DNA from: an uncultured bacterium
GTDB taxonomy: Bacteria; Acidobacteriota; DATKUA01
Length of the DNA stretch: 64,000 nt
Assembly: GCA_965602675.1 (NCBI GenBank)
Contig: CBFCZO010000004.1
Coordinates: 6,512-70,511 of the forward strand
Direction of reading: 5' to 3'
In this document: piece after piece, positions 1 through 64,000 of the stretch
Layout: every line of letters starts with the position of its first letter
Position numbering within the stretch: position 1 is the first letter of the stretch
Translations under genes and position numbers: made by a program
Notes under the pieces: model-generated
The model's input: only the letters and a program-made list of their open reading frames with translations
Databases searched by the model: none
What the model was told of the DNA's origin: nothing

Positions 1-21
1 GTAAGAGCGCATGATTAGGCT

Positions 22-438
22 TTGCGTTTATCCTATGCTTCCCGAAAGTTTAAACAGGCGCGAAGCGGACGTCAACGCCGTGTCCGTAAAGGTGGCAAAG
101 TGAAGGTTATAGAAAGAGAGCAGGTATGGAGAAACCTGTTGGAGTACATCGATTCGCAGGATCTTTTCTTCCCCCGCCGCGTCCGCTCCCGTCTTAATCC
201 CGAGGCCGAAAAAATCTTCGACGACTTCCTCGAGCTGATGCTGCGCTACAAAATGATCATACCTTTCAAGAAAAAAAATCCTACCAACAGGATCGCGTAT
301 TGGTTCTACTGGCTCCGCACAAAGCTGTTCTCAAAAGCCAGGAAGGTGCTGAAAATCTATGTCAAGGGCCCCGGATGGAAGGAGCCCGGAGGCCAATCCC
401 TCGACGAAATAACCAAGGCGGAATCCGGGAAATTGTAG
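22..438 (+). CDS. Hypothetical basic protein (138 aa). Apparent TTG start; an in-frame stop lies immediately upstream at 16-18.
   Basis: ORF track plus reading of codons 22-45 (ttg cgt tta tcc...). Lys/Arg-rich, no recognisable domain. An A8 run sits at 262-270. Confidence 0.3.
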   Translation: MRLSYASRKFKQARSGRQRRVRKGGKVKVIEREQVWRNLLEYIDSQDLFFPRRVRSRLNPEAEKIFDDFLELMLRYKMIIPFKKKNPTNRIAYWFYWLRTKLFSKARKVLKIYVKGPGWKEPGGQSLDEITKAESGKL

Positions 439-556
439 TTGATACATTGCCATAGCTGTCCATCAATGCCCATTAGCCACCCTAAGCCTCTGGTAATACG
501 GCGGCAACCCCTTGACTCAATTAGGGTTGTAGCGATACAATACCGCATGCAACACC

Positions 557-2296
557 TTGGAGAACTTTAGCGGGATGAGTACGCAAATCGGTGACCTTCT
601 AGTTAAGAAGAACCTGATTACTAACGAGCAGTTACGTGAGGCCGAAAAGAAGTCTCGCGAGAACGGCGAGACTGTAACCTACAACATCATCTCCCTCGGC
701 TTTGTGGACGAGCAGCACTATGTCTCCATGCTCAGCAAGCACTACGGCATCCCCAGCGTCGACCTCGAAAACATCGAAATCGATGTCTCCATCCTCTCGC
801 TGCTCCAACCCGAATTCTGCATTAAAAATTCCCTCATCCCAATCCGCCGCAACGGCGCCGTGCTCGTCATCGCCATCGCCGACCCGGCCAATCTCTTCGC
901 CATCGACACGATCCGCTTCATGACCAGCTACAACGTCGAGACGATGATCGCCGGGGAAATGGCGATACGCGAGGCGATCGAGCGCTACTACGGCGAGCCC
1001 GCCCGCAAGGACCACCTCAGCTCGGTGCTGGAGTCTCTCGAGGTGCCCGACGAGGCGATTACGGTCGCCGAGGAGGAAGACGAGCTCGATGTCGCCGATC
1101 TGGAGCGCAGCGGCCAGGATGCCCCGGTGGTCAAGCTGGTCAACGTGGTCCTCCACGAGGCGGTTCAGCGACGCGCGAGCGACATCCACATCGAACCCTA
1201 CGAAAAGAACTATAGGGTCCGATACCGCATCGACGGCATCCTCTACGAGATTATGCGCCCGCCCCTGAGGCTGAAAGACGCCGTCGCCAGCCGTATCAAG
1301 ATCCTCTCACAGCTCGACATCAGCGAGAAAAGGCTGCCGCAGGACGGCCGCATTCTGCTCAAAATGCGCACACCCGCCGGGCTGAAGGACCTCGATCTGC
1401 GCGTCAGCGTGCTGCCGACCCTCTACGGCGAAAAGATCGTCATGCGCATCCTCGACAAAGAAAACCTCATGCTCGACATGACCAAGCTCGGAATGGAGCA
1501 GTACAGCCTCGATATCCTCCTGCGCGATATCGTCAAACCATACGGCATGATCCTCGTCACGGGCCCCACGGGCAGCGGCAAGACCAACACCCTCTACTCA
1601 GCGCTCAGCAGGCTCAACAACGACGACGTCAACATACTGACTGCCGAAGACCCCGTCGAGTTCAACCTCACCGGCATCAACCAGGTGCAGGTCAAGGAAA
1701 AGATCGGCCTGACATTCGCATCGTCCCTGCGCTCCTTCCTGCGCCAGGACCCCAACATCATCATGGTCGGTGAGATCCGCGACTTCGAGACCGCCGAGAT
1801 AGCGATCAAGGCGGCACTCACCGGACACCTCGTGCTCAGCACTCTCCACACCAACGACGCGCCCAGCACGATCAGCAGGCTGATGAACATGGGAATCGAG
1901 CCTTTCCTCGTGGCCACATCGGTCCTCAGCATCCTGGCCCAGCGCCTGGTGCGCCGCATCTGTACCGACTGCAAGGAAGAAATGGAAATGCCGCCGAAGG
2001 CCCTGGTCGATATCGGTTTCACCGAGGAAGAATCCGAGACAGTCAAAGCATATAAGGGCCGCGGCGAGGACTGCAAAAACTGCGGCGGCACCGGCTATAA
2101 GGGAAGGGTAGGTCTGTTCGAGCTGATGGAGGTCACCCAGACCATCCGCGACCTGATCCTCTCAGGAGGCACCGCGGAAGACCTACGCAGGCAGGCAAAA
2201 GCCGACGGCATGATCACTCTGCGCCAAAGCGGCCTGGAGAAAATTCGGGCGGGGATCACCACGATCGAGGAGGTCCTGCGAGAGACCATGAAATGA
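557..2296 (+). CDS. pilB: Type IV pilus assembly ATPase PilB (GspE family).
   Basis: N-terminal T2SS_E_N-like region (GDLLVKKNLITNEQLREA), Walker A GPTGSGKT, Asp/His boxes and a C-terminal tetracysteine CTDC...CKNCGG. GGAGA RBS at 559-563 suggests the true start may be the ATG at 575 (MSTQIGDLL). Confidence 0.93.
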   Translation: MENFSGMSTQIGDLLVKKNLITNEQLREAEKKSRENGETVTYNIISLGFVDEQHYVSMLSKHYGIPSVDLENIEIDVSILSLLQPEFCIKNSLIPIRRNGAVLVIAIADPANLFAIDTIRFMTSYNVETMIAGEMAIREAIERYYGEPARKDHLSSVLESLEVPDEAITVAEEEDELDVADLERSGQDAPVVKLVNVVLHEAVQRRASDIHIEPYEKNYRVRYRIDGILYEIMRPPLRLKDAVASRIKILSQLDISEKRLPQDGRILLKMRTPAGLKDLDLRVSVLPTLYGEKIVMRILDKENLMLDMTKLGMEQYSLDILLRDIVKPYGMILVTGPTGSGKTNTLYSALSRLNNDDVNILTAEDPVEFNLTGINQVQVKEKIGLTFASSLRSFLRQDPNIIMVGEIRDFETAEIAIKAALTGHLVLSTLHTNDAPSTISRLMNMGIEPFLVATSVLSILAQRLVRRICTDCKEEMEMPPKALVDIGFTEEESETVKAYKGRGEDCKNCGGTGYKGRVGLFELMEVTQTIRDLILSGGTAEDLRRQAKADGMITLRQSGLEKIRAGITTIEEVLRETMK

Positions 2297-2351
2297 CGTC
2301 TCGTCACGCCCCGCCGCGTTAAACGGAGCAAAACCGGAAGGAGCCGAATAG

Positions 2352-3488
2352 ATGAGCACGGAGATGTCGCTGCACTCGCTGCTCAAGACAATGATCGAGC
2401 AGAGGGCAAGCGACCTGCATATCACCACTGGCAGTCCACCGCAGATTCGCATCGACGGGCGCTTGGTTCCAATCAACACGCCCGCGCTGAAACCGACGGA
2501 CACTAAACACATCGCCTACTCGGTCCTCACCGAAGCTCAGAAGCACCGCTTGGAGGAAGGCCTCCAGATCGACTTCAGCTTCGGAATCAAGGGGCTCGCC
2601 CGTTTCCGCGCAAACGTATATACGCAGCGAGGTTCGATCGCAGCGGCGTACAGGTTGATTCCATGGGAAATCATGGATTTCGGTAAGCTCGGAGTGCCGC
2701 AGGTCGTCTCGAACCTCTGCGACAGGCCGCGCGGCCTGGTGCTCGTCACCGGCCCCACCGGCAGCGGAAAAAGCACGACTCTCGCGGCGATGATCGACAA
2801 AATCAACCGCGAAAAGCCGTTCCATATACTCACGATCGAGGACCCGATCGAATACATCCACTCCCACAAGCGCTGCCTCGTCAACCAGCGCGAGCTGCAC
2901 GCCGACACCCACTCCTTTGCCGATTCCCTCCGTGCCGTCCTGCGCCAGGATCCCGACGTGGTGCTCGTGGGCGAGATGCGCGACCTCGAGACGATGGAGG
3001 CCGCCCTGACCATCGCCGAAACCGGCCACCTCACCTTCGCCACCCTACACACCAACTCCGCCGCACAGTCGATCAACCGCATGGTCGATGCCTTCCCGGC
3101 GCATCAGCAGAGCCAGGTTCGCGCCCAGCTCAGCTTTGTGCTCGAAGGAATCCTCTGCCAGTCCCTGCTCCCGCGACAGGGCGGCTCCGGCCGCGTGCTG
3201 GCGATGGAAATACTTATCCCTAACTCAGCGATAAGAAATCTCATCCGCGAAGACAAGATCCACCAGATCTATGCGATGATGCAAACCGGCCAGTCGAAAC
3301 ACGGCATGCAGACCTACAACCAGAGCCTGGCCACCCTCTATCTGAAAAAGAAAATAAGCCTGCAGACCGCAATGGCGGCCAGTTCCAACCCGGACGAGCT
3401 GGAACAGCTCATCAGCCGTGGTTCCGGAGTCCTCGAGGAGGCCGGTGGAACCAGACCGGTGGGCGCGGCCAGGGGTCAGGGAGGATAA
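2352..3488 (+). CDS. pilT: Twitching-motility retraction ATPase PilT.
   Basis: Classic PilT N-terminus (LLKTMIEQRASDLHITTGSPPQIRIDG), Walker A GPTGSGKST and the AIRNLIRE motif. AAGGAG RBS upstream. C-terminus carries about 30 extra Gly/Ala-rich residues versus canonical PilT of about 345 aa. Confidence 0.93.
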   Translation: MSTEMSLHSLLKTMIEQRASDLHITTGSPPQIRIDGRLVPINTPALKPTDTKHIAYSVLTEAQKHRLEEGLQIDFSFGIKGLARFRANVYTQRGSIAAAYRLIPWEIMDFGKLGVPQVVSNLCDRPRGLVLVTGPTGSGKSTTLAAMIDKINREKPFHILTIEDPIEYIHSHKRCLVNQRELHADTHSFADSLRAVLRQDPDVVLVGEMRDLETMEAALTIAETGHLTFATLHTNSAAQSINRMVDAFPAHQQSQVRAQLSFVLEGILCQSLLPRQGGSGRVLAMEILIPNSAIRNLIREDKIHQIYAMMQTGQSKHGMQTYNQSLATLYLKKKISLQTAMAASSNPDELEQLISRGSGVLEEAGGTRPVGAARGQGG

Positions 3489-3497
3489 AGACAAGCC

Positions 3498-4700
3498 ATG
3501 CCGACCTATACCTACGTGGGACGCAGCAGAGGCGGTAAGCTGCACCGGGGCGAGCTGCTGGCTGCCAGCAAGAACGAAGCGATCGCCGCGCTGCGCAAGC
3601 AGCAGATTCTGGTGACCGTTGTCAAAGAAAAGGGCAAGGGAGAAGGCCGCCTCTTCGGCCGCGGAAAGGTCAAGCAGAAAGACATTGCCGTCGTCACTCG
3701 GCAGCTCAGCTTCATGATCGACGCCGGCCTGCCGCTCAACCAGGCCCTGGAGATCATCGGCACACAGGTCGAAAACAAAGCCCTGCAGAAGACGATGTTC
3801 GAGGTCCGCCAGGCGATCGAGGGAGGCTCGAGCTTCTCCGATGCCCTCGCAGAACACCCCCACGTCTTCAACGAGCTCTACACCAACATGGTGGCGGCGG
3901 GGGAGGCAGGCGGCATCCTCGACACGATTCTCGAACGCCTCTCCATCTACATCGAAAAAGCCGTCAAGCTCAAGCGCGCCGTCAAGAGCGCGATGATCTA
4001 CCCCATCAGCGTCATGGCCATCGCCATCGGAGTGGTGATCGTCATCCTCTGGCAGGTCATCCCGACATTCGCAAAGCTCTTCACAGGCCTCGGAAAGGCT
4101 TTGCCCATGCCGACGCAGATCACCATCGACCTCTCCAACTTCGTCGGCAATTACATCCTCTTCATCTTCGGCGGCATCGTCGCCCTCGTCATCGCCCTCA
4201 GATGGTACCACTCCACACCGGGCGGCAAGCTGGCAATCGACAGCCTCATGCTGCGATTGCCCGTGATCGGCATCGTCCTGCGAAAGATCGCTATCGCGCG
4301 CTTCTGCCGCACGCTCGGAACCTTGATCAGCAGCGGTGTGCCGATCCTCGACAGCCTCGACATCACGGCCAAGACCGCGGGCAACAGGGTGATCGAGAAC
4401 GCCGTGATGGAAGCCCGCAACAGCGTCGAGGCAGGAAAAACCCTCAGCGAGCCGCTGCGCGACTCCGAGGTCTTCACCCCGATGGTCGTGCAAATGGTCA
4501 ACGTCGGCGAGCAGACCGGCGAGCTCGACGCGATGGTCAACAAGGTGGCTGAATTCTACGAGGAAGAAGTCGACGCGGCGGTGCAGGACCTGCTCTCGCT
4601 GCTGGAGCCGCTGATCATCATCTTCCTGGGAGTTACTATCGGTTGGATCGTCGTCTCCATGTACATGCCCATCTTCGCGCTGCTCGGAGAGCTAACCTGA
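3498..4700 (+). CDS. pilC: Type IV pilus inner-membrane platform protein PilC (GspF family).
   Basis: Two GspF repeats with 3 TM segments. N-terminus MPTYTYVGRSRGGKLHRGEL is typical of PilC. Position is immediately after pilB-pilT. Confidence 0.92.
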   Translation: MPTYTYVGRSRGGKLHRGELLAASKNEAIAALRKQQILVTVVKEKGKGEGRLFGRGKVKQKDIAVVTRQLSFMIDAGLPLNQALEIIGTQVENKALQKTMFEVRQAIEGGSSFSDALAEHPHVFNELYTNMVAAGEAGGILDTILERLSIYIEKAVKLKRAVKSAMIYPISVMAIAIGVVIVILWQVIPTFAKLFTGLGKALPMPTQITIDLSNFVGNYILFIFGGIVALVIALRWYHSTPGGKLAIDSLMLRLPVIGIVLRKIAIARFCRTLGTLISSGVPILDSLDITAKTAGNRVIENAVMEARNSVEAGKTLSEPLRDSEVFTPMVVQMVNVGEQTGELDAMVNKVAEFYEEEVDAAVQDLLSLLEPLIIIFLGVTIGWIVVSMYMPIFALLGELT

Positions 4701-4728
4701 GGCCCCCAGAGGACGAGGGGGACGAAAT

Positions 4729-6426
4729 ATGGCCTCAAACCACCCGGCGCCGGCGGGTGACGGCGGCGAGCCCGCCGAGGATGTGGCCGGCACGCTGAGG
4801 CTGATTCTTATCCTGCGCGTCGTGATCGTCACGGCGCTGCTCGGTTCCGCCCTCTATGTCCAGATCTTCTACGGCCTCACCAGCGACTCCCTCTACTTCA
4901 TCATCGGGCTGACATATCTGCTGACCGTCTTCTATGCCGTCCTCGCCATACCATTCCGCTCAAACAGGATCTTCGCCCTCAGCCAATTGCTCCTGGACGT
5001 GGCGCTGGTCTCCTTGCTCGTACTCGTCACAGGCGGCGTCGACAGCGCTTTCATCATTCTCTACTACCTGCTGGTCGTCAGCGGGGCGATTGTGCTCGGT
5101 CGCATCAGCAGCTTCGCCATTGCCACCGTCTCGGTGGTGCTGCTGGCGGGCGTCGTGATGATATCCAACGGCGGCTTCATCGATCTACACGTCCTGTATC
5201 CTTACGCGCGCCCGGCGATGAACACGCTGCTCTACACGCTCGCGCTGCACTCCTTCGCGCTCGAGCTGCTGGCCGCCCTCAGCGGCTACCTCGCCGGCAT
5301 GCTGCAGACCACCGCAGCGCGCCTGCGCCTGCGCACGGCCGACCTCGCCCGTCTGCGAGTACTCAACGAAAGCATCGTCCGCAGCAACCCAAGCGGAATC
5401 ATTACAACCGACATGGACGGCCGGATCACCTTCGCCAATCCCGCCGCACTCGACCTGCTCAAGCGGCCGCTGGACACGATAAGCGGGCGGGACGTTCGCA
5501 ATCTGCTGCTCTACAACCCCTACGCGCCCGCGCCGATCCTCAGCGACGAGGGCTGGCACAGGGAAATGCTGCTCCACTGCAGCGATGAAGAGAAAATCGA
5601 TGTGGGTGTCAGCCGCACCCTGCTAATCGATTCCGAAGGCATGCTGGTCGGCAAGCTCTACACAATCGACGATCTCCGCGAGCTCAAGGCCTTGCAGGCG
5701 CGCCTGCGGCTGCAGGACAGGATGGCCGCAGCCGGCGAGCTGAGCGCGGCGATCGCCCACGAGATCCGCAACCCCCTCGGCTCCATCAGCGGCAGCGCGC
5801 AGATGATCCGCAAGGCTCCCGATCTCTCGGAGGATCAGCTCTACTTCATGGATATCATCATCCGCGAGAGCCAGCGGCTGAGCATGATTCTCAATGACTT
5901 CCTCGCCTTCACCCGCGCGCCGGTCTTCTCCCCGGTTGAAATCGACATCCTGAGGATAGCACGGGAGACGGTCGACCTGCTCGCCAACAGCACCGAGGTC
6001 ACCCCTGACCACCGCATCGAACTGCAGAGCGGAGAGCTCGACAGGCTCGTGGCTCGAGTCGACGCCAACATGCTTCGCCAGCTAATCTATAACCTGGCAA
6101 GCAACGGCGTGCGGGCGATGCCCGAAGGTGGTAAGCTGATCGTCACCCTGAGCCGCGACGGCGGCGATGCCGTCCTCAGGTTCGCCGACGAGGGCCACGG
6201 CATCCAACCGGATCGCCTGCAGAAGCTCTTTCAACCCTTTGTCTCGGGATCCAAGGGCGGCATTGGGCTCGGAATGGGGATCGTCTATAGAATCGTCCAG
6301 GAACACGGCGGCAGCATAACTGTCAGAAGCAAGCCGAATGCCGGCACCAGCGTAACGGTAGCGCTCCCCGTCGGCGGCGGCGACTCTTCAGCTTTCAGCG
6401 TCCAGGTGGAAACAGCGGAGCCGTAA
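4729..6426 (+). CDS. pilS: Sensor histidine kinase PilS-like: polytopic membrane N-terminus, PAS, HisKA, HATPase_c.
   Basis: About 6 predicted TM helices. PAS-like segment (SNPSGIITTDMDGRITFANPAAL), H-box AHEIRNPLGSISGSAQM, and N/G1/G2 boxes (NGVRAMPEGG, GIGLGMGIV). The stop overlaps the pilR start. Confidence 0.8.
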   Translation: MASNHPAPAGDGGEPAEDVAGTLRLILILRVVIVTALLGSALYVQIFYGLTSDSLYFIIGLTYLLTVFYAVLAIPFRSNRIFALSQLLLDVALVSLLVLVTGGVDSAFIILYYLLVVSGAIVLGRISSFAIATVSVVLLAGVVMISNGGFIDLHVLYPYARPAMNTLLYTLALHSFALELLAALSGYLAGMLQTTAARLRLRTADLARLRVLNESIVRSNPSGIITTDMDGRITFANPAALDLLKRPLDTISGRDVRNLLLYNPYAPAPILSDEGWHREMLLHCSDEEKIDVGVSRTLLIDSEGMLVGKLYTIDDLRELKALQARLRLQDRMAAAGELSAAIAHEIRNPLGSISGSAQMIRKAPDLSEDQLYFMDIIIRESQRLSMILNDFLAFTRAPVFSPVEIDILRIARETVDLLANSTEVTPDHRIELQSGELDRLVARVDANMLRQLIYNLASNGVRAMPEGGKLIVTLSRDGGDAVLRFADEGHGIQPDRLQKLFQPFVSGSKGGIGLGMGIVYRIVQEHGGSITVRSKPNAGTSVTVALPVGGGDSSAFSVQVETAEP

Positions 6427-6427
6427 G

Positions 6428-7795
<1,368 letters not shown>

Positions 7796-7837
7796 TCCCG
7801 CGGCATCCGATACGGCCGAGGTCCCCGCAAAGAAAAA

Positions 7838-7858
7838 GGGCGGCTTGCTCTGCCGCCC
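7838..7858. terminator. Bidirectional intrinsic terminator between convergent pilR and the antiporter gene.
   Basis: Perfect 7-bp GC stem GGGCGGC / GCCGCCC with a 7-nt loop. Preceded by AGAAAAA (a T-run on the minus strand). Confidence 0.5.
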
Positions 7859-7883
7859 CGGATAACTACTCTGTATTGAACTA

Positions 7884-10076
7884 TCAGGCTTCCTGTGGCT
7901 CCGGTCCTACCACCGACATCAGCTTGTTGCGGTAGTCCATCATGTCGTCGGCTATCTTGCGAAGAACGCTGCGGATCTCTTCATGATTATCTTCGGGAGC
8001 ATCGATCGAGATCATGAAATCCTCGTCCAGGATCCTGATTACCACCGGCCTGTTGTTCTTCTGCACCTCGTAGATACCGCCGGCGGCATCACTCAACACC
8101 TTTTTGTAACCCACCTCTCCCAGCTCATCCAGGAGAACGTCGCGGATAAGACCCCGGTGGGTACGGGAACTCGTGTTGAAAACGAGGAACGGCTCGAGAG
8201 CCTCGGGAAGAACTGCTCCTTCCTTAACCTCGGCATGTGTCCCCGGACCGCCTTTCTTGAAAGCCGGCACAAGCGCCGGAGGAGCCATCAGGGTGGTAAC
8301 CAGCGTCAGCAGGATCGCAACGCCGAACATGTCGGTGGCGATCACGCCGCCGGCGATGCCGACTCCCGCGATGATCAGCGCAACCTCGCCGCGCGGAAGC
8401 ATCCCGAGGCCGACGCGGAGGGCTCCGCGAAAATTAAAACCGACAAACAACGCCGGAATGCCGCAACCGAAGACCTTGGAAATGATCGCGAAGAACGAAA
8501 TCACCACGCCGTACGGCCACAGCAGCGGCATCATTTGGTTGAAATCGACCATCATCCCCATGACCACGAAGAACACAGGCACGATGAAGTTGTAAACGCT
8601 CTTGAGTTGCTCCTCGAGGAAATGGGAGATCTTGGTGTCGCTCATCGCCAGACCGATCGAGTAGGCGCCGATGATCATCGCCAGCCCGAAGAGCTCGGCG
8701 GTCGCCGCGCAGGCGAAGGCCAGCGCCAACCCCAGGCCGAAGGTCGCGCCCTTGGTTTTGAACCAGCGCAGGCCATTCTCGATCTGCTTGCTGACAAGGA
8801 TGCCGATACCCGTCAGCCCGAGCCAGAAGAGCACAGCCTTCAGCGCTATCCCGATTATCGTGTTGACGTCCAGCGTTCCGCCGGCCATCTCGACTATGGC
8901 GATGGCATTGACGATCGCCAGCACCAGGATCCCGAGCACGTCGTCGATAACCGCGCCGGCCAGAATCGTCACGCCCTCCGACGTGTCGAGGCGGTTGATG
9001 TCGCTCAGCACCCGGGCCGTGATGCCCACCGATGTCGCCACCATCACCGCGCCCATGAACATCGCTGTCGGATCCCACATCGACTCGATTCCCGGGATGA
9101 ACCACCAGGTAGACAGTGCGCCGAGGAAGAAGGGAGTGACGACGCCGCCGATGGCGACCACTGTCGCCGGGCCGGCATAGCGCAGGAACTGCCTCAGGTC
9201 CGTCTCCAACCCGGCCATGAACAGCAGCACGATCGCAGCCATCTGCGCCACGGCCCATAACTCGGGGCTCACTGCGAAGTCAGGCTGCAGCGGCGAGGCC
9301 TTGAGGATCGTCGACAGCTTCACCGTCTGGAAGAGCTGCCCAACGCCGGGGATGTTGATTAAACCGCCGAACGCGTAAGGGCTGATCAGAATGCCACCGA
9401 TCAACTCGCCCAGCACCCCCGGCTGATGTAGGAAGCGCTCGAATATCTCCCCGCCCACTTTCGCCACCAGCAGGATTATCGCCAGCTGTAACATCAGCAA
9501 CGTAATCGCGTGCAGCAGGTCGTGATGGCGGATAACCTCAGGCTCCTCCAGGGCGCGCAGGATCGTCGAGCCCTGCTCCGGCGTCGCCTTGACCCTGACG
9601 CCGTAGCCCACCTTCATCTCTCCATGGCCTTCACCGGCATGGCCCTCGCCATCTTCCGCGGCAGGCCTCTCGGGCAGCAAAACCGAGAGATTGTTTATCG
9701 TGAAGCCGACAACGCCCTCCTCCGATCTCAGCAGCGAACCCACCGTGCCCGTGAGCTCGAGCTCATCGGAAGGCGCTCGTTCCACCGTCTTGATCGTGTG
9801 ATGGCGGCCCACCTCGCCTTCGTCGAGGCTTACCAGCAACCAGGTGCCTGGATGCAGATTCTCCTTAGTCAGCCCCAACCACTGAGTCTTCTCGTTATAC
9901 CTGTATGGCTGGTTCTGGAAGAAAATCTCCGCATCGTCGAACCGCTCGATCACGATCAGATGCTTGCCCTCAGACTCGGCCTCCGGAGAGATGCCGCCCA
10001 CTGCGGGCATCATCACCACCACCGCTGCTAACACTGCGACGCAGATCATCAGGTAGCGGTACGGAATCTTTTTCAT
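7884..10076 (-). CDS. Monovalent cation:proton antiporter, CPA2/Kef-NapA type. It has an N-terminal signal/periplasmic domain of about 200 aa and a C-terminal cytoplasmic regulatory domain.
   Basis: 730 aa. A soluble N-terminal domain follows a signal-like segment. Then about 12 TM helices with Na_H_exchanger-type motifs (GEVALIIAGVG, LGAYSIGLAM). Then a hydrophilic C-terminal tail. Confidence 0.8.
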   Translation of the reverse strand: MKKIPYRYLMICVAVLAAVVVMMPAVGGISPEAESEGKHLIVIERFDDAEIFFQNQPYRYNEKTQWLGLTKENLHPGTWLLVSLDEGEVGRHHTIKTVERAPSDELELTGTVGSLLRSEEGVVGFTINNLSVLLPERPAAEDGEGHAGEGHGEMKVGYGVRVKATPEQGSTILRALEEPEVIRHHDLLHAITLLMLQLAIILLVAKVGGEIFERFLHQPGVLGELIGGILISPYAFGGLINIPGVGQLFQTVKLSTILKASPLQPDFAVSPELWAVAQMAAIVLLFMAGLETDLRQFLRYAGPATVVAIGGVVTPFFLGALSTWWFIPGIESMWDPTAMFMGAVMVATSVGITARVLSDINRLDTSEGVTILAGAVIDDVLGILVLAIVNAIAIVEMAGGTLDVNTIIGIALKAVLFWLGLTGIGILVSKQIENGLRWFKTKGATFGLGLALAFACAATAELFGLAMIIGAYSIGLAMSDTKISHFLEEQLKSVYNFIVPVFFVVMGMMVDFNQMMPLLWPYGVVISFFAIISKVFGCGIPALFVGFNFRGALRVGLGMLPRGEVALIIAGVGIAGGVIATDMFGVAILLTLVTTLMAPPALVPAFKKGGPGTHAEVKEGAVLPEALEPFLVFNTSSRTHRGLIRDVLLDELGEVGYKKVLSDAAGGIYEVQKNNRPVVIRILDEDFMISIDAPEDNHEEIRSVLRKIADDMMDYRNKLMSVVGPEPQEA

Positions 10077-10192
10077 AACTTACTCCTGTTTCATCTTTCG
10101 ACAGAACAGCCTTAACTATATGAATAATAAGTGTATCCGCTAATCTTACGGGCTTCAAGATCGGTGGAATCGAAAGTGGAGTTTAAGGCTGG

Positions 10193-10975
10193 TTGAGGGT
10201 AAATTATACTAGCCAGGTAGGAGGGAGACAATCCATGGCCGACGAAAAAATCCCACGGCACGTCGCCGACCGCTTCGCTACCGCAAAGCGCCTCGCCGTG
10301 CTCACGGGCGCGGGCGTAAGCGCCGAAAGCGGGGTCGAGACCTTTCGCGGCGAGGACGGAACCTGGAGCAAGGTCAACGTGGAGGACGTCGCCACGCCGC
10401 AGGCGTTCGAACGCGATCCAGCTAAGGTCTGGCAGTGGTACGACCTCCGGCGCGACAAGTTGAAGAGCATCGAGCCCAACCCGGCTCACTACGCTCTCGC
10501 GGCGATGGAACAGCACTTCCCACACTTCGCGCTTATCACACAAAACATCGACGGACTGCACAAGCGCGCGGGATCGAAGAACATCATCGAGCTGCACGGC
10601 AACATCTGGGAGGTGAGGGACACGGTGACCGACGAGATAACTGTCCTTCGCGAGGCGCCGCTCAAAGAATTACCCCCCCGCAACGATAAGGGGCACACGC
10701 TGCGGCCCAACGTGGTGTGGTTCGGGGAGATGCTGCCCCCGGGCGTCATGGAAGCCGCCGCCCGCGAAGCCGAAAACTGCGAGGTCTTCCTCGTGGTCGG
10801 CACTTCGGCCGTGGTCCAGCCGGCAGCCTCCCTGCCGATCATCGCCAAGCGCTCCGGGGCCATGGTGCTCGAATTCACGCTGCACTGGACGGAAATCAGC
10901 GATTTCGTCGATCACACCTTCCTCGGCAAGGCCGGCGAGACGCTGCCACCGCTACTCGACCTGATCAGCAAGTAA
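10193..10975 (+). CDS. cobB: NAD-dependent protein deacylase (Sir2/CobB sirtuin).
   Basis: GAGVSAESG NAD-binding motif, QNIDGLH, and VVWFGE...VVGTS. The likely true start is MADEK at about 10235. Confidence 0.85.
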   Translation: MRVNYTSQVGGRQSMADEKIPRHVADRFATAKRLAVLTGAGVSAESGVETFRGEDGTWSKVNVEDVATPQAFERDPAKVWQWYDLRRDKLKSIEPNPAHYALAAMEQHFPHFALITQNIDGLHKRAGSKNIIELHGNIWEVRDTVTDEITVLREAPLKELPPRNDKGHTLRPNVVWFGEMLPPGVMEAAAREAENCEVFLVVGTSAVVQPAASLPIIAKRSGAMVLEFTLHWTEISDFVDHTFLGKAGETLPPLLDLISK

Positions 10976-11106
10976 GCGGCCGCGCTTCGCTTGTCCTGCG
11001 AAATCCGGCAAATATCCCGCGAGTCTCGACGTAGCTGATTTATTTAAATCATATCATTGCCATTAACCACAACTACTGGTATCTTTCTTGGAATTTTATA
11101 CAAGAG

Positions 11107-12237
11107 TTGGGGATTCGCTTGAAAGCCATCCTGATGCTCCGGAACGGCCGTGCTTTGGAGGGTCGTTCTTTTGGGGCGCAGGGTGACGCGGTCGGAGAAG
11201 TTGTATTCAACACCTCCATGACCGGATACCAGGAGATCCTCACCGATCCCAGCTACCGCGGCCAGATCGTGACCATGACCTACCCGTTGATCGGTAATTA
11301 CGGGGTCAACGAGGAGGACGTCGAGAGCCACGGCCTTTTTCTTTCCGGCCTCATCGTCAGGGAGTACTCCAGGTTCTACAGCAACTGGCGCGGCGTCGTC
11401 AGCCTCGAAAGCCTGCTCAAGCGCCGGGGAGTGGTCGGTATCTCGGAGATCGACACCCGCTGTCTCACGCGCATGATCCGCCGCGACGGCGCCATGAGCG
11501 GCATCATCTCCACCGAGGATTTCGACCACGATTCCCTGCTGGCAAAAGTCCGCGCAACCCCGGAGATGACCGGGCGGGACTACGTCACCGAAGTCACGTG
11601 CGACAAGCCCTGGCTCTGGGATGCGAGCAAGGCCGGGCCTTCCTCTGCCGCCGAAAGCTGGCCCGAGCCGCAATACGAGCTCGTAGCCTTCGATTTCGGC
11701 GTCAAGTTCAGCATTCTCCGCTCGCTGGCCCGCCGCGGCTGCCGCGTTCAGATCGTGCCCGCCGACGCCGGCTGCGAGGAGGTCCTCGAGCGCAAGCCGC
11801 ACGGGCTGCTGCTCAGCAACGGCCCCGGCGATCCGGCCGCTCTGCCGGGCATTATCGATACCACAGGGAAACTCCTTGAGAGGCTGCCCGTTCTGGGAGT
11901 CTGCCTCGGACATCAATTGCTCGCGCTGGCCCTCGGCGCCGGCACCTATAAACTCCCCTTCGGCCATCACGGCGGAAATCATCCCGTAAAAAATATTCTC
12001 ACCGGAAAAGTGGAAATCACGGCGCAGAACCACGGCTTCGCGGTCGACCCCGAAAGCTTGCCCGATCACGCGGAAGTAACCCACACCAGCCTCTACGACG
12101 GGACGGTCGAGGGCATCCGCCATCGCTATCTCCCGGTGTTCAGCGTCCAATACCATCCGGAGGCCGCGCCCGGGCCGCATGACAGCGGATATATCTTCGA
12201 CGACTTCGTCTCAGCCATCGCCGCGGGAACTTTCTGA
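11107..12237 (+). CDS. carA: Carbamoyl-phosphate synthase small (glutaminase) subunit.
   Basis: The N-terminal CPSase_sm domain matches strongly. The GATase catalytic triad region is present (GVCLGHQLLALALGA). Start is ambiguous: TTG at 11107, or TTG at 11119 giving MKAILML. Confidence 0.93.
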   Translation: MGIRLKAILMLRNGRALEGRSFGAQGDAVGEVVFNTSMTGYQEILTDPSYRGQIVTMTYPLIGNYGVNEEDVESHGLFLSGLIVREYSRFYSNWRGVVSLESLLKRRGVVGISEIDTRCLTRMIRRDGAMSGIISTEDFDHDSLLAKVRATPEMTGRDYVTEVTCDKPWLWDASKAGPSSAAESWPEPQYELVAFDFGVKFSILRSLARRGCRVQIVPADAGCEEVLERKPHGLLLSNGPGDPAALPGIIDTTGKLLERLPVLGVCLGHQLLALALGAGTYKLPFGHHGGNHPVKNILTGKVEITAQNHGFAVDPESLPDHAEVTHTSLYDGTVEGIRHRYLPVFSVQYHPEAAPGPHDSGYIFDDFVSAIAAGTF

Positions 12238-12295
12238 GCGGGGGCAGACATGATTGGACACCCGATAAGCCGGGATTGAAGGGAACCATATAACC

Positions 12296-15200
12296 TTGCC
12301 GAAGCGAACCGATATAAAGAGCGTTCTGATCATCGGCTCGGGGCCCATCATCATCGGCCAGGCCTGCGAATTCGACTACTCCGGCACCCAGGCCTGCAAG
12401 GCGCTCAAGGACGAGGGCTACCGGGTAATCCTGCTCAATTCCAACCCCGCAACGATCATGACCGATCCCGGCATCGCCGACAGCATTTACATTGAGCCGC
12501 CCACGGTCGAGTTCGCCGAGATAGTTATAAAAAACGAGAAGCCCGACGTGCTCTTGCCGACTGTCGGCGGGCAGACCGCCCTCAACCTTGCGGTGGAACT
12601 GGATAAGGCCGGCGTCCTGGAGCGGTACGGCGTCGAACTCATCGGCGCGAGGGTCGACGCCATCGCTCGCGCTGAGGACCGCGAGCTCTTCAAGAAGGCC
12701 ATGGACGAGGCGGGCCTGCCGATGCCCCTCGGAGGCTTCGCGCGGAACCTGGGAGAGGCGGTGAGCAAGGTCGGCAAAACCGGCTTCCCGGCTATCATTC
12801 GCCCCTCATACACTCTCGGGGGAATCGGCGGCGGAATCGCCTACAACATCGAAGAATTCCAGGAACTGGCGCGGCGCGGGCTGGTGGCCAGCATGATCGG
12901 CGAGATTCTGGTCGAGCAATCGGTCATCGGCTGGAAGGAATTCGAGCTGGAAGTGATGCGCGACATCAACGACAACGTCGTCGTCATCTGCTCGATCGAA
13001 AACCTCGATCCCATGGGAGTGCACACCGGTGACTCTATCACCGTCGCCCCAGCCCAGACGCTCACCGATGCCGAATACCAGAAAATGCGTGACTGGGCCA
13101 AGCGCGTGATCAAGGCAATCGGCGTGGAGACCGGCGGCTCCAATATCCAGTTCGCCGTCAATCCCGACGACGGCCGCATGCTGGTGATCGAGATGAACCC
13201 GCGCGTCAGCCGCAGCTCCGCCCTCGCCTCAAAGGCAACCGGCTACCCGATCGCCAAGGTGGCCGCCAAGCTCGCAGTCGGCTACACGCTCGATGAGATT
13301 CCCAACGATATCACCCGCGTCACGCCCGCCTGCTTCGAGCCGACTATTGACTACGTCGTGGTGAAAGTGCCGCGTTGGGAATTCGAAAAATTCCCCAAGG
13401 CCGACCCCGCCCTCGGCACGCAGATGAAAAGCATCGGCGAGGCCATGGCGATCGGCAGGACCTTCAAGGAAGCGCTGCAGAAGGGCTTGAGATCAACCGA
13501 GACCGGCAAGACAGGACTGGTCACATGGGTCGGTGACGACGAGAGGCTGGGCGACACGCGGGCGAAACTGATGCAGCCGAATTCCGACCGCCTCTTCTAC
13601 ATTGCCAGCGCCCTGCGCCACGGCTGGAACGTCATCGACGTGCAGAGGCTCACGCGCATCGATCCCTGGTTCATCCTCCAGATCAACGAGCTGATGATGC
13701 TGGAAGCTGAGCTGGTGCGGCATACGCTCGACAGCATTCCCGATGAGCTGCTGTTGCAGGCCAAGCGCTGGGGTTTCTCCGATGCGCAACTCGCATCTCT
13801 GCTCAGCGCGGAAGAACACGACGTCCGAAAACGGCGGCAGGAATCCGGTCTGAACCCCGTCTACAAGCGCGTCGACACCTGCGCCGCCGAGTTCGAGGCT
13901 TTCACACCCTATCTCTACTCGACCTACGAGACCGAGGACGAAGCCTCCCCAACCGATGAACGAAAGGTGATGATTCTCGGCGGAGGACCCAACCGGATCG
14001 GACAGGGAATCGAATTCGACTACTGCTGTTGCCAGGCAAGCGCAGCTCTCCGCGACATGAGAATCGAGAGCATCATGGTCAACTGCAATCCCGAGACGGT
14101 GAGCACCGATTACGACACCTCCGACCGCCTCTACTTCGAACCCCTCACGCTCGAGGACGTGCTCAACATCATCCGCATAGAACAGCCCGAAGGAGTGGTG
14201 CTGCAGTTCGGCGGCCAGACTCCCCTGAAGCTGGCGAAAGCGTTGGACGAAGCGGGAGTCCGCATCCTGGGTACGTCGCCTGAGGGCATCGATATCGCCG
14301 AGGACAGGGGGCGCTTCGGTGCGCTCGCCGAAGAGCTGGGCCTCAGATTACCGCCCTGGGGTATCGCCCACTCGGATGAGCAGGCGCTCGAGGAGGCTGA
14401 GAAGGTGGGCTACCCGGTGCTCGTGCGGCCTTCATATGTCCTCGGCGGGCGCGCTATGGCGATCGTTTACGGCGACGATGAATTGCGGCATTACATCCGC
14501 CGCGCAACCGATGTCTCGCCGGGCAGCCCGGTGCTCATCGACCGCTTCCTCGAGGACGCGTTCGAGGTCGACGTCGACGCAATCTCCGACGGCCGCTCAA
14601 CCGTGATCGCGGGCATCCTCGAGCACATCGAGCAGGCGGGAATACACAGCGGCGACAGCAGCATGGTCTTTCCCAGCTTCATGGTCCCACCGAAAATCCT
14701 CGACGAAATCCGCGAGCTGACCGGAACCATCTCCTCGGCTCTAAAAGTCATGGGGCTGATGAACATCCAGTTCGCGATCAAGGACGACCGCATATATATC
14801 CTCGAGGTCAACCCGAGGGCATCGAGGACTGTTCCGTTCATCTCCAAGGCCACAGGCCTGCCCTTCGCGAAGATGGCGATGAGGGCAATGATGGGCTTGA
14901 CACTCGATGAGCAGGGACTTACGGAGGAACCGGTGCCGGAAGGCGTCCACGTAAAAACGCCGGTCTTCCCCTTTAAGTCCTTCCCGGGGGAGGACCCGCT
15001 GCTCGGGCCGGAGATGAAGAGCACCGGCGAGGTGATGGGGCGCGACAGAAGCTTCGGAGCGGCCTTCGCCAAAAGCACCACGGCGGCGGGGATTCGCCTG
15101 CCGACCGAAGGGGCCGTTTTTGTCAGCGTGCACGACCACGACAAGGAAAAGGCATCGACAATCGCCAGGGATCTGTCGGACCTCGGCTTCACCATTTTCG

Positions 15201-15490
15201 CCACCGCCGGCACAGCCGAAGCTCTGAAAGAGGTCGGCATCGAGGCTAACGTACTCTACAAGATCTCCGAATGGCGACCGAACGTTCTCGACGCGATCAA
15301 AAACGGCGACGTCAATTTGATCGTCAACACGCCTCTGGGCTCCTCCTCCTTCCAGGACGACTCTTTCATCAGAATCGAAGCGCTCGCACGGGAAATCCCC
15401 TGCCTCACCACGCTGAGCGCCGCGGCCGCGGCAGTGGAGGGAATCGCGGCGATGCGGAAGGGAGACTATCGGGTTTCGCCGCTGAAATAA
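12296..15490 (+). CDS. carB: Carbamoyl-phosphate synthase large subunit.
   Basis: 1064 aa. [33 protein letters not shown], duplicated ATP-grasp halves, and a C-terminal MGS-like domain. Uses a TTG start with AAGGGA RBS. Confidence 0.97.
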
Positions 15491-15572
15491 TCACCCTCCT
15501 TCAGAACCGGCTGGTCGCCGCAAATCTCCGGAGAGCAGGCATCAATTCCTTCATTCTCACGCGCATGAACAA

Positions 15573-15593
15573 GGGGGGGCTTCTTGCCGCCCC
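15573..15593. terminator. Putative bidirectional terminator between convergent carB and pta.
   Basis: GC-rich imperfect hairpin GGGGGGC-ttctt-GCCGCCCC in a 130-nt convergent intergenic region. Confidence 0.35.
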
Positions 15594-15623
15594 GTCGTGT
15601 CGCACTCTATTCGGAATACCGTG

Positions 15624-16631
15624 CTATCGCTTCGCGCCCTGCGCCTGGATCGCGGTCATCGCTACCGTGAAGACGATGTCCTCGGCGGTGCAGCCGCGGC
15701 TGAGGTCGTTGGAGGGTTTCGCAAGGCCCTGAAGCACCGGGCCGAAGGCGTTGCCGCCCGTCAGCCTCTCGGTGATCTTGTAGGCGATGTTGCCGGCGTC
15801 GAGGTTGGGAAAGACCATCGTGTTGGCCTGGCCCCTGATGACGTCGTTATCCTTGCACTTGCGCGCGCAGATGTCCGGGATCACCGCCGTGTCGAACTGC
15901 ACCTCGCCGTCGACGCGTAGCTTCGGGGCGCGCTCGCGCACGATGGCGGTCGCTTCCCGCACCTTGTCGATCAGCGGATGCTCGGCGCTGCCCCTGGTGC
16001 TGAAACTCAGCATCGCAACCACCGGCTCGGTTTCCAGGAACAGGCGGCAGCTATCGGCGCCGCACAGGGCTATCTCCGCGAGTTGCGGCGCGGTGGGATC
16101 GGGCATCACCGCCCCGTCGGTGTAGACGAAAGCGCCGTTGTGGCCGAATTCCTTCTTGGGAATCACCATCAGGAAGAAGCTGCTTACGACGCTGAATCCC
16201 GGCTTCAGACCGATGATTTGGATGGCGGCGCGCACGGTGGCAGCAGTGGTGTTCTGGGCGCCGGCCACCGACCCGCCGGCGTCGCCGTTGCGCACCATCG
16301 CGGCGCCGAAAAAGAGCGGATCGGAAGCAATCTTTCTCGCCTCGTCCAGCGTTATGCCCTTGTGCTTGCGCGCTTCGTACACTATCGGCGCGTAACGGTC
16401 GAGCATCGCGGCATCGGTTGGATCGACTATCTCGACGCCGCCTAAATCTGCCCCGCTATTCTTCGCTAATTCGGCCACGGAATCACGGTTTCCCAATACT
16501 ATCGGCGCCGCTATGCCTCTCGCTTTGAGAGCAGCGGCCGCGGTCAGTGTCCGCTCATCATCGCCCTCCGGCAACACTATTGGCTGCATGTCGGCGCAGG
16601 CGCGTTCGATAATTCTCTCTTTTATATCCAT
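15624..16631 (-). CDS. pta: Phosphate acetyltransferase / phosphate butyryltransferase family protein.
   Basis: 335 aa. PTA_PTB fold motifs ([42 protein letters not shown]). No adjacent acetate kinase. Confidence 0.8.
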
Positions 16632-16829
16632 TTCCGGCTCACCGTTGTGAGTTGATTTATAAATAAGGTATAAACAATGTTACGTCGCGGTCAAGCAACA
16701 GCAATCCATTCTTAATCATAGCCCAGGCACTGTCAATAGTTCCTGCAGGAACGATTTGTCAGCCAGGGTGAGCATTGACGCCTGGATCATGCGGGGAGAT
16801 ACTGTGCCGTCAGAACACACGGGAAACAA

Positions 16830-17840
16830 ATGCCTTCGTTAGCTAAGATCTGGCGGGAAGGATTCCGTCGCATCGGTTGCGGCAGGAGATGCCGGGAGAT
16901 CAACTCGGGCATCGAACACCTGCAGAAAGAGCGCCCAAAGCTGCTGATCTCGTTAGCCAAAACTGCCTGGGAAACCGGCGCATTCGGCACGGACTTCAGT
17001 ACCTCCGCAGCGGATCTGTTGAAGACTGGTCACGACCTGAAAACGCTCAAAGAATCGCTTGAAGCCAGCCGTAAGGCTACGGAAGAGCTGGATGCCGAGT
17101 TCGCCCGGGCCGACGGCGAATCCTCAATCCGGATCCGGGATGCCGCGCAACCTTTTCGTGAAGCGAAGGGAGCTTACGACAGGCTGAACAAACAGCTTGA
17201 AGGGCTGGAGTACGAAAAGACGCGCCTCGAGCACGCTCTCCCTCTCCTGCACGAAAGCTCCGAAAAGCTCGAAGCCAGGATCGCCGAGATCGAGACCTCG
17301 AGTTCGACGGACGGAAGGCTGGCGCGATTGCGCAGCGACCTTAAAAGACGCCGGCGCGATGCCATCGACTCCGAAAGCCGCATGAAGCAGATCGAAGAGG
17401 TGGAATTGCCTGCAATCCGGCCGGAGGTGGAATCGGTCGCCCGCTCAACCGAGGCATTGAGGAGCAAACTGGAAGAGTTGGAAACGGAAGAATCAACGCA
17501 TACATCCAGCCTGAAGGAAAAGCTCGATGAGGCGCGCCGGAGAAAGAATGCTCAGGAACGGGAGGCGCGGGCGCTCGAGGATTCGATCCTGCCTCTGCTT
17601 TTTCAGTTGGGCGAAGAGCTTAACGGCAGGCGCGTGGAACACGAAGCGTTGAGCGAACACTACAACAATCTTGACGCGCAGTTGGAGGAGTTGAAAAAGC
17701 TGCACACAGCGCTCGGGATCGCAAAGGCCGACCTTAACGAACTGGATACCGCCGCAGTACGATTCTTCTGGGGCCTGGCGATCGGCGCAGGTGCTTTGCT
17801 GATGGTGGTTGTGATTATCACGGTTGCCTTTCTAACCTGA
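16830..17840 (+). CDS. Tail-anchored coiled-coil protein (336 aa): long heptad-rich region with a single C-terminal TM helix.
   Basis: E/R/K/L-rich sequence with strong coiled-coil periodicity. The terminal hydrophobic segment is FFWGLAIGAGALLMVVVIITVAFLT. No known domain. Confidence 0.6.
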   Translation: MPSLAKIWREGFRRIGCGRRCREINSGIEHLQKERPKLLISLAKTAWETGAFGTDFSTSAADLLKTGHDLKTLKESLEASRKATEELDAEFARADGESSIRIRDAAQPFREAKGAYDRLNKQLEGLEYEKTRLEHALPLLHESSEKLEARIAEIETSSSTDGRLARLRSDLKRRRRDAIDSESRMKQIEEVELPAIRPEVESVARSTEALRSKLEELETEESTHTSSLKEKLDEARRRKNAQEREARALEDSILPLLFQLGEELNGRRVEHEALSEHYNNLDAQLEELKKLHTALGIAKADLNELDTAAVRFFWGLAIGAGALLMVVVIITVAFLT

Positions 17841-17870
17841 TAGCTGCAACCGGGCAGACGGGATAAGGCG

Positions 17871-18896
17871 ATGCCGCAGATGCATGACATCTTCAGGGAC
17901 GGAGCGGAATTCATCCGGCGCAACTTCAGGCGGACGATCCTCACAGCCCGCCTGAGCGACGAACGTCAGAGGCTGGAGAGGTTCCTCAGCGATCTGGGCC
18001 GCAAGGCGTGGGAGCTTGGCATTTCAACGTGCGAATCCGTTCCCACGGGCAAGGAACTGGGAAAGATACAGAAAAAAATCGACAAGCTGGAACAGCGGAC
18101 GGACTCCGACACGGGGAACCTGGACGCGCAGATCAGGGAAATCGAGGGCAAGGCACTCGAGGAGGAAAAGCGCTTTCGCGACATCGACACCCGTCGCGAA
18201 GGCGCAATCGGCCAGAAAACTCAGCGGGCGAAAACCATATCGGAGATCAGAAAGAAGCTACAGGAACTCGCTGACAAGCGGGAGCGCCTGAAAGATGATT
18301 TGAAGTTCTGCTCCGACAAACACCGCCAGCTCGAATCGAACGGCCCCAAGGCATCCGGCGCGGGGGAGAGCGCCGCCGAGCTGCTGGCTACGGAAGAAGC
18401 GCTGAATAATCAGTCGAAGGAGGTCGCCGGGCAGATCAAGGCCCTGCAGAACAGGTTGCGATACAACGAGCGGGCGATGTCTCCCCTTGAGCAGACCATC
18501 GCTGCAATCCTGGAGGATCTCGAGGCAAGCCGGGCACAACGCCGGCTGCTCCAGGACCAAATGAAAGAGTTACGTGCCAGGCTTCACGAGCTTCGCAACA
18601 ATGCCGCACACCAGAGAAATCCTCTGCTCAAAGAACGCCGGGCGCTTTATGGCGGCCTCGGAATAGAATTACTGAGCAATCGCTCCGATGAGCCCGAACT
18701 GGGACCGCTGTTCAGCGCGGCAGACCTGTCGGTGTCCACAGTGAGAGGTCTTGAGAAAGACATCGAGGCCGAAAAGCAGCTCATCGGACTGCTCGATCAG
18801 ACTGCGGTAACCATGTTCATCGGTATTCTTTTCGGAGCCGGATTGTTGATGTTCATGGTGTTTGCGCTGATAATTACTTTAATCCTCGTTTTGTGA
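17871..18896 (+). CDS. Paralogous tail-anchored coiled-coil protein (341 aa).
   Basis: Same architecture as 16830-17840 (N-terminal ...LGRKAWELG..., coiled coil, C-terminal TM FIGILFGAGLLMFMVFALIITLILVL). The two genes are 31 nt apart. Confidence 0.6.
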   Translation: MPQMHDIFRDGAEFIRRNFRRTILTARLSDERQRLERFLSDLGRKAWELGISTCESVPTGKELGKIQKKIDKLEQRTDSDTGNLDAQIREIEGKALEEEKRFRDIDTRREGAIGQKTQRAKTISEIRKKLQELADKRERLKDDLKFCSDKHRQLESNGPKASGAGESAAELLATEEALNNQSKEVAGQIKALQNRLRYNERAMSPLEQTIAAILEDLEASRAQRRLLQDQMKELRARLHELRNNAAHQRNPLLKERRALYGGLGIELLSNRSDEPELGPLFSAADLSVSTVRGLEKDIEAEKQLIGLLDQTAVTMFIGILFGAGLLMFMVFALIITLILVL

Positions 18897-19102
18897 ATGG
18901 AGGGAATGCTTTGCGGCGGGATCTGCTTATGGTCGTCTCGGACAATGGGATATATCACTCCCGCTCGGTTTTTACCCGGATAGTGCCAAACCTCACCGAA
19001 AAAAATACGGTTACGAGTATTAATTCCTTTAGATTGAAAATGTTGCCGCTTCATAGTACCATTAATCGATCTTCGGGAGCCGGCTAAAACAAAGGATCTG
19101 CC

Positions 19103-19603
19103 ATGCCCGCCCTCGACCTTTTTCTGTATGAGGAAGATCACATCGCGCTCAAGCAGGCAGTGGAGCGACTCTGCCGCGAGAGCGAGGCAAAAGCGGTCTT
19201 CCTCATCGACAAAAACGGTCAGCAGCTCATGGCCGCCGGGGACTACGGCGACATAGACACCGTCTCGCTGGCGACGCTGGCTGCGGGCAACGTCGCGGCG
19301 ACCGACGGCCTGGCAAGGCTGCTCGGCGAACAGGGCTTCACTATTCTTTTCCACGAGGGCGAGCGGGATAACATACACATTTCGATCGTCGGAGACCTGG
19401 CTATTCTTGTTGTTATCTTCGACGATAGGACCTCGGTAGGGCTCGTGCGCCTGCGCGTGAAGCGCTCTACCGACGCCCTGGAAAGCGTGCTGGTGCAGGC
19501 TGTGAAGCGCCAGCAGGCCGTCAAGGAGCAGGCGGGCGAGGCGGAGAAAAAATCCGACTTGCAGGAAATCACGGATGAAGAGATAGAGAACCTCTTCAGA
19601 TGA
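19103..19603 (+). CDS. mglB: MglB, the roadblock/LC7 GTPase-activating protein for MglA.
   Basis: Closely alignable to the Myxococcus xanthus MglB sequence as recalled from memory (KAVFLIDKNGQQL, DTVSLATLAAGNVAA, VLVVIFDDRTSVGLVRLRVK, acidic tail ending DEEIENLF). Confidence 0.9.
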   Translation: MPALDLFLYEEDHIALKQAVERLCRESEAKAVFLIDKNGQQLMAAGDYGDIDTVSLATLAAGNVAATDGLARLLGEQGFTILFHEGERDNIHISIVGDLAILVVIFDDRTSVGLVRLRVKRSTDALESVLVQAVKRQQAVKEQAGEAEKKSDLQEITDEEIENLFR

Positions 19604-19652
19604 GCGGGGCGTTAACATTCGCCGATGAGATGGCGGGGGGATCGCAGGGCAA

Positions 19653-20243
19653 GTGACTTACGTTAATTATTCCGCGAGGGAGATCAACGTCAAGATCGTT
19701 TATTACGGTCCCGGACTCGGCGGCAAGACCACCAACCTGCAGTTCATCTACAACAGCTCGGGCGCGAAGCAGCAGGGAAAGCTGATCAGCCTGGCCACCG
19801 AGACCGACAGGACGCTTTTCTTCGACTTCATGCCCCTCGATCTGGGAAACATCCGCGGCTTCCGCACCCGCCTCCATCTCTACACCGTCCCGGGGCAGGT
19901 CTTCTACAACGCCAGCCGCAAGCTGATCCTCAAGGGCGTTGACGGCATCGTGCAGGTGGCCGACAGCCAGGTCGAGCGACTCGACGCGAACATCGAGAGT
20001 ATAAACAACCTGCAGGACAACCTGCGCGAGCACGGCTACGACCTGGAGACCATCCCCTACGTTCTGCAGCTCAATAAGCGGGATCTCAAGAATGTCGTCT
20101 CGAGCGAGGAACTCGCCAAGACACTTCATGTCAAAAACGAACCGGTTTTGGAAGCCGTCGCCACCGAAGGCAAGGGAGTGTTTCAGAGCCTCAAGGCCGT
20201 CTCGAAATTGATCCTCATCGACCTGCGACAGAGGCTTGTCTGA
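19653..20243 (+). CDS. mglA: MglA, Ras-like small GTPase.
   Basis: GTG start. EINVKIVYYGPGLGGKTTNL P-loop, LISLATETDRTLFFDF switch region, HLYTVPGQVFY and LQLNKRDL. Roughly 70% identity by eye to the M. xanthus MglA sequence as recalled from memory. Confidence 0.95.
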   Translation: MTYVNYSAREINVKIVYYGPGLGGKTTNLQFIYNSSGAKQQGKLISLATETDRTLFFDFMPLDLGNIRGFRTRLHLYTVPGQVFYNASRKLILKGVDGIVQVADSQVERLDANIESINNLQDNLREHGYDLETIPYVLQLNKRDLKNVVSSEELAKTLHVKNEPVLEAVATEGKGVFQSLKAVSKLILIDLRQRLV

Positions 20244-20254
20244 TCCCCGCCCCG

Positions 20255-20572
20255 CTATTTTGACTTCAGACTCGCTACGTACTTCTTCTTCAGCCGGTAG
20301 ACGAATACCAGCAGCTCGGCTACCACCTCGTAGAGGGCGGGATCGATCTCTTCGCCAAGATCCATCTTCGAAAGGATCGACACAAGATCGGCGTCCTCGG
20401 TGATCGGGATGTCGTGCTCCTTGGCCAGGGCGATGATCTTCTCGGCTATTCTCCCCTCGCCCTTGGCTATCAGGCGGGGCGCGCCGTCTTTCTCGGGGGT
20501 GAAGCGCAGTGCGGCCGCCCTCAGGCGTTCCCTCTCTCCCCGCTTTCGCTTGCCCTTATCCGCCATCGTCAC
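20255..20572 (-). CDS. Stand-alone FlhB C-terminal domain paralog (FlhB_C / YlqH-like, EscU/YscU/HrcU family).
   Basis: 105 aa. Central APRLIAKGEGRIAEKIIALAKEHDIPITEDADLV matches the conserved FlhB cytoplasmic domain around the NPTH region, but here lacks the autocleavage NPTH. Its start overlaps the stop of the upstream FliK-like gene. Confidence 0.8.
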   Translation of the reverse strand: MTMADKGKRKRGERERLRAAALRFTPEKDGAPRLIAKGEGRIAEKIIALAKEHDIPITEDADLVSILSKMDLGEEIDPALYEVVAELLVFVYRLKKKYVASLKSK

Positions 20573-21993
20573 ACCTGCAGGTTGACAAGGCCGTCACCGC
20601 CGGAGAGGGTTTCAGCGTCGAAGCGGTGAAAATCGTCGACCTTTCGAACATCCGCCACAGCCTTCAGCAGCGCCAGCCTGAAGCCTCTCGACTCCAGCTG
20701 CTCGGCGAACTCCTGCTCCATCCCGGACGCCATCTCAGCCACATCGCGCTTCTCGGCAAAGAGGTTCACATACAGCGTTTTATCTTGCAGCAGCGCATCG
20801 ATCCTTATCTTGCCCAGTGTCTCGAGATTCAGCAGCAGCACCGCCGTGAGGCTCCCCCCCGTCTTCCCCTTGCCGGTTCGCGAAAGGTACTGCTTGATCT
20901 GCACCTCCGTCATCTCGCCCAGAATGCTCACCGGAAACAGGATGTGCTGGTAGAGGCCGCGGTCCCGCAAATGAACATTGAGCAACTGCAGGTTCTCCAG
21001 GCGCTCGCGAAGCTCCGAGGCCGTTTTACCCAATTGCTCACGGGCGGTATCTGTGGCCAGCCTCCGCGAAAGCTGCTCGAAAAGTTCTTCAACCGCGCGT
21101 TGAAACGGCGCAGCCTCGCGCCCCTGGAGCGTCTGGGCCAGAACGCGGAGACGACCGGCGAAACTCTCGAGTGTCTCCTGGGCAGGCCGGCCCTCGGCGC
21201 TGCGCAATGTTGTCTCCAACGCCTGCCTTAGCTCTTCGGTCAGCTGAGTCAGCTCAGCCGCCCTTTCGCCGAGAACGGGCGACCAGCGGTTTTGAAAGGC
21301 CTGCAGCAGTGTAGAAACCTCGCGAATGATATTCGTTATATTTCTCTGGCCCAGCGCCGCGATAAATCTGCCCAGGAGGCCCTTCAATCCCTCGGCCTCC
21401 GCGCCGGGCCGCGAAAATTGCTCACCGGCCACTCCTTCCCTCAGGGCGGCCTCCAGACCTAATCCCAATGAGAGCAGGATCGTCCGCAACTCTGAGCCGA
21501 GATTCTCCGTTTCTCCCCCTACCTGCGGCAAAACAAGCTGCTGCGCAAGCCTGCTGAGCAGCTCTTCGGGAACCGACAGGCCGCGGCCCTCGAGAATGCT
21601 GCTGACCTGGCGCGCCAGGCTTGCCGCCGATTCAGCAGTGTCCGCTCCCACGAACAGCGAGCGCAGCGCCGACGCCAGGTTCTTCTCCGCGGCCGTCCGC
21701 TCCGCGAGCACCTCGAGCTGCAGGTTGGCTCCCAGCTCGCTGATTCTCACCGTGATCATCTGCCCGGGGCGGAGTGGCGGAGCGCCCTCGGCCAGGAAGC
21801 GCTCCCCGCCCATCTCGATCAGAGCTTTGTCGCCAGAGAGCAACTCGATCACCCGGGCGCCCAACACCTGGCCCCGGACAAATGTCGCTATCTGCGCCTC
21901 CTGCCCCTGAGCGCCGCCCCCCCCTTCCTGCTGCGTCTGCAGCTGCGTCGCTACCGAGGCCACAATCTGGCCGATAATCAGGGAATCTCCCAT
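20569..21993 (-). CDS. Putative flagellar hook-length control protein (FliK-like). Gln/Gly-rich N-terminus, Ala/Leu/Glu-rich helical middle, globular C-terminus.
   Basis: Low-complexity helical protein of 474 aa. Transcribed immediately before the FlhB_C paralog, which is the same FliK plus FlhB_C partner logic as B. subtilis ylqG-ylqH. No direct sequence match can be verified by eye. Confidence 0.45.
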   Translation of the reverse strand: MGDSLIIGQIVASVATQLQTQQEGGGGAQGQEAQIATFVRGQVLGARVIELLSGDKALIEMGGERFLAEGAPPLRPGQMITVRISELGANLQLEVLAERTAAEKNLASALRSLFVGADTAESAASLARQVSSILEGRGLSVPEELLSRLAQQLVLPQVGGETENLGSELRTILLSLGLGLEAALREGVAGEQFSRPGAEAEGLKGLLGRFIAALGQRNITNIIREVSTLLQAFQNRWSPVLGERAAELTQLTEELRQALETTLRSAEGRPAQETLESFAGRLRVLAQTLQGREAAPFQRAVEELFEQLSRRLATDTAREQLGKTASELRERLENLQLLNVHLRDRGLYQHILFPVSILGEMTEVQIKQYLSRTGKGKTGGSLTAVLLLNLETLGKIRIDALLQDKTLYVNLFAEKRDVAEMASGMEQEFAEQLESRGFRLALLKAVADVRKVDDFHRFDAETLSGGDGLVNLQV

Positions 21994-22015
21994 CGTACTA
22001 CCCGGTGAATATGAA

Positions 22016-22423
22016 TCAGCTTTTGGCGCTGAACCTCTCCAGGTCGAGGATCAGCTCCACTTCCCCGCAGGGAATATTAAGGTCGCGCGCAATCGTATCC
22101 GCGCTCAGCCCTTGGCGGGCCAGAAACAAAATATCTTCCTTCACTTTCTGCGGATCGAGGCGCACCCCGCCGTCCTTGGCGCGTTCTCGCGTGGTCTCGC
22201 GATCGGTCGTGGCGCTCAGCCTCTCGGAAAGCACGCGCTGGCGGTGGGCGAGCCCGTGAAACTGCTCCAGCACCCTGCGCTGCGCCGCGCCGATCTGCTC
22301 CAGCTCGTGTAAAAGACCCTCCTGGCGCTCCGACAGCGAGCGAACGCGCCACAACAGCGCCAGCGCCAGCGCGGCGGAACCCGCCGCCAGTATCATGGAG
22401 ATTACAATCAGGAAGATCTGCAT
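22016..22423 (-). CDS. Small N-terminally membrane-anchored protein with a coiled coil and a C-terminal HTH-like motif (135 aa).
   Basis: TM IFLIVISMILAAGSAALALALLW, then a helical region, then LSADTIARDLNIPCGEVELIL. Embedded in the flagellar operon. Confidence 0.4.
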   Translation of the reverse strand: MQIFLIVISMILAAGSAALALALLWRVRSLSERQEGLLHELEQIGAAQRRVLEQFHGLAHRQRVLSERLSATTDRETTRERAKDGGVRLDPQKVKEDILFLARQGLSADTIARDLNIPCGEVELILDLERFSAKS

Positions 22424-22433
22424 TTAGAACCGA

Positions 22434-23327
22434 TCAGCTGGCAAACATCGCATTGACGAAGCTTTCCACCTTCTCAACCTCCTCGTCGAGAGAAGCGGAA
22501 AAGCGATCGAAATCGAGGGTCTCCAGGAGATGGTTGTGCTCGCTCAGCTTCTGCCAGGCTTCGTCGGAGCGCATCTCGACAACCACCTCCGGCTCACCGC
22601 TGATTCCGATACCATGCTTGCGGCAGAGCAATGCCGCCAGCCGCACAACACACGTCACCTCGCCGTACTCGGTGGCCTGCCTGGGATTCTCGTTGAAGGC
22701 GATTACCTCCTCGAGCAGGCGCGGCAGACGCCAGCGCACTGCTAGGCGCTGACCGACATCCGTGTGAGTAAAACCCAAAACCTCTTCCTCCGCCTCGCTT
22801 AGAGGTATCCCCCGCTCGTGCGCATTGTGGATCGCCTCCTCGAAGAGCAGAGGACGGTAACTCGCCAGGACTATCTTGCCGATGTCGTGCACCAGCCCCG
22901 CCAGAAAGGCTTCCTGGTAGAATTGGTAATCGAGCAGGGAGGAGAGAGTGCGGCTGATGTTGCCCGTGGCCACGGAGAACTGCCAGAAACCCTCGAAGGG
23001 GAAGCGCTCGATCTTGGAGTGCCGCCCGAAGGCGGTGATGATCGACGTCCCATAAACAAGATTCTTGGTTGCATCCAGACCAAGCACCACGATCGCCTGC
23101 CGGATCGAGTTTATCTCGCGGAAGAAGGAATAATACGCGGAGTTGACGATGCGCAGCAGCCGGGTGGAGATCACCGGGTCGGTGGAAATCGCCTCCTCGA
23201 CCTTGGCGATCGAGATGTTGGGGTCGCTGGTAAGCTCGATGATCTTCTTGATCACCTCGGGCAGCGTGGAAAGGTCCCGCACCCCCCTGATGAACTTGTC
23301 GACCTTCTTGAGGCGTTCCTCTTCCAT
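22434..23327 (-). CDS. HDOD domain protein.
   Basis: LSTLPEVIKKIIELTSDPNISIAKVEEAISTDPVISTRLLRIVNSAYY and later HDIGKIVL (degenerate HD motif), typical of HDOD. Confidence 0.85.
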   Translation of the reverse strand: MEEERLKKVDKFIRGVRDLSTLPEVIKKIIELTSDPNISIAKVEEAISTDPVISTRLLRIVNSAYYSFFREINSIRQAIVVLGLDATKNLVYGTSIITAFGRHSKIERFPFEGFWQFSVATGNISRTLSSLLDYQFYQEAFLAGLVHDIGKIVLASYRPLLFEEAIHNAHERGIPLSEAEEEVLGFTHTDVGQRLAVRWRLPRLLEEVIAFNENPRQATEYGEVTCVVRLAALLCRKHGIGISGEPEVVVEMRSDEAWQKLSEHNHLLETLDFDRFSASLDEEVEKVESFVNAMFAS

Positions 23328-23354
23328 CGCTTCTCCCGTGAAAGCGACATCGGC

Positions 23355-24206
23355 TCAGAATTCGAAAATATCCCTGTCCTCATCCAACAGGTCCGAGACG
23401 TACTGAACCATCTCATCCAGCTTGTCCCCGCCAAGCTCCAGAATCTCGACAGCCTCCGTCTCTTTCAGTTCCTGGGCCGGCCTCCTTATCGGACCGATAC
23501 CCAGCTTATTGGACATAGCGTTGGCGAAAGACACCACCGCCGTGAGGTACTGGTTGTGCTCGGCGTAAAAAGGCGTGTGGTGATGCAGCACAGCCTCTTC
23601 AAGCTCCGGAGAGAAATTCCATTTGTGCAGCACCAACGCCCCCACCTGTGTGTGGTCGAAGCCGAGGACTTCCTGCTCGTACGGAATGAAGTCGCTACCT
23701 GTATTATAGACCTCTTCGATGATGGTCTGGTATTGCTGACTGAAATTCACGTTGAGAACACTCTTGCCGAGGTCATGCAGCAGCGCGGCGATAAAAGCCT
23801 TCTCAACGTCTGCCACGCCCAGTATCTCCGCGCTCCTGCGGGCGATCACTGCGCTCGCGAGCGAATGCTCCCACAACAGCTTGGTGCTGAACATCTGCGT
23901 GCTCGGCCCCCTGGAGTAGATCGACTTCGACGACGCCGCCAGCACTATCGACCTGATCGTCGAGAATCCCAGAATCACGATGGCATGGGAAAGCGTTGTG
24001 ATGTCGCGGGAGACCCCGAACATGGCGGAGTTGGCAATCTTCAGCACCTTCACTGTGAGAGCCTGGTCGCGCGAGATCATATCCTGCAGCTGGTTCGCAG
24101 ACGTCGAGGGGTCACCGATCATGCCCATGATCCTGACCGCGACAATCGGCATCGCGGGCAAATCGCCCACGCGCGCAATCAGCGTTTCCAGCTCGTCCTG
24201 GCTCAT
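23355..24206 (-). CDS. HDOD domain protein, second tandem copy.
   Basis: LPAMPIVAVRIMGMIGDPSTSANQLQDMISRDQALTVKVLKIANSAMFG and LHDLGKSVL. Paralogous to 22434-23327. Confidence 0.85.
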   Translation of the reverse strand: MSQDELETLIARVGDLPAMPIVAVRIMGMIGDPSTSANQLQDMISRDQALTVKVLKIANSAMFGVSRDITTLSHAIVILGFSTIRSIVLAASSKSIYSRGPSTQMFSTKLLWEHSLASAVIARRSAEILGVADVEKAFIAALLHDLGKSVLNVNFSQQYQTIIEEVYNTGSDFIPYEQEVLGFDHTQVGALVLHKWNFSPELEEAVLHHHTPFYAEHNQYLTAVVSFANAMSNKLGIGPIRRPAQELKETEAVEILELGGDKLDEMVQYVSDLLDEDRDIFEF

Positions 24207-24270
24207 CCCATCCCCTCAGATTTCTGAAGATCTCAAGGCTAACAAGGCGATTGCGCCCTGGATTACAAGA

Positions 24271-25236
24271 CTAACCGAGAGATTGAATTCGGTCCGACTT
24301 ACTTTGCACTTCCGTCACGCGAAAGGCGAAATTACCCTCCACAACAACCACCTCGCCCGACGCGATCATTTTATTGTTCACCAGCAGTTCCACCGGCTCA
24401 TCCACCGACTTGTTGAGCTCGATTATCGATCCCGGCCCAAGCCTGACGATCTCCTGGAGGGTCATCTCCGCCTTGCCCAGCCTGATTACTATCGGCAACT
24501 CAAGATCGAGAATCAGCCCGACATTGCCAGGCCCCGCCTCCGCTTCCGCGGCTTCAGGCTGCTGGGCAGCAGCCTTTTGAGCCTCCTGCTCAGCCTCGGC
24601 GGCCGTCTCGGCCATCGCCGCCGCCACTGGATCCTCCTCCACTGCGACGGCAGCGGGGGCCGCCTCGAACGCGCCGGCCTCAGCCTCCACCAGATCCTCC
24701 CTCAGCGAGGAAAAGGTCTCCTCGGGAATGCAGAGCGCCAACGTACCGGCTTCCTCGCCGCCGAACTTCAGCGACATGGCCACGCGCAACTGCTTCTCGT
24801 CGCCAAGCAGGAGGTTGAGATCGATATTGGGCTCAAGTGCGTGGACCTCTACCTGCGAGAAGCCCACCGGGCCCTCGTAACGCTCCCTCATTCCGGTTGC
24901 CGAAACGCCGAGTAACTGGTTGATCACCTCTTTAAGGGCATCCTTCGACTCCTCGTTCATCGGACGATCGTCCGCGCCCTCGCCCCCGAGCATCATGTCC
25001 ACTAATATGCTGACCAGCTTTGCCGCTATCACGAAGTACATCGACCCGCTGGGCCCTTCCGTAAAGGTTGTTGTGATCAGAACCATCGACTCGGGATAGG
25101 CGATCGGAGACCACTCTTCGATCTCGTCGACGGCGACCTCCACCTCTTTCGGTAGAAGCATCGGCAGCACCGATGACGTGCTCTCCTGAAACAGCCCACC
25201 TACCTCCGTCAGCAACTCTTTGTCTTTATCTTCCAT
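24271..25236 (-). CDS. fliY: Flagellar motor switch protein FliY (CheC-like N-terminal domain plus C-terminal FliN/SpoA domain).
   Basis: C-terminal LELPIVIRLGKAEMTLQEIVRLGPGSIIELNKSVDEPVELLVNNKMIASGEVVVVEGNFAFRVTEV is a FliN domain. The N-terminal 190 aa are CheC/FliY-like. An Ala/Glu-rich linker joins them. Confidence 0.85.
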   Translation of the reverse strand: MEDKDKELLTEVGGLFQESTSSVLPMLLPKEVEVAVDEIEEWSPIAYPESMVLITTTFTEGPSGSMYFVIAAKLVSILVDMMLGGEGADDRPMNEESKDALKEVINQLLGVSATGMRERYEGPVGFSQVEVHALEPNIDLNLLLGDEKQLRVAMSLKFGGEEAGTLALCIPEETFSSLREDLVEAEAGAFEAAPAAVAVEEDPVAAAMAETAAEAEQEAQKAAAQQPEAAEAEAGPGNVGLILDLELPIVIRLGKAEMTLQEIVRLGPGSIIELNKSVDEPVELLVNNKMIASGEVVVVEGNFAFRVTEVQSKSDRIQSLG

Positions 25237-25258
25237 CTAAACCTCCCCGCGCCGCGGG

Positions 25259-26272
25259 CTATTCGCCGCGCTCGGAGCCGGAGATCCTCTCCTTAACCAC
25301 GAAGCAGCGCTGGCCGGCCTTGTTCACGACCGCTCCGGTAAGCTTGGGTATCCCGTTGACTGAGAGAGAAGCATTGCTCTTTTGATCGTACTCCAGGATC
25401 AGAAGATCACCCCTCCTGAGGTTCACCAGATCGTTGACGCTGACCATCGTGCCGGGGATCTCGGCGCTGACATCCTGCTTCGCATCCAGCAGGTGGTGCT
25501 TCATGCGAATAATGTCGTCGGGATCAATGCTGCGAGGCCCTCCGGAGGAGTACTCTTGGTCGAACTTGCCGGTGATCGGCTCGATTAGCGATGTCGGCAC
25601 GCAGAAGTTCATCAATCCCGAGACTTCGCCGATCTTGACTTCAAACACCACCAGCACCACCACCTCGTTTGGTGCCACGATCTGCACAAGCTGGGGGCTC
25701 GTCTCACGCGCCTCCACCTTCATCTCCACCTCGATCGTCTGGAGCCAGATATCCATCAGGTCTTCCAGCGCCAGCTTGATCACCCCTTCGATGATGTTCT
25801 GCTCGATCTCCGTTATGCTGCGGTCAATCTCCAGGGGCATGCCGGGGCCGCCAAGCAGCTTGTCAATCATCGGAAAAGCCAGTGACGGGCTCAGCTCCAG
25901 CGCGGCATTGCCCTCCAGCGGCTTCATGCTGATCGCATTGAACGACGTGGGATCGGGTAGCGAGAGCAGGAACTCGGCATACGAAAGCTGCTCGACGCTG
26001 ACCAGGTTCACCTCAGTTATCGTGCGGAGGTAGGCAGACAGCGAGGCGCTGAAGTTGCGGGCAAAGCGGTCGTGCATGAAGTGCAGCGAGCGCAGCTGCT
26101 CCTTACTGATGCGCTCCGGGCGGCGGAAGTTGTAAATGATGAATTTTCTCGACGGCGCTGCCCGCTCGGGAGCGTGGACGTCCTCCTCGACTTCCGGCAG
26201 CGCACCTTCATCGCCGTCGGCTACAGCCTCCAATAAGGCATCAACTTCTTCCTGCGTTAATATCTTTGCCAT
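25259..26272 (-). CDS. fliM: Flagellar motor switch protein FliM.
   Basis: MAKILTQEEVDALL (CheY-P binding LSQxEIDALL-type N-terminus) and a FliM middle domain. C-terminal SpoA-like segment. Confidence 0.92.
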   Translation of the reverse strand: MAKILTQEEVDALLEAVADGDEGALPEVEEDVHAPERAAPSRKFIIYNFRRPERISKEQLRSLHFMHDRFARNFSASLSAYLRTITEVNLVSVEQLSYAEFLLSLPDPTSFNAISMKPLEGNAALELSPSLAFPMIDKLLGGPGMPLEIDRSITEIEQNIIEGVIKLALEDLMDIWLQTIEVEMKVEARETSPQLVQIVAPNEVVVLVVFEVKIGEVSGLMNFCVPTSLIEPITGKFDQEYSSGGPRSIDPDDIIRMKHHLLDAKQDVSAEIPGTMVSVNDLVNLRRGDLLILEYDQKSNASLSVNGIPKLTGAVVNKAGQRCFVVKERISGSERGE

Positions 26273-26276
26273 GGCT

Positions 26277-27002
26277 CTACTTCCCGCTCAAATCGGCCTC
26301 CATCCGGCCCCGCAGCCTCAGCACAGCCTTCGAGTGCAACTGGCTTACGCGTGACTCGGTTATCCCCAGCACCGCGCCGACCTCCTTCATCGTCAGGCCC
26401 TCGTAATAATACAGGCTCAACACAAGCCTCTCTTTCTCGGGCAGCTTGTCGATGCCCGAGGCCAGCAGCCTCTGCAGCTCAAGCTTCTCCATGATGAAAG
26501 AAGGCGAGTTTTCCTTGCGATCCGGTATATATTCTACCAGATTCTCTTCGCCATCCTTGGTGACCGCGTCCATCGAACCGATCTGAATCCCACGCAAATT
26601 GTCAAGCAGCGAATGGAACGCCTTCAAGCCGATCTGCAGCTCGGTCGCAACCTCCTCGTCGGTCGCGCTGCGTCCCAGCTCGCTCTCCAGCTTTCTATAA
26701 GCCCGCTCAAGCTCGCGCTGCCGCCGCCTATAAGAGCGCGGAACCCAGTCGAGCTCGCGCAACCCGTCGAGAATCGCACCCCGGATGCGAAGCTCGGCGT
26801 AAGTCTTGAACTTGACGCCGCGGCTCTTGTCGAACTTATCGACGGCATCCATTAACCCGATGATACCATAGTTGATCAGGTCATCGAGCTCGACGTGGCT
26901 GGGCAGGCGGTTGAGGATGCGCATCGCGATGTACTTGACCAGCGGCAGATAGTTGACGATCTGCTGCTCGCGTTGCTGCTCGAGATATTGCTCGCCCAAC
27001 AA
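26277..27002 (-). CDS. fliA: Flagellar sigma factor sigma-28 (FliA/WhiG).
   Basis: Sigma-70 region 2 (YLPLVKYIAMRILNRLPSHVELDDLINYGIIGLMDAVDKFD), region 3 and region 4 HTH (LTMKEVGAVLGITESRVSQLH). Confidence 0.9.
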   Translation of the reverse strand: MLGEQYLEQQREQQIVNYLPLVKYIAMRILNRLPSHVELDDLINYGIIGLMDAVDKFDKSRGVKFKTYAELRIRGAILDGLRELDWVPRSYRRRQRELERAYRKLESELGRSATDEEVATELQIGLKAFHSLLDNLRGIQIGSMDAVTKDGEENLVEYIPDRKENSPSFIMEKLELQRLLASGIDKLPEKERLVLSLYYYEGLTMKEVGAVLGITESRVSQLHSKAVLRLRGRMEADLSGK

Positions 27003-27013
27003 CTACCCACACC

Positions 27014-27901
27014 TCAACCGGCGGCGGAGCCGCCCAGCACATTCATCAAACGCTCCCAAAAGCTCGGAGACTTGCTGGAGACGCCGGAACTTGAAACCAG
27101 CTTGCGCGCCAGCGCGGAGACGCAGCGGCTCGCGGGGCTGTTCGGATACTGAATGATAAATGGGCGCTGGCGGCGTACCGCTTTGCGAACGCTGTCATCT
27201 TCCATCACATACCCGAAATACTCTATCTTCACACGCTGGAAGCGATGCAGCGTCGTGGAGATTCTCTCGTAAACGCCCAGCGCCTCCTCCTCGTCCCGCA
27301 CCGAGTTCACCACCAGCTTTACGCGCGCATTACGCTGCTCGCTGAGCAGATGCTTGATCAGCGCATATGAATCGACGAACGCAGGCGGCTCGGGGTTGGT
27401 TATCACGATCACATAAGTGGCGGAGCGCAGGATGTTGATCACGTTGTCGGAGATACCGGCCGCCGTGTCGATCAACAGGTGCTGGAAATGCTTCTCCATC
27501 ACCTGCAGCGCGTTGAACAGCTTGTTCTGCTGCTCCGACGACAACTGAGCGAGATCCTGCATCCCCGAAGCGGCGGGCACTACCTTGATCCCCCCAGGTC
27601 CCTCCACGATGATTTCGCCGATACCGCGCTCGCCGCTGAGAACGTGCTCGATCGTGAAGCGCGGGCTGAACCCGAGCAGCACGTCGATGTTGGCCAGGGC
27701 GTAATCGGCGTCGATCACCGCCACCCGCCTGCCAAGCAGAGAAAGCGCTATCGCGAGATTCGCTGTTACGTTGGTCTTGCCCACCCCGCCTTTGCCACCG
27801 GTGATGGCGATCGAAACCGCCCGGCCCAAGCCGCCGGCTTCCCGAGTCGACTCCTGCTCCACCATCTGACGGAGCCGCGATGCCTGGTCCACGATGCTCA
27901 T
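27014..27901 (-). CDS. flhG: MinD/ParA-type flagellar number regulator FlhG (FleN).
   Basis: Deviant Walker A GGKGGVGKT. The N-terminal DQASRLRQM activator-helix region is typical of FlhG. Sits between flhF and fliA. Confidence 0.88.
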   Translation of the reverse strand: MSIVDQASRLRQMVEQESTREAGGLGRAVSIAITGGKGGVGKTNVTANLAIALSLLGRRVAVIDADYALANIDVLLGFSPRFTIEHVLSGERGIGEIIVEGPGGIKVVPAASGMQDLAQLSSEQQNKLFNALQVMEKHFQHLLIDTAAGISDNVINILRSATYVIVITNPEPPAFVDSYALIKHLLSEQRNARVKLVVNSVRDEEEALGVYERISTTLHRFQRVKIEYFGYVMEDDSVRKAVRRQRPFIIQYPNSPASRCVSALARKLVSSSGVSSKSPSFWERLMNVLGGSAAG

Positions 27902-27917
27902 AAATCCCTCGCGCTCA

Positions 27918-29132
27918 TCAGGCCGATCCCAGAAGCATTCTGGCCAGCTTGGTTGGGTTGGCGGCCTCGATGTCGTCGGGCACGTTCTGGCCCGTGGTGA
28001 AGTAGGCTATCGGTAGCTTGGTCCGCACCGTCTCGTTGACCACCGGCCCGTACGTCGTCGTCTCATCGAGCTTGGTGAATAACAGCTTTTTAGGGCCGAT
28101 AGGGCAGAAGCGGTCGGTGATCTCACACAGATCCCGGTTCTTCGTGGTCGCCGAAAGCACAAGCATTACCTCGACCTCGGGATCGTCGGCAAAGTAAGAC
28201 TTGAGGTCCTTTACCTGCTCGTCGTCCGCCTGGCTGCGGCCGGCCGTGTCGATCAGGATGAGCGATGCGTCGTGGTTGTCGGCGATCGCCTTGCGCATCT
28301 CCTCGGGGCTGTAACTGACAAACAGCGGTATGTTCATGATGCGCGCGTAAGTCTTGAGCTGCTCGACCGCGGCGATCCTGTATGTATCGATGGTAATCAG
28401 GCACACCTTTCGCTTCATCTGAAGGCTGCAGCGGGCGGCGAGCTTGGCGATGGTGGTTGTCTTGCCCACCCCGGTCGGACCGATGAAGGCAAGCACCGAG
28501 GGGCGGCCGCCGTTGAGGGCGATCGGCTTGCCGGCTGGCATGACGTCAGTAATTAGCCCCACCAGGCGCTCCCGGGCAAGGGATATATCTGCCCGCTCCT
28601 CCTCCTGCAGAAGGCCGTTCAACGCCTCAATCAGGTTGTAGCTGATGCTCTCCTCCAGTTCGTTGCCCACCAGGTCGCGGTAAAGGTGCAGCAGGGTCTC
28701 GTCGAAATCAAGTTCCTCGGTCAGGCCCGCGCGGCGAGAGAGCACGTTGAACATACGCTTCAGATCGCGCATCTCCTCGCGCAGCGGTTCGATGTCGGAG
28801 CTCACATGGTTGCGGCGCATCTCGTCGACAAGCGAACGGATGGCAAACAACTCCTGCTTCAAAGGCTCGATGCTCTGGCTGAGAAGCATCCGGTTCTTGA
28901 CGATCTGTTCCTCGATATCGCCGGCGGTGTAAGCCCTCTCCGCCTTCTCCGTCCTCTCGGCCCTCTTCACTGGTGGGGCATCGTCGGCGGCGGCGGTGAC
29001 CTCCACGAACCGGCGCCCCAACCGGCCGCTCATCTCCCGGGTGGATATTATCAAAGCGTTCTCACCCATCTCGCGGCGAATCTGCGCCAACGCATCCTTG
29101 ATCGTCGAAGCCGTATACTTCTTTACCCGCAT
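27918..29132 (-). CDS. flhF: Flagellar SRP-like GTPase FlhF.
   Basis: N-terminal B-domain, then NG domain with GPTGVGKTTTIAKLAA, DTAGR and TKLDET motifs. Confidence 0.9.
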   Translation of the reverse strand: MRVKKYTASTIKDALAQIRREMGENALIISTREMSGRLGRRFVEVTAAADDAPPVKRAERTEKAERAYTAGDIEEQIVKNRMLLSQSIEPLKQELFAIRSLVDEMRRNHVSSDIEPLREEMRDLKRMFNVLSRRAGLTEELDFDETLLHLYRDLVGNELEESISYNLIEALNGLLQEEERADISLARERLVGLITDVMPAGKPIALNGGRPSVLAFIGPTGVGKTTTIAKLAARCSLQMKRKVCLITIDTYRIAAVEQLKTYARIMNIPLFVSYSPEEMRKAIADNHDASLILIDTAGRSQADDEQVKDLKSYFADDPEVEVMLVLSATTKNRDLCEITDRFCPIGPKKLLFTKLDETTTYGPVVNETVRTKLPIAYFTTGQNVPDDIEAANPTKLARMLLGSA

Positions 29133-29278
29133 CTTTTTTTCCCGTTGCGGCCGATTTCGCTGAAACTACGGGGTACCTGCAAGTACTTCATTATAACAGA
29201 TTTTTCCCCTTCTTACATCTCTGTGAAGGCTCTCAAAACGACTCTATGGGGCGTGATTTGCGAGTCCCTCGAGGGGCC

Positions 29279-30355
29279 TCATGCGGGGACCTTGTTGCGA
29301 AGTTTGTAGACGTAGGCCAGCACCTCTGCGACCGCCTTGTAGAGATCGGGCGGGACAAGATCGCCGACCTCGCAGGTGCGGTAAAGGGCTTGAGCCAAAG
29401 CCTGATTCTCGACCAGAGGAACCTTGTTCTCCTCCGCGATTTCCCTGATGCGCTCAGCCAGATGACCCCTTCCCCTGGCGATCACCTCTGGGGCAGGCTT
29501 TGCCTCAGCATTGTAGGCCAGCGCCACAGCAAAGTGAGTCGGATTGGTTATCACAACGTCGGCGCGAGGAACCTCGGCCATCATCCGGCGGCGAGCCATC
29601 TGGTACTGGAGGGTCCTGATCCGGCGCTTGATCATCGGATCACCCTCGGTCATCTTCATCTCGTCCTTCACCTCCCGGCGCGTCATCTTGAGGTCCTTTG
29701 AGAAGCGGTGTTGCGTCCAGGCGAGATCTATTATCGCCACGATGATGAACAGCAACAGGATCTTGAACAACGCCGCGAAGATGAAATTGGCCGCATACTC
29801 GACAGCCTGCGGCAACGGCGCCATCATCAACCCCGGAAGGTGCGGAAGCTCCGCCATCAGCGTATCCCACGTCATCCAAACGACTATCAGAACGATCAGC
29901 AGCGTACGCAGGAAATTAACCGCGGCCGATGGGCTCATCAGCATCCGCTTCAGGCCCTCGACCGGATTGAACTTGTTGGGCTTGAACTCGAACGGCTTGA
30001 AAGATATATTCCAGCCGCCCTGCATCCACGTCGAGGCGAATATCGAGGTGATGAGCAAGGCCAGAAACAGCGGCCCCACTATCAACGCCAGGCTTCCGGC
30101 TATTTCCCAGAATAGCGTCGTTACCGAGGCTTCAGAGATCTGAGTCGTGCCGGCCGCGGCCAGCAGCCTCGAGGCGAGCCTGCCCAGCGCAACTGTTCCC
30201 AGCCCGCCAAACAGAAAAATAATCAGCAGCGCAACGGCGAAGGTCATGATGTTGGGAAATTCCCTGCTGCGCGGCAGCTTGCCCTCTTCCCGAGATTTCC
30301 GCCTCTTGCGAGGAGTCGCGGGTATCGTCTTTTCGGCTTTGTCTTCAGTGCCCAA
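29279..30355 (-). CDS. flhB: Flagellar type III export protein FlhB.
   Basis: 358 aa. N-terminal EDKAEKTIPATPRKRRKSREEGKLPRSREF, 4 TM helices, and a C-terminal domain with the NPTHFAVAL autocleavage site. Confidence 0.92.
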   Translation of the reverse strand: MGTEDKAEKTIPATPRKRRKSREEGKLPRSREFPNIMTFAVALLIIFLFGGLGTVALGRLASRLLAAAGTTQISEASVTTLFWEIAGSLALIVGPLFLALLITSIFASTWMQGGWNISFKPFEFKPNKFNPVEGLKRMLMSPSAAVNFLRTLLIVLIVVWMTWDTLMAELPHLPGLMMAPLPQAVEYAANFIFAALFKILLLFIIVAIIDLAWTQHRFSKDLKMTRREVKDEMKMTEGDPMIKRRIRTLQYQMARRRMMAEVPRADVVITNPTHFAVALAYNAEAKPAPEVIARGRGHLAERIREIAEENKVPLVENQALAQALYRTCEVGDLVPPDLYKAVAEVLAYVYKLRNKVPA

Positions 30356-30361
30356 TTTGCT

Positions 30362-31138
30362 CTACCCGAAAAAATTCAACAGACGGCTGATTTCGCCCAG
30401 AACCTTGCCCAACATGTATTCTACACCCCGGGGCATCGCGCGGAACGCCACGGCCAGCACCATCATGCCGAGCAGGATCTTTAGCGGGAATTGCAGCATC
30501 AGCATGTTGAACTGCCTGGCGGTCTTGGCCAGCACCGCTATGATGACCTCGATGAAGAAGATCGCCGCCAGCACAGGCGCGACCACCTGGAGGGCGAACA
30601 GAAAGATGTTCGAGCCCAGCCTGAGGAAAACGTCGGCGGCTTCCAGCCTTAGATTCATGCCCAGAGGCGCGATCGCCACGTAGCTCTGGCGGATGACCCC
30701 CATGAGAATGATGTGAAAATTCATGCTCAGCAGCAGCAGAAGCGTCACCAAGTTGTAGAAAGCCCCAAGTAGCGAGACGGTGATCTCGGCGGAGGGATCG
30801 AAAACATTAGCGATGCGCATGCCCATGTGGAATCCGATCAGCTCGCCGGCGAACTGGACCGCCGAGGAGATGGTTCTGCCCACCAGGCCGATGGCGATGC
30901 CGATCAGCAATTCCCCGCCGATGGCCAGCACCAGCGTCGGAGTATCGTTGGGAATCGGCGGGATGATCGCGATGACCGCCGGGAAAAAAAGCACCGCGGC
31001 GGCAATCGTCAGCGAAATCTTGATGATCGGAGGTATGGACGACGCGCTGAAGATCGGCGCGAAGGCGATTATCCCCGCCACCCGGAACAGGATCAGGATG
31101 AAACCCTGAATCTGCTGGATGGAGACAGCCAGGCTCAT
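30362..31138 (-). CDS. fliR: Flagellar export apparatus protein FliR.
   Basis: 258-aa polytopic membrane protein, FliR family, in the fliPQR-flhB arrangement. Confidence 0.88.
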   Translation of the reverse strand: MSLAVSIQQIQGFILILFRVAGIIAFAPIFSASSIPPIIKISLTIAAAVLFFPAVIAIIPPIPNDTPTLVLAIGGELLIGIAIGLVGRTISSAVQFAGELIGFHMGMRIANVFDPSAEITVSLLGAFYNLVTLLLLLSMNFHIILMGVIRQSYVAIAPLGMNLRLEAADVFLRLGSNIFLFALQVVAPVLAAIFFIEVIIAVLAKTARQFNMLMLQFPLKILLGMMVLAVAFRAMPRGVEYMLGKVLGEISRLLNFFG

Positions 31139-31140
31139 CG

Positions 31141-31410
31141 CTAGCGCACGTATAGGTGGAGTTGAGAGAATAATCGAGCCGTGAAGTCAGTCATCAACTG
31201 CATCATCCAGGGCAGCGCGATCAGCAGCACCACGAGCACCGCCACGATCTTGGGGATGAATGTCAGCGTCTGATCCTGGATTGAAGTCGCGGTCTGGAAG
31301 ATACTGATCAGCACACCGACCACCAGCCCTGCGATCAGCATCGGCGCCGCCACAAGCAGAAGCACCCTGATCGCCTCCGTGGCCACTCCCATTACCAGTT
31401 CTTGTGACAT
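31141..31410 (-). CDS. fliQ: Flagellar export apparatus protein FliQ.
   Basis: 89 aa, two TM helices. AIRVLLLVAAPMLIAGLVVGVLISIFQTATSIQDQTL is the canonical FliQ core. Confidence 0.9.
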   Translation of the reverse strand: MSQELVMGVATEAIRVLLLVAAPMLIAGLVVGVLISIFQTATSIQDQTLTFIPKIVAVLVVLLIALPWMMQLMTDFTARLFSQLHLYVR

Positions 31411-31412
31411 CG

Positions 31413-32237
31413 CTAACCCATAGTAAAGCTGCGCACAAGCGAGCCGATCACCAGGTACCAGCCGTCAACCAGCACAAAGACCAGCAGCTTGAACGGCATC
31501 GATATCAGGATCGGCGGCAGCATGATCATACCCATCGACAGCAGCACCGAGGCGACAACCATATCGATCACCAGAAAGGGCAGGAAGATCAGGAAGCCGA
31601 TCTCGAACGCCGTCTTGACTTCGCTGAGCATGAAGGAGGGCACCACTACATACGTCGGCACCTCCTCGAATGTCGTGGCCTGCACCCCGCTGATTTCCAT
31701 GAACAGGTTAAGATCCTTCTCGCGGATGAATTTCATCATAAAGTTGCGTATATGGCTCTCCGCTGCCTGAACAGCCTCGAAGGCGCCGATCCCGCTTTCG
31801 TTGTAAGGCACAATCGCATCATTCCAGATGTCCTGACCCACCGGCCACATGATCATCATCGTCAGAAACAGCGCCATGCCGATCAGCACCTGGTTCGGCG
31901 GCACGGTCTGCGTGCCCATCGCCTGGCGCAGGAAGTGAAAGACGATGACGATGCGGGTGAAGCTGGTGAGCATTATCAGAATCGACGGCAGCACCGACAG
32001 CACGGTCAGCAGCATCAGGAGCTGCAGCGGCAGGCTGATATCGGTGGCTTCGGTGCCCTCGCCCAGCGTGATGTTGATGTCGGGAATCCCCTGTTGTTCC
32101 TGGGGCGGCGCTCCGCCGGCGAGTGCGCCCGGCAGGCAGAGAACGAGGTAGGCGGCCAGCAGAGCGAGGAAGACTATGCTGCGGCGGCCAAGTCGCCTGA
32201 TGATCAGGTTGCCGTCGGCCTGCAGAAGCGGCTTCAA
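31413..32237 (-). CDS. fliP: Flagellar export apparatus protein FliP.
   Basis: Signal peptide plus conserved FliP core (LLTVLSVLPSILIMLTSFTRIVIVFHFLRQAMGTQ). Confidence 0.92.
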   Translation of the reverse strand: MKPLLQADGNLIIRRLGRRSIVFLALLAAYLVLCLPGALAGGAPPQEQQGIPDINITLGEGTEATDISLPLQLLMLLTVLSVLPSILIMLTSFTRIVIVFHFLRQAMGTQTVPPNQVLIGMALFLTMMIMWPVGQDIWNDAIVPYNESGIGAFEAVQAAESHIRNFMMKFIREKDLNLFMEISGVQATTFEEVPTYVVVPSFMLSEVKTAFEIGFLIFLPFLVIDMVVASVLLSMGMIMLPPILISMPFKLLVFVLVDGWYLVIGSLVRSFTMG

Positions 32238-32250
32238 TTGTTCCTCCCGC

Positions 32251-32736
32251 TCAAGACTGCTGACCTTCCTTATCGCCCGGCTTTTCGCCCCTAAACCGTT
32301 GGAGCAACCGGGCGAATCCGCCCTCCGTAGTGATTCCGCTCTTCTCGATATACGGCTTTATCTCGTCGGCATCAAGAGTGGAAAGCAGGGAAATCTCTCC
32401 CGAGCTGATACCGATCAGGTAATAGCGCTCCCCAACCCTTATCACAGAAATGAACCGGCGGTCGCCGAGCGGCACCGACGCCACCACCTGCAGCAGCCCC
32501 GAGCTCCCGAAAGAAAATCTTCTGCCGATTGTCAACTTCAGCAACCAGGTGATTAGTAGAATGAGGGCGATGACTATTGCCAGAGCCACAACCAGGTTGA
32601 TTACGTAAGGCCAGATATCGAAATCATTGGTTGCCAAAGGCTTGGCCGCCTGGCCGTCCTGGCCATCTGTCTGCTGACCGGCGTGAGCGAGAGCATTTAT
32701 CACGGCTATCAGGAAGGCCGGTCGGCAGCAGCTCAC
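32251..32736 (-). CDS. fliO: Flagellar export protein FliO (FliZ-like), single TM.
   Basis: Small bitopic protein between fliN and fliP with TM INLVVALAIVIALILLITWLL. The true start is probably internal to the 161-aa ORF. Confidence 0.6.
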   Translation of the reverse strand: MSCCRPAFLIAVINALAHAGQQTDGQDGQAAKPLATNDFDIWPYVINLVVALAIVIALILLITWLLKLTIGRRFSFGSSGLLQVVASVPLGDRRFISVIRVGERYYLIGISSGEISLLSTLDADEIKPYIEKSGITTEGGFARLLQRFRGEKPGDKEGQQS

Positions 32737-33029
32737 CTCTCCCTCCTCCCGGGCTCCACGATATCCGTTATGCGGATGGCGAAACGGTCGTCTATCACCG
32801 TGACATCTCCGCGCGCGACAAGCTTCCCGTTGGCGAGCACATCGAAGCTCTCGCCCGCGCTCTTGGATAACTCAATAATCGCCCCGCGGTCGAGCCGCAG
32901 CAGATCGTTGATCGTCATCGTCGTCTTGCCGATGAGGATCGTGACCTCGTAGGGGATGTCGGCAAAGTCCTGCAGCTCGCCCAGGTGAAACTGCTTCTTC
33001 GGAGTCTCGCTTTCCGATTCCGTCGCCAT
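32733..33029 (-). CDS. fliN: Flagellar motor switch protein FliN (short form).
   Basis: 98 aa. EVTILIGKTTMTINDLLRLDRGAIIELSKSAGESFDVLANGKLVARGDVTVIDDRFAIRITDIV is a SpoA/FliN domain. Confidence 0.85.
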   Translation of the reverse strand: MATESESETPKKQFHLGELQDFADIPYEVTILIGKTTMTINDLLRLDRGAIIELSKSAGESFDVLANGKLVARGDVTVIDDRFAIRITDIVEPGRRER

Positions 33030-33032
33030 TCA

Positions 33033-33608
33033 CTACCTCGACTGCACTACGAATTCCCTGAAATTAACCCGCGTCACATAGTATGCTTCCGGGAACTGGG
33101 TGTTGATCATCGTCTGGAGGTCATCCTTCAACTTGCCCCAGGCGAGGGTCTCGATCTCCTCGGGAAACTTGCTGGCCATGAAGGTGATTATCGTGTCGCT
33201 GATGCGGGACATCACCGCCTGATTGGCTTCCATCTCCGTCTTGATCTCCTCGCTTGCCACCTCCAGAGTCAGGCTCATTTTCAGATACACATCGCCATGC
33301 ATCAGCCCCGGCGGCTTGCGCAGGCGGATCAGGAACGGATCGGAGAACTCGAGAACACCGGGCGGATTCTCCGGATCGTAGATATCCCCCAAGGATTCGC
33401 TGACCTCTTCTACCGGGGTGGCCTCTTCCCCTACGTCCTCCACAGGCGGCGTCAGGATCATCTGCGCGACTAGCCAACCCGCCACCACGGCCACGCCGAC
33501 CACTACAAGCACTATGATTATCTTTATGAGGCCGCCGCCTTTCTTCTCCGCGGACGCATGCTCCGCATCAGTTTCAGCTGCCTGAGCGTTTTCCGCATCA
33601 TCAACCAT
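33033..33608 (-). CDS. fliL: Flagellar basal-body-associated protein FliL.
   Basis: Single N-terminal TM, then the FliL domain (LIRLRKPPGLMHGDVYLKMSLTLEVASEE...VTRVNFREFVVQ). Confidence 0.8.
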   Translation of the reverse strand: MVDDAENAQAAETDAEHASAEKKGGGLIKIIIVLVVVGVAVVAGWLVAQMILTPPVEDVGEEATPVEEVSESLGDIYDPENPPGVLEFSDPFLIRLRKPPGLMHGDVYLKMSLTLEVASEEIKTEMEANQAVMSRISDTIITFMASKFPEEIETLAWGKLKDDLQTMINTQFPEAYYVTRVNFREFVVQSR

Positions 33609-33617
33609 CGCTAAGCC

Positions 33618-34379
33618 TCATTGTATAACATTTGAAAAGATCGACGCATCCGGCGGCTCCAAGAATACTCGCACGCGCCTGTTCGCTGCCTGGTTTTCCG
33701 GCGTGTCGTTCGGAACCTTGGGCCGGGTCGAACCGTAACCGGCTACCATAAACCTCTCCGGCGGAAGCCAGGCACCCCGCTCTTCCGTTTCCGACAAAAG
33801 GAAATCAAGCACGGCCACTGCTCGCCGTGCGCTGAGTATATAGGCATCGCGCGGCGGAAGCGAGTTATCGGTGTGACCTTCGATAATCACGCGCCTGTCA
33901 GACACCTCCAGCACTCTCGCCAGGAAATTCCTCAACAGCTCGAGGAACTCACCGGACTCGGCAGTCAACTCGGCGCTCCCCTCCCGGAAGAGTACCTTCT
34001 CGGCCAGAACTATCGAGATCGCGCCATCGGGGGAGTCCTCGACGTAAAACTCGACCGCGTCGGCCACGCTGCCCGAACCCAGGCCTTCCTCAACGCTGCT
34101 CGATAAGTCGACCAGTGCCGCTCGCGTAGGGTTCTTCGCGACCTCGGGAAGGGGATCGAAAACGAAATCGCTGGAGTGAACCATGTCACCTTCCATCATC
34201 AGGCCGAGTTCATCGCCCGAGAACGAGCGGAAGAACTCCTGGAAGCGCTCGCTGGAGATGCTCGACATCGAGAATAGCAGCACGAAGAAGGTGAGCAGCA
34301 GCGTGCACATGTCGGAGAAGGTCACCATCCAGTTGCCTGACGGTGCTCCTTCTTCCTTAATTATGACTCTACGCGCCAC
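33618..34379 (-). CDS. MotB-type stator subunit, second copy (MotB'), with OmpA-like peptidoglycan-binding domain.
   Basis: N-terminal plug/TM WMVTFSDMCTLLLTFFVLLFSM and C-terminal OmpA-like IIEGHTDNSLPP...LSARRAVAVLDFL. Confidence 0.8.
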   Translation of the reverse strand: MARRVIIKEEGAPSGNWMVTFSDMCTLLLTFFVLLFSMSSISSERFQEFFRSFSGDELGLMMEGDMVHSSDFVFDPLPEVAKNPTRAALVDLSSSVEEGLGSGSVADAVEFYVEDSPDGAISIVLAEKVLFREGSAELTAESGEFLELLRNFLARVLEVSDRRVIIEGHTDNSLPPRDAYILSARRAVAVLDFLLSETEERGAWLPPERFMVAGYGSTRPKVPNDTPENQAANRRVRVFLEPPDASIFSNVIQ

Positions 34380-34382
34380 CCC

Positions 34383-35159
34383 TCACCTCATCTCGCCCGA
34401 GCGGTCGAGCCGCGGGTGCTTAATTATCACTTCCACGCGCCGGTTGAGCGTCATGTTTTCGGGTGTGTCGTTTGCGACCAAAGGACGGTACTCCCCGGCG
34501 CCGCTGGCAGACAGTCTGCCCATGCTGACTCCTCGAGAATTCAGATATCTGAGCACGCTCATCGCGCGCGCCTGCGAGAGCTCCCAGTTGTTGAGCCACG
34601 TTCCCCCGGCCGGGAGCTGGCTGGTGTCGCTGTGACCCTCGATTGCAAGCTCGTTGCGAAAGGGCCCGACTATCGCCACCAGGCGGTCGAGAAAACGTTG
34701 GCCCTGAGGCGTGAGCTGGTCATCTCCGGAAGCAAAAGAAAGCTCTTCACCCAGGGTCACGACCAATCCGCGAGGCGTAACAACGATCCCGATGTTACCC
34801 TCCAGCCCCACCTGGCGCGCATAGCGCTGAAGGGCGAGAAACTCCTCGTAATGTGACGTTACGACCTCGTACAGTAGCTCGTCACCCGGCTTGGACGCCT
34901 CTGCGGTCAGGTCCTGACCCGTGCTTCCCGACTCGAAGACGCTGAACATTCTCGCAGCCTTCTCGAAGATGCCCACGAACTCCAGCTGCACCGAGGTAAG
35001 CGCCATTTTAACCCGCTCCACGTCGAAGCTCGAATAGGCAGTCAGCAGGATGAAGAAAGCCAGGATAATGATTGAGAGGCTGGTGAAAAGAGAGACATGA
35101 ACGGGCAGCTTCGGGCGCTGCTTGATGATAATCGGCTTCGATTCGTTGTTTCCAACCAT
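34383..35159 (-). CDS. motB: MotB stator subunit (OmpA-like C-terminal domain).
   Basis: TM LFTSLSIIILAFFILLTAY and OmpA_C motif LAIEGHSDT...NWELSQARAMSVLRYL. Immediately follows motA. Confidence 0.8.
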   Translation of the reverse strand: MVGNNESKPIIIKQRPKLPVHVSLFTSLSIIILAFFILLTAYSSFDVERVKMALTSVQLEFVGIFEKAARMFSVFESGSTGQDLTAEASKPGDELLYEVVTSHYEEFLALQRYARQVGLEGNIGIVVTPRGLVVTLGEELSFASGDDQLTPQGQRFLDRLVAIVGPFRNELAIEGHSDTSQLPAGGTWLNNWELSQARAMSVLRYLNSRGVSMGRLSASGAGEYRPLVANDTPENMTLNRRVEVIIKHPRLDRSGEMR

Positions 35160-35165
35160 GGCTCG

Positions 35166-35927
35166 TTAGAACTGCGACGCTCTCTCCCCAGGCGGTAGGA
35201 AGGTGTTAAGTTTCTGCTCCACAATGCGCGGTACGTCCCCGCTCTGGATCGAGAGGACACCCGCCATCGTCATCTCCTTGAAGAGCAACTCCTCGCTGGA
35301 TCGCTTCTTAAGCTTCTCGGCCAGCGGCAGGAACACGAGGTTGGCAAGCAGCGCGCCATAAAAAGTTGTCACCAGCGCGATAGACATTTTAGGGCCGATG
35401 GAGGAGGGATCGTCGAGGCTCTGCAGCATGAAGATCAGGCCGATAAGCGTGCCGATCATACCGAACGCGGGGGAGAAGTTCCCCATCGCCTCCAGAATGC
35501 CCGAGCCGATGCGATGCCGCTCGCCCACCTTCTCCAGCTCCGTCTCCATAATCTGACGCGTCAGCTCCGGCTCCGTGCCGTCGACAACCAGCTGGATCCC
35601 CTGATGCATGAACGGATCCGAGGCCTCGCCTGCAACGTTCTCCAGGGCCAGCACTCCGTCGCGGCGCGCCACCCTGGCGAACTCGACCATCCGCGGAACC
35701 AGCTCCTTTAACGTCTCAGCCTTGTGGAAGAATGCCTTGCTCAAGGCTGATATCAACTTCTGGACATCAGCCACGGGAAATGCAACCAGGGTGGCGCCGA
35801 AGGTTCCGCCCATGACGATCATCATTGATATCGGATCGATGAAAAAACCGAGACCATTGCCGAGTATGATTGAACCGAGCACCAGACCGAAGCCGACCAG
35901 AAAGCCGAGGATGGTTGAAATATCCAT
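35166..35927 (-). CDS. motA: MotA/PomA stator proton-channel subunit.
   Basis: 253 aa, 4 TM, MotA_ExbB motifs (GMIGTLIGLIFML, ALVTTFYGALLANLVFLPLAEKL). Confidence 0.9.
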   Translation of the reverse strand: MDISTILGFLVGFGLVLGSIILGNGLGFFIDPISMMIVMGGTFGATLVAFPVADVQKLISALSKAFFHKAETLKELVPRMVEFARVARRDGVLALENVAGEASDPFMHQGIQLVVDGTEPELTRQIMETELEKVGERHRIGSGILEAMGNFSPAFGMIGTLIGLIFMLQSLDDPSSIGPKMSIALVTTFYGALLANLVFLPLAEKLKKRSSEELLFKEMTMAGVLSIQSGDVPRIVEQKLNTFLPPGERASQF

Positions 35928-36139
35928 CAGGACCCCTCTGTCTACCGCTGCAAATCGATTGATTTATGAACGAGATAAAACCAAGCGGCACAGCGTTTTA
36001 ACGCAGAAAATAATAACATAAACGGCTTTTTTTGTAAAGCTTTACAAGGAATCAGGCGGCATCGCCCACGGGCGCTTCCGCCGAGCCGACCAGGCCCATG
36101 CACCGATCTTCGCCAACGCGCCGAATAATCAAGCAGTCA

Positions 36140-36971
36140 CTATTCGATCAGCAGCCTGCCTTTTTCCAACACCCTCACGCCGCCGACTTCGAGTGTCGGT
36201 TCCCTCACGATGCCGTTGAGATGCAGGGGCACATCAACCACACCCCCGAGAGCGCTGTTCTTGCCGATCGCGATATGCACGGTCCCCAGGACCTTCTCGT
36301 CCTCCAGGATGTTCCCGACCAGTTTCGCCCGCTCGTTGGTCCCGATTCCCAGTTCGGCGATGTTGCGCGCCTCCTTCCCGAAGGGGGTGATCGAAGCCTC
36401 CAGCTGGAGTGCAGCCTCCCCGCCGCGGATCCCCACAGCGTAACCTTCCCGCACTTCCAGCTCGATTACCTCGTCCACCAGCACCCTTGAGTCGCCCATC
36501 GCACCGTCGACCACCAGCACCCTCTCGGCCGTCCCCTCCAGAGGTGCTATATAAACCTCACCAGCCGGCAGATTGCCGAAATCGCCGCTGTTGCGAAGAA
36601 TGCCCGTGTCGGGCTTTCCGGCGCGCCCCCCAAGGCCGAAGCTCAGGTCAGTGCCTCCGGGTGGCGGTAAGGTGGGCTACGTCAGCCTCAGTGAGCAGAT
36701 CGGCTATCTGGCGGCTCAGCTCATCGATCTTACGGTAGTCGGCGCTCATCGCGCGCAGCATTGTGTCCTCGGTAATCCCCGGCAGCGTGGCGATCCGCGC
36801 GCCCCGTTCCCTAGCTGCCATCCTGGCGGTCGTGTGGCTCAGGCTGCGGAACGTGGGGCAGAGTATCACCTCGGCTGCATACATCGCCGCCGCAACCAAC
36901 GCCGGAGGCTCCTCCCCGTCGATCTGCCGTGGAATTGTCTCGAGCAACATCGCCTCGGCTCCGGCCCGCAA
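36140..36971 (-). pseudogene. M29 (AmpS/PepS)-like aminopeptidase gene split into two reading frames, a frameshift candidate. The N-terminal fragment is 36648-36971 and the C-terminal fragment is 36140-36520.
   Basis: The C-terminal ORF has IAELGIGTNERAKLVGNILEDEKVLGTVHIAIGKN...VPLHLNGIV, reminiscent of peptidase M29. The upstream ORF lies in a different frame (end coordinates 36971 vs 36520 differ mod 3). A C6-7 homopolymer sits at about 36625-36633 between them. Confidence 0.35.
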
Positions 36972-37052
36972 CTCCGGCCGGAACAGACAAGTCGGTCATG
37001 GAAGTTCTCCCTGCAGACATCCCGCGGGCACTCCCAGCCGCGTCCGATTCGC

Positions 37053-37832
37053 TCAGGCGATTTCCTTTGCGCGTCCCCGGCGGCTGAGATATACGTAAAT
37101 GACTATACCAACAATCAGCGTGAATACCGAGATGAGCTGCTGGCCCGAAAGGCCGAGGAAAACCGGCCCGTGATCGCCACGGAACCATTCCACGATGCCT
37201 CCGCGGACCACCGAGTAGAGAATCACGTAAGCCCAGAAGACCTGCCCGTCGAATTTCCTGAACCGCCACAACAGCACAAGCAGGGCAAACACAACTACCA
37301 TCAGCAGCATTTCGTAGAGCTGGACGGGATGGCGGAAAACTCCGGACGGCGCGATCGCATCGGGAGGAAAATTAACCGCCCAGGGAAGCTCCGCCTGATC
37401 AACCGGCTTGCCGTAGCAGCAACCCGCGCAGAAACAGCCTATGCGGCCGATTGCCTGGCCGATAGCGATGCTCGGTGCCGCCACGTCCGCTACGAGCCAA
37501 ACCGGCTGCTTCTTCCAATAGAGGTAGGCCACCGAGAGGATCACGGCCACAATCAGCCCGCCCTGGAAAACCCCGCCGGCGCGCAGAACGTCGCCGAGAC
37601 GGCCGGGATTCTCGATGTATTCCGGCAGATGCCCCAGCACATAGAACAGCTTGGCGCCGACAACGGAGCCGATCAGCACCACAATGCCGGTGTCGATCAT
37701 TATCATTGGAGGCAGTCCCACCTTCTTGGCCCTGAAATAGGCGAGCAATATCCCGATGAAAAAGGCCAGGGCAAGCATCAACCCATAGGTATAGACTGTG
37801 AATCCCCCAATCGTGAATAGCTCACGAAACAT
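37053..37832 (-). CDS. lgt: Prolipoprotein diacylglyceryl transferase.
   Basis: MFRELFTIGGFTVYTYGLMLALAFFIG, G-rich signature region (GRIGCFCAGCCYGKP), 7 TM. Confidence 0.9.
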   Translation of the reverse strand: MFRELFTIGGFTVYTYGLMLALAFFIGILLAYFRAKKVGLPPMIMIDTGIVVLIGSVVGAKLFYVLGHLPEYIENPGRLGDVLRAGGVFQGGLIVAVILSVAYLYWKKQPVWLVADVAAPSIAIGQAIGRIGCFCAGCCYGKPVDQAELPWAVNFPPDAIAPSGVFRHPVQLYEMLLMVVVFALLVLLWRFRKFDGQVFWAYVILYSVVRGGIVEWFRGDHGPVFLGLSGQQLISVFTLIVGIVIYVYLSRRGRAKEIA

Positions 37833-38475
37833 CAGAACCCTCCCGATCTTCTGCTATCTCCTTGTTAGTTCCCATGGAAAGCACCGCTTCTTCCCCCGTT
37901 TCGCCCTCCCGTTCGCCCTCTTCCGACTGCTCGGCCTCTGGCTTGCGGTGCGGTCTGAACGTGTCGAGCAGCAGCAGGCATACCCCCAACACAATACAGG
38001 AATCGGCGACGTTGAACGCCGGAAAGCGGAACTGGTCCCAGTAAAACTCAAGGAAATCGGTAACCCACCCGATGTTCAATCGGTCGATATGGTTGCCGAT
38101 CGCTCCCGCAAGAATCATGTGCAGCCCGAGTTGCGAAAGCCACTCGTTCGGCGACAACCTCAACGAGTAGAAAATGACCAGCATCAGGGCTATCCCGCCA
38201 AGGGTGCTCAGCAGCAACTCCCGATTTCCGTCCTCCACGTCGGCGAACAAGCCGAAGGCGGCCCCCTTGTTCTGCACGTGATTAATCCGGAAAAAGCCCT
38301 CGATCACCTCGACACGGTCGTACTGATCGATGTTGTCACGCACGAGCGTCTTGGTCCACTGGTCCGCAACTATCAGCAGCACCGGCACCACCAGCCAGAT
38401 CAGCCTCTTGCGCCATGGGCTCATCACTCGACTCCGCTCTCCAGACCGTGCAGCACCCCGGCGCAGCGCTCGCAC
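37822..38475 (-). CDS. lspA: Lipoprotein signal peptidase II, with a C-terminal acidic/Gly-rich extension of about 50 aa.
   Basis: DQWTKTLV, FFRINHVQNKGAAFGLF and AIGNHIDRLNIGWVTDF motifs. Overlaps lgt and ileS ends, the classic ileS-lspA(-lgt) linkage. Confidence 0.88.
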   Translation of the reverse strand: MRALRRGAARSGERSRVMSPWRKRLIWLVVPVLLIVADQWTKTLVRDNIDQYDRVEVIEGFFRINHVQNKGAAFGLFADVEDGNRELLLSTLGGIALMLVIFYSLRLSPNEWLSQLGLHMILAGAIGNHIDRLNIGWVTDFLEFYWDQFRFPAFNVADSCIVLGVCLLLLDTFRPHRKPEAEQSEEGEREGETGEEAVLSMGTNKEIAEDREGSDVS

Positions 38476-41213
38476 ACCGTGGGGAATTCCTTGTCGTCAC
38501 CAACCGCGGGCGACCACGCCCAGCAGCGGTCGCATTTCTCGCCGGGGGCCTTCTCGATCCAGGCTGCCGGCTTGTCCCCCTCCTCAACGCTCACCTTGGA
38601 AACTATGAACAGCTGCGTCAGGAAATCGCCGTAGCGCTCGACAAGCCCTCGCATCTTCTCCGGAACCGTCAGCACCACGTGGGCTTCGAGGCTCTGGCCG
38701 ATTATCTTGGCGTCGCGCGCCTCCTCCAACGCCTTGAGAACAAGCTCCCGAAGGTCGCGAAGCTTCTCCCAGCGTTCGAGCAGATCGCCGTCTTCTGCAT
38801 CGATCGCCTCTGGGAAGGCGGCAACGTGCACGCTGGACTCCTTGCCCTCCCACGACGGCATGTGAGCCCAGATCTCGTCGGTGGTGAAACTGATGATCGG
38901 CGCCGCCAACCGTACGAGGCCGTCGAGAATCGTGAAGAATGCCGTCTGTGCGCTGCGGCGCTTGCGATCGTCAGGCAGCTCGCAGTAGAGATAGTCCTTC
39001 AATATGTCGAGGTAGAAGGCGCTGAGATCGACCGTCACGAATCCGTTGATCGCATGGTAGACGGTGTGGAACTCGTAATTTTCGTAAGCGCGCATGATCC
39101 GCTTGCGCAGCCGCTCGAACATCGCCACAGCGTAGCGATCTATTTCTTCCATCTGTTCCGCCGGCATCGCGTCGTGGTCCGCGTCGTAGTCGAACAAGTT
39201 GCCGAGCAGGAACCGGCAGGTGTTGCGGAACTTGCGGTAGGCCTCGGCGTTGCGCTTGAGGATCTCTTCGCTGACCCGCACGTCGTCGCGGTAGTCGGTC
39301 ATCGCCACCCACAGCCGCAACACCTCCGCCCCGTTCTTCGCCATGTAGTCATTCATGTCAATGATGTTGCCGAGGCTCTTGCTCATCGCCTTGCCCTCGG
39401 CGTCGAGCACGAAACCGTGGGTCAGCACCTGGCGGTAGGGCTTGCCGCCCTTCGCTGCCAGGCCGCAGAGCAGCGAGCTCTGGAACCAACCGCGATACTG
39501 GTCCTGGCCCTCGAGATAGAGATCGCACGGCCAGGGCAGGTCGTCGCGTTTGCCGAGCACGGCGGCGTGGCTGACGCCGCTGTCGAACCACACATCCAGC
39601 GTGTCGGTCTCTTTGCGCAACTCCGTGCCGCCGCACTTGGGACATTTGAAACCGTCCGGGAGAAATTCCTCCACCGCAAGCTCGTACCAGCATGCGGCGC
39701 CGCCGTCTTCGAACTTGTCGGCAGCTCGCTCAACCAGCTCGGCATCGAGGATCGCCTCACCGCAATCCTCGCAATGGAAAGCGATGATCGGCACGCCCCA
39801 GACGCGCTGGCGGCTGATGCACCAGTCGGGCCTGCCCACAAGCATGCGCTCCATCCGCTCCTCGCCCCAGGCGGGGATCCACTTCGTCTCCTTGATCGCC
39901 TCGATTGCGCGCTCCCGCAGCCGATTGTGGTCGACCCTGAAGAACCACTGCTCCGTGGCCCTGAAGATCACCGGAGACTTCGAGCGCCAGCCAAAGGGGT
40001 AGGTGTGCTCGAACTCCTCATCGTGCAGCAGGCAGCCATGCCCGCGCATGAACTCCACGATCAGCGGATTGGCATCGAATACGTTCACCCCGGCCCAGTG
40101 CTCCACGTCATCGGTGAAACAGCCGGCGTCGTCGAGCGGGCTGTAAACAGGGATGCCGTAGGCCACGCCCGTGAAATAGTCGTCCGCGCCGTGGCCGGGC
40201 GCCGTATGCACGCAGCCCGTGCCGGCCTCCAAAGTGACGTAATCGGCAAGCACGAACACGCTGTCGCGATCGATCCACGGGTGCCGTGCCTTGAGGCCCT
40301 CCATCTTACGCCCCTTGAAGCGGGCCAGTATCTTCTCGCTGCCGCCCTCGAAGCCGCAGGCGTTCTGCACGGCGAACATCAGACCCTCGGCGAAGATGTA
40401 AACCTTCTCCCCGTGCTCGTAGGCGACATAGGTGAAATCGGGATGGAAGGCGATCGCCATGTTCGCAGGCAGCGTCCAGGGAGTCGTGGTCCAGATGATC
40501 ACCTCGGCGTCTTTCCCAGCAAGCGAGGGATCGATCTCGGCCGGATCAACACCCAGCGGGAAGGCCACGTAGACGGAAGGCGACGTGTGGTCGTGATACT
40601 CGACCTCCGCCTCCGCCAACGCCGTCTTGGACACCGGATCCCAGTGGACTGGCTTGAGACCATTGTAAACATAACCGCCGCGCACGAAGGCCGCGAACTG
40701 GCGGGCTATCTCCGCTTCATAGCTGAACTTCATCGTGAAATACGGATCGTCCCATTCGCCCAGGATGCCCAGCCGGCGGAATTCCACGCGCTGAAAATCG
40801 ATGAACTTGCGCGCGTACTTGCGGCACTCCTCGATCACCTGCGCCGTGGTCATCTGTTTCTTTTTCTCGCCCAGAAGTTTGTCGACGCCGTGCTCGATCG
40901 GCAGGCCGTGGCAGTCCCAACCGGGAAGGTAGGGCGAGTTGAAGCCGGCCATCGTCTTGCTCTTGACCACTATGTCCTTGAGGATCTTGTTAAGCACGTG
41001 GCCGTGGTGGATGTGGCCGTTGGCGTAGGGTGGGCCGTCGTGCAGCACGAAAGAGGGGCTCTCGGCTCTTGCTTTGCGGATCTGACCGTATATGTCCTCT
41101 TCACCCCAGCGGGCAAGGATTTCCGGCTCCCGCTGAGCGAGATTGGCCTTCATCGGAAACGATGTGGCGGGCAGGTTCAATGTGTCTTTCATGTTCTTCA
41201 TCGGTCGTACCAT
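38424..41213 (-). CDS. ileS: Isoleucyl-tRNA synthetase (type with C-terminal zinc-binding domain).
   Basis: 929 aa. HIGH motif region (PPYANGHIHHGHVLNKILKD), KMSKS (KMSKSLGN) and C-terminal CxxC...CxxC. Confidence 0.97.
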   Translation of the reverse strand: MVRPMKNMKDTLNLPATSFPMKANLAQREPEILARWGEEDIYGQIRKARAESPSFVLHDGPPYANGHIHHGHVLNKILKDIVVKSKTMAGFNSPYLPGWDCHGLPIEHGVDKLLGEKKKQMTTAQVIEECRKYARKFIDFQRVEFRRLGILGEWDDPYFTMKFSYEAEIARQFAAFVRGGYVYNGLKPVHWDPVSKTALAEAEVEYHDHTSPSVYVAFPLGVDPAEIDPSLAGKDAEVIIWTTTPWTLPANMAIAFHPDFTYVAYEHGEKVYIFAEGLMFAVQNACGFEGGSEKILARFKGRKMEGLKARHPWIDRDSVFVLADYVTLEAGTGCVHTAPGHGADDYFTGVAYGIPVYSPLDDAGCFTDDVEHWAGVNVFDANPLIVEFMRGHGCLLHDEEFEHTYPFGWRSKSPVIFRATEQWFFRVDHNRLRERAIEAIKETKWIPAWGEERMERMLVGRPDWCISRQRVWGVPIIAFHCEDCGEAILDAELVERAADKFEDGGAACWYELAVEEFLPDGFKCPKCGGTELRKETDTLDVWFDSGVSHAAVLGKRDDLPWPCDLYLEGQDQYRGWFQSSLLCGLAAKGGKPYRQVLTHGFVLDAEGKAMSKSLGNIIDMNDYMAKNGAEVLRLWVAMTDYRDDVRVSEEILKRNAEAYRKFRNTCRFLLGNLFDYDADHDAMPAEQMEEIDRYAVAMFERLRKRIMRAYENYEFHTVYHAINGFVTVDLSAFYLDILKDYLYCELPDDRKRRSAQTAFFTILDGLVRLAAPIISFTTDEIWAHMPSWEGKESSVHVAAFPEAIDAEDGDLLERWEKLRDLRELVLKALEEARDAKIIGQSLEAHVVLTVPEKMRGLVERYGDFLTQLFIVSKVSVEEGDKPAAWIEKAPGEKCDRCWAWSPAVGDDKEFPTVCERCAGVLHGLESGVE

Positions 41214-41674
41214 GAATCTCGTTGGTTATTATAACGTAGGGAAGTGTGAGAAACTAAGGGCCGGAGTAACCGGGCGCTAAATCGAACACCGGCGGAGGTT
41301 GGATACAGGGCTCCTTAACTCCGCCGGGGTGTGTCTCCCTTGTAGTATGCTGTGAAGCATCATGCCGGTTAGCCTTTTGATCCGGCCGGATGACGGCAAC
41401 CGCCGCCCCACCGGAAGGAATGGTTCCTACCCGCCGGGAAAAATAGCACAGGGCAGACCCGCGGTCAATTAATCTGTGCTGCATCCCGCGCGGGAACCGC
41501 CGGTCGATACGCGCTGTCAGATGACTTGCGCGGCTGGCAGATTGACGACTTTCGGGTGCTGCTTGTTCCACACTCAAACAAACAATCCGCCTTGAGCCAA
41601 CTGTAGCTGTTCTGATAGAATCGCCCGTCCAAGGATCGCCGCGAGGCCCCTTTGTTAAACAAGGAGAATTAGTA

Positions 41675-42724
41675 ATGAAATCACTTCAATTCGCAGTGCT
41701 GACCACCCTTATCTTCTGCTTGATTATTCCGGCCGCCGCTGCCGCCCAGACTGCCGTAAGGCAGGCGGGCAGGGTTCTCGACCAGGATGACAACCCGATC
41801 GAGGGCGCCAAAGTCGTCGCGACCAATATGCGAACCAATAGATCCCAGGAAACAACCACCGACAAGAACGGACGATTCACCTTCCGGCGCCTGTTCGAGG
41901 GCCGCTACGTCTTTACCGTTACCAAGGAAGGCTACATCGGCCACAATGCTGAGATACAGCTCATGCCCAGCAATACGATGCCGCTGATCATGCACCTGCT
42001 GCCTGATCCGGGCGCCGGCAAGCCGACAAACGAGGACTTCGCCAGGGCCGCCGAAATGCTGCAGAACCGCCAATACGCCGAAGCCAGGGAAATATTCATC
42101 CAGTTCATCGATGCGTTCCCCGAACTGGCTGCCGCCTGGTTCAACCTCGGCATCTGCAGCTATGCATTGCAAGACTTCCCGGGAGCGGCAGAGGCGTTCG
42201 ACGAGACTATCAAGCTGGAACCGCAAAATACAAATGCAATGATTTTCTCCGCGCAAGCGCATACACAGCTTCGCGAAGTTCCAACGGCAATCGAACTCTA
42301 TGAGAAATATCTCCAATTAAAGGCCGACGACCTCGAGATCTGGCACACGGTCGGACAGCTCTACAACTTCCAGGGCAACCGCGAGAAGGCCCTGGAGAAT
42401 TTTAACAAAGCACTGGAGCTGAATCCCGACTACGCCGATTCGCACATCATGAAAGGTTTCACGCTCGTCGAATTGCAACGCCCCGACGAAGCGATTCCCC
42501 ACCTGGAGAAATACCTCGAGCTGATGCCCGGCTCAGCAGAAGCCGGCAAGGCCAGGGAAGCACTTGCCAAGATCTATCGGGACAAGGGCGATAAGCTGAT
42601 GTCAGAGGTCAAATACGAGCGGGCGATCGAGTGCCTCACCAAGTACCTCGAGCTCAAACCGGACGCGGAAGACGCCGAGGAAGTGAAGGCGATGATCGAG
42701 GCCGCGCAGGCCGAGCTTCAGTAG
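41675..42724 (+). CDS. Secreted TPR-repeat protein with an N-terminal carboxypeptidase-regulatory-like (CarboxypepD_reg) beta-sandwich domain.
   Basis: Signal peptide MKSLQFAVLTTLIFCLIIPAAAA. GRVLDQDDNPIEGAKVVATN...DKNGRFTFRRLFEGRYVFTVTKEGY. Then at least 6 TPR motifs. AAGGAGA RBS. Confidence 0.75.
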   Translation: MKSLQFAVLTTLIFCLIIPAAAAAQTAVRQAGRVLDQDDNPIEGAKVVATNMRTNRSQETTTDKNGRFTFRRLFEGRYVFTVTKEGYIGHNAEIQLMPSNTMPLIMHLLPDPGAGKPTNEDFARAAEMLQNRQYAEAREIFIQFIDAFPELAAAWFNLGICSYALQDFPGAAEAFDETIKLEPQNTNAMIFSAQAHTQLREVPTAIELYEKYLQLKADDLEIWHTVGQLYNFQGNREKALENFNKALELNPDYADSHIMKGFTLVELQRPDEAIPHLEKYLELMPGSAEAGKAREALAKIYRDKGDKLMSEVKYERAIECLTKYLELKPDAEDAEEVKAMIEAAQAELQ

Positions 42725-42763
42725 AAACATTCTTGCAGCCGGCTGCCGTTAAAAGACATTAAA

Positions 42764-42800
42764 GGGTCCCGATGCCGGGCATCGGGACCCTCAACTTTTT
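42764..42800. terminator. Strong bidirectional intrinsic terminator between the TPR gene and the convergent aminotransferase gene.
   Basis: Near-perfect palindrome GGGTCCCGATGCC-G-GGCATCGGGACCC (about 11 bp stem), followed by TCAACTTTTT. Confidence 0.7.
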
Positions 42801-42853
42801 GTGGTTCGATTTAACCGGAATTCAGAAATACGGCCGGCGCGTCAAACGGCCGG

Positions 42854-44071
42854 TCAGTAATGTTTCTCCATGTACTGCTCGATCTTGTCGTAGGCGCTGT
42901 TAAGAGTATCGAGGTCCGGCAGGAAGACCACGCGGCAGTGGCGCGTGCCCTCCTTCTCCCCGAATCCGGACCCATGCACTACAAGAACGCCGGTCTCGAA
43001 CAGCAGCCCTTTCACCCACTCCTCGTCGGTGTCATCGATCTCCAGGCGCGGGAATGCGTAGAAAGCCCCGAGCGGCTTCACGCAGGAGATGTGCTTGATT
43101 TCGTTGAGCCGCTTGAAAGTCAGATCGCGCCGCTGCCGTAACTTCTCGACCGCTCCCGCCAGGTGGCTGTTGTCGCCCAACAGCGCGGGCTTGATGGCGT
43201 ACTGTTCGGGGTGATTCGCGCACAGACGAGCCCTGACAATCTTGTTGACGTTCTCGGCATAATTGTCGATCAACTCCGGGGCGCCGCTGAAAATTGCCCA
43301 ACCAATCCGCCAGCCCGGCGCCATGTAATTCTTGCTGAGGCCGTTGAACGTCACCACCGGAAGCTCGGTGTCCAGGGAGGCCAGAGAGTGATGCGGCAGA
43401 TCGTCGAGGATCAGCTTGCTGTAAATCTCATCCATGAAGACGAGCAGGTTGTGATCGCGGGCCACCTCGGCCAACTGCAACAGCTTCTCGCGCGTGCAGA
43501 CCGATCCGGTGGGATTGTTGGGATTGATGATCACAAGCGCCCGGGTGCGGTTGTTGATCCTCGACACTATATCGTCGATGTTCGGCTGCCAGCCGTCATC
43601 CTCGTCGAGATAGTAGTAGTTTTCGGTAGCTTGAAGCTTCGACAGGATCGCGGAGTAGAGCGGATACCCCGGCGCCGGGATCAGAACATTCTCGCCGGGC
43701 TCCAGTAGAGCCGTCAGGCATAAATCTATGGCCTCGCTGCCGCCGGTCGACACAAAGACATTCCTGATCGTCTTGATGCCGTAGAGCTCCTCGGCTTCAC
43801 TCCTGATGGCATCCACCGCTTCGGGGATTCCCGACGCAGGTGAGTAGCCGCTGAGCCCGCGGTGCAGCGCGTCCAAAGTGGCTTCCTTTAACAGCTCGGG
43901 AACGTCGAAGTCGAACTGGCAGGGATCGCCGATATTGAGCGATAGAATCTGCTTTCCGCTTTTCCTGACCTGATCTGAAAGAAGAACTATATCGCGGATG
44001 GCGTAGCGCACGCCGTCCACCCGGGATGATGGTTTAATCGGTTTCATAACTTCTCTCCTCATGCTGGGCAA
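42854..44071 (-). CDS. Class I/II pyridoxal-phosphate aminotransferase (alanine/aspartate aminotransferase family).
   Basis: Fold-type I motifs including the PLP-lysine context LSKNYMAPGWRIGW and NPNNPTG. The likely start is MKPIKP at about 44047. Confidence 0.85.
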   Translation of the reverse strand: MPSMRREVMKPIKPSSRVDGVRYAIRDIVLLSDQVRKSGKQILSLNIGDPCQFDFDVPELLKEATLDALHRGLSGYSPASGIPEAVDAIRSEAEELYGIKTIRNVFVSTGGSEAIDLCLTALLEPGENVLIPAPGYPLYSAILSKLQATENYYYLDEDDGWQPNIDDIVSRINNRTRALVIINPNNPTGSVCTREKLLQLAEVARDHNLLVFMDEIYSKLILDDLPHHSLASLDTELPVVTFNGLSKNYMAPGWRIGWAIFSGAPELIDNYAENVNKIVRARLCANHPEQYAIKPALLGDNSHLAGAVEKLRQRRDLTFKRLNEIKHISCVKPLGAFYAFPRLEIDDTDEEWVKGLLFETGVLVVHGSGFGEKEGTRHCRVVFLPDLDTLNSAYDKIEQYMEKHY

Positions 44072-44184
44072 CTAGAGTATAAATCGTTCCAGAATTCGCG
44101 ACAAGTAACAGAAAGAATCTACGTCCTTTCCCACCGACCCGGCGCCACCTGTCCATTGTGGAATCAACGGAAATATGTATATAG

Positions 44185-44961
44185 TTGCGGCGGAGGCATT
44201 TCCGAACCTATATGTCGGCAGAAAGCCCGCGACCGATTCCGCGCCCGCTGGTGATCGCCCATCGCGGGCAGGCATCCTCACACCCCGAAAACACCTTGGC
44301 CGCTTTCGAGGCGGCGCTGGCCACGGGCGCCGACGGCATCGAGTGCGATTCGCGGCTCAGCGCCGACGGCGTGCCGGTAGTGATCCACGACTCCAGCCTC
44401 CAACGCACAGCCGGCGTCCGGGGCAAGGTCGGATCCCGCACGCTGAATCAGTTGCGCCTGCTCGACGCGGGCGGGGGGGAGTCGATACCCACGCTCGCGG
44501 AAACCGCTGATCTTTGCCGCGGCAAGGCGCTGCTTTGCCTTGAATACAAGGAAGTCCAGGCGGTGGCGCCGTCGATCGCGGCGCTCAAGAGCCACCACGC
44601 CGGAGGCCTGATGTTCTGCAGCTTCCTCCCCAAAGCGCTGCGAGCATGCAAGGAGTTGTGGCCGGAAGTGCCTACATTGCTGATAACCGGTTCGCGCAAT
44701 CCCAATCCCATCGTCCGCTGGCGCGAATCCTTTCCGCTGGCAGCTATAAGGCGCGTCGATGCCGACGGCCTCTCTTGCCACCACTCGGTGCTCACGCCCA
44801 AGCGTGCCGGGCAGGTGCGCTCGGCCGGGTTGGGGCTGGTGGCCTGGTGCACTGTCGAGGAGGAAAACGAACCGCCCACCTGGTTCGAAAAAGCAATCGA
44901 GACGCACCCCGACGCTCTGGTCACGACCTGGCCTGTGAAATTGATGGAGCTGCTGAACTGA
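44185..44961 (+). CDS. Glycerophosphodiester phosphodiesterase (GDPD/UgpQ family).
   Basis: PLVIAHRGQASSHPENTLAAFEAALATGADGIECDSRLSADGVPVVIHD is the canonical GDPD catalytic N-terminus. Probable start MSAES at 44212. Confidence 0.85.
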   Translation: MRRRHFRTYMSAESPRPIPRPLVIAHRGQASSHPENTLAAFEAALATGADGIECDSRLSADGVPVVIHDSSLQRTAGVRGKVGSRTLNQLRLLDAGGGESIPTLAETADLCRGKALLCLEYKEVQAVAPSIAALKSHHAGGLMFCSFLPKALRACKELWPEVPTLLITGSRNPNPIVRWRESFPLAAIRRVDADGLSCHHSVLTPKRAGQVRSAGLGLVAWCTVEEENEPPTWFEKAIETHPDALVTTWPVKLMELLN

Positions 44962-44980
44962 TTTTCCCGCGATGTCTTGC

Positions 44981-45412
44981 TCAGCGGGGATCGTAGCGCA
45001 TCAACGCCGCAAACGAGATCAGCCCGGCGGCAAGGTTGTAGAGCACAAGCCAGATCAGCTGCCACCAGGGCGTTTCCTGCCGATTCGCCGCTCCAGACGC
45101 CGACCATACCGCCGTCCCACGGGGTACTGAATCCAGGGGCACTTCCTTCGTCGAAAAAGTGTTTCGCTCTATTGACCTGTTGCCGTAAACCAGATGAGCG
45201 CTCTCGCTGTCCCGCCCGTCGCGCTCGACCACGAAGTCATGCAGTATGCGCCGGTAGCGCTCAGCGCTTTCGCGCAGCAGGCTGAATCCGTGGATGCCGG
45301 TGCCGCACAACGTCTGCAGGCTGTCCGAAAGCAGGCCGTAAGGAGAAATCCAGGAGACGCCCTGAGCCAGCAACACCTGTTGCACCCGCGCTCCTGAAGC
45401 GCCGTCGCGCAC
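44981..45412 (-). CDS. Hypothetical protein (143 aa) with a C-terminal hydrophobic helix. Could be a frameshifted C-terminal extension of the upstream permease.
   Basis: ORF only. Ends WWQLIWLVLYNLAAGLISFAALMRYDPR. It is in a different frame from the 45470-46444 ORF, whose end lies 58 nt upstream. Confidence 0.25.
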   Translation of the reverse strand: MRDGASGARVQQVLLAQGVSWISPYGLLSDSLQTLCGTGIHGFSLLRESAERYRRILHDFVVERDGRDSESAHLVYGNRSIERNTFSTKEVPLDSVPRGTAVWSASGAANRQETPWWQLIWLVLYNLAAGLISFAALMRYDPR

Positions 45413-45469
45413 TCGCTGTTGCCCCTAGCAAATTCGCTGACTTGCTTCCGCCCTCATCGGCATTTGCGG

Positions 45470-46444
45470 CTAGAATGGATCGCCGCTGAAGCGTCCGATG
45501 TACGGAGGGTAGCTGTCCCAGATCTCGTCGCCCAACCTCTCCTGTTCCCCCGAAACCCACTGCTGCTGGGGAATGTCCACCATCTGCTCCGACACCAATC
45601 TGCTTACGCCCGGAGTGGCGACGACCGCCAGCACCCAGAAAACCAGCAGAATAACCAGCGCGACGGCCGGACGCGAAGTCATCGCGCTGGCCGCCATCCC
45701 CACAAGGATGAACAATGAGATGTAAAAAATCGAGATGAAAAAGGACCAGGCGAGCGGCAGCAGAACCTCGCCGGACAAGGGCGGACCGTCGAGTAGTTCC
45801 AACGCCACAAGGTTGACTACTAATCCAAGCACAAGCGCCGCCAAAGCCACGGCCAGCAGGCCTAGATAGTTACCGGCGAAGAGGCTCAGCCTCGAAACCG
45901 GATTGGCGAGCACCTGGCGCAGCGTCCCGTCGCGCTTCTCGCCGGATACCGAGCCGAAACTGATAACAATGGCAAGAAGCGCCATAAGGCCGCCGACGAT
46001 GAAATTCCAATCGACCGAATTCAGCAATGGCAGCTTGTAATTGCCCCGCCCCTCGTGCCCCAACTCCAGGCGCGCGAAGGCGTTCATCACCACGGTATTC
46101 GGCAGCATCCTGCTTCCGCCCTCTGCCACGAAAGCAAGCGGAGAGGGAGGCTTCTGGAAATGCTGGTGGAACGATGAGAGCTGCTGGAGATTCGAACTGT
46201 TGTTCTCCAGGCCCCTGGTATTCTGAGCCACCGACTCCAGATAGCCTTCCCGCTCGACGCGGTAGCGCTCCGCGCCCACTATCCCGTTAAAAAGGAATGA
46301 CAAAACCACCAGCGCCGCGAGGAAGAGGAATTTCGCGTCCTTCAACCCATCCAACATCTTCAGGCGTGCAATTGACAGCATCGTTCCAACCTCAACGTAC
46401 GTCGTATCGGATAAAGGCGACAAAGCCCACGGCAAACACAACAA
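45470..46444 (-). CDS. ABC-2 family transporter permease (probable start near 46378, MLSIARLKML).
   Basis: 6 TM-type hydrophobic profile with a large first extracytoplasmic loop, typical of ABC-2/NosY/GldF-like permeases. No ATPase adjacent. Confidence 0.5.
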   Translation of the reverse strand: MLCLPWALSPLSDTTYVEVGTMLSIARLKMLDGLKDAKFLFLAALVVLSFLFNGIVGAERYRVEREGYLESVAQNTRGLENNSSNLQQLSSFHQHFQKPPSPLAFVAEGGSRMLPNTVVMNAFARLELGHEGRGNYKLPLLNSVDWNFIVGGLMALLAIVISFGSVSGEKRDGTLRQVLANPVSRLSLFAGNYLGLLAVALAALVLGLVVNLVALELLDGPPLSGEVLLPLAWSFFISIFYISLFILVGMAASAMTSRPAVALVILLVFWVLAVVATPGVSRLVSEQMVDIPQQQWVSGEQERLGDEIWDSYPPYIGRFSGDPF

Positions 46445-47933
46445 GAGCTCCGAACGCCAGGGCGCCTACCGGAACAAGAGCCCCATTGAAATCCGAGCCG
46501 CCCTCGATCCCGCCGTACGGCGTTGTTTCCTCCGCGGGCAACGGACCCCAGGTGTGTGGCCCGACCTGCTCCCGGTAAAGCATCGGATTCTGCATCGCCA
46601 TCTGCCGGTACTGCCGCACACGCTGCTGATACATCTCGTCGCCGATAGTCGCCTCATCTCTGCGGGTGAAGAACTGCAGCGCGTTCCTGCCGAAATAACC
46701 CCGGCTCCTGAACCCCTCGATAAGCTGCTCGCGGTAGCGGCGCGCCGAGCGCATGAATTTCTCATAGGCGGAGATGTCGGTTCCCGAAAGCAGGGTAAAC
46801 GCGTCGCGCAGATGGTGGGCGGGCGCTATCAACGAGAGGGTGCCCGCGAGCGAAACCTGGCGGTCGCGCTGCGACTCATGGCTCCTAAAAACCGCCCAAG
46901 TTCGGTCGGCGTTGGAAAACATCAGCGGTTCGATGAAGCGCACGTAATCGGCGGTCTGGCGGTAGTTCTCGAGGCCGCCGTCGAACATCCAGTAGCCGCC
47001 CTCACTGCCGTAGCCGCCCGTCCAGCCCGACGTGGCCCTGGGATGGGACTCATAGAAGTCCCTCAACTTCGCCCTGTACTCCTCGCGGATCTCGTCTTCC
47101 AGCCTCGTGATCTCCGTCGGTGACGGCGGCGGCACGAACAAGCCCGATGCCTCCTGCGCGGCGCCCGGGATAACTAGAACACCCAGAGCCCAGATCAGCA
47201 GCGCCAGCACCAGCGCGGTCGACGAGCGCCTCACCAGCACCGAGCTCAGCAGCCCAAGCGCAATGAACACGGCGGCGTAGAGCAAACCGGCCACAATCAT
47301 CAGCGCGAGCGCAGCCCACTGAACCGAGGTGAACTGAACGCCGAAAACGAAAGACAGCACCAGCAGGCTGCATGCGGACGAAACCAGGAAGGGAATGGCA
47401 ATGCATATCAGCCCCGCAGTGAACTTGGCCGCATATATCGTCCCGCGCCGGACGATGCCGATGCTCAGCAGTTTCAGCGTCCCCACTTCGCGCTCGCCGC
47501 TGACGGCGTCGTATGTGAACAACAGACTGAAGAGGCTGATCACAACCGTGAAGATGCTCAGTAGATCGAAGGGAGGCAGTGCCGCCATCAGAATGTTATC
47601 GGTAAAGCTTCCGGTCGCCTCGCTTGGAACCCTCCAGCGCAAAATCCTGACGCTGTTACCCAGCCGCCTGTTCTCGCCCTCCGCAAATATACTCAGAAGC
47701 GTGGGGGGGCGGTGCACCGTCGGGCTCACCTGCGTCGGGACGTAAACCTCCTCCGCCTCGTGCCGCGAGCTCATCTCCGCCGCGCTGAGATAGGAGTCGT
47801 TCCGCCGCTTGTAGTCGTCAGCCAGCACCCAGACGCTCACAACCACCAGGGCAAATATCGTCACCAGGGCGGCCGCGAAGCGGAACGTCAGCAGATGCTG
47901 GCGCACTTCCTTGGAAACCAGGTCAAGAAACAT
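46392..47933 (-). CDS. ABC-2 family transporter permease, large form (513 aa) with a C-terminal soluble domain of about 230 aa and a terminal TM.
   Basis: N-terminal MFLDLVSKEVRQHLLTFRFAAALVTIFALVVV is typical of ABC-2 permeases. 5-6 further TMs, then a hydrophilic Tyr/Arg-rich domain, then a final TM. Confidence 0.5.
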   Translation of the reverse strand: MFLDLVSKEVRQHLLTFRFAAALVTIFALVVVSVWVLADDYKRRNDSYLSAAEMSSRHEAEEVYVPTQVSPTVHRPPTLLSIFAEGENRRLGNSVRILRWRVPSEATGSFTDNILMAALPPFDLLSIFTVVISLFSLLFTYDAVSGEREVGTLKLLSIGIVRRGTIYAAKFTAGLICIAIPFLVSSACSLLVLSFVFGVQFTSVQWAALALMIVAGLLYAAVFIALGLLSSVLVRRSSTALVLALLIWALGVLVIPGAAQEASGLFVPPPSPTEITRLEDEIREEYRAKLRDFYESHPRATSGWTGGYGSEGGYWMFDGGLENYRQTADYVRFIEPLMFSNADRTWAVFRSHESQRDRQVSLAGTLSLIAPAHHLRDAFTLLSGTDISAYEKFMRSARRYREQLIEGFRSRGYFGRNALQFFTRRDEATIGDEMYQQRVRQYRQMAMQNPMLYREQVGPHTWGPLPAEETTPYGGIEGGSDFNGALVPVGALAFGALVVFAVGFVAFIRYDVR

Positions 47934-48127
47934 TCTCCTCCCCCTTTATCCGTTTTGACTCAACAGACCGGTCAAGAGTTGCCCCAAACTGTTATTTTTT
48001 TTACTCAAATGTCGAATTCAGAGGGAAACTGTTTGAATGCCTGTGCTGTGCTGATTATAAACAATGCGACTTTGCAGATGCCGCGCCGGCAGCGGCCGGG
48101 CTCCCAAGCGCACTCAAAAAGAAACAC

Positions 48128-49000
48128 TCAGCCGATTCTGATTCCTGCGTAGCCGACCACGCGCGAGCGGTCGCCGAAGATGTCGCCGGAAGTGGCATAC
48201 TTGATCAGATCCGCCTTTGTCGCGCCCAGCTCGAGCGCGGCCACAAGCGCGACGGTGACCGGCGCCACCCCGCACATCGAGATCTGCTCGCCGAGTACGG
48301 TCTGCAACAGGCCCTGCGGATCGAGCTCGAGGATTTTATTTATCGCCTTGCGATCTATCTCGCGAGCCAGCTCGTCCTCATGGAAGTGGCTCATGTCGGT
48401 GCTGGCGACAATCAGTACTCCCTCCCCCGCTTCCCTGATCGCTCCAGCCATCGCCTTGCCGATTTCCTCCAGATCGTTATATCGGTGGGTCCGCAGGCAG
48501 ATCGGTACGAACTTGGGGTCCTTGGATGACCATCTGATGAACGGCAGTTGAACTTCCAGAGAGTGCTCGCGCATGTGGGCGAGATGGTCTTCTTCCAGCA
48601 GCTTCGAGCGAGAGGTGATGGCGGCTGCCAGCTCAGCGTCGATAGGCACGTCGGCGCCGGGTATCGACCACGCCCCTTCGCTCATGATCGCAGCAGCCGC
48701 GCCGAGGCCGGTGTGGTTTGGGCTGAGCACGATAAAGCGCTCGGGCACGACTACGCTCGAAAAGACGGCGCCGGCCACGTGACCGGAATACACGTACCCG
48801 GCATGCGGGCTGACGACGGCAAGGGCTTCCCGACGCTCGCTGTCGGTGAGCATATACGAGCCGACTTCGCGGGCGAGTTCCTCGCTGCTCGCCGGGTAAA
48901 ACTGCCCGGCGACGGCAGGTGGCCTGATCACCAGTCCCCTCCTCTCTTCAGATCGTAATGATGATCCGCGCCTCGGCACGCGCACTCTGGAGCCAGACAT
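48128..49000 (-). CDS. AmmeMemoRadiSam system protein B (Memo1-like).
   Basis: VVSPHAGYVYSGHVAGAVFS, ASTDMSHFH and HSLEVQLPFI motifs of the Memo family. Confidence 0.85.
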   Translation of the reverse strand: MSGSRVRVPRRGSSLRSEERRGLVIRPPAVAGQFYPASSEELAREVGSYMLTDSERREALAVVSPHAGYVYSGHVAGAVFSSVVVPERFIVLSPNHTGLGAAAAIMSEGAWSIPGADVPIDAELAAAITSRSKLLEEDHLAHMREHSLEVQLPFIRWSSKDPKFVPICLRTHRYNDLEEIGKAMAGAIREAGEGVLIVASTDMSHFHEDELAREIDRKAINKILELDPQGLLQTVLGEQISMCGVAPVTVALVAALELGATKADLIKYATSGDIFGDRSRVVGYAGIRIG

Positions 49001-49649
49001 CCAGCCGGTTGTTGACGTCGCGCTCGATCAAAAGCTGTTCGAGTTGCCCCTTGACCTCCTCGAACGGAGGCAGCGGTTCCTCGGGATACTGCGCCCGGAA
49101 CTGCGCGGACCAGTCCCCCTCATAAAACTCGCGGATTTCGTCTTCTGCTACCTCATTATAACGCCTGAACCGATAATCGACGAATTTCAGCACCAGCAGC
49201 CGCTTGCGCAGCGATTCACGCAAGCCGGCCAGGGTCATACCCCGGGAGCCTAATTCCCTCTCCATCTCGCTTAACGACCCGAAGCGCTCGGCAAGAGTGC
49301 CCAGAGCGGTATCCACCTCACTCTCGCTCACCGTGAAGATCTTCAGCCTTTGAATCTCGGCGAGTATCAGAGCCTGGTTGATCAGAGCCTCGAGATTGGT
49401 CCTCATCAATTGGGGAAGATCCTCTTCGGCCGCTGCTTGCTCGGGCAGGGTCTGGCGCAGCTCGCTCAGCATGATCGGCTCGTCATTGACGATGGCGACA
49501 ACGCGGTCGGCCACCTGCTGCTGAGGCAGTAACACAAAAATCAGTAATATCAGACTAAAACGCATGACCGAAACTGAAAACCAGGGTTTCGTCGTAACCG
49601 CTGAGATCCCAGCTGTAGTCGACGCGCAGCGGTCCCAGCGGTGTCGCAT
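48948..49649 (-). CDS. Periplasmic SurA N-terminal-domain chaperone-like protein (no PPIase domain). The likely start is MRFSLILLIF at about 49565.
   Basis: Signal peptide, then VVAIVNDEPIMLSELRQ... which is characteristic of SurA_N-type chaperone domains. Located immediately downstream of bamA. Confidence 0.55.
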   Translation of the reverse strand: MRHRWDRCASTTAGISAVTTKPWFSVSVMRFSLILLIFVLLPQQQVADRVVAIVNDEPIMLSELRQTLPEQAAAEEDLPQLMRTNLEALINQALILAEIQRLKIFTVSESEVDTALGTLAERFGSLSEMERELGSRGMTLAGLRESLRKRLLVLKFVDYRFRRYNEVAEDEIREFYEGDWSAQFRAQYPEEPLPPFEEVKGQLEQLLIERDVNNRLDVWLQSARAEARIIITI

Positions 49650-52335
49650 AACGCAAGCCCATGCCCGCCGCGTGCACCAGTTTGCTGAAGCTGAAATCGC
49701 TCACGTAAGGAAAAGCGGAGCCGGAATCATAAAACACCACTCCTCCCAGCTCCCACCAAAGCGGGAAACGGAATTCGAGATTGCTGATCAGCAGAGAGTT
49801 GCCATAGACGGTGAACGGCATCTGTCCTATGTCTTCGGGGCGCGGCTCGCTCAGCTCGAATCCGCGCATCGTCGTGATCCCGTTGAAGAAGAACTGCTCG
49901 CTCAGCGGCAAATCCTCGCTACCCGCGAACGGCCAAGCCAGGCCCAGCCGCGCGCCGGCGGCAAGGACGGAGCCGGCGGGAAGCGGCTTGAAAGTGTAGA
50001 ACTGGAATTGGCTCTTGAAGTAATCGGCTTCGCTCCTCAGCCAGCCGGGAGAATACTGGAAAATCGCGTTGGCGAGGTAGCCGCGGGTCGGATCGACGAT
50101 GTCGTCGCGCCGGTCGCGCGTCAGGATGGCCGACACCAGCGAGAGCCTGATGCTCCGATCGAACCTGCTGATGAAGAATCCCTCGGCCTCGTCGAACAGG
50201 TCAATCCATTTATACTGGTAGCGCCCGATGATGTCCCACCCGGCGATGCGGAATCCCGACGACTCGACCATCACACCCTTGCGCCGTGCGCTGAAACCTT
50301 GCTCCCTGACCTCCTCGTAGAAAAAACGCAGAATATTATCGATGCGGCCGCGGAAGATCCTCGGAGCGCGGAAGGAGATCTGGTAGCGCTGTTGCAGGCT
50401 GGAGACCCGCGTGCTGAAGGAAACCTCGGCATTGCGCCCAGCGATGTTGGTGTTGGAGACGCCGAAGGAAAAACGGAGCTTCTCCTCGCTGTCCACGCCG
50501 ATGCCGTAGAGCAAGGAATAAGGCGAGGTTTCACGAACCCTGACCACGACGCGGCGGTCGCGGCGCCCGAGCTGGTCATCCACTCCGCCAACAACCACGC
50601 GGTTGAACACACCCAGCCTGTAAAGCGACCGCTGGCTCTCGGCAAGTTCCCTGCGGCTGAAGGGATCGCCCTCGCCGAATGTCAGGGCGCGGCGGATCAC
50701 GCCGTCGTGTGTGATATCGTTGCCCGCGATGATTACTTTGGCGATCCGGCTGGCTCTGCCTTCGTCGATTTCGAAAACCAGGTCGCGCGTTTCGGCGCTG
50801 CCCACAATACTGGTGGCGATACGGGCCTCGGCATAACCCTCTGCATCATAAAAACTAATGAGGTTTTCCATGGCCCGGGCTACCGCGGTGGACGATAAAA
50901 CATCGCCCGCTTCGAAGCCGGCTTTTTCCGCCAGCACATCCGCGCTTATCGACTCGTTGCCGCTAAACACGATGCTGCGCGCCCGTGTCAACGGGCCGGT
51001 GTCGAAGATAAGCCGCACGTCGACGCGCCGGTCACCATCATGGCGCTCCACCTCCCGGTCGATCAGGACCGCTTGGCGGTAGCCCTCGTTGCCGACTAAC
51101 TGCAGCACACGCCTGACGTCAGCCTCCAGGTTCTCGCGACTGAAGGTGGCCGTTGCGAACCAACCCTGCTTGGTCAGCGACAGCTGTGGCCTGATCCGGC
51201 TCTCTGTTTCTTTATCGAGCCCCTCGATTTCCAGACGTCCGACCTTGAAACCGGTACCTCTTGCTACAGAGAGGGTGACATTGACGGAGCCCAGCTCGAA
51301 ATCCACCTCCACATTCGACTTCACAGCCGCGTCTATGTGGCCCAATGTCTGCAGATGGCGCTCGATGTTGCCGCGCCCGTTCTCCACTATCCTGTCTAGA
51401 GGAACATTGCGATCCTGGAAGGGAATCAACTCCCGCCAATCCCTTACCACCTCTTCGGAGGGTTCGAAAGAAAGCTCGATCAGCGGGCCAGCGTTCACAG
51501 TCAGCCGAATATCGACGGCGTTGTCCTGCCGGTCGAATTCCGGCTCGCCGGAGATGATGTCGATCGTCAGATAGCCATGCTCAATGTAATGTTTTCTTAG
51601 CCTCCCCAGATCATCCGCAAAAGCCTTCTCTCTGAACGGCTTTCTGATGCTTGTGGAGCTGAATATCGCAAGAATCTCCTCCTCCGACATCACTGGAAAT
51701 CCCTCAAGTTCCAGTTTCCTCAGCATTGTCTGCCCGCCGGGGGCGATGTTTATCTCCAGGCGGACTCCGCCGGTCTCGAGGTTGGTCATATGGTAGAGCT
51801 GGATATTGGCGTTCCAGTAGCCCGCCTCCCGGTAGCGCTCTTCTATCGCCGCCGCGATCGCCCGGCCGCGGTCGGAGCCGAAGCGAGGGTTCCGGTCCAG
51901 CCTCGCAGCGCTGACCACGGCGCGCCTGCTCAGCGGGCCGGCGCCAAGAATCGTCACGCCTTCGACAAGCGGAATCTCCTCCAGCTCGATCGTCAACGCG
52001 ATGCCACCCTCCAGCGGCTCCCACAGAGCCCGCACGTCGCTGTAAACTCCGAGCCGGAAGATATTCTTGAGTGATGTTCTCAGTGCGTCGGGCGAGAACG
52101 GCTCCCCAACTTTCATCTCCAGTAGCTCGAACAACGATTCGCCCGCCTGGGGCAGAAAGGTTATCGACTTCACCTCCGCGCCCGGCGGCGGCAGGGCCTC
52201 CTCCTGGGCAGCCAGCGGCAACGCGGCCGTCAACAACAACAGTATCGATGCCGCAAAACGCATCGCCTCACCTGAAGCTGTGTTTGAGGTGAATGTCGAT
52301 CGCATAGGAACCATCTTCTTCACGGCTGCCGACAA
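49555..52335 (-). CDS. bamA: Omp85-family outer-membrane protein assembly factor (BamA-like): multiple POTRA domains plus C-terminal 16-strand beta-barrel.
   Basis: 926 aa. Signal peptide, about 590 aa of POTRA repeats, a barrel with a Gly/aromatic-rich beta signature, and terminal ...FSFGHAF. Confidence 0.85.
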   Translation of the reverse strand: MSAAVKKMVPMRSTFTSNTASGEAMRFAASILLLLTAALPLAAQEEALPPPGAEVKSITFLPQAGESLFELLEMKVGEPFSPDALRTSLKNIFRLGVYSDVRALWEPLEGGIALTIELEEIPLVEGVTILGAGPLSRRAVVSAARLDRNPRFGSDRGRAIAAAIEERYREAGYWNANIQLYHMTNLETGGVRLEINIAPGGQTMLRKLELEGFPVMSEEEILAIFSSTSIRKPFREKAFADDLGRLRKHYIEHGYLTIDIISGEPEFDRQDNAVDIRLTVNAGPLIELSFEPSEEVVRDWRELIPFQDRNVPLDRIVENGRGNIERHLQTLGHIDAAVKSNVEVDFELGSVNVTLSVARGTGFKVGRLEIEGLDKETESRIRPQLSLTKQGWFATATFSRENLEADVRRVLQLVGNEGYRQAVLIDREVERHDGDRRVDVRLIFDTGPLTRARSIVFSGNESISADVLAEKAGFEAGDVLSSTAVARAMENLISFYDAEGYAEARIATSIVGSAETRDLVFEIDEGRASRIAKVIIAGNDITHDGVIRRALTFGEGDPFSRRELAESQRSLYRLGVFNRVVVGGVDDQLGRRDRRVVVRVRETSPYSLLYGIGVDSEEKLRFSFGVSNTNIAGRNAEVSFSTRVSSLQQRYQISFRAPRIFRGRIDNILRFFYEEVREQGFSARRKGVMVESSGFRIAGWDIIGRYQYKWIDLFDEAEGFFISRFDRSIRLSLVSAILTRDRRDDIVDPTRGYLANAIFQYSPGWLRSEADYFKSQFQFYTFKPLPAGSVLAAGARLGLAWPFAGSEDLPLSEQFFFNGITTMRGFELSEPRPEDIGQMPFTVYGNSLLISNLEFRFPLWWELGGVVFYDSGSAFPYVSDFSFSKLVHAAGMGLRYATPLGPLRVDYSWDLSGYDETLVFSFGHAF

Positions 52336-55300
52336 TCATCATCGTCGGACTCAGCTGATACTCGAGCACCAGCACCTGGTTCGCGCTCTTCGAAAGGTTG
52401 CGCGAGTATATCACGGACAACCGGTCGGTAATCTGCTCGCCAACCGTCATCCGCGGCGAGAGGTTGTTGCTGCCTCCGGCAAAGAACGGGTCGATGCGGA
52501 AGCGGTCTATCCCGAACAGCTGCTCGGCGCGCCGCTCGAGCTGGCCCGTGACCTGGCGGGTGATGAATCCGCTGAGCGCCAGGCCTAACAGCTGCTCCTG
52601 AAGGCGCTCGGTGTCGGAAGGAAACGGATTCTGACGCACCTTGCCGACCGCCAGCAGATGCAGAATGTCGATCGTGCTCTCCGAGGGATCCGATGTCAGC
52701 GTCGGATAAAGACGGTCGGGTGTCCCGTGGAACTCCAGGAATACCCGGTACTCCTTGATCTGCGTTTCCGCACGGAAGTCGAAATGGGGTTCGATCCGAT
52801 ACGGATTGACGAAATCGATCACGCCGCTGGTGATCGTATACCGCCGGTCGCGGTAGAATACCTGCCCCTCCTTAACCTCCGCACGGCCCGTGATAACCGG
52901 CTCGGCGGCGGTGCCGACTATCTGAAGATCAAGGATAACCTCCATGTCAGCGAAGTTGTTATCCATCCTGATGTCCTCCTCGCCGCGCAAAGCGAGGTCC
53001 AGGCGCAAATTGCGCAATTCCTCGGCGGCGACCTGCAGGGGCTGCTGCTGCGCCCGCAGTATCTCCGCCTCGGGATCGAAGCGCCTGGTATAGAGAGCGC
53101 TGCGGACATCTATCTCCCCCGTCAGGATGGAGTCCTGCAGGTTGCCACGCAGGATCAGGGAGGAGTCGACCACAGCATCCAGTTCCTTCGGGATCGACAG
53201 TTCCACGCCTGTGCCTTCGATGTTGAACTGGAAGTCGGAGGGCTGAAGCGCCGCGAAATCGAGCAGAACAAAGCCGTCGAGGTTGACTACGCCCCCGGAG
53301 AAGAAGGCCCTCGCACGCCCGATTTCCACACGCTCGTTCTCGATTCGCAGCTCGCCCTGCATGTTCGACAGCGACAGGTTCGACTCCTTGTGGCGCACGA
53401 AGCCGTCGGTCACTCGCACCAAGCCGTTTATCAGAGGTTTCTCAATGCTGCCTCTGATGTTCAGCTCTTCGAACACCGCGCCGCCGCCGAAACTGAAGTC
53501 GGGGAGGAAATCACTCAGAGCCACGAGGTTCACGCTGCCGTCCAGCTTGAAATTGAGACTTAGGGGGGCGGAGAGGCCCACCGATCCCCCCACATTCAGC
53601 TTGTAGATGCCTTGGTCAATGCTGATGTCGTTGAGATAAACGCGGTCTCCGGCATAGCGGATTGTAACCGGCCCCTCGCTTCCGGCTGAAAACTGCTCCA
53701 GGCCGGCTTGCACCCTCCCGAGCCTCAGCTCGGCCTCAAATCCGGTATCTGCCAGCTTCAGGCGGGCGCTCGCTCCGTTGCTGACCTGGAGATAAAGCCT
53801 TGCGTCTGGCATGAATTCCTGCGCCAACGCCGAAAGATCAATTGAATCGTTCTCCAGCTCGAGACTTATCTCATCGTGGCGGTCTCCCAGCAATTCCGCA
53901 TTAATCTTGTAATCCTGTCCGCCCGATGTGATCGAGAGCGCCGCTTTGCTGCCGTCTGCGCGCAACTGGCCCGTGATGTCGCCCAACGCCAGGCCGCCCG
54001 CTCCTGCTCCCGCAATCGAGAAATCGAACAGCCCGTTGGCGGCCAGCCGATGACCGTTTGCGTCGATGTTTACATCGACGGTTCCCTTGAGCTGCGACCC
54101 CGGCGCAAGCAGCTCGACATAGTTTTCCAACTGAATACCGCTTGCCCGAAGCGAAGCGCGCCAGTCCTCGCTCACCGTGTCGTAATCGACGCTGCCCTGT
54201 ATCCGTACGCCCCCGGGACCCACGGCATCCAGATCGCGAAGCGCCAATCGCTCGCCGAATGCGACCTCCGCCTCCGCGTGATCGAAGCTGATGTCGCGAA
54301 ACGTGAGCGAGCGCACCTTGACCTTGCCGCCGCCGACGAACTCATTGCCGATGTTAAGAGAGAGCTGCCCCTCGCCGATCCCGGTGAGGCCGATTGGCTC
54401 CATGCCGGCAAGGCTTTCCAGGCCGGCAAGATCGAGCTCGGCAAACTCGAGATTGAACTCGGCTTCCGCCGCCTGACCCGGCGGGAAGCTGACCTTGCCC
54501 TGAATATCCATGGCGCTCAGCCCATCGCGAAGGCGAATCTGCGGAAACCGAAGCTCCCCTCCGGCCCACTCCAACCGCATCGTGCCGTTGCCGAGACTGC
54601 GGCCCATGTAACGCACGCTCGAGGACCTGACTCTCAGATCGACTGCCGGATCATCGAGCCTGCCGCTCAACCTCAATACCGCCTGGCCGCTTGCCTCGAA
54701 AGAGCGGACGATCGACGCGATCGGGTACTGCTCCTCCGGCGATCCCTGGTCGAGCCCGAGAACACGGCCAAGGTTGGTCAGCGCCAACGCCACCTCCTCG
54801 GTGCCGACGGAACGGGAACGGAGCACGAGATTGAGACTCTTGGAATCCACCGCCCCGTTGATCCTGATTTCAGAGAGAGGCGTGCGGGCAATAAAATTCT
54901 CTCCAAGGAGCAGTGCGTTATCGCTGAACTCAAAATGCCCGGATAAGGCTACCGGGATATATGTTTGGCTGAATATCTCAAAGTCCCTGCCGGCGCCGAC
55001 AGCAGCCACCGCCTCCCTGTACGGGCGCTCACTGCCCTCCTTCCAGGTCGTGGAAATATCGCCTGAGACAAACAACTCCTCGGGCCTCTGCAGATCGAGG
55101 GATAGGGAGAAAGAGCCGTCCAGCCGGCCCCTGACCTGGATCTTCTCCAGGCCGGCTGCTCTGAGAACCTTAGGGATGTCGAGCTGCTCGGCATTCATGC
55201 GGGCTGTGACAACGGGATTATCAAAAATCCGCGCCACCTCGACGGAGCCGCTGACATGGCCGTCGAGCACATCCGCCTCAAGCTCCTCGCTACGGAGCTC

Positions 55301-56317
55301 GTCTCCGGAAAACACCAGCCTGTTGCGCAGCCTTTCAATCAGAAGGTCGCCGACACGCAACCTCGGAACCAGCGTTTCCGCTTCGGCCTGCAACCGGCCG
55401 TCGGCATATCTCAGGCTGCCGGAGGCCTCGAGCCAACCGGATATAACACCCTGACCCTCAAGGCTCAACAGTCCCAGGTCGGCTTCGAGCTCTACCTCCG
55501 CCGTCGCGTTACCCGTCGTAAAGTCATAGCTGCCCTCATTCACGAACAGCCTCGAGCCGTAATCGCCCCTGAGTCTCGCCGCACCTGAAAGCACATTGCC
55601 GGCCGCCGCGAAGCTCAATCCGATATCCGTTGAGACAGGCTTCAAGCCTGGAAGCGTCAACCGCAGACGTTTGAGCTCGGCATCGCCGCGGAAGGCGTCG
55701 CGACCGGTCTGCTTCAGGCTGAAAGTGACCTGGCCGGAATCCATGCCCCAGCCAATCGCCTGACCGCTGAAAAGCAACTCACCGTTGTAAACATCGAGGC
55801 TCCCGATTCTGACCTCCCCGCCCCCGGCGGGCTCCGTCAGCATGAATTCAGGAAGGTTGTTCTCCCCGTCTGCCGTGTAAACGATATCCACTATCGGCTG
55901 AAGCAGAATCAGCTGCTTGATATCAATCACACCTTGAAGGATCGAGCGGTGATCTACCTGCAACAAGACATAATCGATGTAGAGCGGATCGGGAAGGTCG
56001 GGCTTGCCCGAGCCGACCCTCAAACCCTTGATCAGGACTCGGCCGCCGAGCAGATCAAAGCGCAGCGACTGCAGCGTCACCGGCCTGCCGAGTGCCTCCT
56101 CGGCACCGTCGGTGATCAAACCCATCAGCATCAACTCGAAATCGAGCGATTGGAGATAGAGGCTGGCAAATGCGGCAACCATGGCGGCCGCCAGCAGGCC
56201 GTAAAGCAGAATCCTGCCGACTACTGCCGCCAGCACCCGGAAGAAAGCTCCGGGACCGCTTTTATTTTTCTTTTTCTCTTTCGACATCTTAGGATGGAGA
56301 TATAACACAAAGCACAA
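52268..56317 (-). CDS. tamB: TamB/AsmA-family translocation and assembly module protein (N-terminal signal anchor, long beta-helical body, C-terminal DUF490).
   Basis: 1349 aa. N-terminal TM after a Lys-rich start (MSKEKKKNK probable start at about 56287), a repetitive beta-rich body, and a C-terminal DUF490-like tail (...VLVLEYQLSPTMMIVGSREEDGSYAIDIHLKHSFR). Confidence 0.8.
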   Translation of the reverse strand: MCFVLYLHPKMSKEKKKNKSGPGAFFRVLAAVVGRILLYGLLAAAMVAAFASLYLQSLDFELMLMGLITDGAEEALGRPVTLQSLRFDLLGGRVLIKGLRVGSGKPDLPDPLYIDYVLLQVDHRSILQGVIDIKQLILLQPIVDIVYTADGENNLPEFMLTEPAGGGEVRIGSLDVYNGELLFSGQAIGWGMDSGQVTFSLKQTGRDAFRGDAELKRLRLTLPGLKPVSTDIGLSFAAAGNVLSGAARLRGDYGSRLFVNEGSYDFTTGNATAEVELEADLGLLSLEGQGVISGWLEASGSLRYADGRLQAEAETLVPRLRVGDLLIERLRNRLVFSGDELRSEELEADVLDGHVSGSVEVARIFDNPVVTARMNAEQLDIPKVLRAAGLEKIQVRGRLDGSFSLSLDLQRPEELFVSGDISTTWKEGSERPYREAVAAVGAGRDFEIFSQTYIPVALSGHFEFSDNALLLGENFIARTPLSEIRINGAVDSKSLNLVLRSRSVGTEEVALALTNLGRVLGLDQGSPEEQYPIASIVRSFEASGQAVLRLSGRLDDPAVDLRVRSSSVRYMGRSLGNGTMRLEWAGGELRFPQIRLRDGLSAMDIQGKVSFPPGQAAEAEFNLEFAELDLAGLESLAGMEPIGLTGIGEGQLSLNIGNEFVGGGKVKVRSLTFRDISFDHAEAEVAFGERLALRDLDAVGPGGVRIQGSVDYDTVSEDWRASLRASGIQLENYVELLAPGSQLKGTVDVNIDANGHRLAANGLFDFSIAGAGAGGLALGDITGQLRADGSKAALSITSGGQDYKINAELLGDRHDEISLELENDSIDLSALAQEFMPDARLYLQVSNGASARLKLADTGFEAELRLGRVQAGLEQFSAGSEGPVTIRYAGDRVYLNDISIDQGIYKLNVGGSVGLSAPLSLNFKLDGSVNLVALSDFLPDFSFGGGAVFEELNIRGSIEKPLINGLVRVTDGFVRHKESNLSLSNMQGELRIENERVEIGRARAFFSGGVVNLDGFVLLDFAALQPSDFQFNIEGTGVELSIPKELDAVVDSSLILRGNLQDSILTGEIDVRSALYTRRFDPEAEILRAQQQPLQVAAEELRNLRLDLALRGEEDIRMDNNFADMEVILDLQIVGTAAEPVITGRAEVKEGQVFYRDRRYTITSGVIDFVNPYRIEPHFDFRAETQIKEYRVFLEFHGTPDRLYPTLTSDPSESTIDILHLLAVGKVRQNPFPSDTERLQEQLLGLALSGFITRQVTGQLERRAEQLFGIDRFRIDPFFAGGSNNLSPRMTVGEQITDRLSVIYSRNLSKSANQVLVLEYQLSPTMMIVGSREEDGSYAIDIHLKHSFR

Positions 56318-56382
56318 GCAAAAGCTGTGAGCTGGGCTTCAGATAGCAAGCCACTGCGAGCATGAGATGGCCTGGGCCTCTC

Positions 56383-57618
56383 TCATAGGCTTGCCTTGAT
56401 CGTGAACTTGCTCGCTGGTTTGAGCAGAACATCCTTGTAGAGCTCTGACATCCGGGTCGATATCTGGTTGGCTCGCGCCCAAGCCTTCTTCCGCTTCGAC
56501 TCGTCTCCGCTCTTATAGGCTGTTTGCAGAGCGCGCAATGTCGAACCGAATTCCAGGCCGAGCATTATGATATTTCTCTTTACCGTCTCATCGCTCAGGT
56601 TTTTCATCACCCATGAGAAAAAATCGGCCCAGCTCTTCGCGTTCTCGCGCAGGTTCCGAACCTTCTCGGCCCCCCTGCCTTTCGCCGGCACCTTTACAGC
56701 AAGCCCCAGGGCCATCCGCTCGACCATCAGCTTGCGTCCGGCCTCGTTGACTGCAAGATGCTTGTGAACGATCGCCTCATCCTTCAGACTCAAATCGCCC
56801 ACTCGGTAACGCCGGAACCGATTCTCTGATACCGGCTGTTTGTAGCGCGTTTCTCCTTTTGTTTTTACGCCGTGCTTCTTGAGTATCTTACGGATAGCGT
56901 AATTGGTCGGCTTGTGTTTCTTGAGCTCGACGTGGTTGAGAATGTCCGAAAACTTGCATCCCGAGCGATAGAGCTCGACTATCTTCTGCTGCGCCTCACG
57001 CGGCCAGCGTCGAAGTTCTCCCTTCTTCCAGGTCAGCTTCACTCCTTGGCTTTTAAGGATGTCGCGGATGACGTAGCCGCTCGGCCGGTACTCCTTCAGC
57101 AACTCGCTTTTCCTGATGTCATTGATCAGCATGCCGCTCTCGTACATCCTGACGATCTTGCGCACGATCTGCGGCTTCCAGATGTCGCGCCGGCGGGACG
57201 GGCGGAATTTGACCTTGCCCGCGTTGGCCTCCAGTATCCTCACTATCGTCGACTTGGACGTCCTGCAGTCGCCCACCTCGGAATTAACCGAATCCCGGAT
57301 CGCGCGGATCGATTTGCCCTCGTTGCGCAGCGCGACGATCTTGTCAACCAGCTCCAGTTCCCAGAACTCGGGCTTCCTCTTCTTCTTCCGCCAATTCGCG
57401 CTGATACCGTTGGCCTTGAGGATGTTGCGGATTGTGTACTCCGACGGCGACAGCTTGGTTATTTCAGGGAGCTTCAGAATATCTGAAATGAACATGCCCC
57501 CCGCGTAGCTTTCCACCACCAGTTTCTGATACTTCTCTCCCCAGATTAGGCCTTTCTTGCGCATAGACCCTCCGCGCCGGGCTTCCCCTACACCATTAAT
57601 CCTGCTTGGGCGGCTCAA
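56383..57618 (-). CDS. Highly basic protein with four tandem HTH-like repeats of about 58 aa, plus a C-terminal domain of about 150 aa. Function unknown.
   Basis: The consensus KIVxxYxxGxxxxDIxKxxELKxxxPSxYxIRxILKxxGV is seen four times (aa 32-90, 91-150, 151-208 and 209-268). Slightly lower GC than neighbours. Overlaps the 3' end of the BCCP gene by 23 nt. Confidence 0.5.
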   Translation of the reverse strand: MSRPSRINGVGEARRGGSMRKKGLIWGEKYQKLVVESYAGGMFISDILKLPEITKLSPSEYTIRNILKANGISANWRKKKRKPEFWELELVDKIVALRNEGKSIRAIRDSVNSEVGDCRTSKSTIVRILEANAGKVKFRPSRRRDIWKPQIVRKIVRMYESGMLINDIRKSELLKEYRPSGYVIRDILKSQGVKLTWKKGELRRWPREAQQKIVELYRSGCKFSDILNHVELKKHKPTNYAIRKILKKHGVKTKGETRYKQPVSENRFRRYRVGDLSLKDEAIVHKHLAVNEAGRKLMVERMALGLAVKVPAKGRGAEKVRNLRENAKSWADFFSWVMKNLSDETVKRNIIMLGLEFGSTLRALQTAYKSGDESKRKKAWARANQISTRMSELYKDVLLKPASKFTIKASL

Positions 57619-58108
57619 CCACTGCCACGAGCTGACCCGTCTCGACTGATTGCCCGGATTTGACTTTCAGCACTGTCACAATTCCCGAAATGGGGGAACG
57701 GAGCTCATTCTCCATCTTCATCGCTTCCAGCACGACAATCCCCGTCCCGGCCTCGATCTCCTCACCAGCTTCCTTCAGCACCGCCACCACTCTCCCGGGC
57801 ATCGGCGCAACGAGCTCAGCCGTCCCGCCCACCGCGCCGGGCGTCAGACCCGTTCCCCGCATACGCCGTGGATCCTGCACCTGCAGATGATGCAGCCTCC
57901 CTCCGCTTCGGACAAACCGCACGTTGTCGCCGTTGGGCCCGTTCCATTCGACCACGCGGCCGTCGACGATGCACTGCCGGCGGCCGTCGGGCAGCTGCAC
58001 GTAGCGCACGCTGTGCTCCTTGCCGTCGGCGGAAACACTCTCCTTGTCCGATGCGCGTTCCAGCGCAAACTTGAACGGTTTCCCATCTATCAGGATCTCT
58101 CTCTTCAC
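57596..58108 (-). CDS. Biotin carboxyl carrier protein subunit (biotinyl/lipoyl attachment domain).
   Basis: C-terminal biotinylation motif EAMKMENEL within VVLEAMKMENELRSPISGIVTVLKVKSGQSV. An N-terminal domain of about 90 aa is unusual for AccB. Confidence 0.85.
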   Translation of the reverse strand: MKREILIDGKPFKFALERASDKESVSADGKEHSVRYVQLPDGRRQCIVDGRVVEWNGPNGDNVRFVRSGGRLHHLQVQDPRRMRGTGLTPGAVGGTAELVAPMPGRVVAVLKEAGEEIEAGTGIVVLEAMKMENELRSPISGIVTVLKVKSGQSVETGQLVAVVEPPKQD

Positions 58109-58287
58109 CGGTTCGGATCCGTATCATTATGCTGATAAGTGTTTTACAAAAAGATTCTGGCCCCTTTCAAACCAATATGCAACATTTTTTGAGGACAAAA
58201 TGAGAAAAAAACGCAGGAAAAATGGCAACGTCTATACTTCACATTATCCGCTTCAAGGTTTATTACCGATACCTGCGGCAATCTGCC

Positions 58288-59826
58288 TCAGAGCTTCTTG
58301 AAGAGGTTGGAGAAGCGCCCCATCTTTTTCCACTCACAGGTCTTCTCGCCGCGCCCCCTCGGCACCTCGGCCGACGATTCCTTGACTGCCTCCATCCCCA
58401 GAGCGGCTCCAATCACCGAATCATGCTCCTTGTAGGGGGCCAGCACTTCCCTCTCCTCCGTCAGGATATGGGTGTCATAGTCCCCTGAGACGAATTCCGC
58501 GTGATACATCACGCGGTCGAGGAATGTTGCCGTGGTGATAACTCCGCCAATCCGCAGCTCTCGCAGCGCACGCCGCATGCGCCTGATCGCCGCCTCGCGA
58601 TCCCTGCCCCAGGTGCAAAGCTTGGCGAGCAGCGGATCATACTCCACGGGCACGGTGCAACCGGCATAGATGCCGGAATCAATCCGCACCCCCGGCCCCC
58701 CCGGCCAAAGAATGTGGCTCACGACACCCGGGCAGGGGATGAAATTGCGGTCGGCGTCTTCGGCGATGATGCGGCACTCCACTGCGGCGCCGCGCGGGTG
58801 GATGTCCTCCTGGCTGAAGGACAGCTCGGCGCCCGCGGCGATGAACAACTGCTCGCGCACGAGGTCGATGCCCGTGACCAGCTCTGTTATCGGGTGCTCG
58901 ACCTGCAGGCGAGCATTGACTTCCAGGAAATAGAAATGACCGTCCGGGTCCAGCATGAATTCCACGGTCCCGGCGTTGACATAACTGCAGGCTTTGGCCG
59001 CCTGCACAGCCGCCTCGCCCAGCCTGGCCCGCATCGCCGCGTCAACTGCCGGGGAGGGGGTCTCCTCCACAAGCTTCTGGTGGCGCCGCTGCACCGAGCA
59101 CTCGCGTTCCCCGAGGTAGACGACGTTGCCGTGCGAGTCGGCCAGGATCTGAATCTCGATGTGCCGCGGCCTCTCAATGTACTTCTCTATGAAGATCGTC
59201 GCGTCGCCAAAAGCGGAACCGGCCTCGCTGGCGGCCAACTTGAGGCTGCTCGCCAGCTCCGATGACTTGCGCACCAGCCTCATCCCCTTGCCCCCGCCGC
59301 CCGCTGAAGCTTTGATCATCAGCGGAAATCCAAGACCCTTCGCCAGCGCTTTCGCCTCATCCAGGCTGGCGACGGGGCCTTCGCTACCGGGGACCACCGG
59401 CACGCCCGCGTCGATGGCGATCCGCCGCGCCGACAGCTTGTCCCCCATCATCCGCATCGCTCCGGGCGTCGGGCCGACGAAAACCAGGCCCGCCTCCTCG
59501 CACGCCTCGGCGAACGTCGCCTGCTCGCTCAGAAACCCGTAGCCGGGATGAATCGCTTCGGCGCCGTGGTTGAGCGCCGCGTCGATGATTCGGTCCGTCC
59601 GCAGGTAACTCTCTGTAGATGGTGGCGGGCCGATGTGCGCAGCCTCGTCGGCCAGCTGCACGTGCAGCGCTGTCTCGTCGATATCGGAGAACACGGCCAC
59701 CGCCTCGATGCCCAGCTCATGGCAGGCGCGGATTATCCTGACCGCTATCTCTCCCCGATTTGCTATGAGTATCTTTCTGAAAGGAAGCCTATTGTCTGAA
59801 GACATATGCGCGCAACTCCTCCTCAA
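58288..59826 (-). CDS. accC: Biotin carboxylase subunit (AccC-type) of an acyl-CoA carboxylase.
   Basis: KILIANRGEIAVRIIRACHELGIEAVAVFSD, ATP-grasp, and the biotin carboxylase C-terminal domain. The probable start is MSSDNRL at about 59805. Confidence 0.95.
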   Translation of the reverse strand: MRRSCAHMSSDNRLPFRKILIANRGEIAVRIIRACHELGIEAVAVFSDIDETALHVQLADEAAHIGPPPSTESYLRTDRIIDAALNHGAEAIHPGYGFLSEQATFAEACEEAGLVFVGPTPGAMRMMGDKLSARRIAIDAGVPVVPGSEGPVASLDEAKALAKGLGFPLMIKASAGGGGKGMRLVRKSSELASSLKLAASEAGSAFGDATIFIEKYIERPRHIEIQILADSHGNVVYLGERECSVQRRHQKLVEETPSPAVDAAMRARLGEAAVQAAKACSYVNAGTVEFMLDPDGHFYFLEVNARLQVEHPITELVTGIDLVREQLFIAAGAELSFSQEDIHPRGAAVECRIIAEDADRNFIPCPGVVSHILWPGGPGVRIDSGIYAGCTVPVEYDPLLAKLCTWGRDREAAIRRMRRALRELRIGGVITTATFLDRVMYHAEFVSGDYDTHILTEEREVLAPYKEHDSVIGAALGMEAVKESSAEVPRGRGEKTCEWKKMGRFSNLFKKL

Positions 59827-61321
59827 GTTGCTCGCACGGCACTCCGAATACCCTCTCGAGGGTCGAGACGCCGCCGCGGCCGTTTACTTCTTCCTTGATA
59901 TATCTCATAAATGGCGCGCGGTAGCTACCGTCTTTTCCTTCCATCAAGAAATGTACGAGCATCCAGGCTATCGAGTAGTTGCGCACGAGGTTGCCGCTGT
60001 AGAACTGCTCCCGTCCTTCCTTCGAGAGGAAGTCCTCGAAGCGGAAGCGCCAGCCGTGGCGCATTGTTTGCTGCAGCCAGAGAATACGCGCGAGAGGCGG
60101 ATTATCGGCTCTGATGCTGAGCGGCAGCCGATAGATGGGCGTGTCCCCGGCGCCGCGCATTGGCCTCGCTCCGACGAAAATCCTTCCGAGTTGCAGCTTC
60201 CCGTCCCTGTCGATCGCCGAGTTGCCGAAATAGTTGGCAATCCCCTCGTCCAGCCACAACAGCGATCGGTCGCGCGGAAAGCCGAGAATTGTGTGGTTGT
60301 AGTGATGCGTGGCCTCATGAATCAGCGTCCGCAGAGTGCCTTTACCGCGGTTGGGGTCGGGATACAGAGCGATGATACCGCTCTCGTAATGCCCCGCCGT
60401 GCGTACTGCGTCGCCGTTTCCGGACCTCGCCTCCGGATAGAACTCCTGATAGGCATCGAACGAGGGCATCAGCAGCACGAAAACCTTCCTCTCGCTGGTT
60501 TCCTCGGTAATCAGCGGGGCAAATGTTTCGAGATAAGTGGTTCTCAGGTTCCTCAGGATTCGCTCGGCCTCACCGGCCCACCCCCTGTCTTTAAAGCGGA
60601 TGATGAACTCGCCGATGCGGATCTCCCCCACCTCATCGCCCATCAGCCTCGTAGCCAATAGCAGCCGCCCGGGTTCCACACCCAGCGGCAACGCGGCGAG
60701 ATCGGAAGAACTGTAGTGGGTGAATAGGTCCCCCGCAGCGGATGGATCCAGGAGGGCCTTGTCGATGGAGACGGCGTCGGGCGGATCGACCCCGACAAAT
60801 ATCTCCACCTTCATCTGCTTCTTGCCGCCCTCGCTGACGCCCTCACCCGGCTCCAGCACTGGCGTGCCCCCGCGCACCGAGGCTGCCCCGGCTGCAGGGC
60901 CAACACTTTTTACAAAGCTGTGCACCCAGCCCTTGCCGATCGAGAATTCCAGCAGGAACCAACCGTCCTTTTCCGCAAGGGAGAGCAGGTTGGCCTGTTT
61001 GCGGACCTCGCCGATGATCGGGCTGTGAATATCCGGCTTGGCGAATATCAGGTGGCCCTCACCGACAAGCACGTAGTGCGGGCCCTGAATAAACCTCACG
61101 TTTACATGAGGGCGGGGTTGCGGTCCCGCATAATCCTCACGGGGAGGAGTCTTTACCGGAAGAATCTTGAGCATTGCAAAAACGGGATCGTTCCGCGTTA
61201 GCCACTTCCCAGCATCGCTATCGGGCCAGAGCACGATCGTGAAGACTGACGCCGCCTCGGCGATGACAAGAATCGCCGACAGCAGTAGCACCCAACTGGT
61301 TATCTTGCGCGCAATGGACAC
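59789..61321 (-). CDS. DUF1570-family putative zinc metallopeptidase (HExxH) with an N-terminal signal anchor.
   Basis: TM ITSWVLLLSAILVIAEAASVF. HEATHH zinc-binding motif in the context LIHEATHHYNH. A basic/aromatic-rich C-terminal region. Confidence 0.6.
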   Translation of the reverse strand: MSIARKITSWVLLLSAILVIAEAASVFTIVLWPDSDAGKWLTRNDPVFAMLKILPVKTPPREDYAGPQPRPHVNVRFIQGPHYVLVGEGHLIFAKPDIHSPIIGEVRKQANLLSLAEKDGWFLLEFSIGKGWVHSFVKSVGPAAGAASVRGGTPVLEPGEGVSEGGKKQMKVEIFVGVDPPDAVSIDKALLDPSAAGDLFTHYSSSDLAALPLGVEPGRLLLATRLMGDEVGEIRIGEFIIRFKDRGWAGEAERILRNLRTTYLETFAPLITEETSERKVFVLLMPSFDAYQEFYPEARSGNGDAVRTAGHYESGIIALYPDPNRGKGTLRTLIHEATHHYNHTILGFPRDRSLLWLDEGIANYFGNSAIDRDGKLQLGRIFVGARPMRGAGDTPIYRLPLSIRADNPPLARILWLQQTMRHGWRFRFEDFLSKEGREQFYSGNLVRNYSIAWMLVHFLMEGKDGSYRAPFMRYIKEEVNGRGGVSTLERVFGVPCEQLEEELRAYVFRQ

Positions 61322-61475
61322 TAACTGACCCCGTTATACAAAATCTAGCACACAGGGCTCAAAGGTGAAGTAGTTCATATTACACACACTGAATGGACCG
61401 GGCGGGAACGATGCGTTCCCTGACGCCTGCTTTCAACGCCTCGGAAGCGGGTCTGACCGGTGTGCTGTTAGCCCC

Positions 61476-63026
61476 TCAGAGTGGTATGTTGCCGTGCTTG
61501 CGCGGCGGATTGGAATCGACCTTGCTCTCGATCATCTCCAGCGCGGCGATCAGCTTCGGCCGCGTCTCGCGCGGCAAAATCACCTCGTCAATGTAGCCGC
61601 GCTCGGCGGCGATGTAGGGGTTGGCAAACTTCTCGCGGAACTCCGCCACGCGCTCCTCGATGAACGCCTCCTTGTCCTCAGCCTGCGCGATCTCGTTACG
61701 CATCAGGATGTTCACCGCCCCGCGCGAGCCCATCACCGCGATCTCAGAGGTCGGATAAGCGAAGTTAACGTCGGTGCGGATCTGCTTGGAGGCCATGACG
61801 CAGTAGGCCCCGCCGTAACTCTTGCGCGTGATCAGGGTAATCTTGGGCACAGTCGCCTCGGCAAATGCGTAAAGCAGCTTGGCGCCGTGACGGATGATGC
61901 CGCCGAATTCCTGTTTCACGCCCGGCAGGAAGCCCGGCACGTCCTCGAAGGTGATCAGCGGAATGTTGAAGGCGTCGCAGAAGCGCACGAACCGCGCCCC
62001 CTTGATCGACGCGTCGATGTCCAGCACGCCGGCCAGGTGATCCGGCTGGTTGGCGACGATGCCGACGCTGTGGCCGCCGAGCCTGGCGAAGCCGACCACC
62101 AGGTTGCGACCCCAGTGCTGATGGACCTCGAAGAAATAGCCCTCGTCGACCACCAGGGTGATGATGCCCTTGATGTCGTAGGGCTGGTTGGGGTTGTCGG
62201 GCACGACAGCGTCGAGCGCGGCTTCGGTACGGTCGGGTGGGTCCTCGCTCTCCTTGAACGGCGGATCCTCGCGATTGTTGCCGGGAAGGAAGGAGAGCAG
62301 CTCGCGGATGCCGTCGAGGCAGTGCTGGTCGTCGGGATAGGCGAAGTGGGCCACTCCGGAGGTGGAGTTGTGCGTCATCGCGCCGCCGAGTTGTTCCTTA
62401 GTCACCTCCTCGTGCGTGACCGTCTTGATCACGTCGGGGCCGGTGATGAACATATACGAAGTGTGCTGCACCATGAAGATGAAATCGGTGATCGCCGGGC
62501 TGTAAACGGCGCCCCCGGCGCAGGGGCCCATAATCGCGCTGATCTGCGGCACCACGCCGCTGGCGATCGTGTTGCGCAGGAAGATGTCTGCGTAACCCGC
62601 CAGGCTGACCACCCCCTCCTGGATTCGGGCGCCCCCCGAGTCGTTGAGGCCGATGATCGGCACACCCATCTTCATCGCCAGGTCCATCACCTTGCAGATC
62701 TTCTCGGCGTAGGCCTCGCTCAGCGAACCGCCGAACACCGTGAAGTCCTGCGCGAAGAAATAGACCCGGCGCCCGTTGATCCGCCCGTAGCCGGTGATCA
62801 CGCCGTCGCCCGGGAACTTCTTCTTCTCCATGCCGAAGTCGGTGCTGCGATGGGTGACATAGCGGTCGATCTCGTTGAAGCTTCCTGGATCGAGCAGGTA
62901 CTCCACACGCTCGCGCGCAGTCATCTTGCCGGCATCGTGCTGACGCTTGACCCGCGCCTCCCCCCCGGCCTTCAGGGCTTCCTCGTTGCGGCGCTCAAGC
63001 TCCCTGAATTTGTCCTCCACACTCAT
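61476..63026 (-). CDS. pccB: Acyl-CoA carboxylase carboxyltransferase subunit (propionyl-CoA carboxylase beta / methylmalonyl-CoA carboxyltransferase 12S family).
   Basis: 516 aa with both carboxyltransferase halves ([72 protein letters not shown]). Confidence 0.93.
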
Positions 63027-63134
63027 AGTTTCCCCCTCGCCAATAGGGATGAATATGTAATTGACGCAGATTATAGCAGAGAAAGATCGCTTCCTGAGAA
63101 ATCATGGTTAGTCGATTAGGTATCAGAGTCGGAA

Positions 63135-63923
63135 CTAATCCTGAACGAGATCGGATGCCGCGGCAGGAACGTCCTCGCCCCCGCTCTTGCGGTAATTGAC
63201 CAGGTATTCATCGGGCAGGTGGATGGCGATCGCGTCGCGCACGTCGCTCATCAGCTTTTCCCGATCGCGCTTGCCGTACTTCGTTGTGTCGATCGGCTTG
63301 CCGATCACCAGCTTGATCGTGCCCTTGTGCACGCGCCAGGAGTTCTTGCGGATGATGTCCTTGGTGCCGACGATACTGACCGGCAATATCGGCACTCCGG
63401 CCCTCATCGCCAGCAGGAAGCCACCCTGCTTGAACTCCTGCAGCAGAGCGTCGGGCTGGCGGGTGCCCTCGGGGAAGAAGAGGATGGTGGTGCCGGAGCG
63501 AATCCTGTCGGCCGCCTCCAGCAGGCTCTTGGCCGAAGCGCGCGGATTGCTGCGGTCGACGGCGATCGTGCCGTAGCGCTTCAGGTGCCATCCCATGAAC
63601 GGTGTGCGGAGCCACTCCTTGCGGGCAATCCAGCGAAACTGCACGGGGATCCAGCCGCCCAAAATGAGGATGTCGTAGATCGCCTGGTGGTTGGCGGCGA
63701 ACATCTGCGGACCGTCCCGCAGGGCGTTCTCCGCTCCCTCCACCACCACCTTCGTGCGGCTGCTCCGGCAGCACCAGCGGCTCCACGTGCGCATGCAATA
63801 GTGCTGGAACCTGCCCGTTTTGGAAAAGAGGGAGCCGATTACGGAGAGCGTCCCCCACAATACCGTGCTGACGACCCCTCCAGTCCACGCGATGACTGAA
63901 AATATTATCGATCCAGATCCCAT
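63135..63923 (-). CDS. plsC: 1-acyl-sn-glycerol-3-phosphate acyltransferase (PlsC/LPAAT).
   Basis: N-terminal TM, HX4D acyltransferase motif (ANHQAIYDIL), and FPEGTR motif. Confidence 0.85.
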   Translation of the reverse strand: MGSGSIIFSVIAWTGGVVSTVLWGTLSVIGSLFSKTGRFQHYCMRTWSRWCCRSSRTKVVVEGAENALRDGPQMFAANHQAIYDILILGGWIPVQFRWIARKEWLRTPFMGWHLKRYGTIAVDRSNPRASAKSLLEAADRIRSGTTILFFPEGTRQPDALLQEFKQGGFLLAMRAGVPILPVSIVGTKDIIRKNSWRVHKGTIKLVIGKPIDTTKYGKRDREKLMSDVRDAIAIHLPDEYLVNYRKSGGEDVPAAASDLVQD

Positions 63924-64000
63924 AACTTCCGCCAGATGAAAGAATTGTAGGAAGTCGCTCCGATGGAGTCAACAATTGATAGCCGATCCGCCCTGTGGTA

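Follow-up and report, generated by a model that had tools for sequence, protein, structure and literature searches.

Two paralogous genes directly upstream of mglB and mglA, here termed CC1 and CC2, encode tail-anchored coiled-coil proteins that are, on the basis of gene order, candidate partners of the MglB/MglA switch. In each of the nine informative lineages, mglB is directly preceded by a CC gene, present either once or as a duplicated pair, and this linkage is confined to one narrow uncultured clade, the named relatives of which are labelled Acidobacteriota. MglA and MglB form the best-studied bacterial Ras-like polarity switch, and to our knowledge it has been studied almost exclusively in Myxococcus, which has no flagellum, and in Bdellovibrio and Thermus. 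Its conserved association with a membrane-anchored coiled-coil family that is unannotated and evolves fast provides a cheaply testable candidate for an accessory component, and as the block borders a flagellar cluster of the FlhF/FlhG/FipA type, a link to a polar flagellum is possible; a paper linking MglA to a flagellar cluster was not found in the literature searched. The significance is limited by the restriction of the linkage to one clade, by the uncultured state of the organisms, and by gene order being the only evidence.

Organization of the locus

In the window, which is the whole analyzed stretch of 64,000 nucleotides, the list of open reading frames confirms four genes on the plus strand in the order CC1, CC2, mglB, mglA. 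The features of the region are:

16739..16752, no strand: 14-bp perfect palindrome GTTCCTGCAGGAAC between pta and CC1, candidate binding site of a regulator, ~25 bp before the -35 hexamer
16775..16803, plus strand: sigma-70-like promoter candidate of CC1-CC2 from a consensus scan (TTGACG, 17 nt, GATACT)
16830..17840, plus strand: CC1, tail-anchored protein of 336 aa with a coiled-coil hairpin, the paralog that diverges faster
17763..17837, plus strand: C-terminal transmembrane helix of CC1 (residues ~312-336) by hydropathy, preceded by an LDxxAVxxFW motif
17871..18896, plus strand: CC2, 341-aa tail-anchored coiled-coil hairpin protein, the paralog nearer the single-copy ancestral form
18798..18893, plus strand: C-terminal transmembrane helix of CC2 (residues ~310-341) by hydropathy, AlphaFold helix 310-340
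19034..19062, plus strand: sigma-70-like promoter candidate of mglBA from a consensus scan (TTGAAA, 17 nt, TACCAT), inside the CC2-mglB gap
19103..19603, plus strand: mglB, Roadblock/LC7 GTPase-activating protein, 166 aa, with C-terminal helix
19653..20243, plus strand: mglA, Ras-like GTPase, 196 aa, GTG start
20255..20572, minus strand: FlhB C-terminal-domain protein (context), 105 aa, final gene of the convergent flagellar cluster

The coordinates and the strand of the four reading frames agree with an earlier note on this DNA, and the gaps of 31 and 207 nt given there are in fact 30 nt between CC1 and CC2 (17841-17870) and 206 nt between CC2 and mglB (18897-19102). The flagellar cluster begins 11 nt past mglA on the opposite strand and is therefore convergent; the FlhB-like protein at its end matches Pfam Bac_export_2 (1.6e-17) at profile positions 262-335 only, and a FipA-like (DUF2802) gene follows at 22016-22423, 1.8 kb from the block. 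Type IV pilus genes (pilB, pilT, pilC, a PAS histidine kinase and a sigma-54 regulator) occupy positions 557-7795, about 9 kb upstream of the block, with genes for a Na/H exchanger, SIR2, carA, carB and pta in between. The same cell has genes for a flagellum of the FlhF/FlhG/FipA type as well as for type IV pili. The earlier note placed the block between a pilus module and a flagellar operon; the flagellar cluster is adjacent and the pilus genes are distant, and the idea that the block coordinates the two machines loses ground, as loose proximity is its sole support. An origin in the Desulfuromonadales is not supported, the closest named relatives being MAGs labelled Acidobacteriota.

MglA and MglB

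The identity of the two downstream genes is clear. Over 193 aa, MglA of the window shares 68% identity with its M. xanthus counterpart (the earlier note gave about 70% for the P-loop, switch and NKxD regions), and it matches the M. xanthus structure 6hjh (E 3.4e-86, residues 1-193) as well as Thermus MglA 3t12 (E 2.9e-72). The alignment contains GPGLGGKT, TETDRT with R53, LYTVPGQ and NKRD, which we take to have the roles known from M. xanthus and Thermus MglA, i.e. the P-loop GxxxxGKT, the intrinsic Arg R53, the TxxGQ segment in which Thr replaces Asp and which carries the catalytic Gln, and NKxD. With full-length similarity, these motifs and a cognate mglB directly upstream (mglB ends at 19603, mglA starts at 19653), the protein belongs to the Group 1 Ras-like GTPases. 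MglB combines a Roadblock/LC7 domain (Pfam Robl_LC7, E 1e-14, 54 bits at a cut-off of 23) with full-length similarity to M. xanthus MglB (6h5b, E 8.4e-41, residues 5-165) that includes the C-terminal helix (...EITDEEIENLF aligned with ...EISDDDIDNLF of 6h5b), and is classified as MglB on these grounds; the NCBIfam MglB model NF052242 gives it 82 bits, which is under the cut-off of 200 of that model. Both genes are therefore genuine, as had been claimed before.

Architecture of CC1 and CC2

CC1 and CC2 align colinearly over their full length in BLASTP (21% identity, E 2e-9), and hhalign relates their family profiles with 98.3% probability (E 2.4e-14, 310 columns); judged from these alignments, they are true paralogs. 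Hydrophobic 19-residue windows (Kyte-Doolittle >1.6) occur only at residues ~308-336 of CC1 and ~304-341 of CC2, with maxima of 2.74 (316-335) and 2.98 (323-341), and only 0-2 residues lie beyond. By hydropathy, the proteins are thus tail-anchored, with one C-terminal helix and no N-terminal signal, an arrangement common to all orthologs, and as each protein has a single C-terminal transmembrane helix, nearly all of it is predicted to face the cytoplasm. Charged residues make up about 34% of the CC proteins. AlphaFold models both as all-helical, CC1 with pLDDT 84 (helices 58-156 and 164-335) and CC2 with pLDDT 92.3 (helices 4-49, 58-156, 164-269, 275-306 and 310-340). The coiled coil is therein predicted to be an intramolecular antiparallel hairpin (~58-156 and ~164-269, ~100 residues per arm) rather than a continuous rod, so that from the earlier description the paralogous tail-anchored coiled coils are retained and the single long coiled coil is not.

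The hairpin sequence is the fast-evolving part of the proteins, with column identities of 0.17-0.27 versus 0.43 in residues 1-20 and 0.42 in residues 261-280. Conserved segments are the first ~50 residues (MPxxxDI[F/W]xxG..., LGxxAW) and the premembrane region at ~260-310 (LGxEL..R, LLDxxAV..F), and the LDxxAVxxFW motif before the membrane helix of CC1 is kept in alignment A1. The dN/dS ratios of 0.24 for CC1 (versus locus L001) and 0.30 for CC2 indicate that the CC genes are under purifying selection and hence real genes. CC1 orthologs are 39-99% identical, and single-copy relatives are 22-35% identical to CC2-type versus 15-20% to CC1-type copies. As distant relatives have a single CC gene, the pair represents a recent duplication and not a conserved two-component design.

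The CC family

What are these proteins? CC1 and CC2 have no Pfam or NCBIfam family, the sub-threshold matches being coiled-coil noise (SMC, Rad50, tropomyosin, DUF1664), and the same applies to ten members of the wider family. A PDB search with the family profile gave matches to myosin, tropomyosin and SMC rods only, and fold searches returned only generic helical hairpins. SMC or Rad50 proteins were rejected, as the coiled-coil arms alone align (27-29 bits at cut-offs of 567-1087) and as 336 and 341 aa leave no space for ATPase head domains; the JGI label “chromosome segregation ATPase” on relatives is an artefact of this similarity to SMC arms. Methyl-accepting chemotaxis proteins were rejected because there is no MCPsignal match at E<=1 and the structural and PDB profile matches to MCP hairpins are generic. 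The earlier note had named an SMC or MCP fragment as the kind of unrelated domain to be checked for, and no such domain is present, all matches lying far below the family cut-offs. Also rejected were FipA, given that DUF2802 matches are absent and the anchor is C-terminal, and a GltJ-type switch, given that CC1 and CC2 have neither a CxxC...CxxC motif nor a GYF match.

In the family profile (alignments A2 and A4), an N-terminal I[F/W/L]xxGxE..RR is followed by LGxxAW, LGxEL..R and LLDxxAV..F and then by the transmembrane helix, and CC1 and CC2 fit this signature (A1, A4). Word-indexed homolog searches gave 5, 2 and 3 matches, as coiled-coil words saturate the candidate list, and a full HMMER profile scan was therefore carried out, which found 256 representatives of the wider family at E<=1e-3. 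A metagenome scan with alignment A5 gave 3 loci. The tail helix is present in 81 of the 146 newly retrieved proteins listed (P0008-P0153), preceded in 71 of these 81 by a D/N..A/V....F motif, and some distant members carry an N-terminal CxxC...CxxC Zn-ribbon that is absent from the copies in the window. Pfam has no model for the family, which comprises 256 representative clusters in several architectures and would merit a definition irrespective of any link to MglA.

Conservation of the gene order

The nine lineages that inform on synteny are the window and loci L001, L004, L005, L008, L009, L090, L095 and L096. L090 (the contig of P0023) covers only the start of mglB, and the loci of P0013, P0015 and P0022 are short contigs without mgl genes and thus uninformative. 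Across the nine, CC identity drops to ~20-29% and pta identity to ~66%, and a break of the CC-mglB junction was not found in any of them. Among the 80 top-scoring mglA loci in genomes that represent species, one has a CC-family gene within 10 kb and 79 have none. The synteny that had been proposed as a check is therefore found within the clade and not beyond it.

Such a distribution could mean that the CC genes neighbor mglBA by descent only, being general membrane-anchored coiled coils (e.g. for envelope, division or membrane organization) whose gene order has not been scrambled in a small clade. We regard this as somewhat unlikely. In its favor, the whole downstream flagellar neighborhood is conserved in the same loci as well: the mglA-flagellar junction is as conserved as the CC-mglB junction, an FlhB-like gene neighbors mglA in every locus that reaches that far (L001, L004, L008, L009, L095, L096), and flhB-like, fliK-like, DUF2802, HDOD, fliM/N, fliA and flhG genes form the conserved downstream set. 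All syntenic loci come from one narrow clade in which the flagellar genes, too, have stayed in place behind the block, and part of the signal is therefore accounted for by inherited order. In other phyla, mglBA has different neighbors, with recR or holA upstream, and the sole readable locus of the wider family (L097) has no mglBA nearby, its CC gene lying between Memo/PriA and a Bmp ABC transporter, which shows that the CC fold is not MglA-specific. Against a purely inherited order, the upstream neighbor of CC was exchanged on at least three occasions (pta; a peptidase M28 gene in L009; TM_HPP in L095; a plus-strand gene in L005), while the CC-mglB junction was never broken and survives both a CC identity of ~20-25% and a gene duplication. 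Moreover, all genes are on the same strand, and the gaps are short in several relatives (~75 nt in L096, ~90 nt in L095).

Promoter-like elements

The palindrome upstream of CC1 sits inside a block, CTGTCAATnGTnCCTGCAGGAACGATTT, that is kept in the window, L001, L004, L005 and L007 and partly in L008 (alignment A7). Of the seven loci aligned, six keep both hexamers of the CC1-CC2 promoter candidate, L009 with its different upstream gene among them; the exception is L008, with a degenerate -35 (GTGCCG) and TAGACT as -10 (A7). In the CC2-mglB gap, the block AGATTGAAAA...CTTCATAGTAnnATTAAT is conserved in the window, L001, L004 and L005, unlike the remainder of the gap, and the TTGAAA box is present in L008 and L009 too (A6). 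An RNA element in this gap was rejected in favor of a conserved promoter-like box, as there was no Rfam match at E<=1 and the fold z-score was +1.0. With this conserved element, mglBA is probably transcribable on its own. The separate conserved promoter-like elements before CC1 and before mglB weaken the proposed link to MglA and count in favor of an association by descent.

Proposed role of the CC proteins

Our best guess, held tentatively, is that the CC proteins serve as a membrane scaffold or adaptor for MglA and MglB. Known partners of MglA and MglB include membrane proteins and proteins with coiled coils, which is a precedent supporting this. In this reading, CC1 and CC2 belong to an unannotated inner-membrane protein family and arose by recent duplication; they most likely tether MglA-GTP and/or MglB to the cytoplasmic membrane, probably at a pole. 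The conserved membrane-proximal segments would then probably be the working surface, and since the duplication the two proteins probably work as a hetero-oligomer.

Alternatively, the CC proteins could be flagellar accessory factors, i.e. a polar landmark or an export-switch regulator like Flk, tied to the adjacent flagellar cluster and not to MglA, which we consider unlikely. The block abuts this cluster in every locus that extends far enough, and FlhF, FlhG and a FipA-like protein with DUF2802 are among its products, which implies that membrane and coiled-coil factors control where the flagellum is placed. On the other hand, the CC genes are on the strand opposite to the flagellar operon, with mglB and mglA in between, their promoter candidate is sigma-70-like and not sigma-28- or sigma-54-like, and the Pfam and NCBIfam scans at E<=1 relate CC1 and CC2 to none of the flagellar families. 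A match to Flk at E<=1 was likewise not found in these libraries, which may hold no Flk model.

Beyond a scaffold for MglA and MglB, a more specific mechanism can be envisaged, in which CC1 and CC2 form a membrane-tethered coiled-coil heterodimer that binds MglA directly, either as its effector or, in place of RomR/RomX, as its exchange factor. Such a heterodimer would fix the active GTPase at one pole and thereby tie polarity switching to the pole chosen for the flagellum as opposed to the type IV pili. We consider this version improbable.

Comparison with known systems

M. xanthus has no flagellum. Its MglA/MglB system (Group 1, PMC4316618) shares with the one described here the mglB-mglA order, the MglA motifs, and the MglB Roadblock domain with C-terminal helix, but here one or two tail-anchored coiled-coil genes precede and a flagellar cluster follows. 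Group 1 mglA neighborhoods “vary widely”, with occasional PATAN-domain genes nearby (Wuichet & Sogaard-Andersen 2014, PMC4316618).

Like the CC proteins, GltJ has a membrane anchor and a large cytoplasmic N-terminal region, which in GltJ engages MglA and MglB. GltJ belongs to the gliding machine and has a periplasmic part. In M. xanthus, its linker binds MglA-GTP and its Zn-ribbon binds MglB (PMC11135422). CC1 and CC2 have none of the ZnR, linker and GYF domains of GltJ and end in the membrane. Membrane-bound MglA partners thus have a precedent (PMC11135422); the earlier note had called only membrane-tethered coiled-coil paralogs undescribed in this role, and in the literature searched a report tying a tail-anchored protein to MglA was not found.

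CC1 and CC2 resemble AglZ and FrzS in being coiled coils, without detectable sequence similarity, and differ in being anchored. AglZ and FrzS are long coiled coils of M. xanthus that act together with MglA-GTP, either at the poles or at focal adhesions; they are soluble, with N-terminal pseudo-receiver domains and no membrane anchor. Both are cited in PMC4316618 and PMC9811614.

FipA (DUF2802) is a small membrane-anchored coiled-coil partner of the polar GTPase FlhF, which it positions at the pole (PMC11620751). Membrane anchor, cytoplasmic coiled region and a gene at the edge of a flagellar operon are shared with the CC proteins, but FipA has an N-terminal anchor, DUF2802 and an SRP-type GTPase as partner, whereas the CC proteins are anchored at the C-terminus, lack DUF2802 and have a hairpin that is much longer. 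Flk, a tail-anchored flagellar regulator of Salmonella, resembles the CC proteins in architecture and size only.

Among eukaryotic proteins, golgin-84/GOLGA5 and giantin are tail-anchored golgins, and SH3BP5 is a coiled-coil exchange factor of Rab11. SH3BP5 is among the Foldseek matches (E 4e-3) with a TM-score of 0.27-0.43, the level of any helical hairpin, and the Pfam Golgin_A5 match (E 0.5) is far below its cut-off. Golgins carry a cytoplasmic coiled coil on a C-terminal membrane helix and bind small Ras-like GTPases, and the likeness to the CC proteins is one of architecture only. If a CC1-CC2 heterodimer indeed acted directly on MglA, it would be a bacterial counterpart of tail-anchored golgins or of coiled-coil Rab exchange factors.

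The mglBA block and the two genes upstream of it

Four consecutive ORFs are present on the plus strand just where the earlier note had placed them:

16830-17840, +, CC1, 336 aa
17871-18896, +, CC2, 341 aa
19103-19603, +, mglB, 166 aa
19653-20243, +, mglA, 196 aa, GTG start

They are separated by 30, 206 and 49 nt; for the first two gaps, 31 and 207 nt had been given. Judged by their sequences, the last two genes unambiguously are mglB and mglA, as had been proposed. The 166-aa protein contains a Roadblock/LC7 domain and matches Myxococcus xanthus MglB over its entire length, including the C-terminal helix (E 8e-41), and the 196-aa protein aligns with PDB 6hjh, which is M. xanthus MglA, over residues 1-193 (E 3e-86), with 68% identity (about 70% had been claimed) and with retention of GPGLGGKT, the intrinsic arginine, TVPGQ and NKRD.

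CC1 and CC2, after which we term the family CC, are indeed paralogous: they align colinearly at 21% identity (BLASTP, E 2e-9), and a comparison of their ortholog-group profiles gave 98.3% probability over 310 columns (E 2.4e-14). Charged residues make up ~34% of both proteins, and the only hydrophobic segment is found at the extreme C-terminus, followed by 0-2 residues, which agrees with the single C-terminal transmembrane helix that had been suggested for each. The long coiled coil of the earlier description is correct with respect to helicity, but the predicted arrangement is a different one. AlphaFold models are confident and all-helical (pLDDT 84 for CC1 with 6 sequences, 92 for CC2 with 17 sequences), and they predict an N-terminal helix, an antiparallel hairpin of two ~100-residue helices with a short loop at residues ~157-163, a short helix, and the membrane helix. 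A known unrelated domain, which would have pointed to another function, was not found, as domain and profile searches with CC1 and CC2 gave nothing but hits to the rods of SMC, Rad50, myosin and tropomyosin, far under family thresholds; fold searches with the structures returned only generic hairpins. Relative to a 67%-identical ortholog, dN/dS is 0.24 for CC1 and 0.30 for CC2, as against 0.01 in mglA and 0.15 in the fliK-like gene, which indicates purifying selection that is relaxed with respect to neighbouring genes.

The CC family

For CC1, word-indexed searches yielded just 5 relatives, and for CC2 just 2. When a profile built jointly from CC1 and CC2 was run with HMMER over 1.84 billion representatives, it detected 256 proteins at E<=1e-3, 58 of them at E<=1e-10, and no Pfam model covers the members scanned. 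Conservation peaks in the first ~50 residues (MPxxxDI[F/W]xxGxE..RR, LGxxAW) and at residues ~260-320 (LGxEL..R.DEPEL, DL, LLDxxAV..F), after which the membrane helix follows, whereas the hairpin varies in sequence as well as in length (302-343 aa). The tail-anchored helical-hairpin CC proteins are a real, selected and unannotated family. Among the proteins that the scan added, 146 were listed (P0008-P0153), and their architectures are as follows:

Architectures of CC-profile proteins
56 of 146, tail anchor only
25 of 146, tail anchor and additional N-terminal membrane helices
22 of 146, CC domain, membrane helix and long C-terminal extension
35 of 146, N-terminal anchor only

The last group may be a different family. 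P0038, P0055, P0056, P0061 and about 30 others (~330-348 aa, profile positions ~12-297 matched) have an N-terminal helix anchor with the motif GLPYW and no tail anchor, and these may be topologically inverted CC relatives or coiled-coil false positives. In 11 tail-anchored, distantly related members (P0065, P0081, P0089, P0097, P0099, P0105, P0107, P0112, P0119, P0128, P0142), an N-terminal Zn-ribbon (CxxC...CxxC) and a proline-rich linker precede the coiled-coil domain and the tail anchor.

Synteny of CC genes with mglBA

All loci of the relatives found by word search have the order CC (337 aa), CC (341 aa), mglB (166 aa), mglA (196 aa). The clade's sole species-representative genome, L009, also has the duplicated CC pair with mglBA, and there genes for a peptidase M28 and a nucleotidyl transferase are found upstream in place of pta. 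More distant tail-anchored members on readable contigs are single-copy and have mglB directly next to them:

L008, P0021, 343 aa: CC, mglB, mglA
L095, P0019, 342 aa: TM_HPP, CC, mglB, mglA
L096, P0108, 302 aa: pta, CC, mglB, mglA
L090, P0023, 328 aa: CC, start of mglB (43 codons)

The CC gene evidently was duplicated in the window's lineage, and because the single-copy proteins are closer to CC2 (22-35% identity) than to CC1 (15-20%), the duplication is recent and CC1 is its derived copy.

Could CC and mglBA simply be neighbours by inherited gene order, without any functional tie? Each locus that reaches past mglA has the same convergent flhB-like gene, and the genomes therefore represent one clade with conserved local order. 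This explanation, which we regard as somewhat less likely than a functional tie, has to be weighed against a CC-mglB junction that is retained in nine of nine informative lineages (the window, L001, L004, L005, L008, L009, L090, L095, L096), across which CC identity drops to about 20-29%, pta to about 66% and MglA to 76-82%, and the upstream neighbour of CC has changed no fewer than three times. The CC-mglB-mglA arrangement is unbroken throughout this one clade.

Beyond the clade, the conserved synteny that the earlier note proposed to test for was not seen in the sample covered: among the best 80 mglA loci listed (one genome per GTDB species, 56-81% identical, spanning Acidobacteriota, Thermoanaerobaculia, Myxococcota, WOR-3, Nitrospirota, Thermus and others), the CC profile detected a CC gene in L009 only, and a profile-free check for charged tail-anchored ORFs directly upstream of mglB/mglA likewise gave L009 only. 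In L097, the only readable locus of a CC member with extra N-terminal membrane helices (P0025), there are no mgl genes near the CC gene. In other phyla, recR or holA, among others, is located upstream of mglBA. Recurrent recR or holA (DNA polymerase III delta) genes before mglBA were seen in Krumholzibacteriota- and Latescibacterota-type MAGs and in some Acidobacteria (e.g. L041 8853-9452; L034 8440-9402; L026 8486-9436), and this is a different conserved neighbourhood.

Transcription signals

15624-16631, pta, divergent from CC1
16739-16752, perfect 14-bp palindrome GTTCCTGCAGGAAC, about 25 bp upstream of the CC1 -35 box
16775-16803, sigma-70-like TTGACG-17-GATACT in the pta-CC1 spacer
19034-19062, promoter-like TTGAAA-17-TAnnAT in the CC2-mglB gap

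Both hexamers of the CC1 promoter candidate are kept in 6 of 7 aligned loci, among them L009, where another gene lies upstream, and L008 has a degenerate -35 box. The palindrome belongs to a ~28-bp block in the divergent pta/CC1 promoter region that is conserved across relatives, and it likely is a regulator binding site. Within the 206-nt CC2-mglB gap, for which neither an Rfam family nor a stable fold was found, the AGATTGAAAA...CTTCATAGTAnnATTAAT block with the promoter-like element is conserved and the rest is not. Because of this element, mglBA can probably be transcribed independently; read-through from the CC promoter may occur as well.

Genomic surroundings

The block had been described as lying between type IV pilus (T4P) and flagellar genes, of which it adjoins the flagellar ones only. 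Upstream, pilB, pilT, pilC and genes for a PAS histidine kinase and a sigma-54 response regulator are arranged in a row (557-7795, +); no pilin gene follows the regulator, and an opposite-strand Na/H exchanger gene comes next. As this exchanger, SIR2, carA, carB and pta intervene, the T4P genes are ~9 kb off and not contiguous with the block. On the other side, a minus-strand flagellar cluster ends convergently 11 nt past the mglA stop. It contains genes for a FlhB-C-terminal-domain protein, a FliK-like protein, a FipA-like (DUF2802) protein and two HDOD proteins, fliN/Y, fliM and fliA, and then flhG, flhF, flhB, fliR, motB-type genes and motA; the remaining window holds housekeeping genes.

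20255-20572, -, FlhB C-terminal domain only, 105 aa, 4-nt overlap with the fliK-like gene
22016-22423, -, FipA-like, 135 aa, N-terminal membrane helix, between the fliK-like and HDOD genes
22434-23327 and 23355-24206, -, two adjacent HDOD genes, between the FipA-like gene and fliN/fliM
29279-30355, -, full-length flhB, 9 kb beyond the 105-aa FlhB-C protein
34383-35159 and 33618-34379, -, two OmpA-domain genes after motA (35166-35927)

Between flhB and flhF (27918-29132) there is no flhA, nor is one evident in the rest of the window. The HDOD pair is kept in L001, L008 and L096, with a single HDOD gene in L095. Only the second OmpA-domain gene (33618-34379) has a MotB plug, and the two may therefore encode alternative stator B subunits. 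The L001 ortholog of the 22016-22423 protein matches DUF6115 and, faintly, DUF2802; the protein shares the architecture of FipA, a recently described FlhF partner in polar flagellum placement (PMC11620751). With such a cluster adjacent, the CC proteins could have a flagellar accessory role, which we consider unlikely for genes that are on the strand opposite to the cluster and separated from it by mglB and mglA.

Possible function and comparison with known systems

The CC proteins may work with the MglA/MglB switch, and the most economical mechanism would be that of a membrane-anchored scaffold or adaptor. MglA-GTP and/or MglB would dock onto the conserved segments close to the membrane, and the variable hairpin would serve as spacer or oligomerisation rod. 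We put this scaffold mechanism forward tentatively. The conserved CC-mglBA block partly supports the earlier idea of an MglA effector or anchor in a polarity or switching module. Such a link is interesting and testable, although the support comes from the order of genes within one narrow clade of uncultured bacteria.

A literature search returned nothing that links MglA to a tail-anchored protein, and no paper that describes mglBA beside a flagellar cluster. According to a survey of small GTPases in prokaryotes from 2014, the neighbourhoods of Group 1 MglA 'vary widely', and PATAN genes occur in them only occasionally (PMC4316618). Membrane-tethered MglA partners as such are not without precedent, since GltJ of M. 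xanthus is membrane-bound and binds MglA-GTP and, via its zinc-ribbon, MglB (PMC11135422). The MglA/MglB module is known, and what is new is a lineage-specific, previously undescribed candidate component, the CC proteins.

Follow-up and report, generated by a model that had tools for sequence, protein, structure and literature searches.

The window, a stretch of 64,000 nucleotides, contains a flagellar operon of about 15.7 kb (motA ... flhB-flhF-flhG-fliA-fliM-fliY-tail), and the region described here is the distal end of that operon. Three of the five genes in the tail belong to accessory families that already have names (FipA/FlrD, FliK2/YlqG and FlhX/YlqH), and the other two form an HDOD pair that is specific to this lineage. 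The host is an uncultured bacterium, and the nearest relative with a name is an Acidobacteriota MAG. The best explanation for the tail as a whole combines an auxiliary FliK2-FlhX switch, a FipA-like anchor for FlhF and an HDOD regulatory add-on. We give this combined reading about an even chance of being correct. It involves the following features (positions are those of the window).

20255..20572, minus strand: FlhX/YlqH, a stand-alone FlhB_CC without NPTH, CN segment or membrane domain
20569..21993, minus strand: FliK2/YlqG-family protein, with predicted OB-fold, helical bundle, T3S4 switch domain and disordered C-terminal tail
22016..22423, minus strand: FipA/FlrD-like protein, with a transmembrane helix at the N-terminus, a helical region and, at the C-terminus, a DUF2802/DUF6115 motif that contains G105, E121 and L124
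22434..23327, minus strand: HDOD-B, HDOD-only paralogue of 297 aa whose metal pocket is degenerate (WQF for WEH, AFN for HHH)
23355..24206, minus strand: HDOD-A, 283 aa, HDOD-only, in which the HD-type di-metal ligands are all intact (WEH, HD, DH, HHH)
24271..25236, minus strand: fliY, a FliM/CheX-like N-terminal part and a FliN C-terminal domain (Pfam/NCBIfam), the core flagellar gene that directly precedes the tail
26277..27002, minus strand: fliA, sigma-70 regions 2-4, after flhG
27014..27901, minus strand: flhG, ParA, directly after flhF
27918..29132, minus strand: FlhF, SRP-type GTPase (PF00448 SRP54)
29279..30355, minus strand: FlhB, full-length, NPTH motif intact

The first-pass annotation of this DNA had described five co-directional genes after fliY. 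All five open reading frames are indeed present on the minus strand, tightly packed in the order HDOD-A, HDOD-B, fipA-like, fliK2 and flhX, with successive gaps, counted from fliY, of 64, 27, 10, 22 and -4 nt. The identical five-gene order is found in seven independent and progressively diverged contigs, across which FlhX identity falls to about 59%. Hence, the tail consists of conserved genes and not of chance reading frames. From spacing and synteny, we infer that the tail is transcribed together with the flagellar genes. An eighth contig (L094) lacks only HDOD-B. The fipA-like gene, fliK2 and flhX form a conserved module, which also lies 3' of flhF-flhG-fliA in unrelated metagenomic lineages (L018, L027, L028 and L037).

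We identify the 105-aa protein as FlhX/YlqH: autocleavage of FlhB at NPTH leaves a fragment (FlhB_CC), and FlhX is a free copy of it. A profile search, which had been suggested as a check, matches it to the C-terminal part of Pfam Bac_export_2 (64.2 bits; only profile positions 262-335 of 335 are covered), and PDB 3B1S chain B is matched with E = 1.3e-16. FlhX is 39% identical to residues 276-355 of the window's own FlhB, and because this alignment begins just past the NPTH motif, FlhX itself carries no NPTH. The protein had been described as the FlhB cytoplasmic C-terminal domain without this motif. It is indeed an FlhB_C-only protein and NPTH is absent, but it comprises only the post-cleavage FlhB_CC half; FlhB_CN is missing, as is the beta-strand that FlhB_CN supplies. 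The intact NPTHFA reported for the full-length FlhB is there (...VVITNPTHFAVALAY), and we presume that this protein (FlhB_CN/TM) is the docking partner of FlhX. Translation of flhX starts either at GTG 20572, where GTGA overlaps the fliK2 stop, or at ATG 20566, which yields 103 aa and is the start called on the JGI contig. Residues A31, P32, A85 and L88 of FlhX align with A286, P287, A341 and L344 of Salmonella FlhB, which we take to be the GRM-binding substrate pocket, so that FlhX keeps all four positions. That a hydrophobic GRM-binding pocket exists on FlhBc is confirmed by published work, which speaks to the existence of the pocket and not to these four positions.

FlhX was named by Pallen (2005) and has been studied in H. 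pylori as HP1575. The H. pylori work reports that FlhX partly replaces FlhB function (a "spare part" role) and that the phenotype of an flhX null mutant is mild. Like the known proteins (H. pylori HP1575, P. putida PP_4329 and YlqH of Bacillus; TIGR00789, 'FlhB-like flagellar biosynthesis protein'), the window protein is short, consists of FlhB_CC only, begins just past the cleavage position between NP and TH, and shares its genome with a full-length FlhB. Its gene also lies directly downstream of, and overlaps, a gene with a FliK_C domain. Unlike typical TIGR00789 members, it scores below the curated trusted cut-off (97 against 117.35 bits in NCBIfam). The location differs as well: flhX ends the main flhB-flhF-fliA-fliM operon in the window, whereas the P. 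putida pair forms a separate, FliA-dependent two-gene operon and Bacillus ylqH is unlinked to the flagellar cluster. Being FliA-dependent, the P. putida operon is a late one, and a role in a hook-stage switch fits poorly with that.

The suggestion of a ylqG/ylqH-like pair was a good one, since the two genes match the translationally coupled pair known as fliK2-flhX or ylqG-ylqH. The pairing already has a name and is therefore not new. A 4-nt overlap of start and stop is seen in the window and in the P. aeruginosa and Bacillus records. Co-occurrence, which the annotation had proposed as a check, is extensive: in our metagenome scan a fliK2-family ORF lies directly upstream of flhX at 54 of the 61 stand-alone flhX loci that have upstream sequence, and ends about -3 to +152 nt from the FlhX domain.

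We assign the 474-aa protein to FliK2/YlqG, a family that comprises 593 representative proteins. It is FliK-like, as had been noticed, in that it carries a FliK-type C-terminal T3S4 domain: Pfam Flg_hook matches residues 378-441 with 27.2 bits, just below the cut-off of 29.8. With the AF2 model of the protein (pLDDT 85.4, pTM 0.76), Foldseek finds 5CUK, 2RRL and IF1 with probabilities of 0.99-1.00. The model predicts an OB-fold (about residues 43-96), a helical bundle (101-344) and the T3S4 domain (349-447), followed by a disordered tail that ends in LVNLQV. E. coli FliK (...GVDIFA) has a tail motif of this kind in common with the FliK2 family; FliK_C is known to bind FlhB_C, and FliK's final five residues matter for switching. 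The protein was also said to be rich in Gln, Ala and Leu. Leu (16.5%) and Ala (11.0%) do rank highest, but Glu is third (10.3%), ahead of Gly (9.9%) and Arg (8.2%), and Gln is only sixth (7.4%).

The protein shares with FliK2 of P. putida (PP_4328), its P. aeruginosa orthologue and Bacillus YlqG the C-terminal Flg_hook/T3S4 domain, a tail of the form Phi-[DN]-Phi-x-[AV]-COOH, an N-terminal region that is conserved but not of FliK type, and a gene position just upstream of flhX. Unlike a close orthologue, it is only about 20% identical to Pseudomonas FliK2 and Bacillus YlqG, and the connection is made by an iterated family HMM (4e-34 and 4.5e-19 for the P. aeruginosa and Bacillus proteins). With canonical FliK and the injectisome rulers PscP and YscP it shares the switch-domain fold (5CUK and 2RRL; rmsd 2.4 Å over about 65 residues), and with canonical FliK the tail motif. 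It differs from all of these in that its predicted fold contains no disordered ruler region and its gene does not adjoin flgD/flgE.

This difference bears on the possibility that the 474-aa protein is simply the host's hook-length control FliK, a secreted ruler, and that FlhX is an unrelated neighbor. The T3S4 domain and the FliK-like tail are compatible with this, many databases label family members "FliK", and no other fliK is visible within the window. However, the N-terminal 340 residues are predicted to form a compact OB-fold and helical bundle instead of a disordered tape. With its N-terminal two-thirds predicted to be folded (pLDDT 85), FliK2 does not look like a disordered ruler, and the earlier description as hook-length-ruler-like has to be given up. 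Pro, Thr, Ser and Gln make up 37% of E. coli FliK and 21% of the 474-aa protein. The family HMM recovers P. aeruginosa FliK2 and Bacillus YlqG but gives no match to E. coli FliK, for which a profile-profile comparison yields a weak match (35% probability, 60 columns). In addition, both Pseudomonas and Bacillus have a canonical fliK as a separate gene. Furthermore, the family is coupled to flhX at most loci, away from flgD/flgE, and in P. putida the gene is named fliK2 and lies in a cluster that is stated to encode all structural and assembly proteins. We therefore consider a plain FliK very unlikely.

One could also argue that free FlhX is a decoy or buffer, which sequesters FliK_C-type domains, or rod and hook substrates through the GRM pocket, away from FlhB, so that export or switching is delayed or damped; FliK2 would then be an antagonist or titrator. 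FlhX has neither a membrane nor a CN part and hence cannot gate by itself, it keeps the four putative pocket positions, and its partner carries a T3S4 domain. Yet published H. pylori genetics have FlhX supporting and not inhibiting FlhB function, and the strict coupling of its translation to that of a T3S4 protein points to a stoichiometric complex instead of a free titrator. Of the two roles that had been put forward, a separate substrate-specificity switch or an FlhB_C mimic or decoy, we regard a second FliK_C–FlhB_C-like pair as likely and a decoy as rather unlikely. Least probable, in our view, is a tail that is not functionally flagellar, in which the HDOD genes and possibly others serve general signaling or housekeeping and merely abut the operon or are transcribed separately. 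Pairs of fliK2 and flhX do occur outside flagellar clusters (beside recBCD in L005-7, in L009, and beside sucCD in Bacillus), and there would be room for a promoter in the 64 nt that follow fliY. Against this stand the order fliM-fliY-HDOD-(HDOD)-fipA-like-fliK2-flhX, kept across eight diverged acidobacterial-type contigs, the three families of five that are flagellar by homology or experiment, and a scan of the tail that gave no terminator or promoter signal above chance.

The 135-aa protein resembles the FipA/FlrD family of FlhF-interacting polar determinants. It had been described as a membrane-anchored, HTH-like protein. The N-terminal hydrophobic segment is there, but the C-terminal motif is of the FipA/FlrD type (DUF2802/DUF6115), a connection that had been missed. 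DUF6115 scores 34.9 bits, above its cut-off of 27, and DUF2802 stays below its own (23 against 33.5 bits); homologues carry PF10975 and PF19610 together. An iterated family HMM finds, with E = 2e-10, the DUF2802 protein of P. aeruginosa, which scores 81.5 bits with the Pfam profile and whose gene lies 4.5 kb from fliK2-flhX in that species. Like FipA (V. parahaemolyticus, P. putida PP_4331 and S. putrefaciens), which is FlrD in V. cholerae (Pfam DUF2802), the protein is about 135 aa long, has a transmembrane helix at the N-terminus and a helical or coiled region, and carries Gly, Glu (+16) and Leu (+19) in a C-terminal motif. Its gene is downstream of flhF-flhG-fliA, with FlhF and FlhG in the genome. 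The G/E/L triad mediates FlhF binding by FipA in γ-proteobacteria, and G105, E121 and L124 align with it at FipA spacing; we infer that FlhF is the partner. FipA has been described as a γ-proteobacterial family that is absent from Bacillus, ε- and α-proteobacteria and spirochaetes, whereas the window copy comes from an Acidobacteriota-related genome. It also differs from FipA in scoring higher with DUF6115 than with DUF2802, and from the convergent arrangement of Pseudomonas in being co-directional with fliK2-flhX.

The two HDOD-only proteins are paralogues of the expected size, with Pfam HDOD scores of 202.5 (HDOD-A) and 196.6 bits (HDOD-B) and 30% identity. Judged by their sequences, the two copies are not equivalent, and the link to c-di-GMP that had been mentioned for HDOD domains would be putative for this pair. 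HDOD-A scores 52 bits with Pfam HD and matches PDB 3HC1 with E = 2.5e-30; alignments with 3HC1 and with orthologues show that all six candidate di-metal ligand positions are kept in HDOD-A and its orthologues. HDOD-B scores only 15.6 bits with HD and has lost three histidines, and its orthologues show the same losses. HDOD-A is present in all eight acidobacterial-type contigs. Both proteins resemble known HDOD proteins that stand alone (3HC1 of G. sulfurreducens, Cj0248 = 1VQR of C. jejuni, and PSPTO_4229 of P. syringae, which affects swimming) in consisting of a single, full-length HDOD domain (about 280-300 aa). The five His and one Asp that the alignment indicates as the di-iron ligands of 3HC1 are all present in HDOD-A, and HDOD-B lacks most metal ligands, as does SadB (YbaK + HDOD). 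Unlike the known stand-alone proteins, they are two diverged paralogues encoded in tandem within a flagellar operon, where fliY precedes them and the fipA-like gene follows. A tandem HDOD pair in this operon position was not found outside this lineage in a set of 80 metagenomic flhX loci.

In the combined reading that we prefer, FliK2 and FlhX would form a cytoplasmic complex that copies the FliK_C-FlhB_C contact. At the export gate, FlhX would be able to sit on FlhB_CN where FlhB_CC otherwise does, as indicated by the H. pylori "spare part" genetics. FliK2 would be a dedicated, non-ruler partner that delivers FlhX or sets its switch state, and the pair would hence be no decoy but a switch of substrate specificity in an auxiliary or backup role. 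The FipA-like protein may anchor and activate FlhF at the membrane through G105/E121/L124 and thereby license flagellum assembly. The HDOD pair would be a lineage-specific regulatory add-on, with a metal or ligand pocket in HDOD-A and a degenerate, adaptor-like copy in HDOD-B; a small molecule is probably the cue by which the two jointly adjust the output of the motor or of assembly. With three named accessory families and one lineage-specific HDOD pair, the tail adds an informative example to what is known but does not represent a system of a new kind.

Downstream of fliY the flagellar operon continues with five further minus-strand genes, and all five open reading frames claimed by the first-pass annotation lie where it had placed them. 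It had also described a full-length FlhB with an intact NPTHFA, and the motif is present in the product of 30355-29279.

Genes of the tail and two reference genes of the same operon (window positions)
25236-24271, minus strand: fliY, directly upstream of the five-gene tail
24206-23355, minus strand: HDOD-A, 283 aa; Pfam HDOD 202.5 bits
23327-22434, minus strand: HDOD-B, 297 aa; Pfam HDOD 196.6 bits
22423-22016, minus strand: FipA/FlrD-like protein, 135 aa; DUF6115 34.9 bits
21993-20569, minus strand: FliK2/YlqG family, 474 aa; Flg_hook 27.2 bits
20572-20255, minus strand: FlhX/YlqH, 105 aa; Bac_export_2 64.2 bits
30355-29279, minus strand: full-length FlhB with NPTHFA motif

The gaps from fliY through the tail measure 64, 27, 10 and 22 nt, followed by a 4-nt GTGA start/stop overlap between fliK2 and flhX (an alternative flhX start, an ATG 2 nt past the fliK2 stop, would yield 103 aa). 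Upstream of the tail the operon reads motA, OmpA-like, motB, fliL, fliN, fliO, fliP, fliQ, fliR, flhB, flhF, flhG, fliA, fliM, fliY; hook genes and a canonical fliK were not found within the 64-kb window. The nearest named relative of the organism is an Acidobacteriota MAG. Seven further independent contigs show the same order of tail genes, with FlhX identities down to about 59%, and one of them (L094) differs only in the absence of HDOD-B; hence the tail genes are real and conserved. In 19500-27200, sigma-70-like and terminator-like matches stay at chance level (2 against 1.9 expected; 7 against 6.0), and a sigma-28-like scan of the tail found no site. The spacing and synteny of the tail genes, and the lack of internal signals above chance, are consistent with their co-transcription.

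The rest of the operon has some peculiarities of its own. The sole sigma-28-like match near a gene start on the operon strand is TAAAGCTTTACAAAAAAAGCCGTTTA at 36044-36019 (minus strand), 117 nt upstream of motA. Between motA (35927-35166) and motB (34379-33618) lies the gene of a 258-aa protein that has an OmpA domain but no MotB plug (34383-35159, minus strand), possibly an additional component that associates with the stator or binds peptidoglycan. The C-ring gene set has three members: a short FliN of 98 aa (32733-33029, minus strand), a FliM of 337 aa and a FliY of 321 aa (24271-26272, minus strand), the last with a FliM/CheX-like N-terminal part. The 146-nt interval between flhB and flhF (29133-29278) holds no flhA, and the same is true of L008 and L094, two related contigs, so flhA must sit elsewhere in these genomes.

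Judged from sequence, the 105-aa protein is FlhX/YlqH, the post-cleavage half of the FlhB cytoplasmic domain (FlhB_CC), lacking the CN strand and the linker. Over residues 276-355 of the FlhB encoded in the window it shares 39% identity, its Bac_export_2 match is limited to profile positions 262-335 of 335, and it aligns with residues 5-85 of chain B in the crystal structure of cleaved Aquifex FlhB_C (3B1S; E = 1.3e-16). In a 30-sequence alignment, 29 of 29 stand-alone homologues (90-119 aa) start a few residues past the NP/TH position of FlhB. Because matches and homologue starts are confined to the post-cleavage half, the protein does not correspond to the whole cytoplasmic domain; the first-pass annotation was right that it consists of FlhB sequence only and lacks NPTH, and its equation with the entire FlhB cytoplasmic C-terminal domain has to be narrowed. 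Its top-scoring family is TIGR00789 (flhB_rel), of which model positions 3-83 of 84 are covered at 97.0 bits, below the trusted cut-off of 117.35. To our knowledge, no switch subunit of type III secretion other than FlhX is known as a free copy. FlhX residues A31, P32, A85 and L88 align with A286, P287, A341 and L344 of Salmonella FlhB, which we take to be the hydrophobic pocket in which rod and hook subunits dock by their gate-recognition motif (GRM); the residue numbers reportedly go back to Evans et al. 2013. Literature searches on ylqH and DUF6115 returned nothing useful. Published work describes the existence of a GRM-binding hydrophobic pocket on FlhBc, though not those residues. The name FlhX was given by Pallen in 2005.

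The 474-aa protein belongs to the FliK2/YlqG family and carries a T3S4 domain, the FliK-type switch domain of Pfam Flg_hook. Its Flg_hook score of 27.2 bits is just below the Pfam cut-off of 29.8; orthologues on related contigs give Flg_hook matches without the below-cut-off mark. A whole-library HMM search yields a family of 593 representative relatives, many matching in both the N-terminal region and the C-terminal domain. An iterated family HMM finds P. aeruginosa FliK2 (the "FliK" upstream of flhX) with E = 4e-34 across N and C regions, and B. velezensis YlqG with E = 4.5e-19. The AlphaFold2 model from a 65-sequence alignment (pLDDT 85.4, pTM 0.76), which supersedes a poor model from 8 sequences (pLDDT 56), predicts an OB-fold (43-96), a long helical bundle (101-344), an alpha/beta domain (349-447) and a disordered tail. 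The predicted C-terminal domain resembles the PscP switch domain (5CUK) and FliK_C (2RRL) with Foldseek probabilities of 0.99-1.00 and an rmsd of 2.4 Å, and the N-terminal domain resembles IF1-type OB-folds. Over the whole chain no Foldseek E-value reaches significance (best 0.03), since each matched domain makes up a small part of the query, and only domain-level probability and rmsd are informative. Many family members also share a C-terminal motif, Phi-[DN]-Phi-x-[A/V/I/T]-COOH (90 of 149 representatives; LVNLQV in the window), and the C-terminus of E. coli FliK is of this kind too (...GVDIFA). It has been published that FliK switching needs the last five residues together with the FliK_C core, and that FliK_C binds FlhB_C directly.

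The B. velezensis YlqG orthologue (L092 2259-3962; NZ_CP083716.1), upstream of an FlhB-like gene, is annotated as a "glycosyl transferase". This label is probably a misannotation, since the gene matches the FliK2-family HMM and has no Pfam glycosyltransferase match. The record itself, 807 kb and labelled a plasmid, looks like a chromosome fragment.

The fliK2-flhX pair is strictly and translationally coupled. The 4-nt overlap occurs in Bacillus, P. aeruginosa and the window, three distantly related groups, and in P. aeruginosa and B. velezensis fliK2 lies directly upstream of flhX as it does here. With FlhX as seed, a metagenome scan gave 80 loci; it used a close subset of 16 sequences, which biases the loci towards relatives, the full 29-sequence alignment being too diverse for pattern scanning. 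Setting aside 10 loci with full-length FlhB and 9 without upstream sequence leaves 61, and in 54 of these relative-biased loci a fliK2-family open reading frame ends about -3 to +152 nt from the FlhX domain. The first-pass suggestion of a ylqG/ylqH-like pair is correct. One locus beyond the 54 (L018) has the fliK2-family frame about 390 nt upstream of flhX. A genome-contig scan with the FliK2 alignment returned one locus only, in an Acidobacteriota MAG. Together these data place the pair (ylqG-ylqH) in Bacillus, Pseudomonas and many uncultured lineages. Apparent natural fusions of FliK2 and FlhX (e.g., 535 aa in L040 and 598 aa in L066) were rejected: their start coordinates put the flhX and fliK2 reading frames in different frames, and the long frames arise where flhX is extended upstream, out of frame, through fliK2 in DNA of high GC content.

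The 135-aa membrane protein had been read as HTH-like; by homology it is instead a FipA/FlrD-like protein. It has a hydrophobic stretch at about residues 3-25 (IFLIVISMILAAGSAALALALLW) followed by a helical heptad-like region, and scores 23.0 bits on DUF2802 (below the cut-off of 33.5) and 34.9 on DUF6115 (above 27). Both PF10975 and PF19610 are matched by 15 of its 22 homologues, and the family HMM matches a P. aeruginosa DUF2802 protein (E = 2e-10) that itself scores 81.5 bits on DUF2802. Published FipA, whose gene lies downstream of an flhF-flhG operon, combines a transmembrane helix at its N-terminus with a coiled region and a DUF2802 domain. It binds FlhF through a conserved Gly and Leu (Vp G110 and L129; Pp G104 and L123) and has a conserved Glu at +16 from the Gly (Vp E126). 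The window protein is like FipA in length and topology, and its G105, E121 and L124, kept in aligned homologues, have the identical spacing of +16 and +19. The FipA paper treats the family as γ-proteobacterial and names Bacillus, ε- and α-proteobacteria and spirochaetes as groups that lack it, whereas our copy sits in an Acidobacteriota-related genome; FipA-like proteins therefore seem to extend beyond the γ-proteobacteria in which they were described.

The window has the order flhF-flhG-fliA-fliM-fliY-HDOD-HDOD-fipA-like, and in four unrelated metagenomic loci (L018, L027, L028, L037) DUF6115-like, fliK2 and flhX genes follow flhF-flhG-fliA, with a partial string in three more (L022, L031, L034). 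In P. aeruginosa the DUF2802 gene is 4.5 kb from fliK2-flhX and convergent. That fipA-like, fliK2-flhX and flhF-flhG-fliA form one string in several lineages outside the γ-proteobacteria hints at a functional link. The same four loci, which are non-acidobacterial, encode a FliL-like membrane protein (sometimes also a histidine-kinase-like one) between fliA and the DUF6115-like gene, as well as a protein of about 104 aa without a Pfam match that ends in ...IDIKV/IDIRV, similar to the FliK2 tail motif.

Two paralogous HDOD-only proteins had been claimed in the flagellar operon, and both hold up: each covers PF08668 in full (positions 1-196 of 196), and they are 30% identical to each other. Their closest structure is G. 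sulfurreducens 3HC1, in which five His and one Asp coordinate two iron ions; a further match is C. jejuni Cj0248 (1VQR). As read from pairwise alignments to 3HC1 rather than from a structure, HDOD-A has all six candidate ligand positions (WEH, HD, DH, HHH), and HDOD-B has lost three His (WQF, AFN). Orthologues keep both the intact and the degenerate pattern, and among the 80 metagenomic flhX loci the pair is found only in acidobacterial-type contigs. As precedents, PSPTO_4229 and SadB show that an HDOD protein can regulate motility or serve as an adaptor without c-di-GMP binding having been proven. The intact/degenerate pair beside fliM/fliY is a candidate motility regulator. On L094 HDOD-B is lost and HDOD-A kept (7865-8001), and on L095 an additional HD_5/HD (HD-GYP-like) gene directly follows flhX (5365-6318).

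Convergent with flhX, and with only 11 nt between the stops, are genes for an MglB-like Roadblock protein (166 aa) and an MglA-like small GTPase (196 aa; 19103-20243, plus strand). Upstream of these are the genes of two coiled-coil paralogues whose C-termini form hydrophobic tails (16830-18896, plus strand). The MglA/MglB pair occupies the same position in every related contig (L001-4, L008, L094-96), which suggests a polarity module tied to the flagellar operon.

How should the tail be read? One could argue that the 474-aa protein is a true FliK ruler, as its description as hook-length-ruler-like implied. The FliK-type C-terminal domain on which that view depends is there, in the Flg_hook score and in the matches to 5CUK and 2RRL, and profile-profile comparison connects the family weakly to E. 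coli FliK (35% probability); the iterated family HMM does not match E. coli FliK. The ruler part does not fit: where a ruler would have a long disordered N-terminus, the chain is predicted to be folded, and the composition is rich in Leu/Ala/Glu/Arg as opposed to the Pro/Thr/Ser/Gln expected of a ruler. It could also be, though this is unlikely, that the tail is not flagellar. Pairs of fliK2 and flhX do occur where no flagellar genes are near: recBCD adjoins the pair in L005-7 and sucCD in Bacillus, and in L009 the neighbouring genes are for c-di-GMP signalling. In P. putida, where the gene already bears the name fliK2, fliK2-flhX is a FliA-dependent operon.

Less probably than the spare-part role preferred here, FlhX could finally be a decoy. 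The same window does encode a full-length FlhB with NPTH, and under the spare-part model FlhX would dock on FlhB_CN in place of FlhB_CC. P. putida PP_4329 (FlhX) is said to resemble processed FlhB, and H. pylori HP1575 (FlhX) is reported to replace FlhB function partially.

The tail consists of known kinds of genes, because three of the five have a named family and the pairing of fliK2 with flhX has been published before. The first-pass annotation observed these genes correctly, and its interpretation is borne out in part. To what is known we add a predicted folded, non-ruler architecture with a T3S4 domain for FliK2, numbers for the fliK2-flhX coupling, FipA-like proteins outside the γ-proteobacteria in one string with fliK2-flhX, and the intact/degenerate HDOD pair.

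Our mechanistic proposal starts from what we observe: the gene identities, the fliK2-flhX coupling, the synteny, and residue conservation in the putative FlhB pocket, in the T3S4 tail and at the FipA triad. FliK2 and FlhX may associate in the cytoplasm in the way that FliK_C contacts FlhB_C, with FliK2 as a dedicated, non-secreted partner of FlhX, and FlhX may take the place of FlhB_CC on FlhB_CN as a spare part. The FipA-like protein would recruit or activate FlhF, and the HDOD pair would be a lineage-specific regulatory input. A bolder reading, which we think improbable, makes fipA-like, fliK2 and flhX one unit tying FlhF-dependent siting of the flagellum to the export switch via an exchangeable FlhB_CC, under control of an HDOD heterodimer in this lineage. 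FipA-FlhF would nucleate the export gate; FliK2-FlhX would then supply a pre-set, exchangeable FlhB_CC that replaces or resets the autocleaved one; and the active/degenerate HDOD heterodimer would bring in small-molecule control. If this were true, there would be a second, hook-length-independent specificity switch that extends from Bacillus (YlqG/YlqH) to Pseudomonas and the Acidobacteriota.

Follow-up and report, generated by a model that had tools for sequence, protein, structure and literature searches.

What kind of protein is encoded between the genes for a biotin carboxyl carrier protein (BCCP) and a TamB-like protein in an uncultured acidobacterium, and what might it do there? The whole stretch of DNA analysed, referred to as the window, is 64 kb long and holds one copy of this gene, which encodes a basic protein of four tandem helix-turn-helix (HTH) units and a helical C-terminal domain. 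A preliminary description had claimed an open reading frame at positions 56383–57618, and the list of open reading frames indeed contains it on the minus strand, where TTG 57618 is merely the longest possible start. Homologues are 393–400 amino acids long and begin with MRKKG (12/12 homologues), which identifies ATG 57564 as the true start. The overlap with the BCCP gene reported earlier is therefore an artefact of the start codon, as the ATG lies 31 nt past the BCCP stop codon (57596–57598). The same ribosome-binding site, GGAGGG, precedes the start in the orthologous loci L005 and L004. The gene and its immediate surroundings are as follows:

56383..57564, minus strand: coding sequence of the four-HTH protein, 393 amino acids plus stop codon, starting at ATG 57564

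57568..57573, minus strand: ribosome-binding site GGAGGG as read from the sequence, 3 nt 5' of ATG 57564

57596..58108, minus strand: BCCP gene, directly 5' of the four-HTH gene in every locus examined

52268..56287, minus strand: TamB-like gene, always directly 3' of the four-HTH gene, assigned by Pfam TamB/DUF748 matches (obtained on the downstream proteins of the orthologous loci) and by tblastn synteny

The product has a mass of 46 kDa and is strongly basic, as had been described (Lys plus Arg 23%, pI 10.4), with a net charge of about +48 that divides into +33 for the HTH region and +15 for the C-terminal domain. Both halves are so basic that RNA binding, or non-specific binding to nucleic acids, would also be compatible with the charge. 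A role as an RNA or ribosome binder, RNA chaperone or assembly factor would draw on this positive charge and on faint matches of the repeat units to the N-terminal helices of ribosomal proteins S15 and S13. We regard such a role as highly improbable, given that these matches fall short of significance (E 0.1 and 0.006), that all better matches are to DNA-binding HTH families and that no translation genes occur in the gene context. The GC content is lower than that of the neighbouring genes, as first noticed (0.55 vs. about 0.60–0.64), but GC3 (0.749, within the neighbours' span of 0.73–0.88) and synonymous codon use are like those of the neighbours. The first two codon positions account for the deficit, which results from the amino-acid composition, with 13% Lys.

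The four tandem repeats seen in the preliminary description are significant, both in Smith-Waterman comparison against shuffled sequences and in profile-profile comparison with hhalign, for which repeat profiles were built from 13 orthologues. The units begin at W8, W68, W129 and W187 in the 393-residue numbering, corresponding to periods of 60, 61 and 58 amino acids:

57367..57549, minus strand: HTH repeat R1, residues 6–66, from hhalign against R3 and R4, including the basic linker WRKKKRKPE

57181..57366, minus strand: HTH repeat R2, residues 67–128, from Pfam HTH_7 and hhalign, with the linker FRPSRRRDI

57007..57180, minus strand: HTH repeat R3, residues 129–186, from hhalign, with the nearly invariant linker VKLTWKKGELRRWP

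56836..57006, minus strand: HTH repeat R4, residues 187–243, from hhalign, where weak matches to the N-terminal HTH of NCBIfam IS481 and ISNCY also fall

Pairs among R1, R3 and R4 reach z scores of about 19–21 (300 shuffles), and the corresponding hhalign probabilities are 99.2–99.4% (E 1e-19 to 8e-22). By sequence, R2 is the divergent unit, with z scores of 2.3–4.0 in its pairs and hhalign probabilities of 87%, 95.5% and 84% against R1, R3 and R4 (E 4e-6, 1.6e-8 and 8e-6, respectively). The linkers between the HTH units are conserved, basic and contain Trp. The one joining R3 to R4 (residues 175–188) has a mean column identity of 95%, the highest among all segments of the protein, and the final pair of VKLTWKKGELRRWP, W187 and P188, belongs to the R4 part.

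That each repeat is a small, homeodomain-like HTH of three helices, as had been suspected, is borne out by Pfam HTH_7, by profile matches to PDB structures and by AlphaFold. R2 lies marginally above the Pfam HTH_7 gathering score (24.0 vs. 23.8 bits, E 4e-5) and is the only unit to clear a curated cut-off, R1, R3 and R4 being tied to it by profile comparison alone. Across the family, HTH_7 is matched by 10/13 members at E<0.01, and HTH_7, HTH_32 and HTH_Tnp_Tc3_2 are each matched by 7–10 of the 13; none of the HTH matches is strong (E 1e-4 to 1e-8). Among PDB profiles, the repeat profile matches the HTH of the IS256-type Mutator transposase 6xg8 (E 3.6e-4) and the PAI subdomain of Sleeping Beauty (E 2e-3). 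The full-length AlphaFold2 model (pLDDT 81) contains four three-helix units, mostly at pLDDT 78–91, each predicted to comprise three helices, the second of them short; in R1, helices are placed at residues 10–21, 26–29, 33–36 and 42–51. The geometry between domains is of low confidence in this model (pTM 0.45). The top PDB fold match found with Foldseek is the Pax6 paired domain 6PAX (probability 0.99, E 0.29), and Mos1 is also among the fold matches. A DNA-binding role predicted from sequence and structural models is thus well founded, resting on the HTH_7 score, the PDB transposase HTH matches, the AlphaFold units and the 6PAX fold.

The remaining part of the protein is of a different nature:

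56386..56835, minus strand: all-helical C-terminal domain, residues 244–393, predicted by AlphaFold2 as three long helices of 27–32 residues each, preceded by four short ones

Its description as a non-repetitive region of about 150 residues is upheld, as either half compared with any repeat gives an hhalign probability below 1%; a fifth, degenerate HTH at the beginning of the domain was ruled out by the same comparison. Modelled alone, the domain reaches a pLDDT of 90.7 and a pTM of 0.85. A PDB fold search returned nothing better than E 0.15, Pfam gave no match, and no sequence relative outside the family was found among 1.84 billion representative proteins. MAPEG four-helix membrane proteins came up in Foldseek only at E>0.2, and membrane association was rejected because the maximum Kyte-Doolittle value over 19 residues is 1.0 and the domain carries a charge of +15. 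Domain and fold searches of the protein revealed neither a ligand-binding nor an enzymatic domain.

The HTH units are of the same PAI-like three-helix type as those of Tc1/mariner, IS630, IS481 and IS256 transposases and of Pax, with which a basic linker between HTHs is also common. The number of units distinguishes them, four here vs. two in the bipartite HTH regions of transposases and in the Pax paired domain, the latter being derived from such transposase regions. The likeness to Pax is one of fold alone: the Pfam PAX model (PAI plus RED) matched 1/40 repeat units (E 0.06). The protein had also been considered a possible match to a transposase or IS-element HTH array, which holds for the type of HTH only: none of the members attains the cut-off of a transposase family, and there is no catalytic domain. 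Against IS481 and ISNCY it scores 27.8 and 21.9 bits, far under the cut-offs of 224 and 250, and the N-terminal HTH part alone is aligned. Unlike transposases, it has no DDE or rve catalytic domain, and in the 64-kb window there are no terminal inverted repeats, extra copies or mobility signature. A search for inverted repeats flanking the gene found none, and the window holds one copy of the gene, whose position between BCCP and TamB genes is fixed in nine distinct loci, so that it does not behave as a mobile IS481 or ISNCY element. Assignment as a transposase or IS element was rejected on these grounds.

The only detectable remote sequence relatives are poly-HTH proteins with 4–10 units of HTH_7, HTH_23 or HTH_38, some of them with C-terminal HNH_3 or NUMOD1 domains, which are matched over stretches of 2–7 repeats (E 1e-19 to 1e-4). 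The claim that the repeats resemble no nameable family does not hold: they fall within the HTH_7/HTH_23/HTH_32 group, about 115 further representative proteins carry tandem arrays of such HTHs, transposase-like and HNH-endonuclease proteins included, and Cbp1 is weakly matched. The top viral fold match, an endonuclease of the Burkholderia phage BcepSauron (E 1.5e-5), covers 232 columns, or about four units. Just the HTH region is shared with the poly-HTH proteins, none of which has the C-terminal domain. Unlike these proteins, which resemble phage homing endonucleases, the four-HTH protein has no nuclease domain and is encoded by a conserved chromosomal gene in fixed synteny; no HNH domain was matched in it, HNH_3 occurring only in P0087 and P0125, two remote relatives. 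The protein represents a new family within a familiar class, a basic four-HTH protein with an orphan helical tail.

The proteins Cbp1 (three HTHs) and Cbp2 (two HTHs), which bind CRISPR repeats in archaea, offer another comparison in design, as they too consist of tandem, imperfect, homeodomain-like HTHs that arose by internal duplication and are joined by short basic linkers. They bind about 25 bp, with the HTHs arrayed 5' to 3' and joined by basic linkers (PMC3597662, PMC10883916), and the closest structural analogue of Cbp2, as of the four-HTH protein here, is the Pax6 paired domain (PMC3597662). The NCBIfam model HTH_Cbp1 (NF040595) is weakly matched by 13/13 family members at 25–32 bits (31.8 bits for the protein in the window; best family E 2e-8), and since the equivalog cut-off is 140 bits, the protein is not a Cbp1 orthologue. 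It further differs in being bacterial rather than crenarchaeal, in having four HTH units instead of three or two, and in its additional 150-residue helical domain, with 393 residues in total vs. the 135 positions of the NCBIfam Cbp1 model. It is encoded within a lipid/outer-membrane gene cluster, and the 64-kb window contains no CRISPR array.

These likenesses bear on the possibility that a mobile element's DNA-binding module was domesticated to give this protein, which would now recognise dispersed repeats (MITE or IS ends, CRISPR-like arrays) and not its neighbours. Its closest relatives in sequence and fold are transposase-like proteins and poly-HTH proteins resembling HNH/NUMOD1 endonucleases, the weak IS481 and ISNCY matches and the consistent weak match to Cbp1 point in the same direction, and Cbp1 binding extends to non-canonical, transposon-associated sites (PMC10883916). 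However, no DDE, rve or HNH domain is present, the C-terminal part is predicted to be a helical bundle, the scores are far under family cut-offs, and a single-copy gene in fixed position shows no mobility signature in the window. The 64 kb are also free of the expected kind of target, as searches for repeat or tandem arrays, CRISPR, Rfam matches and meaningful repeat or inverted-repeat families found none; a CRISPR or other array target near the gene was rejected accordingly. We consider this origin and function improbable.

A design of three or four HTH repeats in tandem is also found in c-Myb (R1R2R3) and in Drosophila Pipsqueak, which has four PSQ repeats of about 50 amino acids. These proteins are eukaryotic, and the present one comes from a different domain of life; the Pfam Myb and HTH_psq models gave no match, leaving no detectable sequence relationship. 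Each repeat is 44–80% identical across orthologues vs. 17–40% to the paralogous repeats, which fits distinct and conserved contacts made by each unit. The same pattern, in which each repeat is more conserved among orthologues than among repeats, is seen in Myb and Cbp1 (PMC3597662).

The complete architecture was found in six clusters (50% identity) among the 1.84 billion representative proteins, and the gene is a conserved gene of a small clade of uncultured Acidobacteriota. A literature search on tandem HTH repeats in bacteria yielded nothing relevant. The gene is under purifying selection, with a dN/dS of 0.13 overall (vs. L005) and 0.09 in the HTH region. The suggestion of horizontal acquisition can be dismissed in view of synteny retained down to 40% identity, native GC3 and codon use, and this dN/dS; the gene is chromosomal and vertically inherited. 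As to other assignments, a defence-system protein was rejected after PADLOC returned zero matches, and a phage protein after PHROGs gave just a weak match to "DNA binding protein" (E 1.8e-4).

The order BCCP, four-HTH gene, TamB is kept in 9/9 distinct loci, down to 40% identity of the four-HTH protein. Acyl-CoA carboxylase genes lie upstream, and tamB, an Omp85 gene and a surA-like gene downstream. The nearest BCCP relatives outside this group, from metagenome contigs, are at most 38% identical and show a CT-BC-BCCP arrangement with no TamB downstream. Two candidate elements flank the coding sequences:

58154..58182, minus strand: candidate sigma-70-like promoter before BCCP and the four-HTH gene, TTGCAT, 17 nt, CAGAAT, with an A-tract ahead

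56297..56342, minus strand: 46-bp non-coding element between the stop of the four-HTH gene and the start of TamB, conserved in orthologous loci

The promoter candidate is only a consensus match, obtained by aligning the intergenic regions from six loci; 6/6 share an unchanged GTTGC core at the -35, and the full layout TTGC-N17-18-xAxAAT is present in 5/6 (window, L005, L001, L004 and L090). A promoter scanner run did not report it. The 46-bp element has the pattern CTGAAGC..AGCTSACAG-TTTTT..TGnTATATC and is kept in 7–8 orthologous loci, to 44% protein identity; it is missing in L007, where the stop of the four-HTH gene and the TamB start overlap by 4 nt. The element is a candidate promoter or operator, and both conserved elements may simply be promoters. 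No second copy was found in the 64-kb window, and a regulon search there gave 7 matches at up to two mismatches vs. 3.9 expected, the sole exact one being the original.

Taken as a multi-module DNA-binding protein, the product would exert transcriptional or architectural control of DNA, its own lipid/outer-membrane cluster plausibly included; this is the reading we favour, with moderate confidence. Its modules would be four homologous three-helix HTHs of about 45 residues each, of the resolvase/Tc1-transposase/paired-domain type. By analogy with Pax paired domains, Myb repeats and Cbp1/Cbp2, the recognition helices could lie in successive major grooves, with the basic linkers tracking the minor groove or the backbone, such that a single molecule might read or coat roughly 40–50 bp. 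The basic C-terminal bundle probably serves self-association or contact with a partner. We infer DNA binding, a footprint of about 40–50 bp, the function assigned to the C-terminal domain and the targets from these comparisons. The gene is probably co-transcribed with BCCP directly ahead of tamB, and it is this position that makes DNA control, transcriptional or architectural, the most likely job; adjacency to BCCP and tamB does not by itself prove that the genes are functionally linked.

A general nucleoid-associated or architectural protein with low sequence preference, in which the C-terminal bundle bridges or oligomerises and the gene lies where it does by historical accident, would account for the pI of 10.4, the 23% Lys plus Arg and the positive charge of both halves, for the lack of a ligand-binding or enzymatic domain in domain and fold searches, for a candidate operator that does not recur in the window, and for the presence of one conserved copy in a core operon in each member genome. 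Against it, the residues of the recognition helices are repeat-specific and kept across orthologues to 40% identity, which suggests specific contacts. Bacterial nucleoid proteins are, moreover, mostly small, about 10–20 kDa, and a protein of 46 kDa is above their usual size. We consider such a general role rather unlikely.

A more specific form of the favoured multi-module DNA-binding protein is a lineage-specific master regulator, which would couple fatty-acid synthesis, represented by the carboxylase genes, to outer-membrane lipid transport and assembly, represented by tamB and the Omp85 and surA-like genes. Its HTHs would read the 46-bp element overlapping the tamB promoter, and its C-terminal bundle would sense lipid or acyl-CoA or oligomerise. 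This proposal is speculative, and we give it a small chance.

The practical value of these findings is modest for now: a corrected start, the removal of horizontal transfer, and the definition of a tiny orphan family whose C-terminal domain has no detectable relative. If the protein reads a long operator via its four HTHs, it would be the counterpart in bacteria of multi-repeat readers of the Cbp1, Pax and Myb type and would offer a natural modular scaffold to recognise 40–50 bp. Should the master-regulator proposal be true, it would represent a new type of bacterial transcription factor, with four modules and a long operator. The invariant position between acyl-CoA carboxylase and TamB genes provides a testable handle on the control of envelope lipid biogenesis in a poorly known clade of Acidobacteriota.

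The gene between the BCCP and TamB genes occupies 56383..57564 on the reverse strand and encodes a 393-aa protein with four tandem HTH units. This assignment rests on the homologues, 12 of 12 of which are 393-400 aa long with the N-terminus MRKKG (among 5.8 billion clusters), and on a GGAGGG located 3 nt 5' of the in-frame ATG at 57564, a site also present before the start in the orthologous loci L005 and L004. The TTG listed below is merely the longest possible start. As the corrected start lies 31 nt past the BCCP stop codon, the overlap between the two genes noted in the preliminary description is an artefact.

Features of the BCCP-TamB region and its carboxylase cluster
56297-56342, reverse strand: 46-bp element between the four-HTH gene and TamB, CTGAAGC..AGCTSACAG-TTTTT..TGnTATATC, the 3' end being an extended -10-like TGnTATATC
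56383..57618, reverse strand: longest ORF of the four-HTH gene (ORF list), TTG start at 57618
57596-58108, reverse strand: BCCP, with a ~95-aa N-terminal extension ahead of the biotinyl domain
58154-58182, reverse strand: sigma-70-like promoter 5' of BCCP, TTGCAT, 17 nt, CAGAAT, with an A-tract before it
59789-61321, reverse strand: 510-aa protein between carboxyltransferase and biotin carboxylase, found in every locus (39-81% identity)

The product is strongly basic, as described beforehand (K+R 23%, pI 10.4; net charge +33 in the HTH part and +15 in the C-terminal part). The lower GC is likewise real (0.55, below the neighbours) but compositional: GC3 is 0.749 within a neighbours' range of 0.73-0.88, the synonymous choice for Lys, Arg, Glu, Leu and Ile is like that of other window genes, and the deficit in codon positions 1 and 2 is due to 13% Lys.

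In 9/9 distinct loci recovered, the gene has BCCP on one side and a TamB-like gene on the other (orthologues 99-40% identical), within a cluster ordered acyltransferase, carboxyltransferase, DUF1570-like protein, biotin carboxylase, BCCP, four-HTH protein, TamB, Omp85, SurA-like protein and Memo. In L007, the most divergent locus, its stop codon and the TamB start overlap by 4 nt. Against L005, dN/dS is 0.13 for the whole gene, with the HTH region (0.09) below the C-terminal domain (0.22), and the 64-kb window holds no second copy. Synteny, dN/dS, the single copy and native codon use argue against recent mobility or horizontal acquisition, the latter having been suspected initially.

Toxin-antitoxin genes occur in or beside the carboxylase cluster of two orthologous loci (HigB/HTH_3, L004 5042-5614; HicB-like, L090 268-525) and are absent from the window. 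The 510-aa protein, odd company for a carboxylase operon, has a hydrophobic N-terminus, faint SH3_3 and DUF1570 matches and a HEATH (HExxH) motif, and may, judging from its sequence, be a metalloprotease. The BCCP extension carries a conserved LPDGR..C.VDG motif, of which D-G-R, C and V-D-G are invariant across the clade; full-length relatives of this BCCP occur in other metagenomic CT-BC-BCCP operons (28-38% identity). Elsewhere in the window (557-4700), the adjacent forward-strand ORFs 557-2296 and 2352-3488 have a 68-nt stretch in common (76% identity, repeat family D6) and may be paralogous genes.

The four consecutive units (R1-R4) span ~58-61 aa, each opening with a conserved Trp (W8, W68, W129 and W187 in the corrected numbering). 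In Smith-Waterman comparisons against 300 shuffles, R1/R3/R4 pairs reach z ~19-21 and R2-containing pairs 2.3-4.0. Using per-repeat alignments cut from 13 orthologues, hhalign matches R1, R3 and R4 to each other with 99.2-99.4% probability (E 1e-19 to 8e-22) and R2 to R1, R3 and R4 with 87%, 95.5% and 84% (E 4e-6, 1.6e-8 and 8e-6), and finds no similarity to any repeat in either half of the C-terminal 150 aa. Together with charge and pI, these results confirm a basic protein of four repeats and a non-repetitive C-terminal domain. Basic, conserved linkers join the units (WRKKKRKPEFW, FRPSRRRDIWKP and LTWKKGELRRWP); no other segment of the protein is conserved as strongly as the third (95% mean column identity). 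Between orthologues a given repeat keeps 44-80% identity, versus 17-40% to its paralogous repeats, which speaks for conserved contacts peculiar to each repeat and against binding by charge alone. A general nucleoid protein, a role compatible with the high charge, is an unlikely reading.

R2 passes the Pfam HTH_7 gathering score (24.0 vs 23.8 bits), and recurrent Pfam matches among 13 members are HTH_7 (10/13), HTH_32 (9/13) and HTH_Tnp_Tc3_2 (7/13). Against the PDB, a profile built from 40 repeat units matches the HTH of 6xg8, an IS256-type Mutator transposase (E 3.6e-4), and the PAI subdomain of Sleeping Beauty (E 2e-3). AlphaFold2, run with the family alignment, yields four units of three helices each and, after them, a helical domain (mean pLDDT 81), although their relative placement is unreliable at a pTM of 0.45. 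The top Foldseek match in the PDB is the DNA-bound Pax6 paired domain (6PAX; probability 0.99 but E 0.29), with Mos1 mariner also among the matches, and the top match among viral structures is the Burkholderia phage BcepSauron endonuclease (aligned over 232 columns, about four units; E 1.5e-5). Furthermore, NCBIfam HTH_Cbp1 matches weakly in 13/13 members (best E 2e-8). All this places the units among the homeodomain-like HTHs of resolvase or transposase type, in agreement with the first structural reading; the accompanying statement that they resemble no family does not hold, as the type is common to transposases and poly-HTH homing endonucleases.

The window protein nevertheless falls outside the named families, on the grounds of sub-cut-off scores, absent catalytic domains or no sign of mobility. 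It reaches 31.8 bits against the HTH_Cbp1 cut-off of 140, aligns to IS481 and ISNCY transposase models over the models' N-terminal HTH only and far under their cut-offs, and qualifies neither as an HNH endonuclease nor as a PAX family member. A domesticated mobile-element module binding dispersed repeats, which would fit the HTH type, is quite improbable.

The family amounts to only six members of full length and three C-terminal fragments in an exhaustive profile HMM search of all 1.84 billion 50%-identity representatives; ~115 further proteins match nowhere but in the HTH region (1-7 stretches), so tandem arrays of such HTHs are not unprecedented. The combination of four HTHs with this C-terminal domain is limited to a very small clade; within the GTDB species set, two Acidobacteriota MAGs carry it. 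The proteins matched in the HTH region alone are distant relatives built as long series of HTH_7, HTH_23 and HTH_38 units in tandem; some are labelled "transposase-like" by their sources, and some resemble homing endonucleases by a C-terminal HNH_3 or a NUMOD1 domain. Metagenomic tandem HTH_7/HTH_23 proteins exist in some numbers (P0087, P0125, P0068), with up to seven stretches matching the profile in P0071, and these arrays are a largely uncharacterised class linked to mobile elements. One family member, P0011 (JGI 3300048837), bears the source name "signal recognition particle subunit SEC65," which its sequence does not support.

Modelled alone, residues 240-393 (pLDDT 90.7, pTM 0.85) form four short helices, then three long ones of 27-32 residues. 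Foldseek returns only generic helical bundles from the PDB (every E >=0.15), including designed repeat proteins, MAPEG proteins, cytochrome c' and the PcaY sensor domain, and no sequence match exists in Pfam, NCBIfam or PDB. A membrane-embedded domain was rejected due to its low hydrophobicity; most simply, this basic helical bundle is an oligomerisation or partner-binding module.

The protein probably binds DNA in one way or another; RNA or the ribosome, which a basic protein might also contact, is a highly improbable target. In its working it may be likened to Cbp1/Cbp2 and to paired and Myb-type multi-HTH readers. Cbp1 is the three-HTH CRISPR repeat-binding protein of Sulfolobales (NCBIfam HTH_Cbp1). 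Cbp1/Cbp2 combine tandem homeodomain-like HTHs with basic linkers, place their modules 5' to 3' on a ~25-bp site and have a linker that becomes protected upon binding, their closest structural analogues being Pax6 and Myb (PMC3597662, PMC10883916). If the present protein follows this pattern, its four modules would sit in consecutive major grooves and cover some 40-50 bp.

Two non-coding elements, both conserved across orthologues, flank the BCCP-four-HTH pair. The promoter sits in the AT-rich biotin carboxylase-BCCP intergenic region, a spacer missing in the divergent loci L007 and L009; from the sequence, the pair probably forms its own transcription unit within the cluster. The 46-bp element is kept in the window, L005, L004, L090, L091, L092, L009 and L001, down to 44% protein identity, is absent in L007 and has no other copy within the window. 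Its length is close to the predicted footprint of four HTHs, a match that is only suggestive. In the window, L005 and L091, the -10-like box ends only 11 nt ahead of the TamB ATG (56287), so the tamB mRNA may be nearly leaderless.

The protein is best described as a very narrowly distributed new tandem homeodomain-like HTH protein, predicted to bind DNA, with an orphan C-terminal domain. A regulator specific for sequence or architecture, which may act on its own cluster, is the modestly favoured role, and the family stands as a well-supported orphan family with an intriguing putative link to envelope-biogenesis genes.
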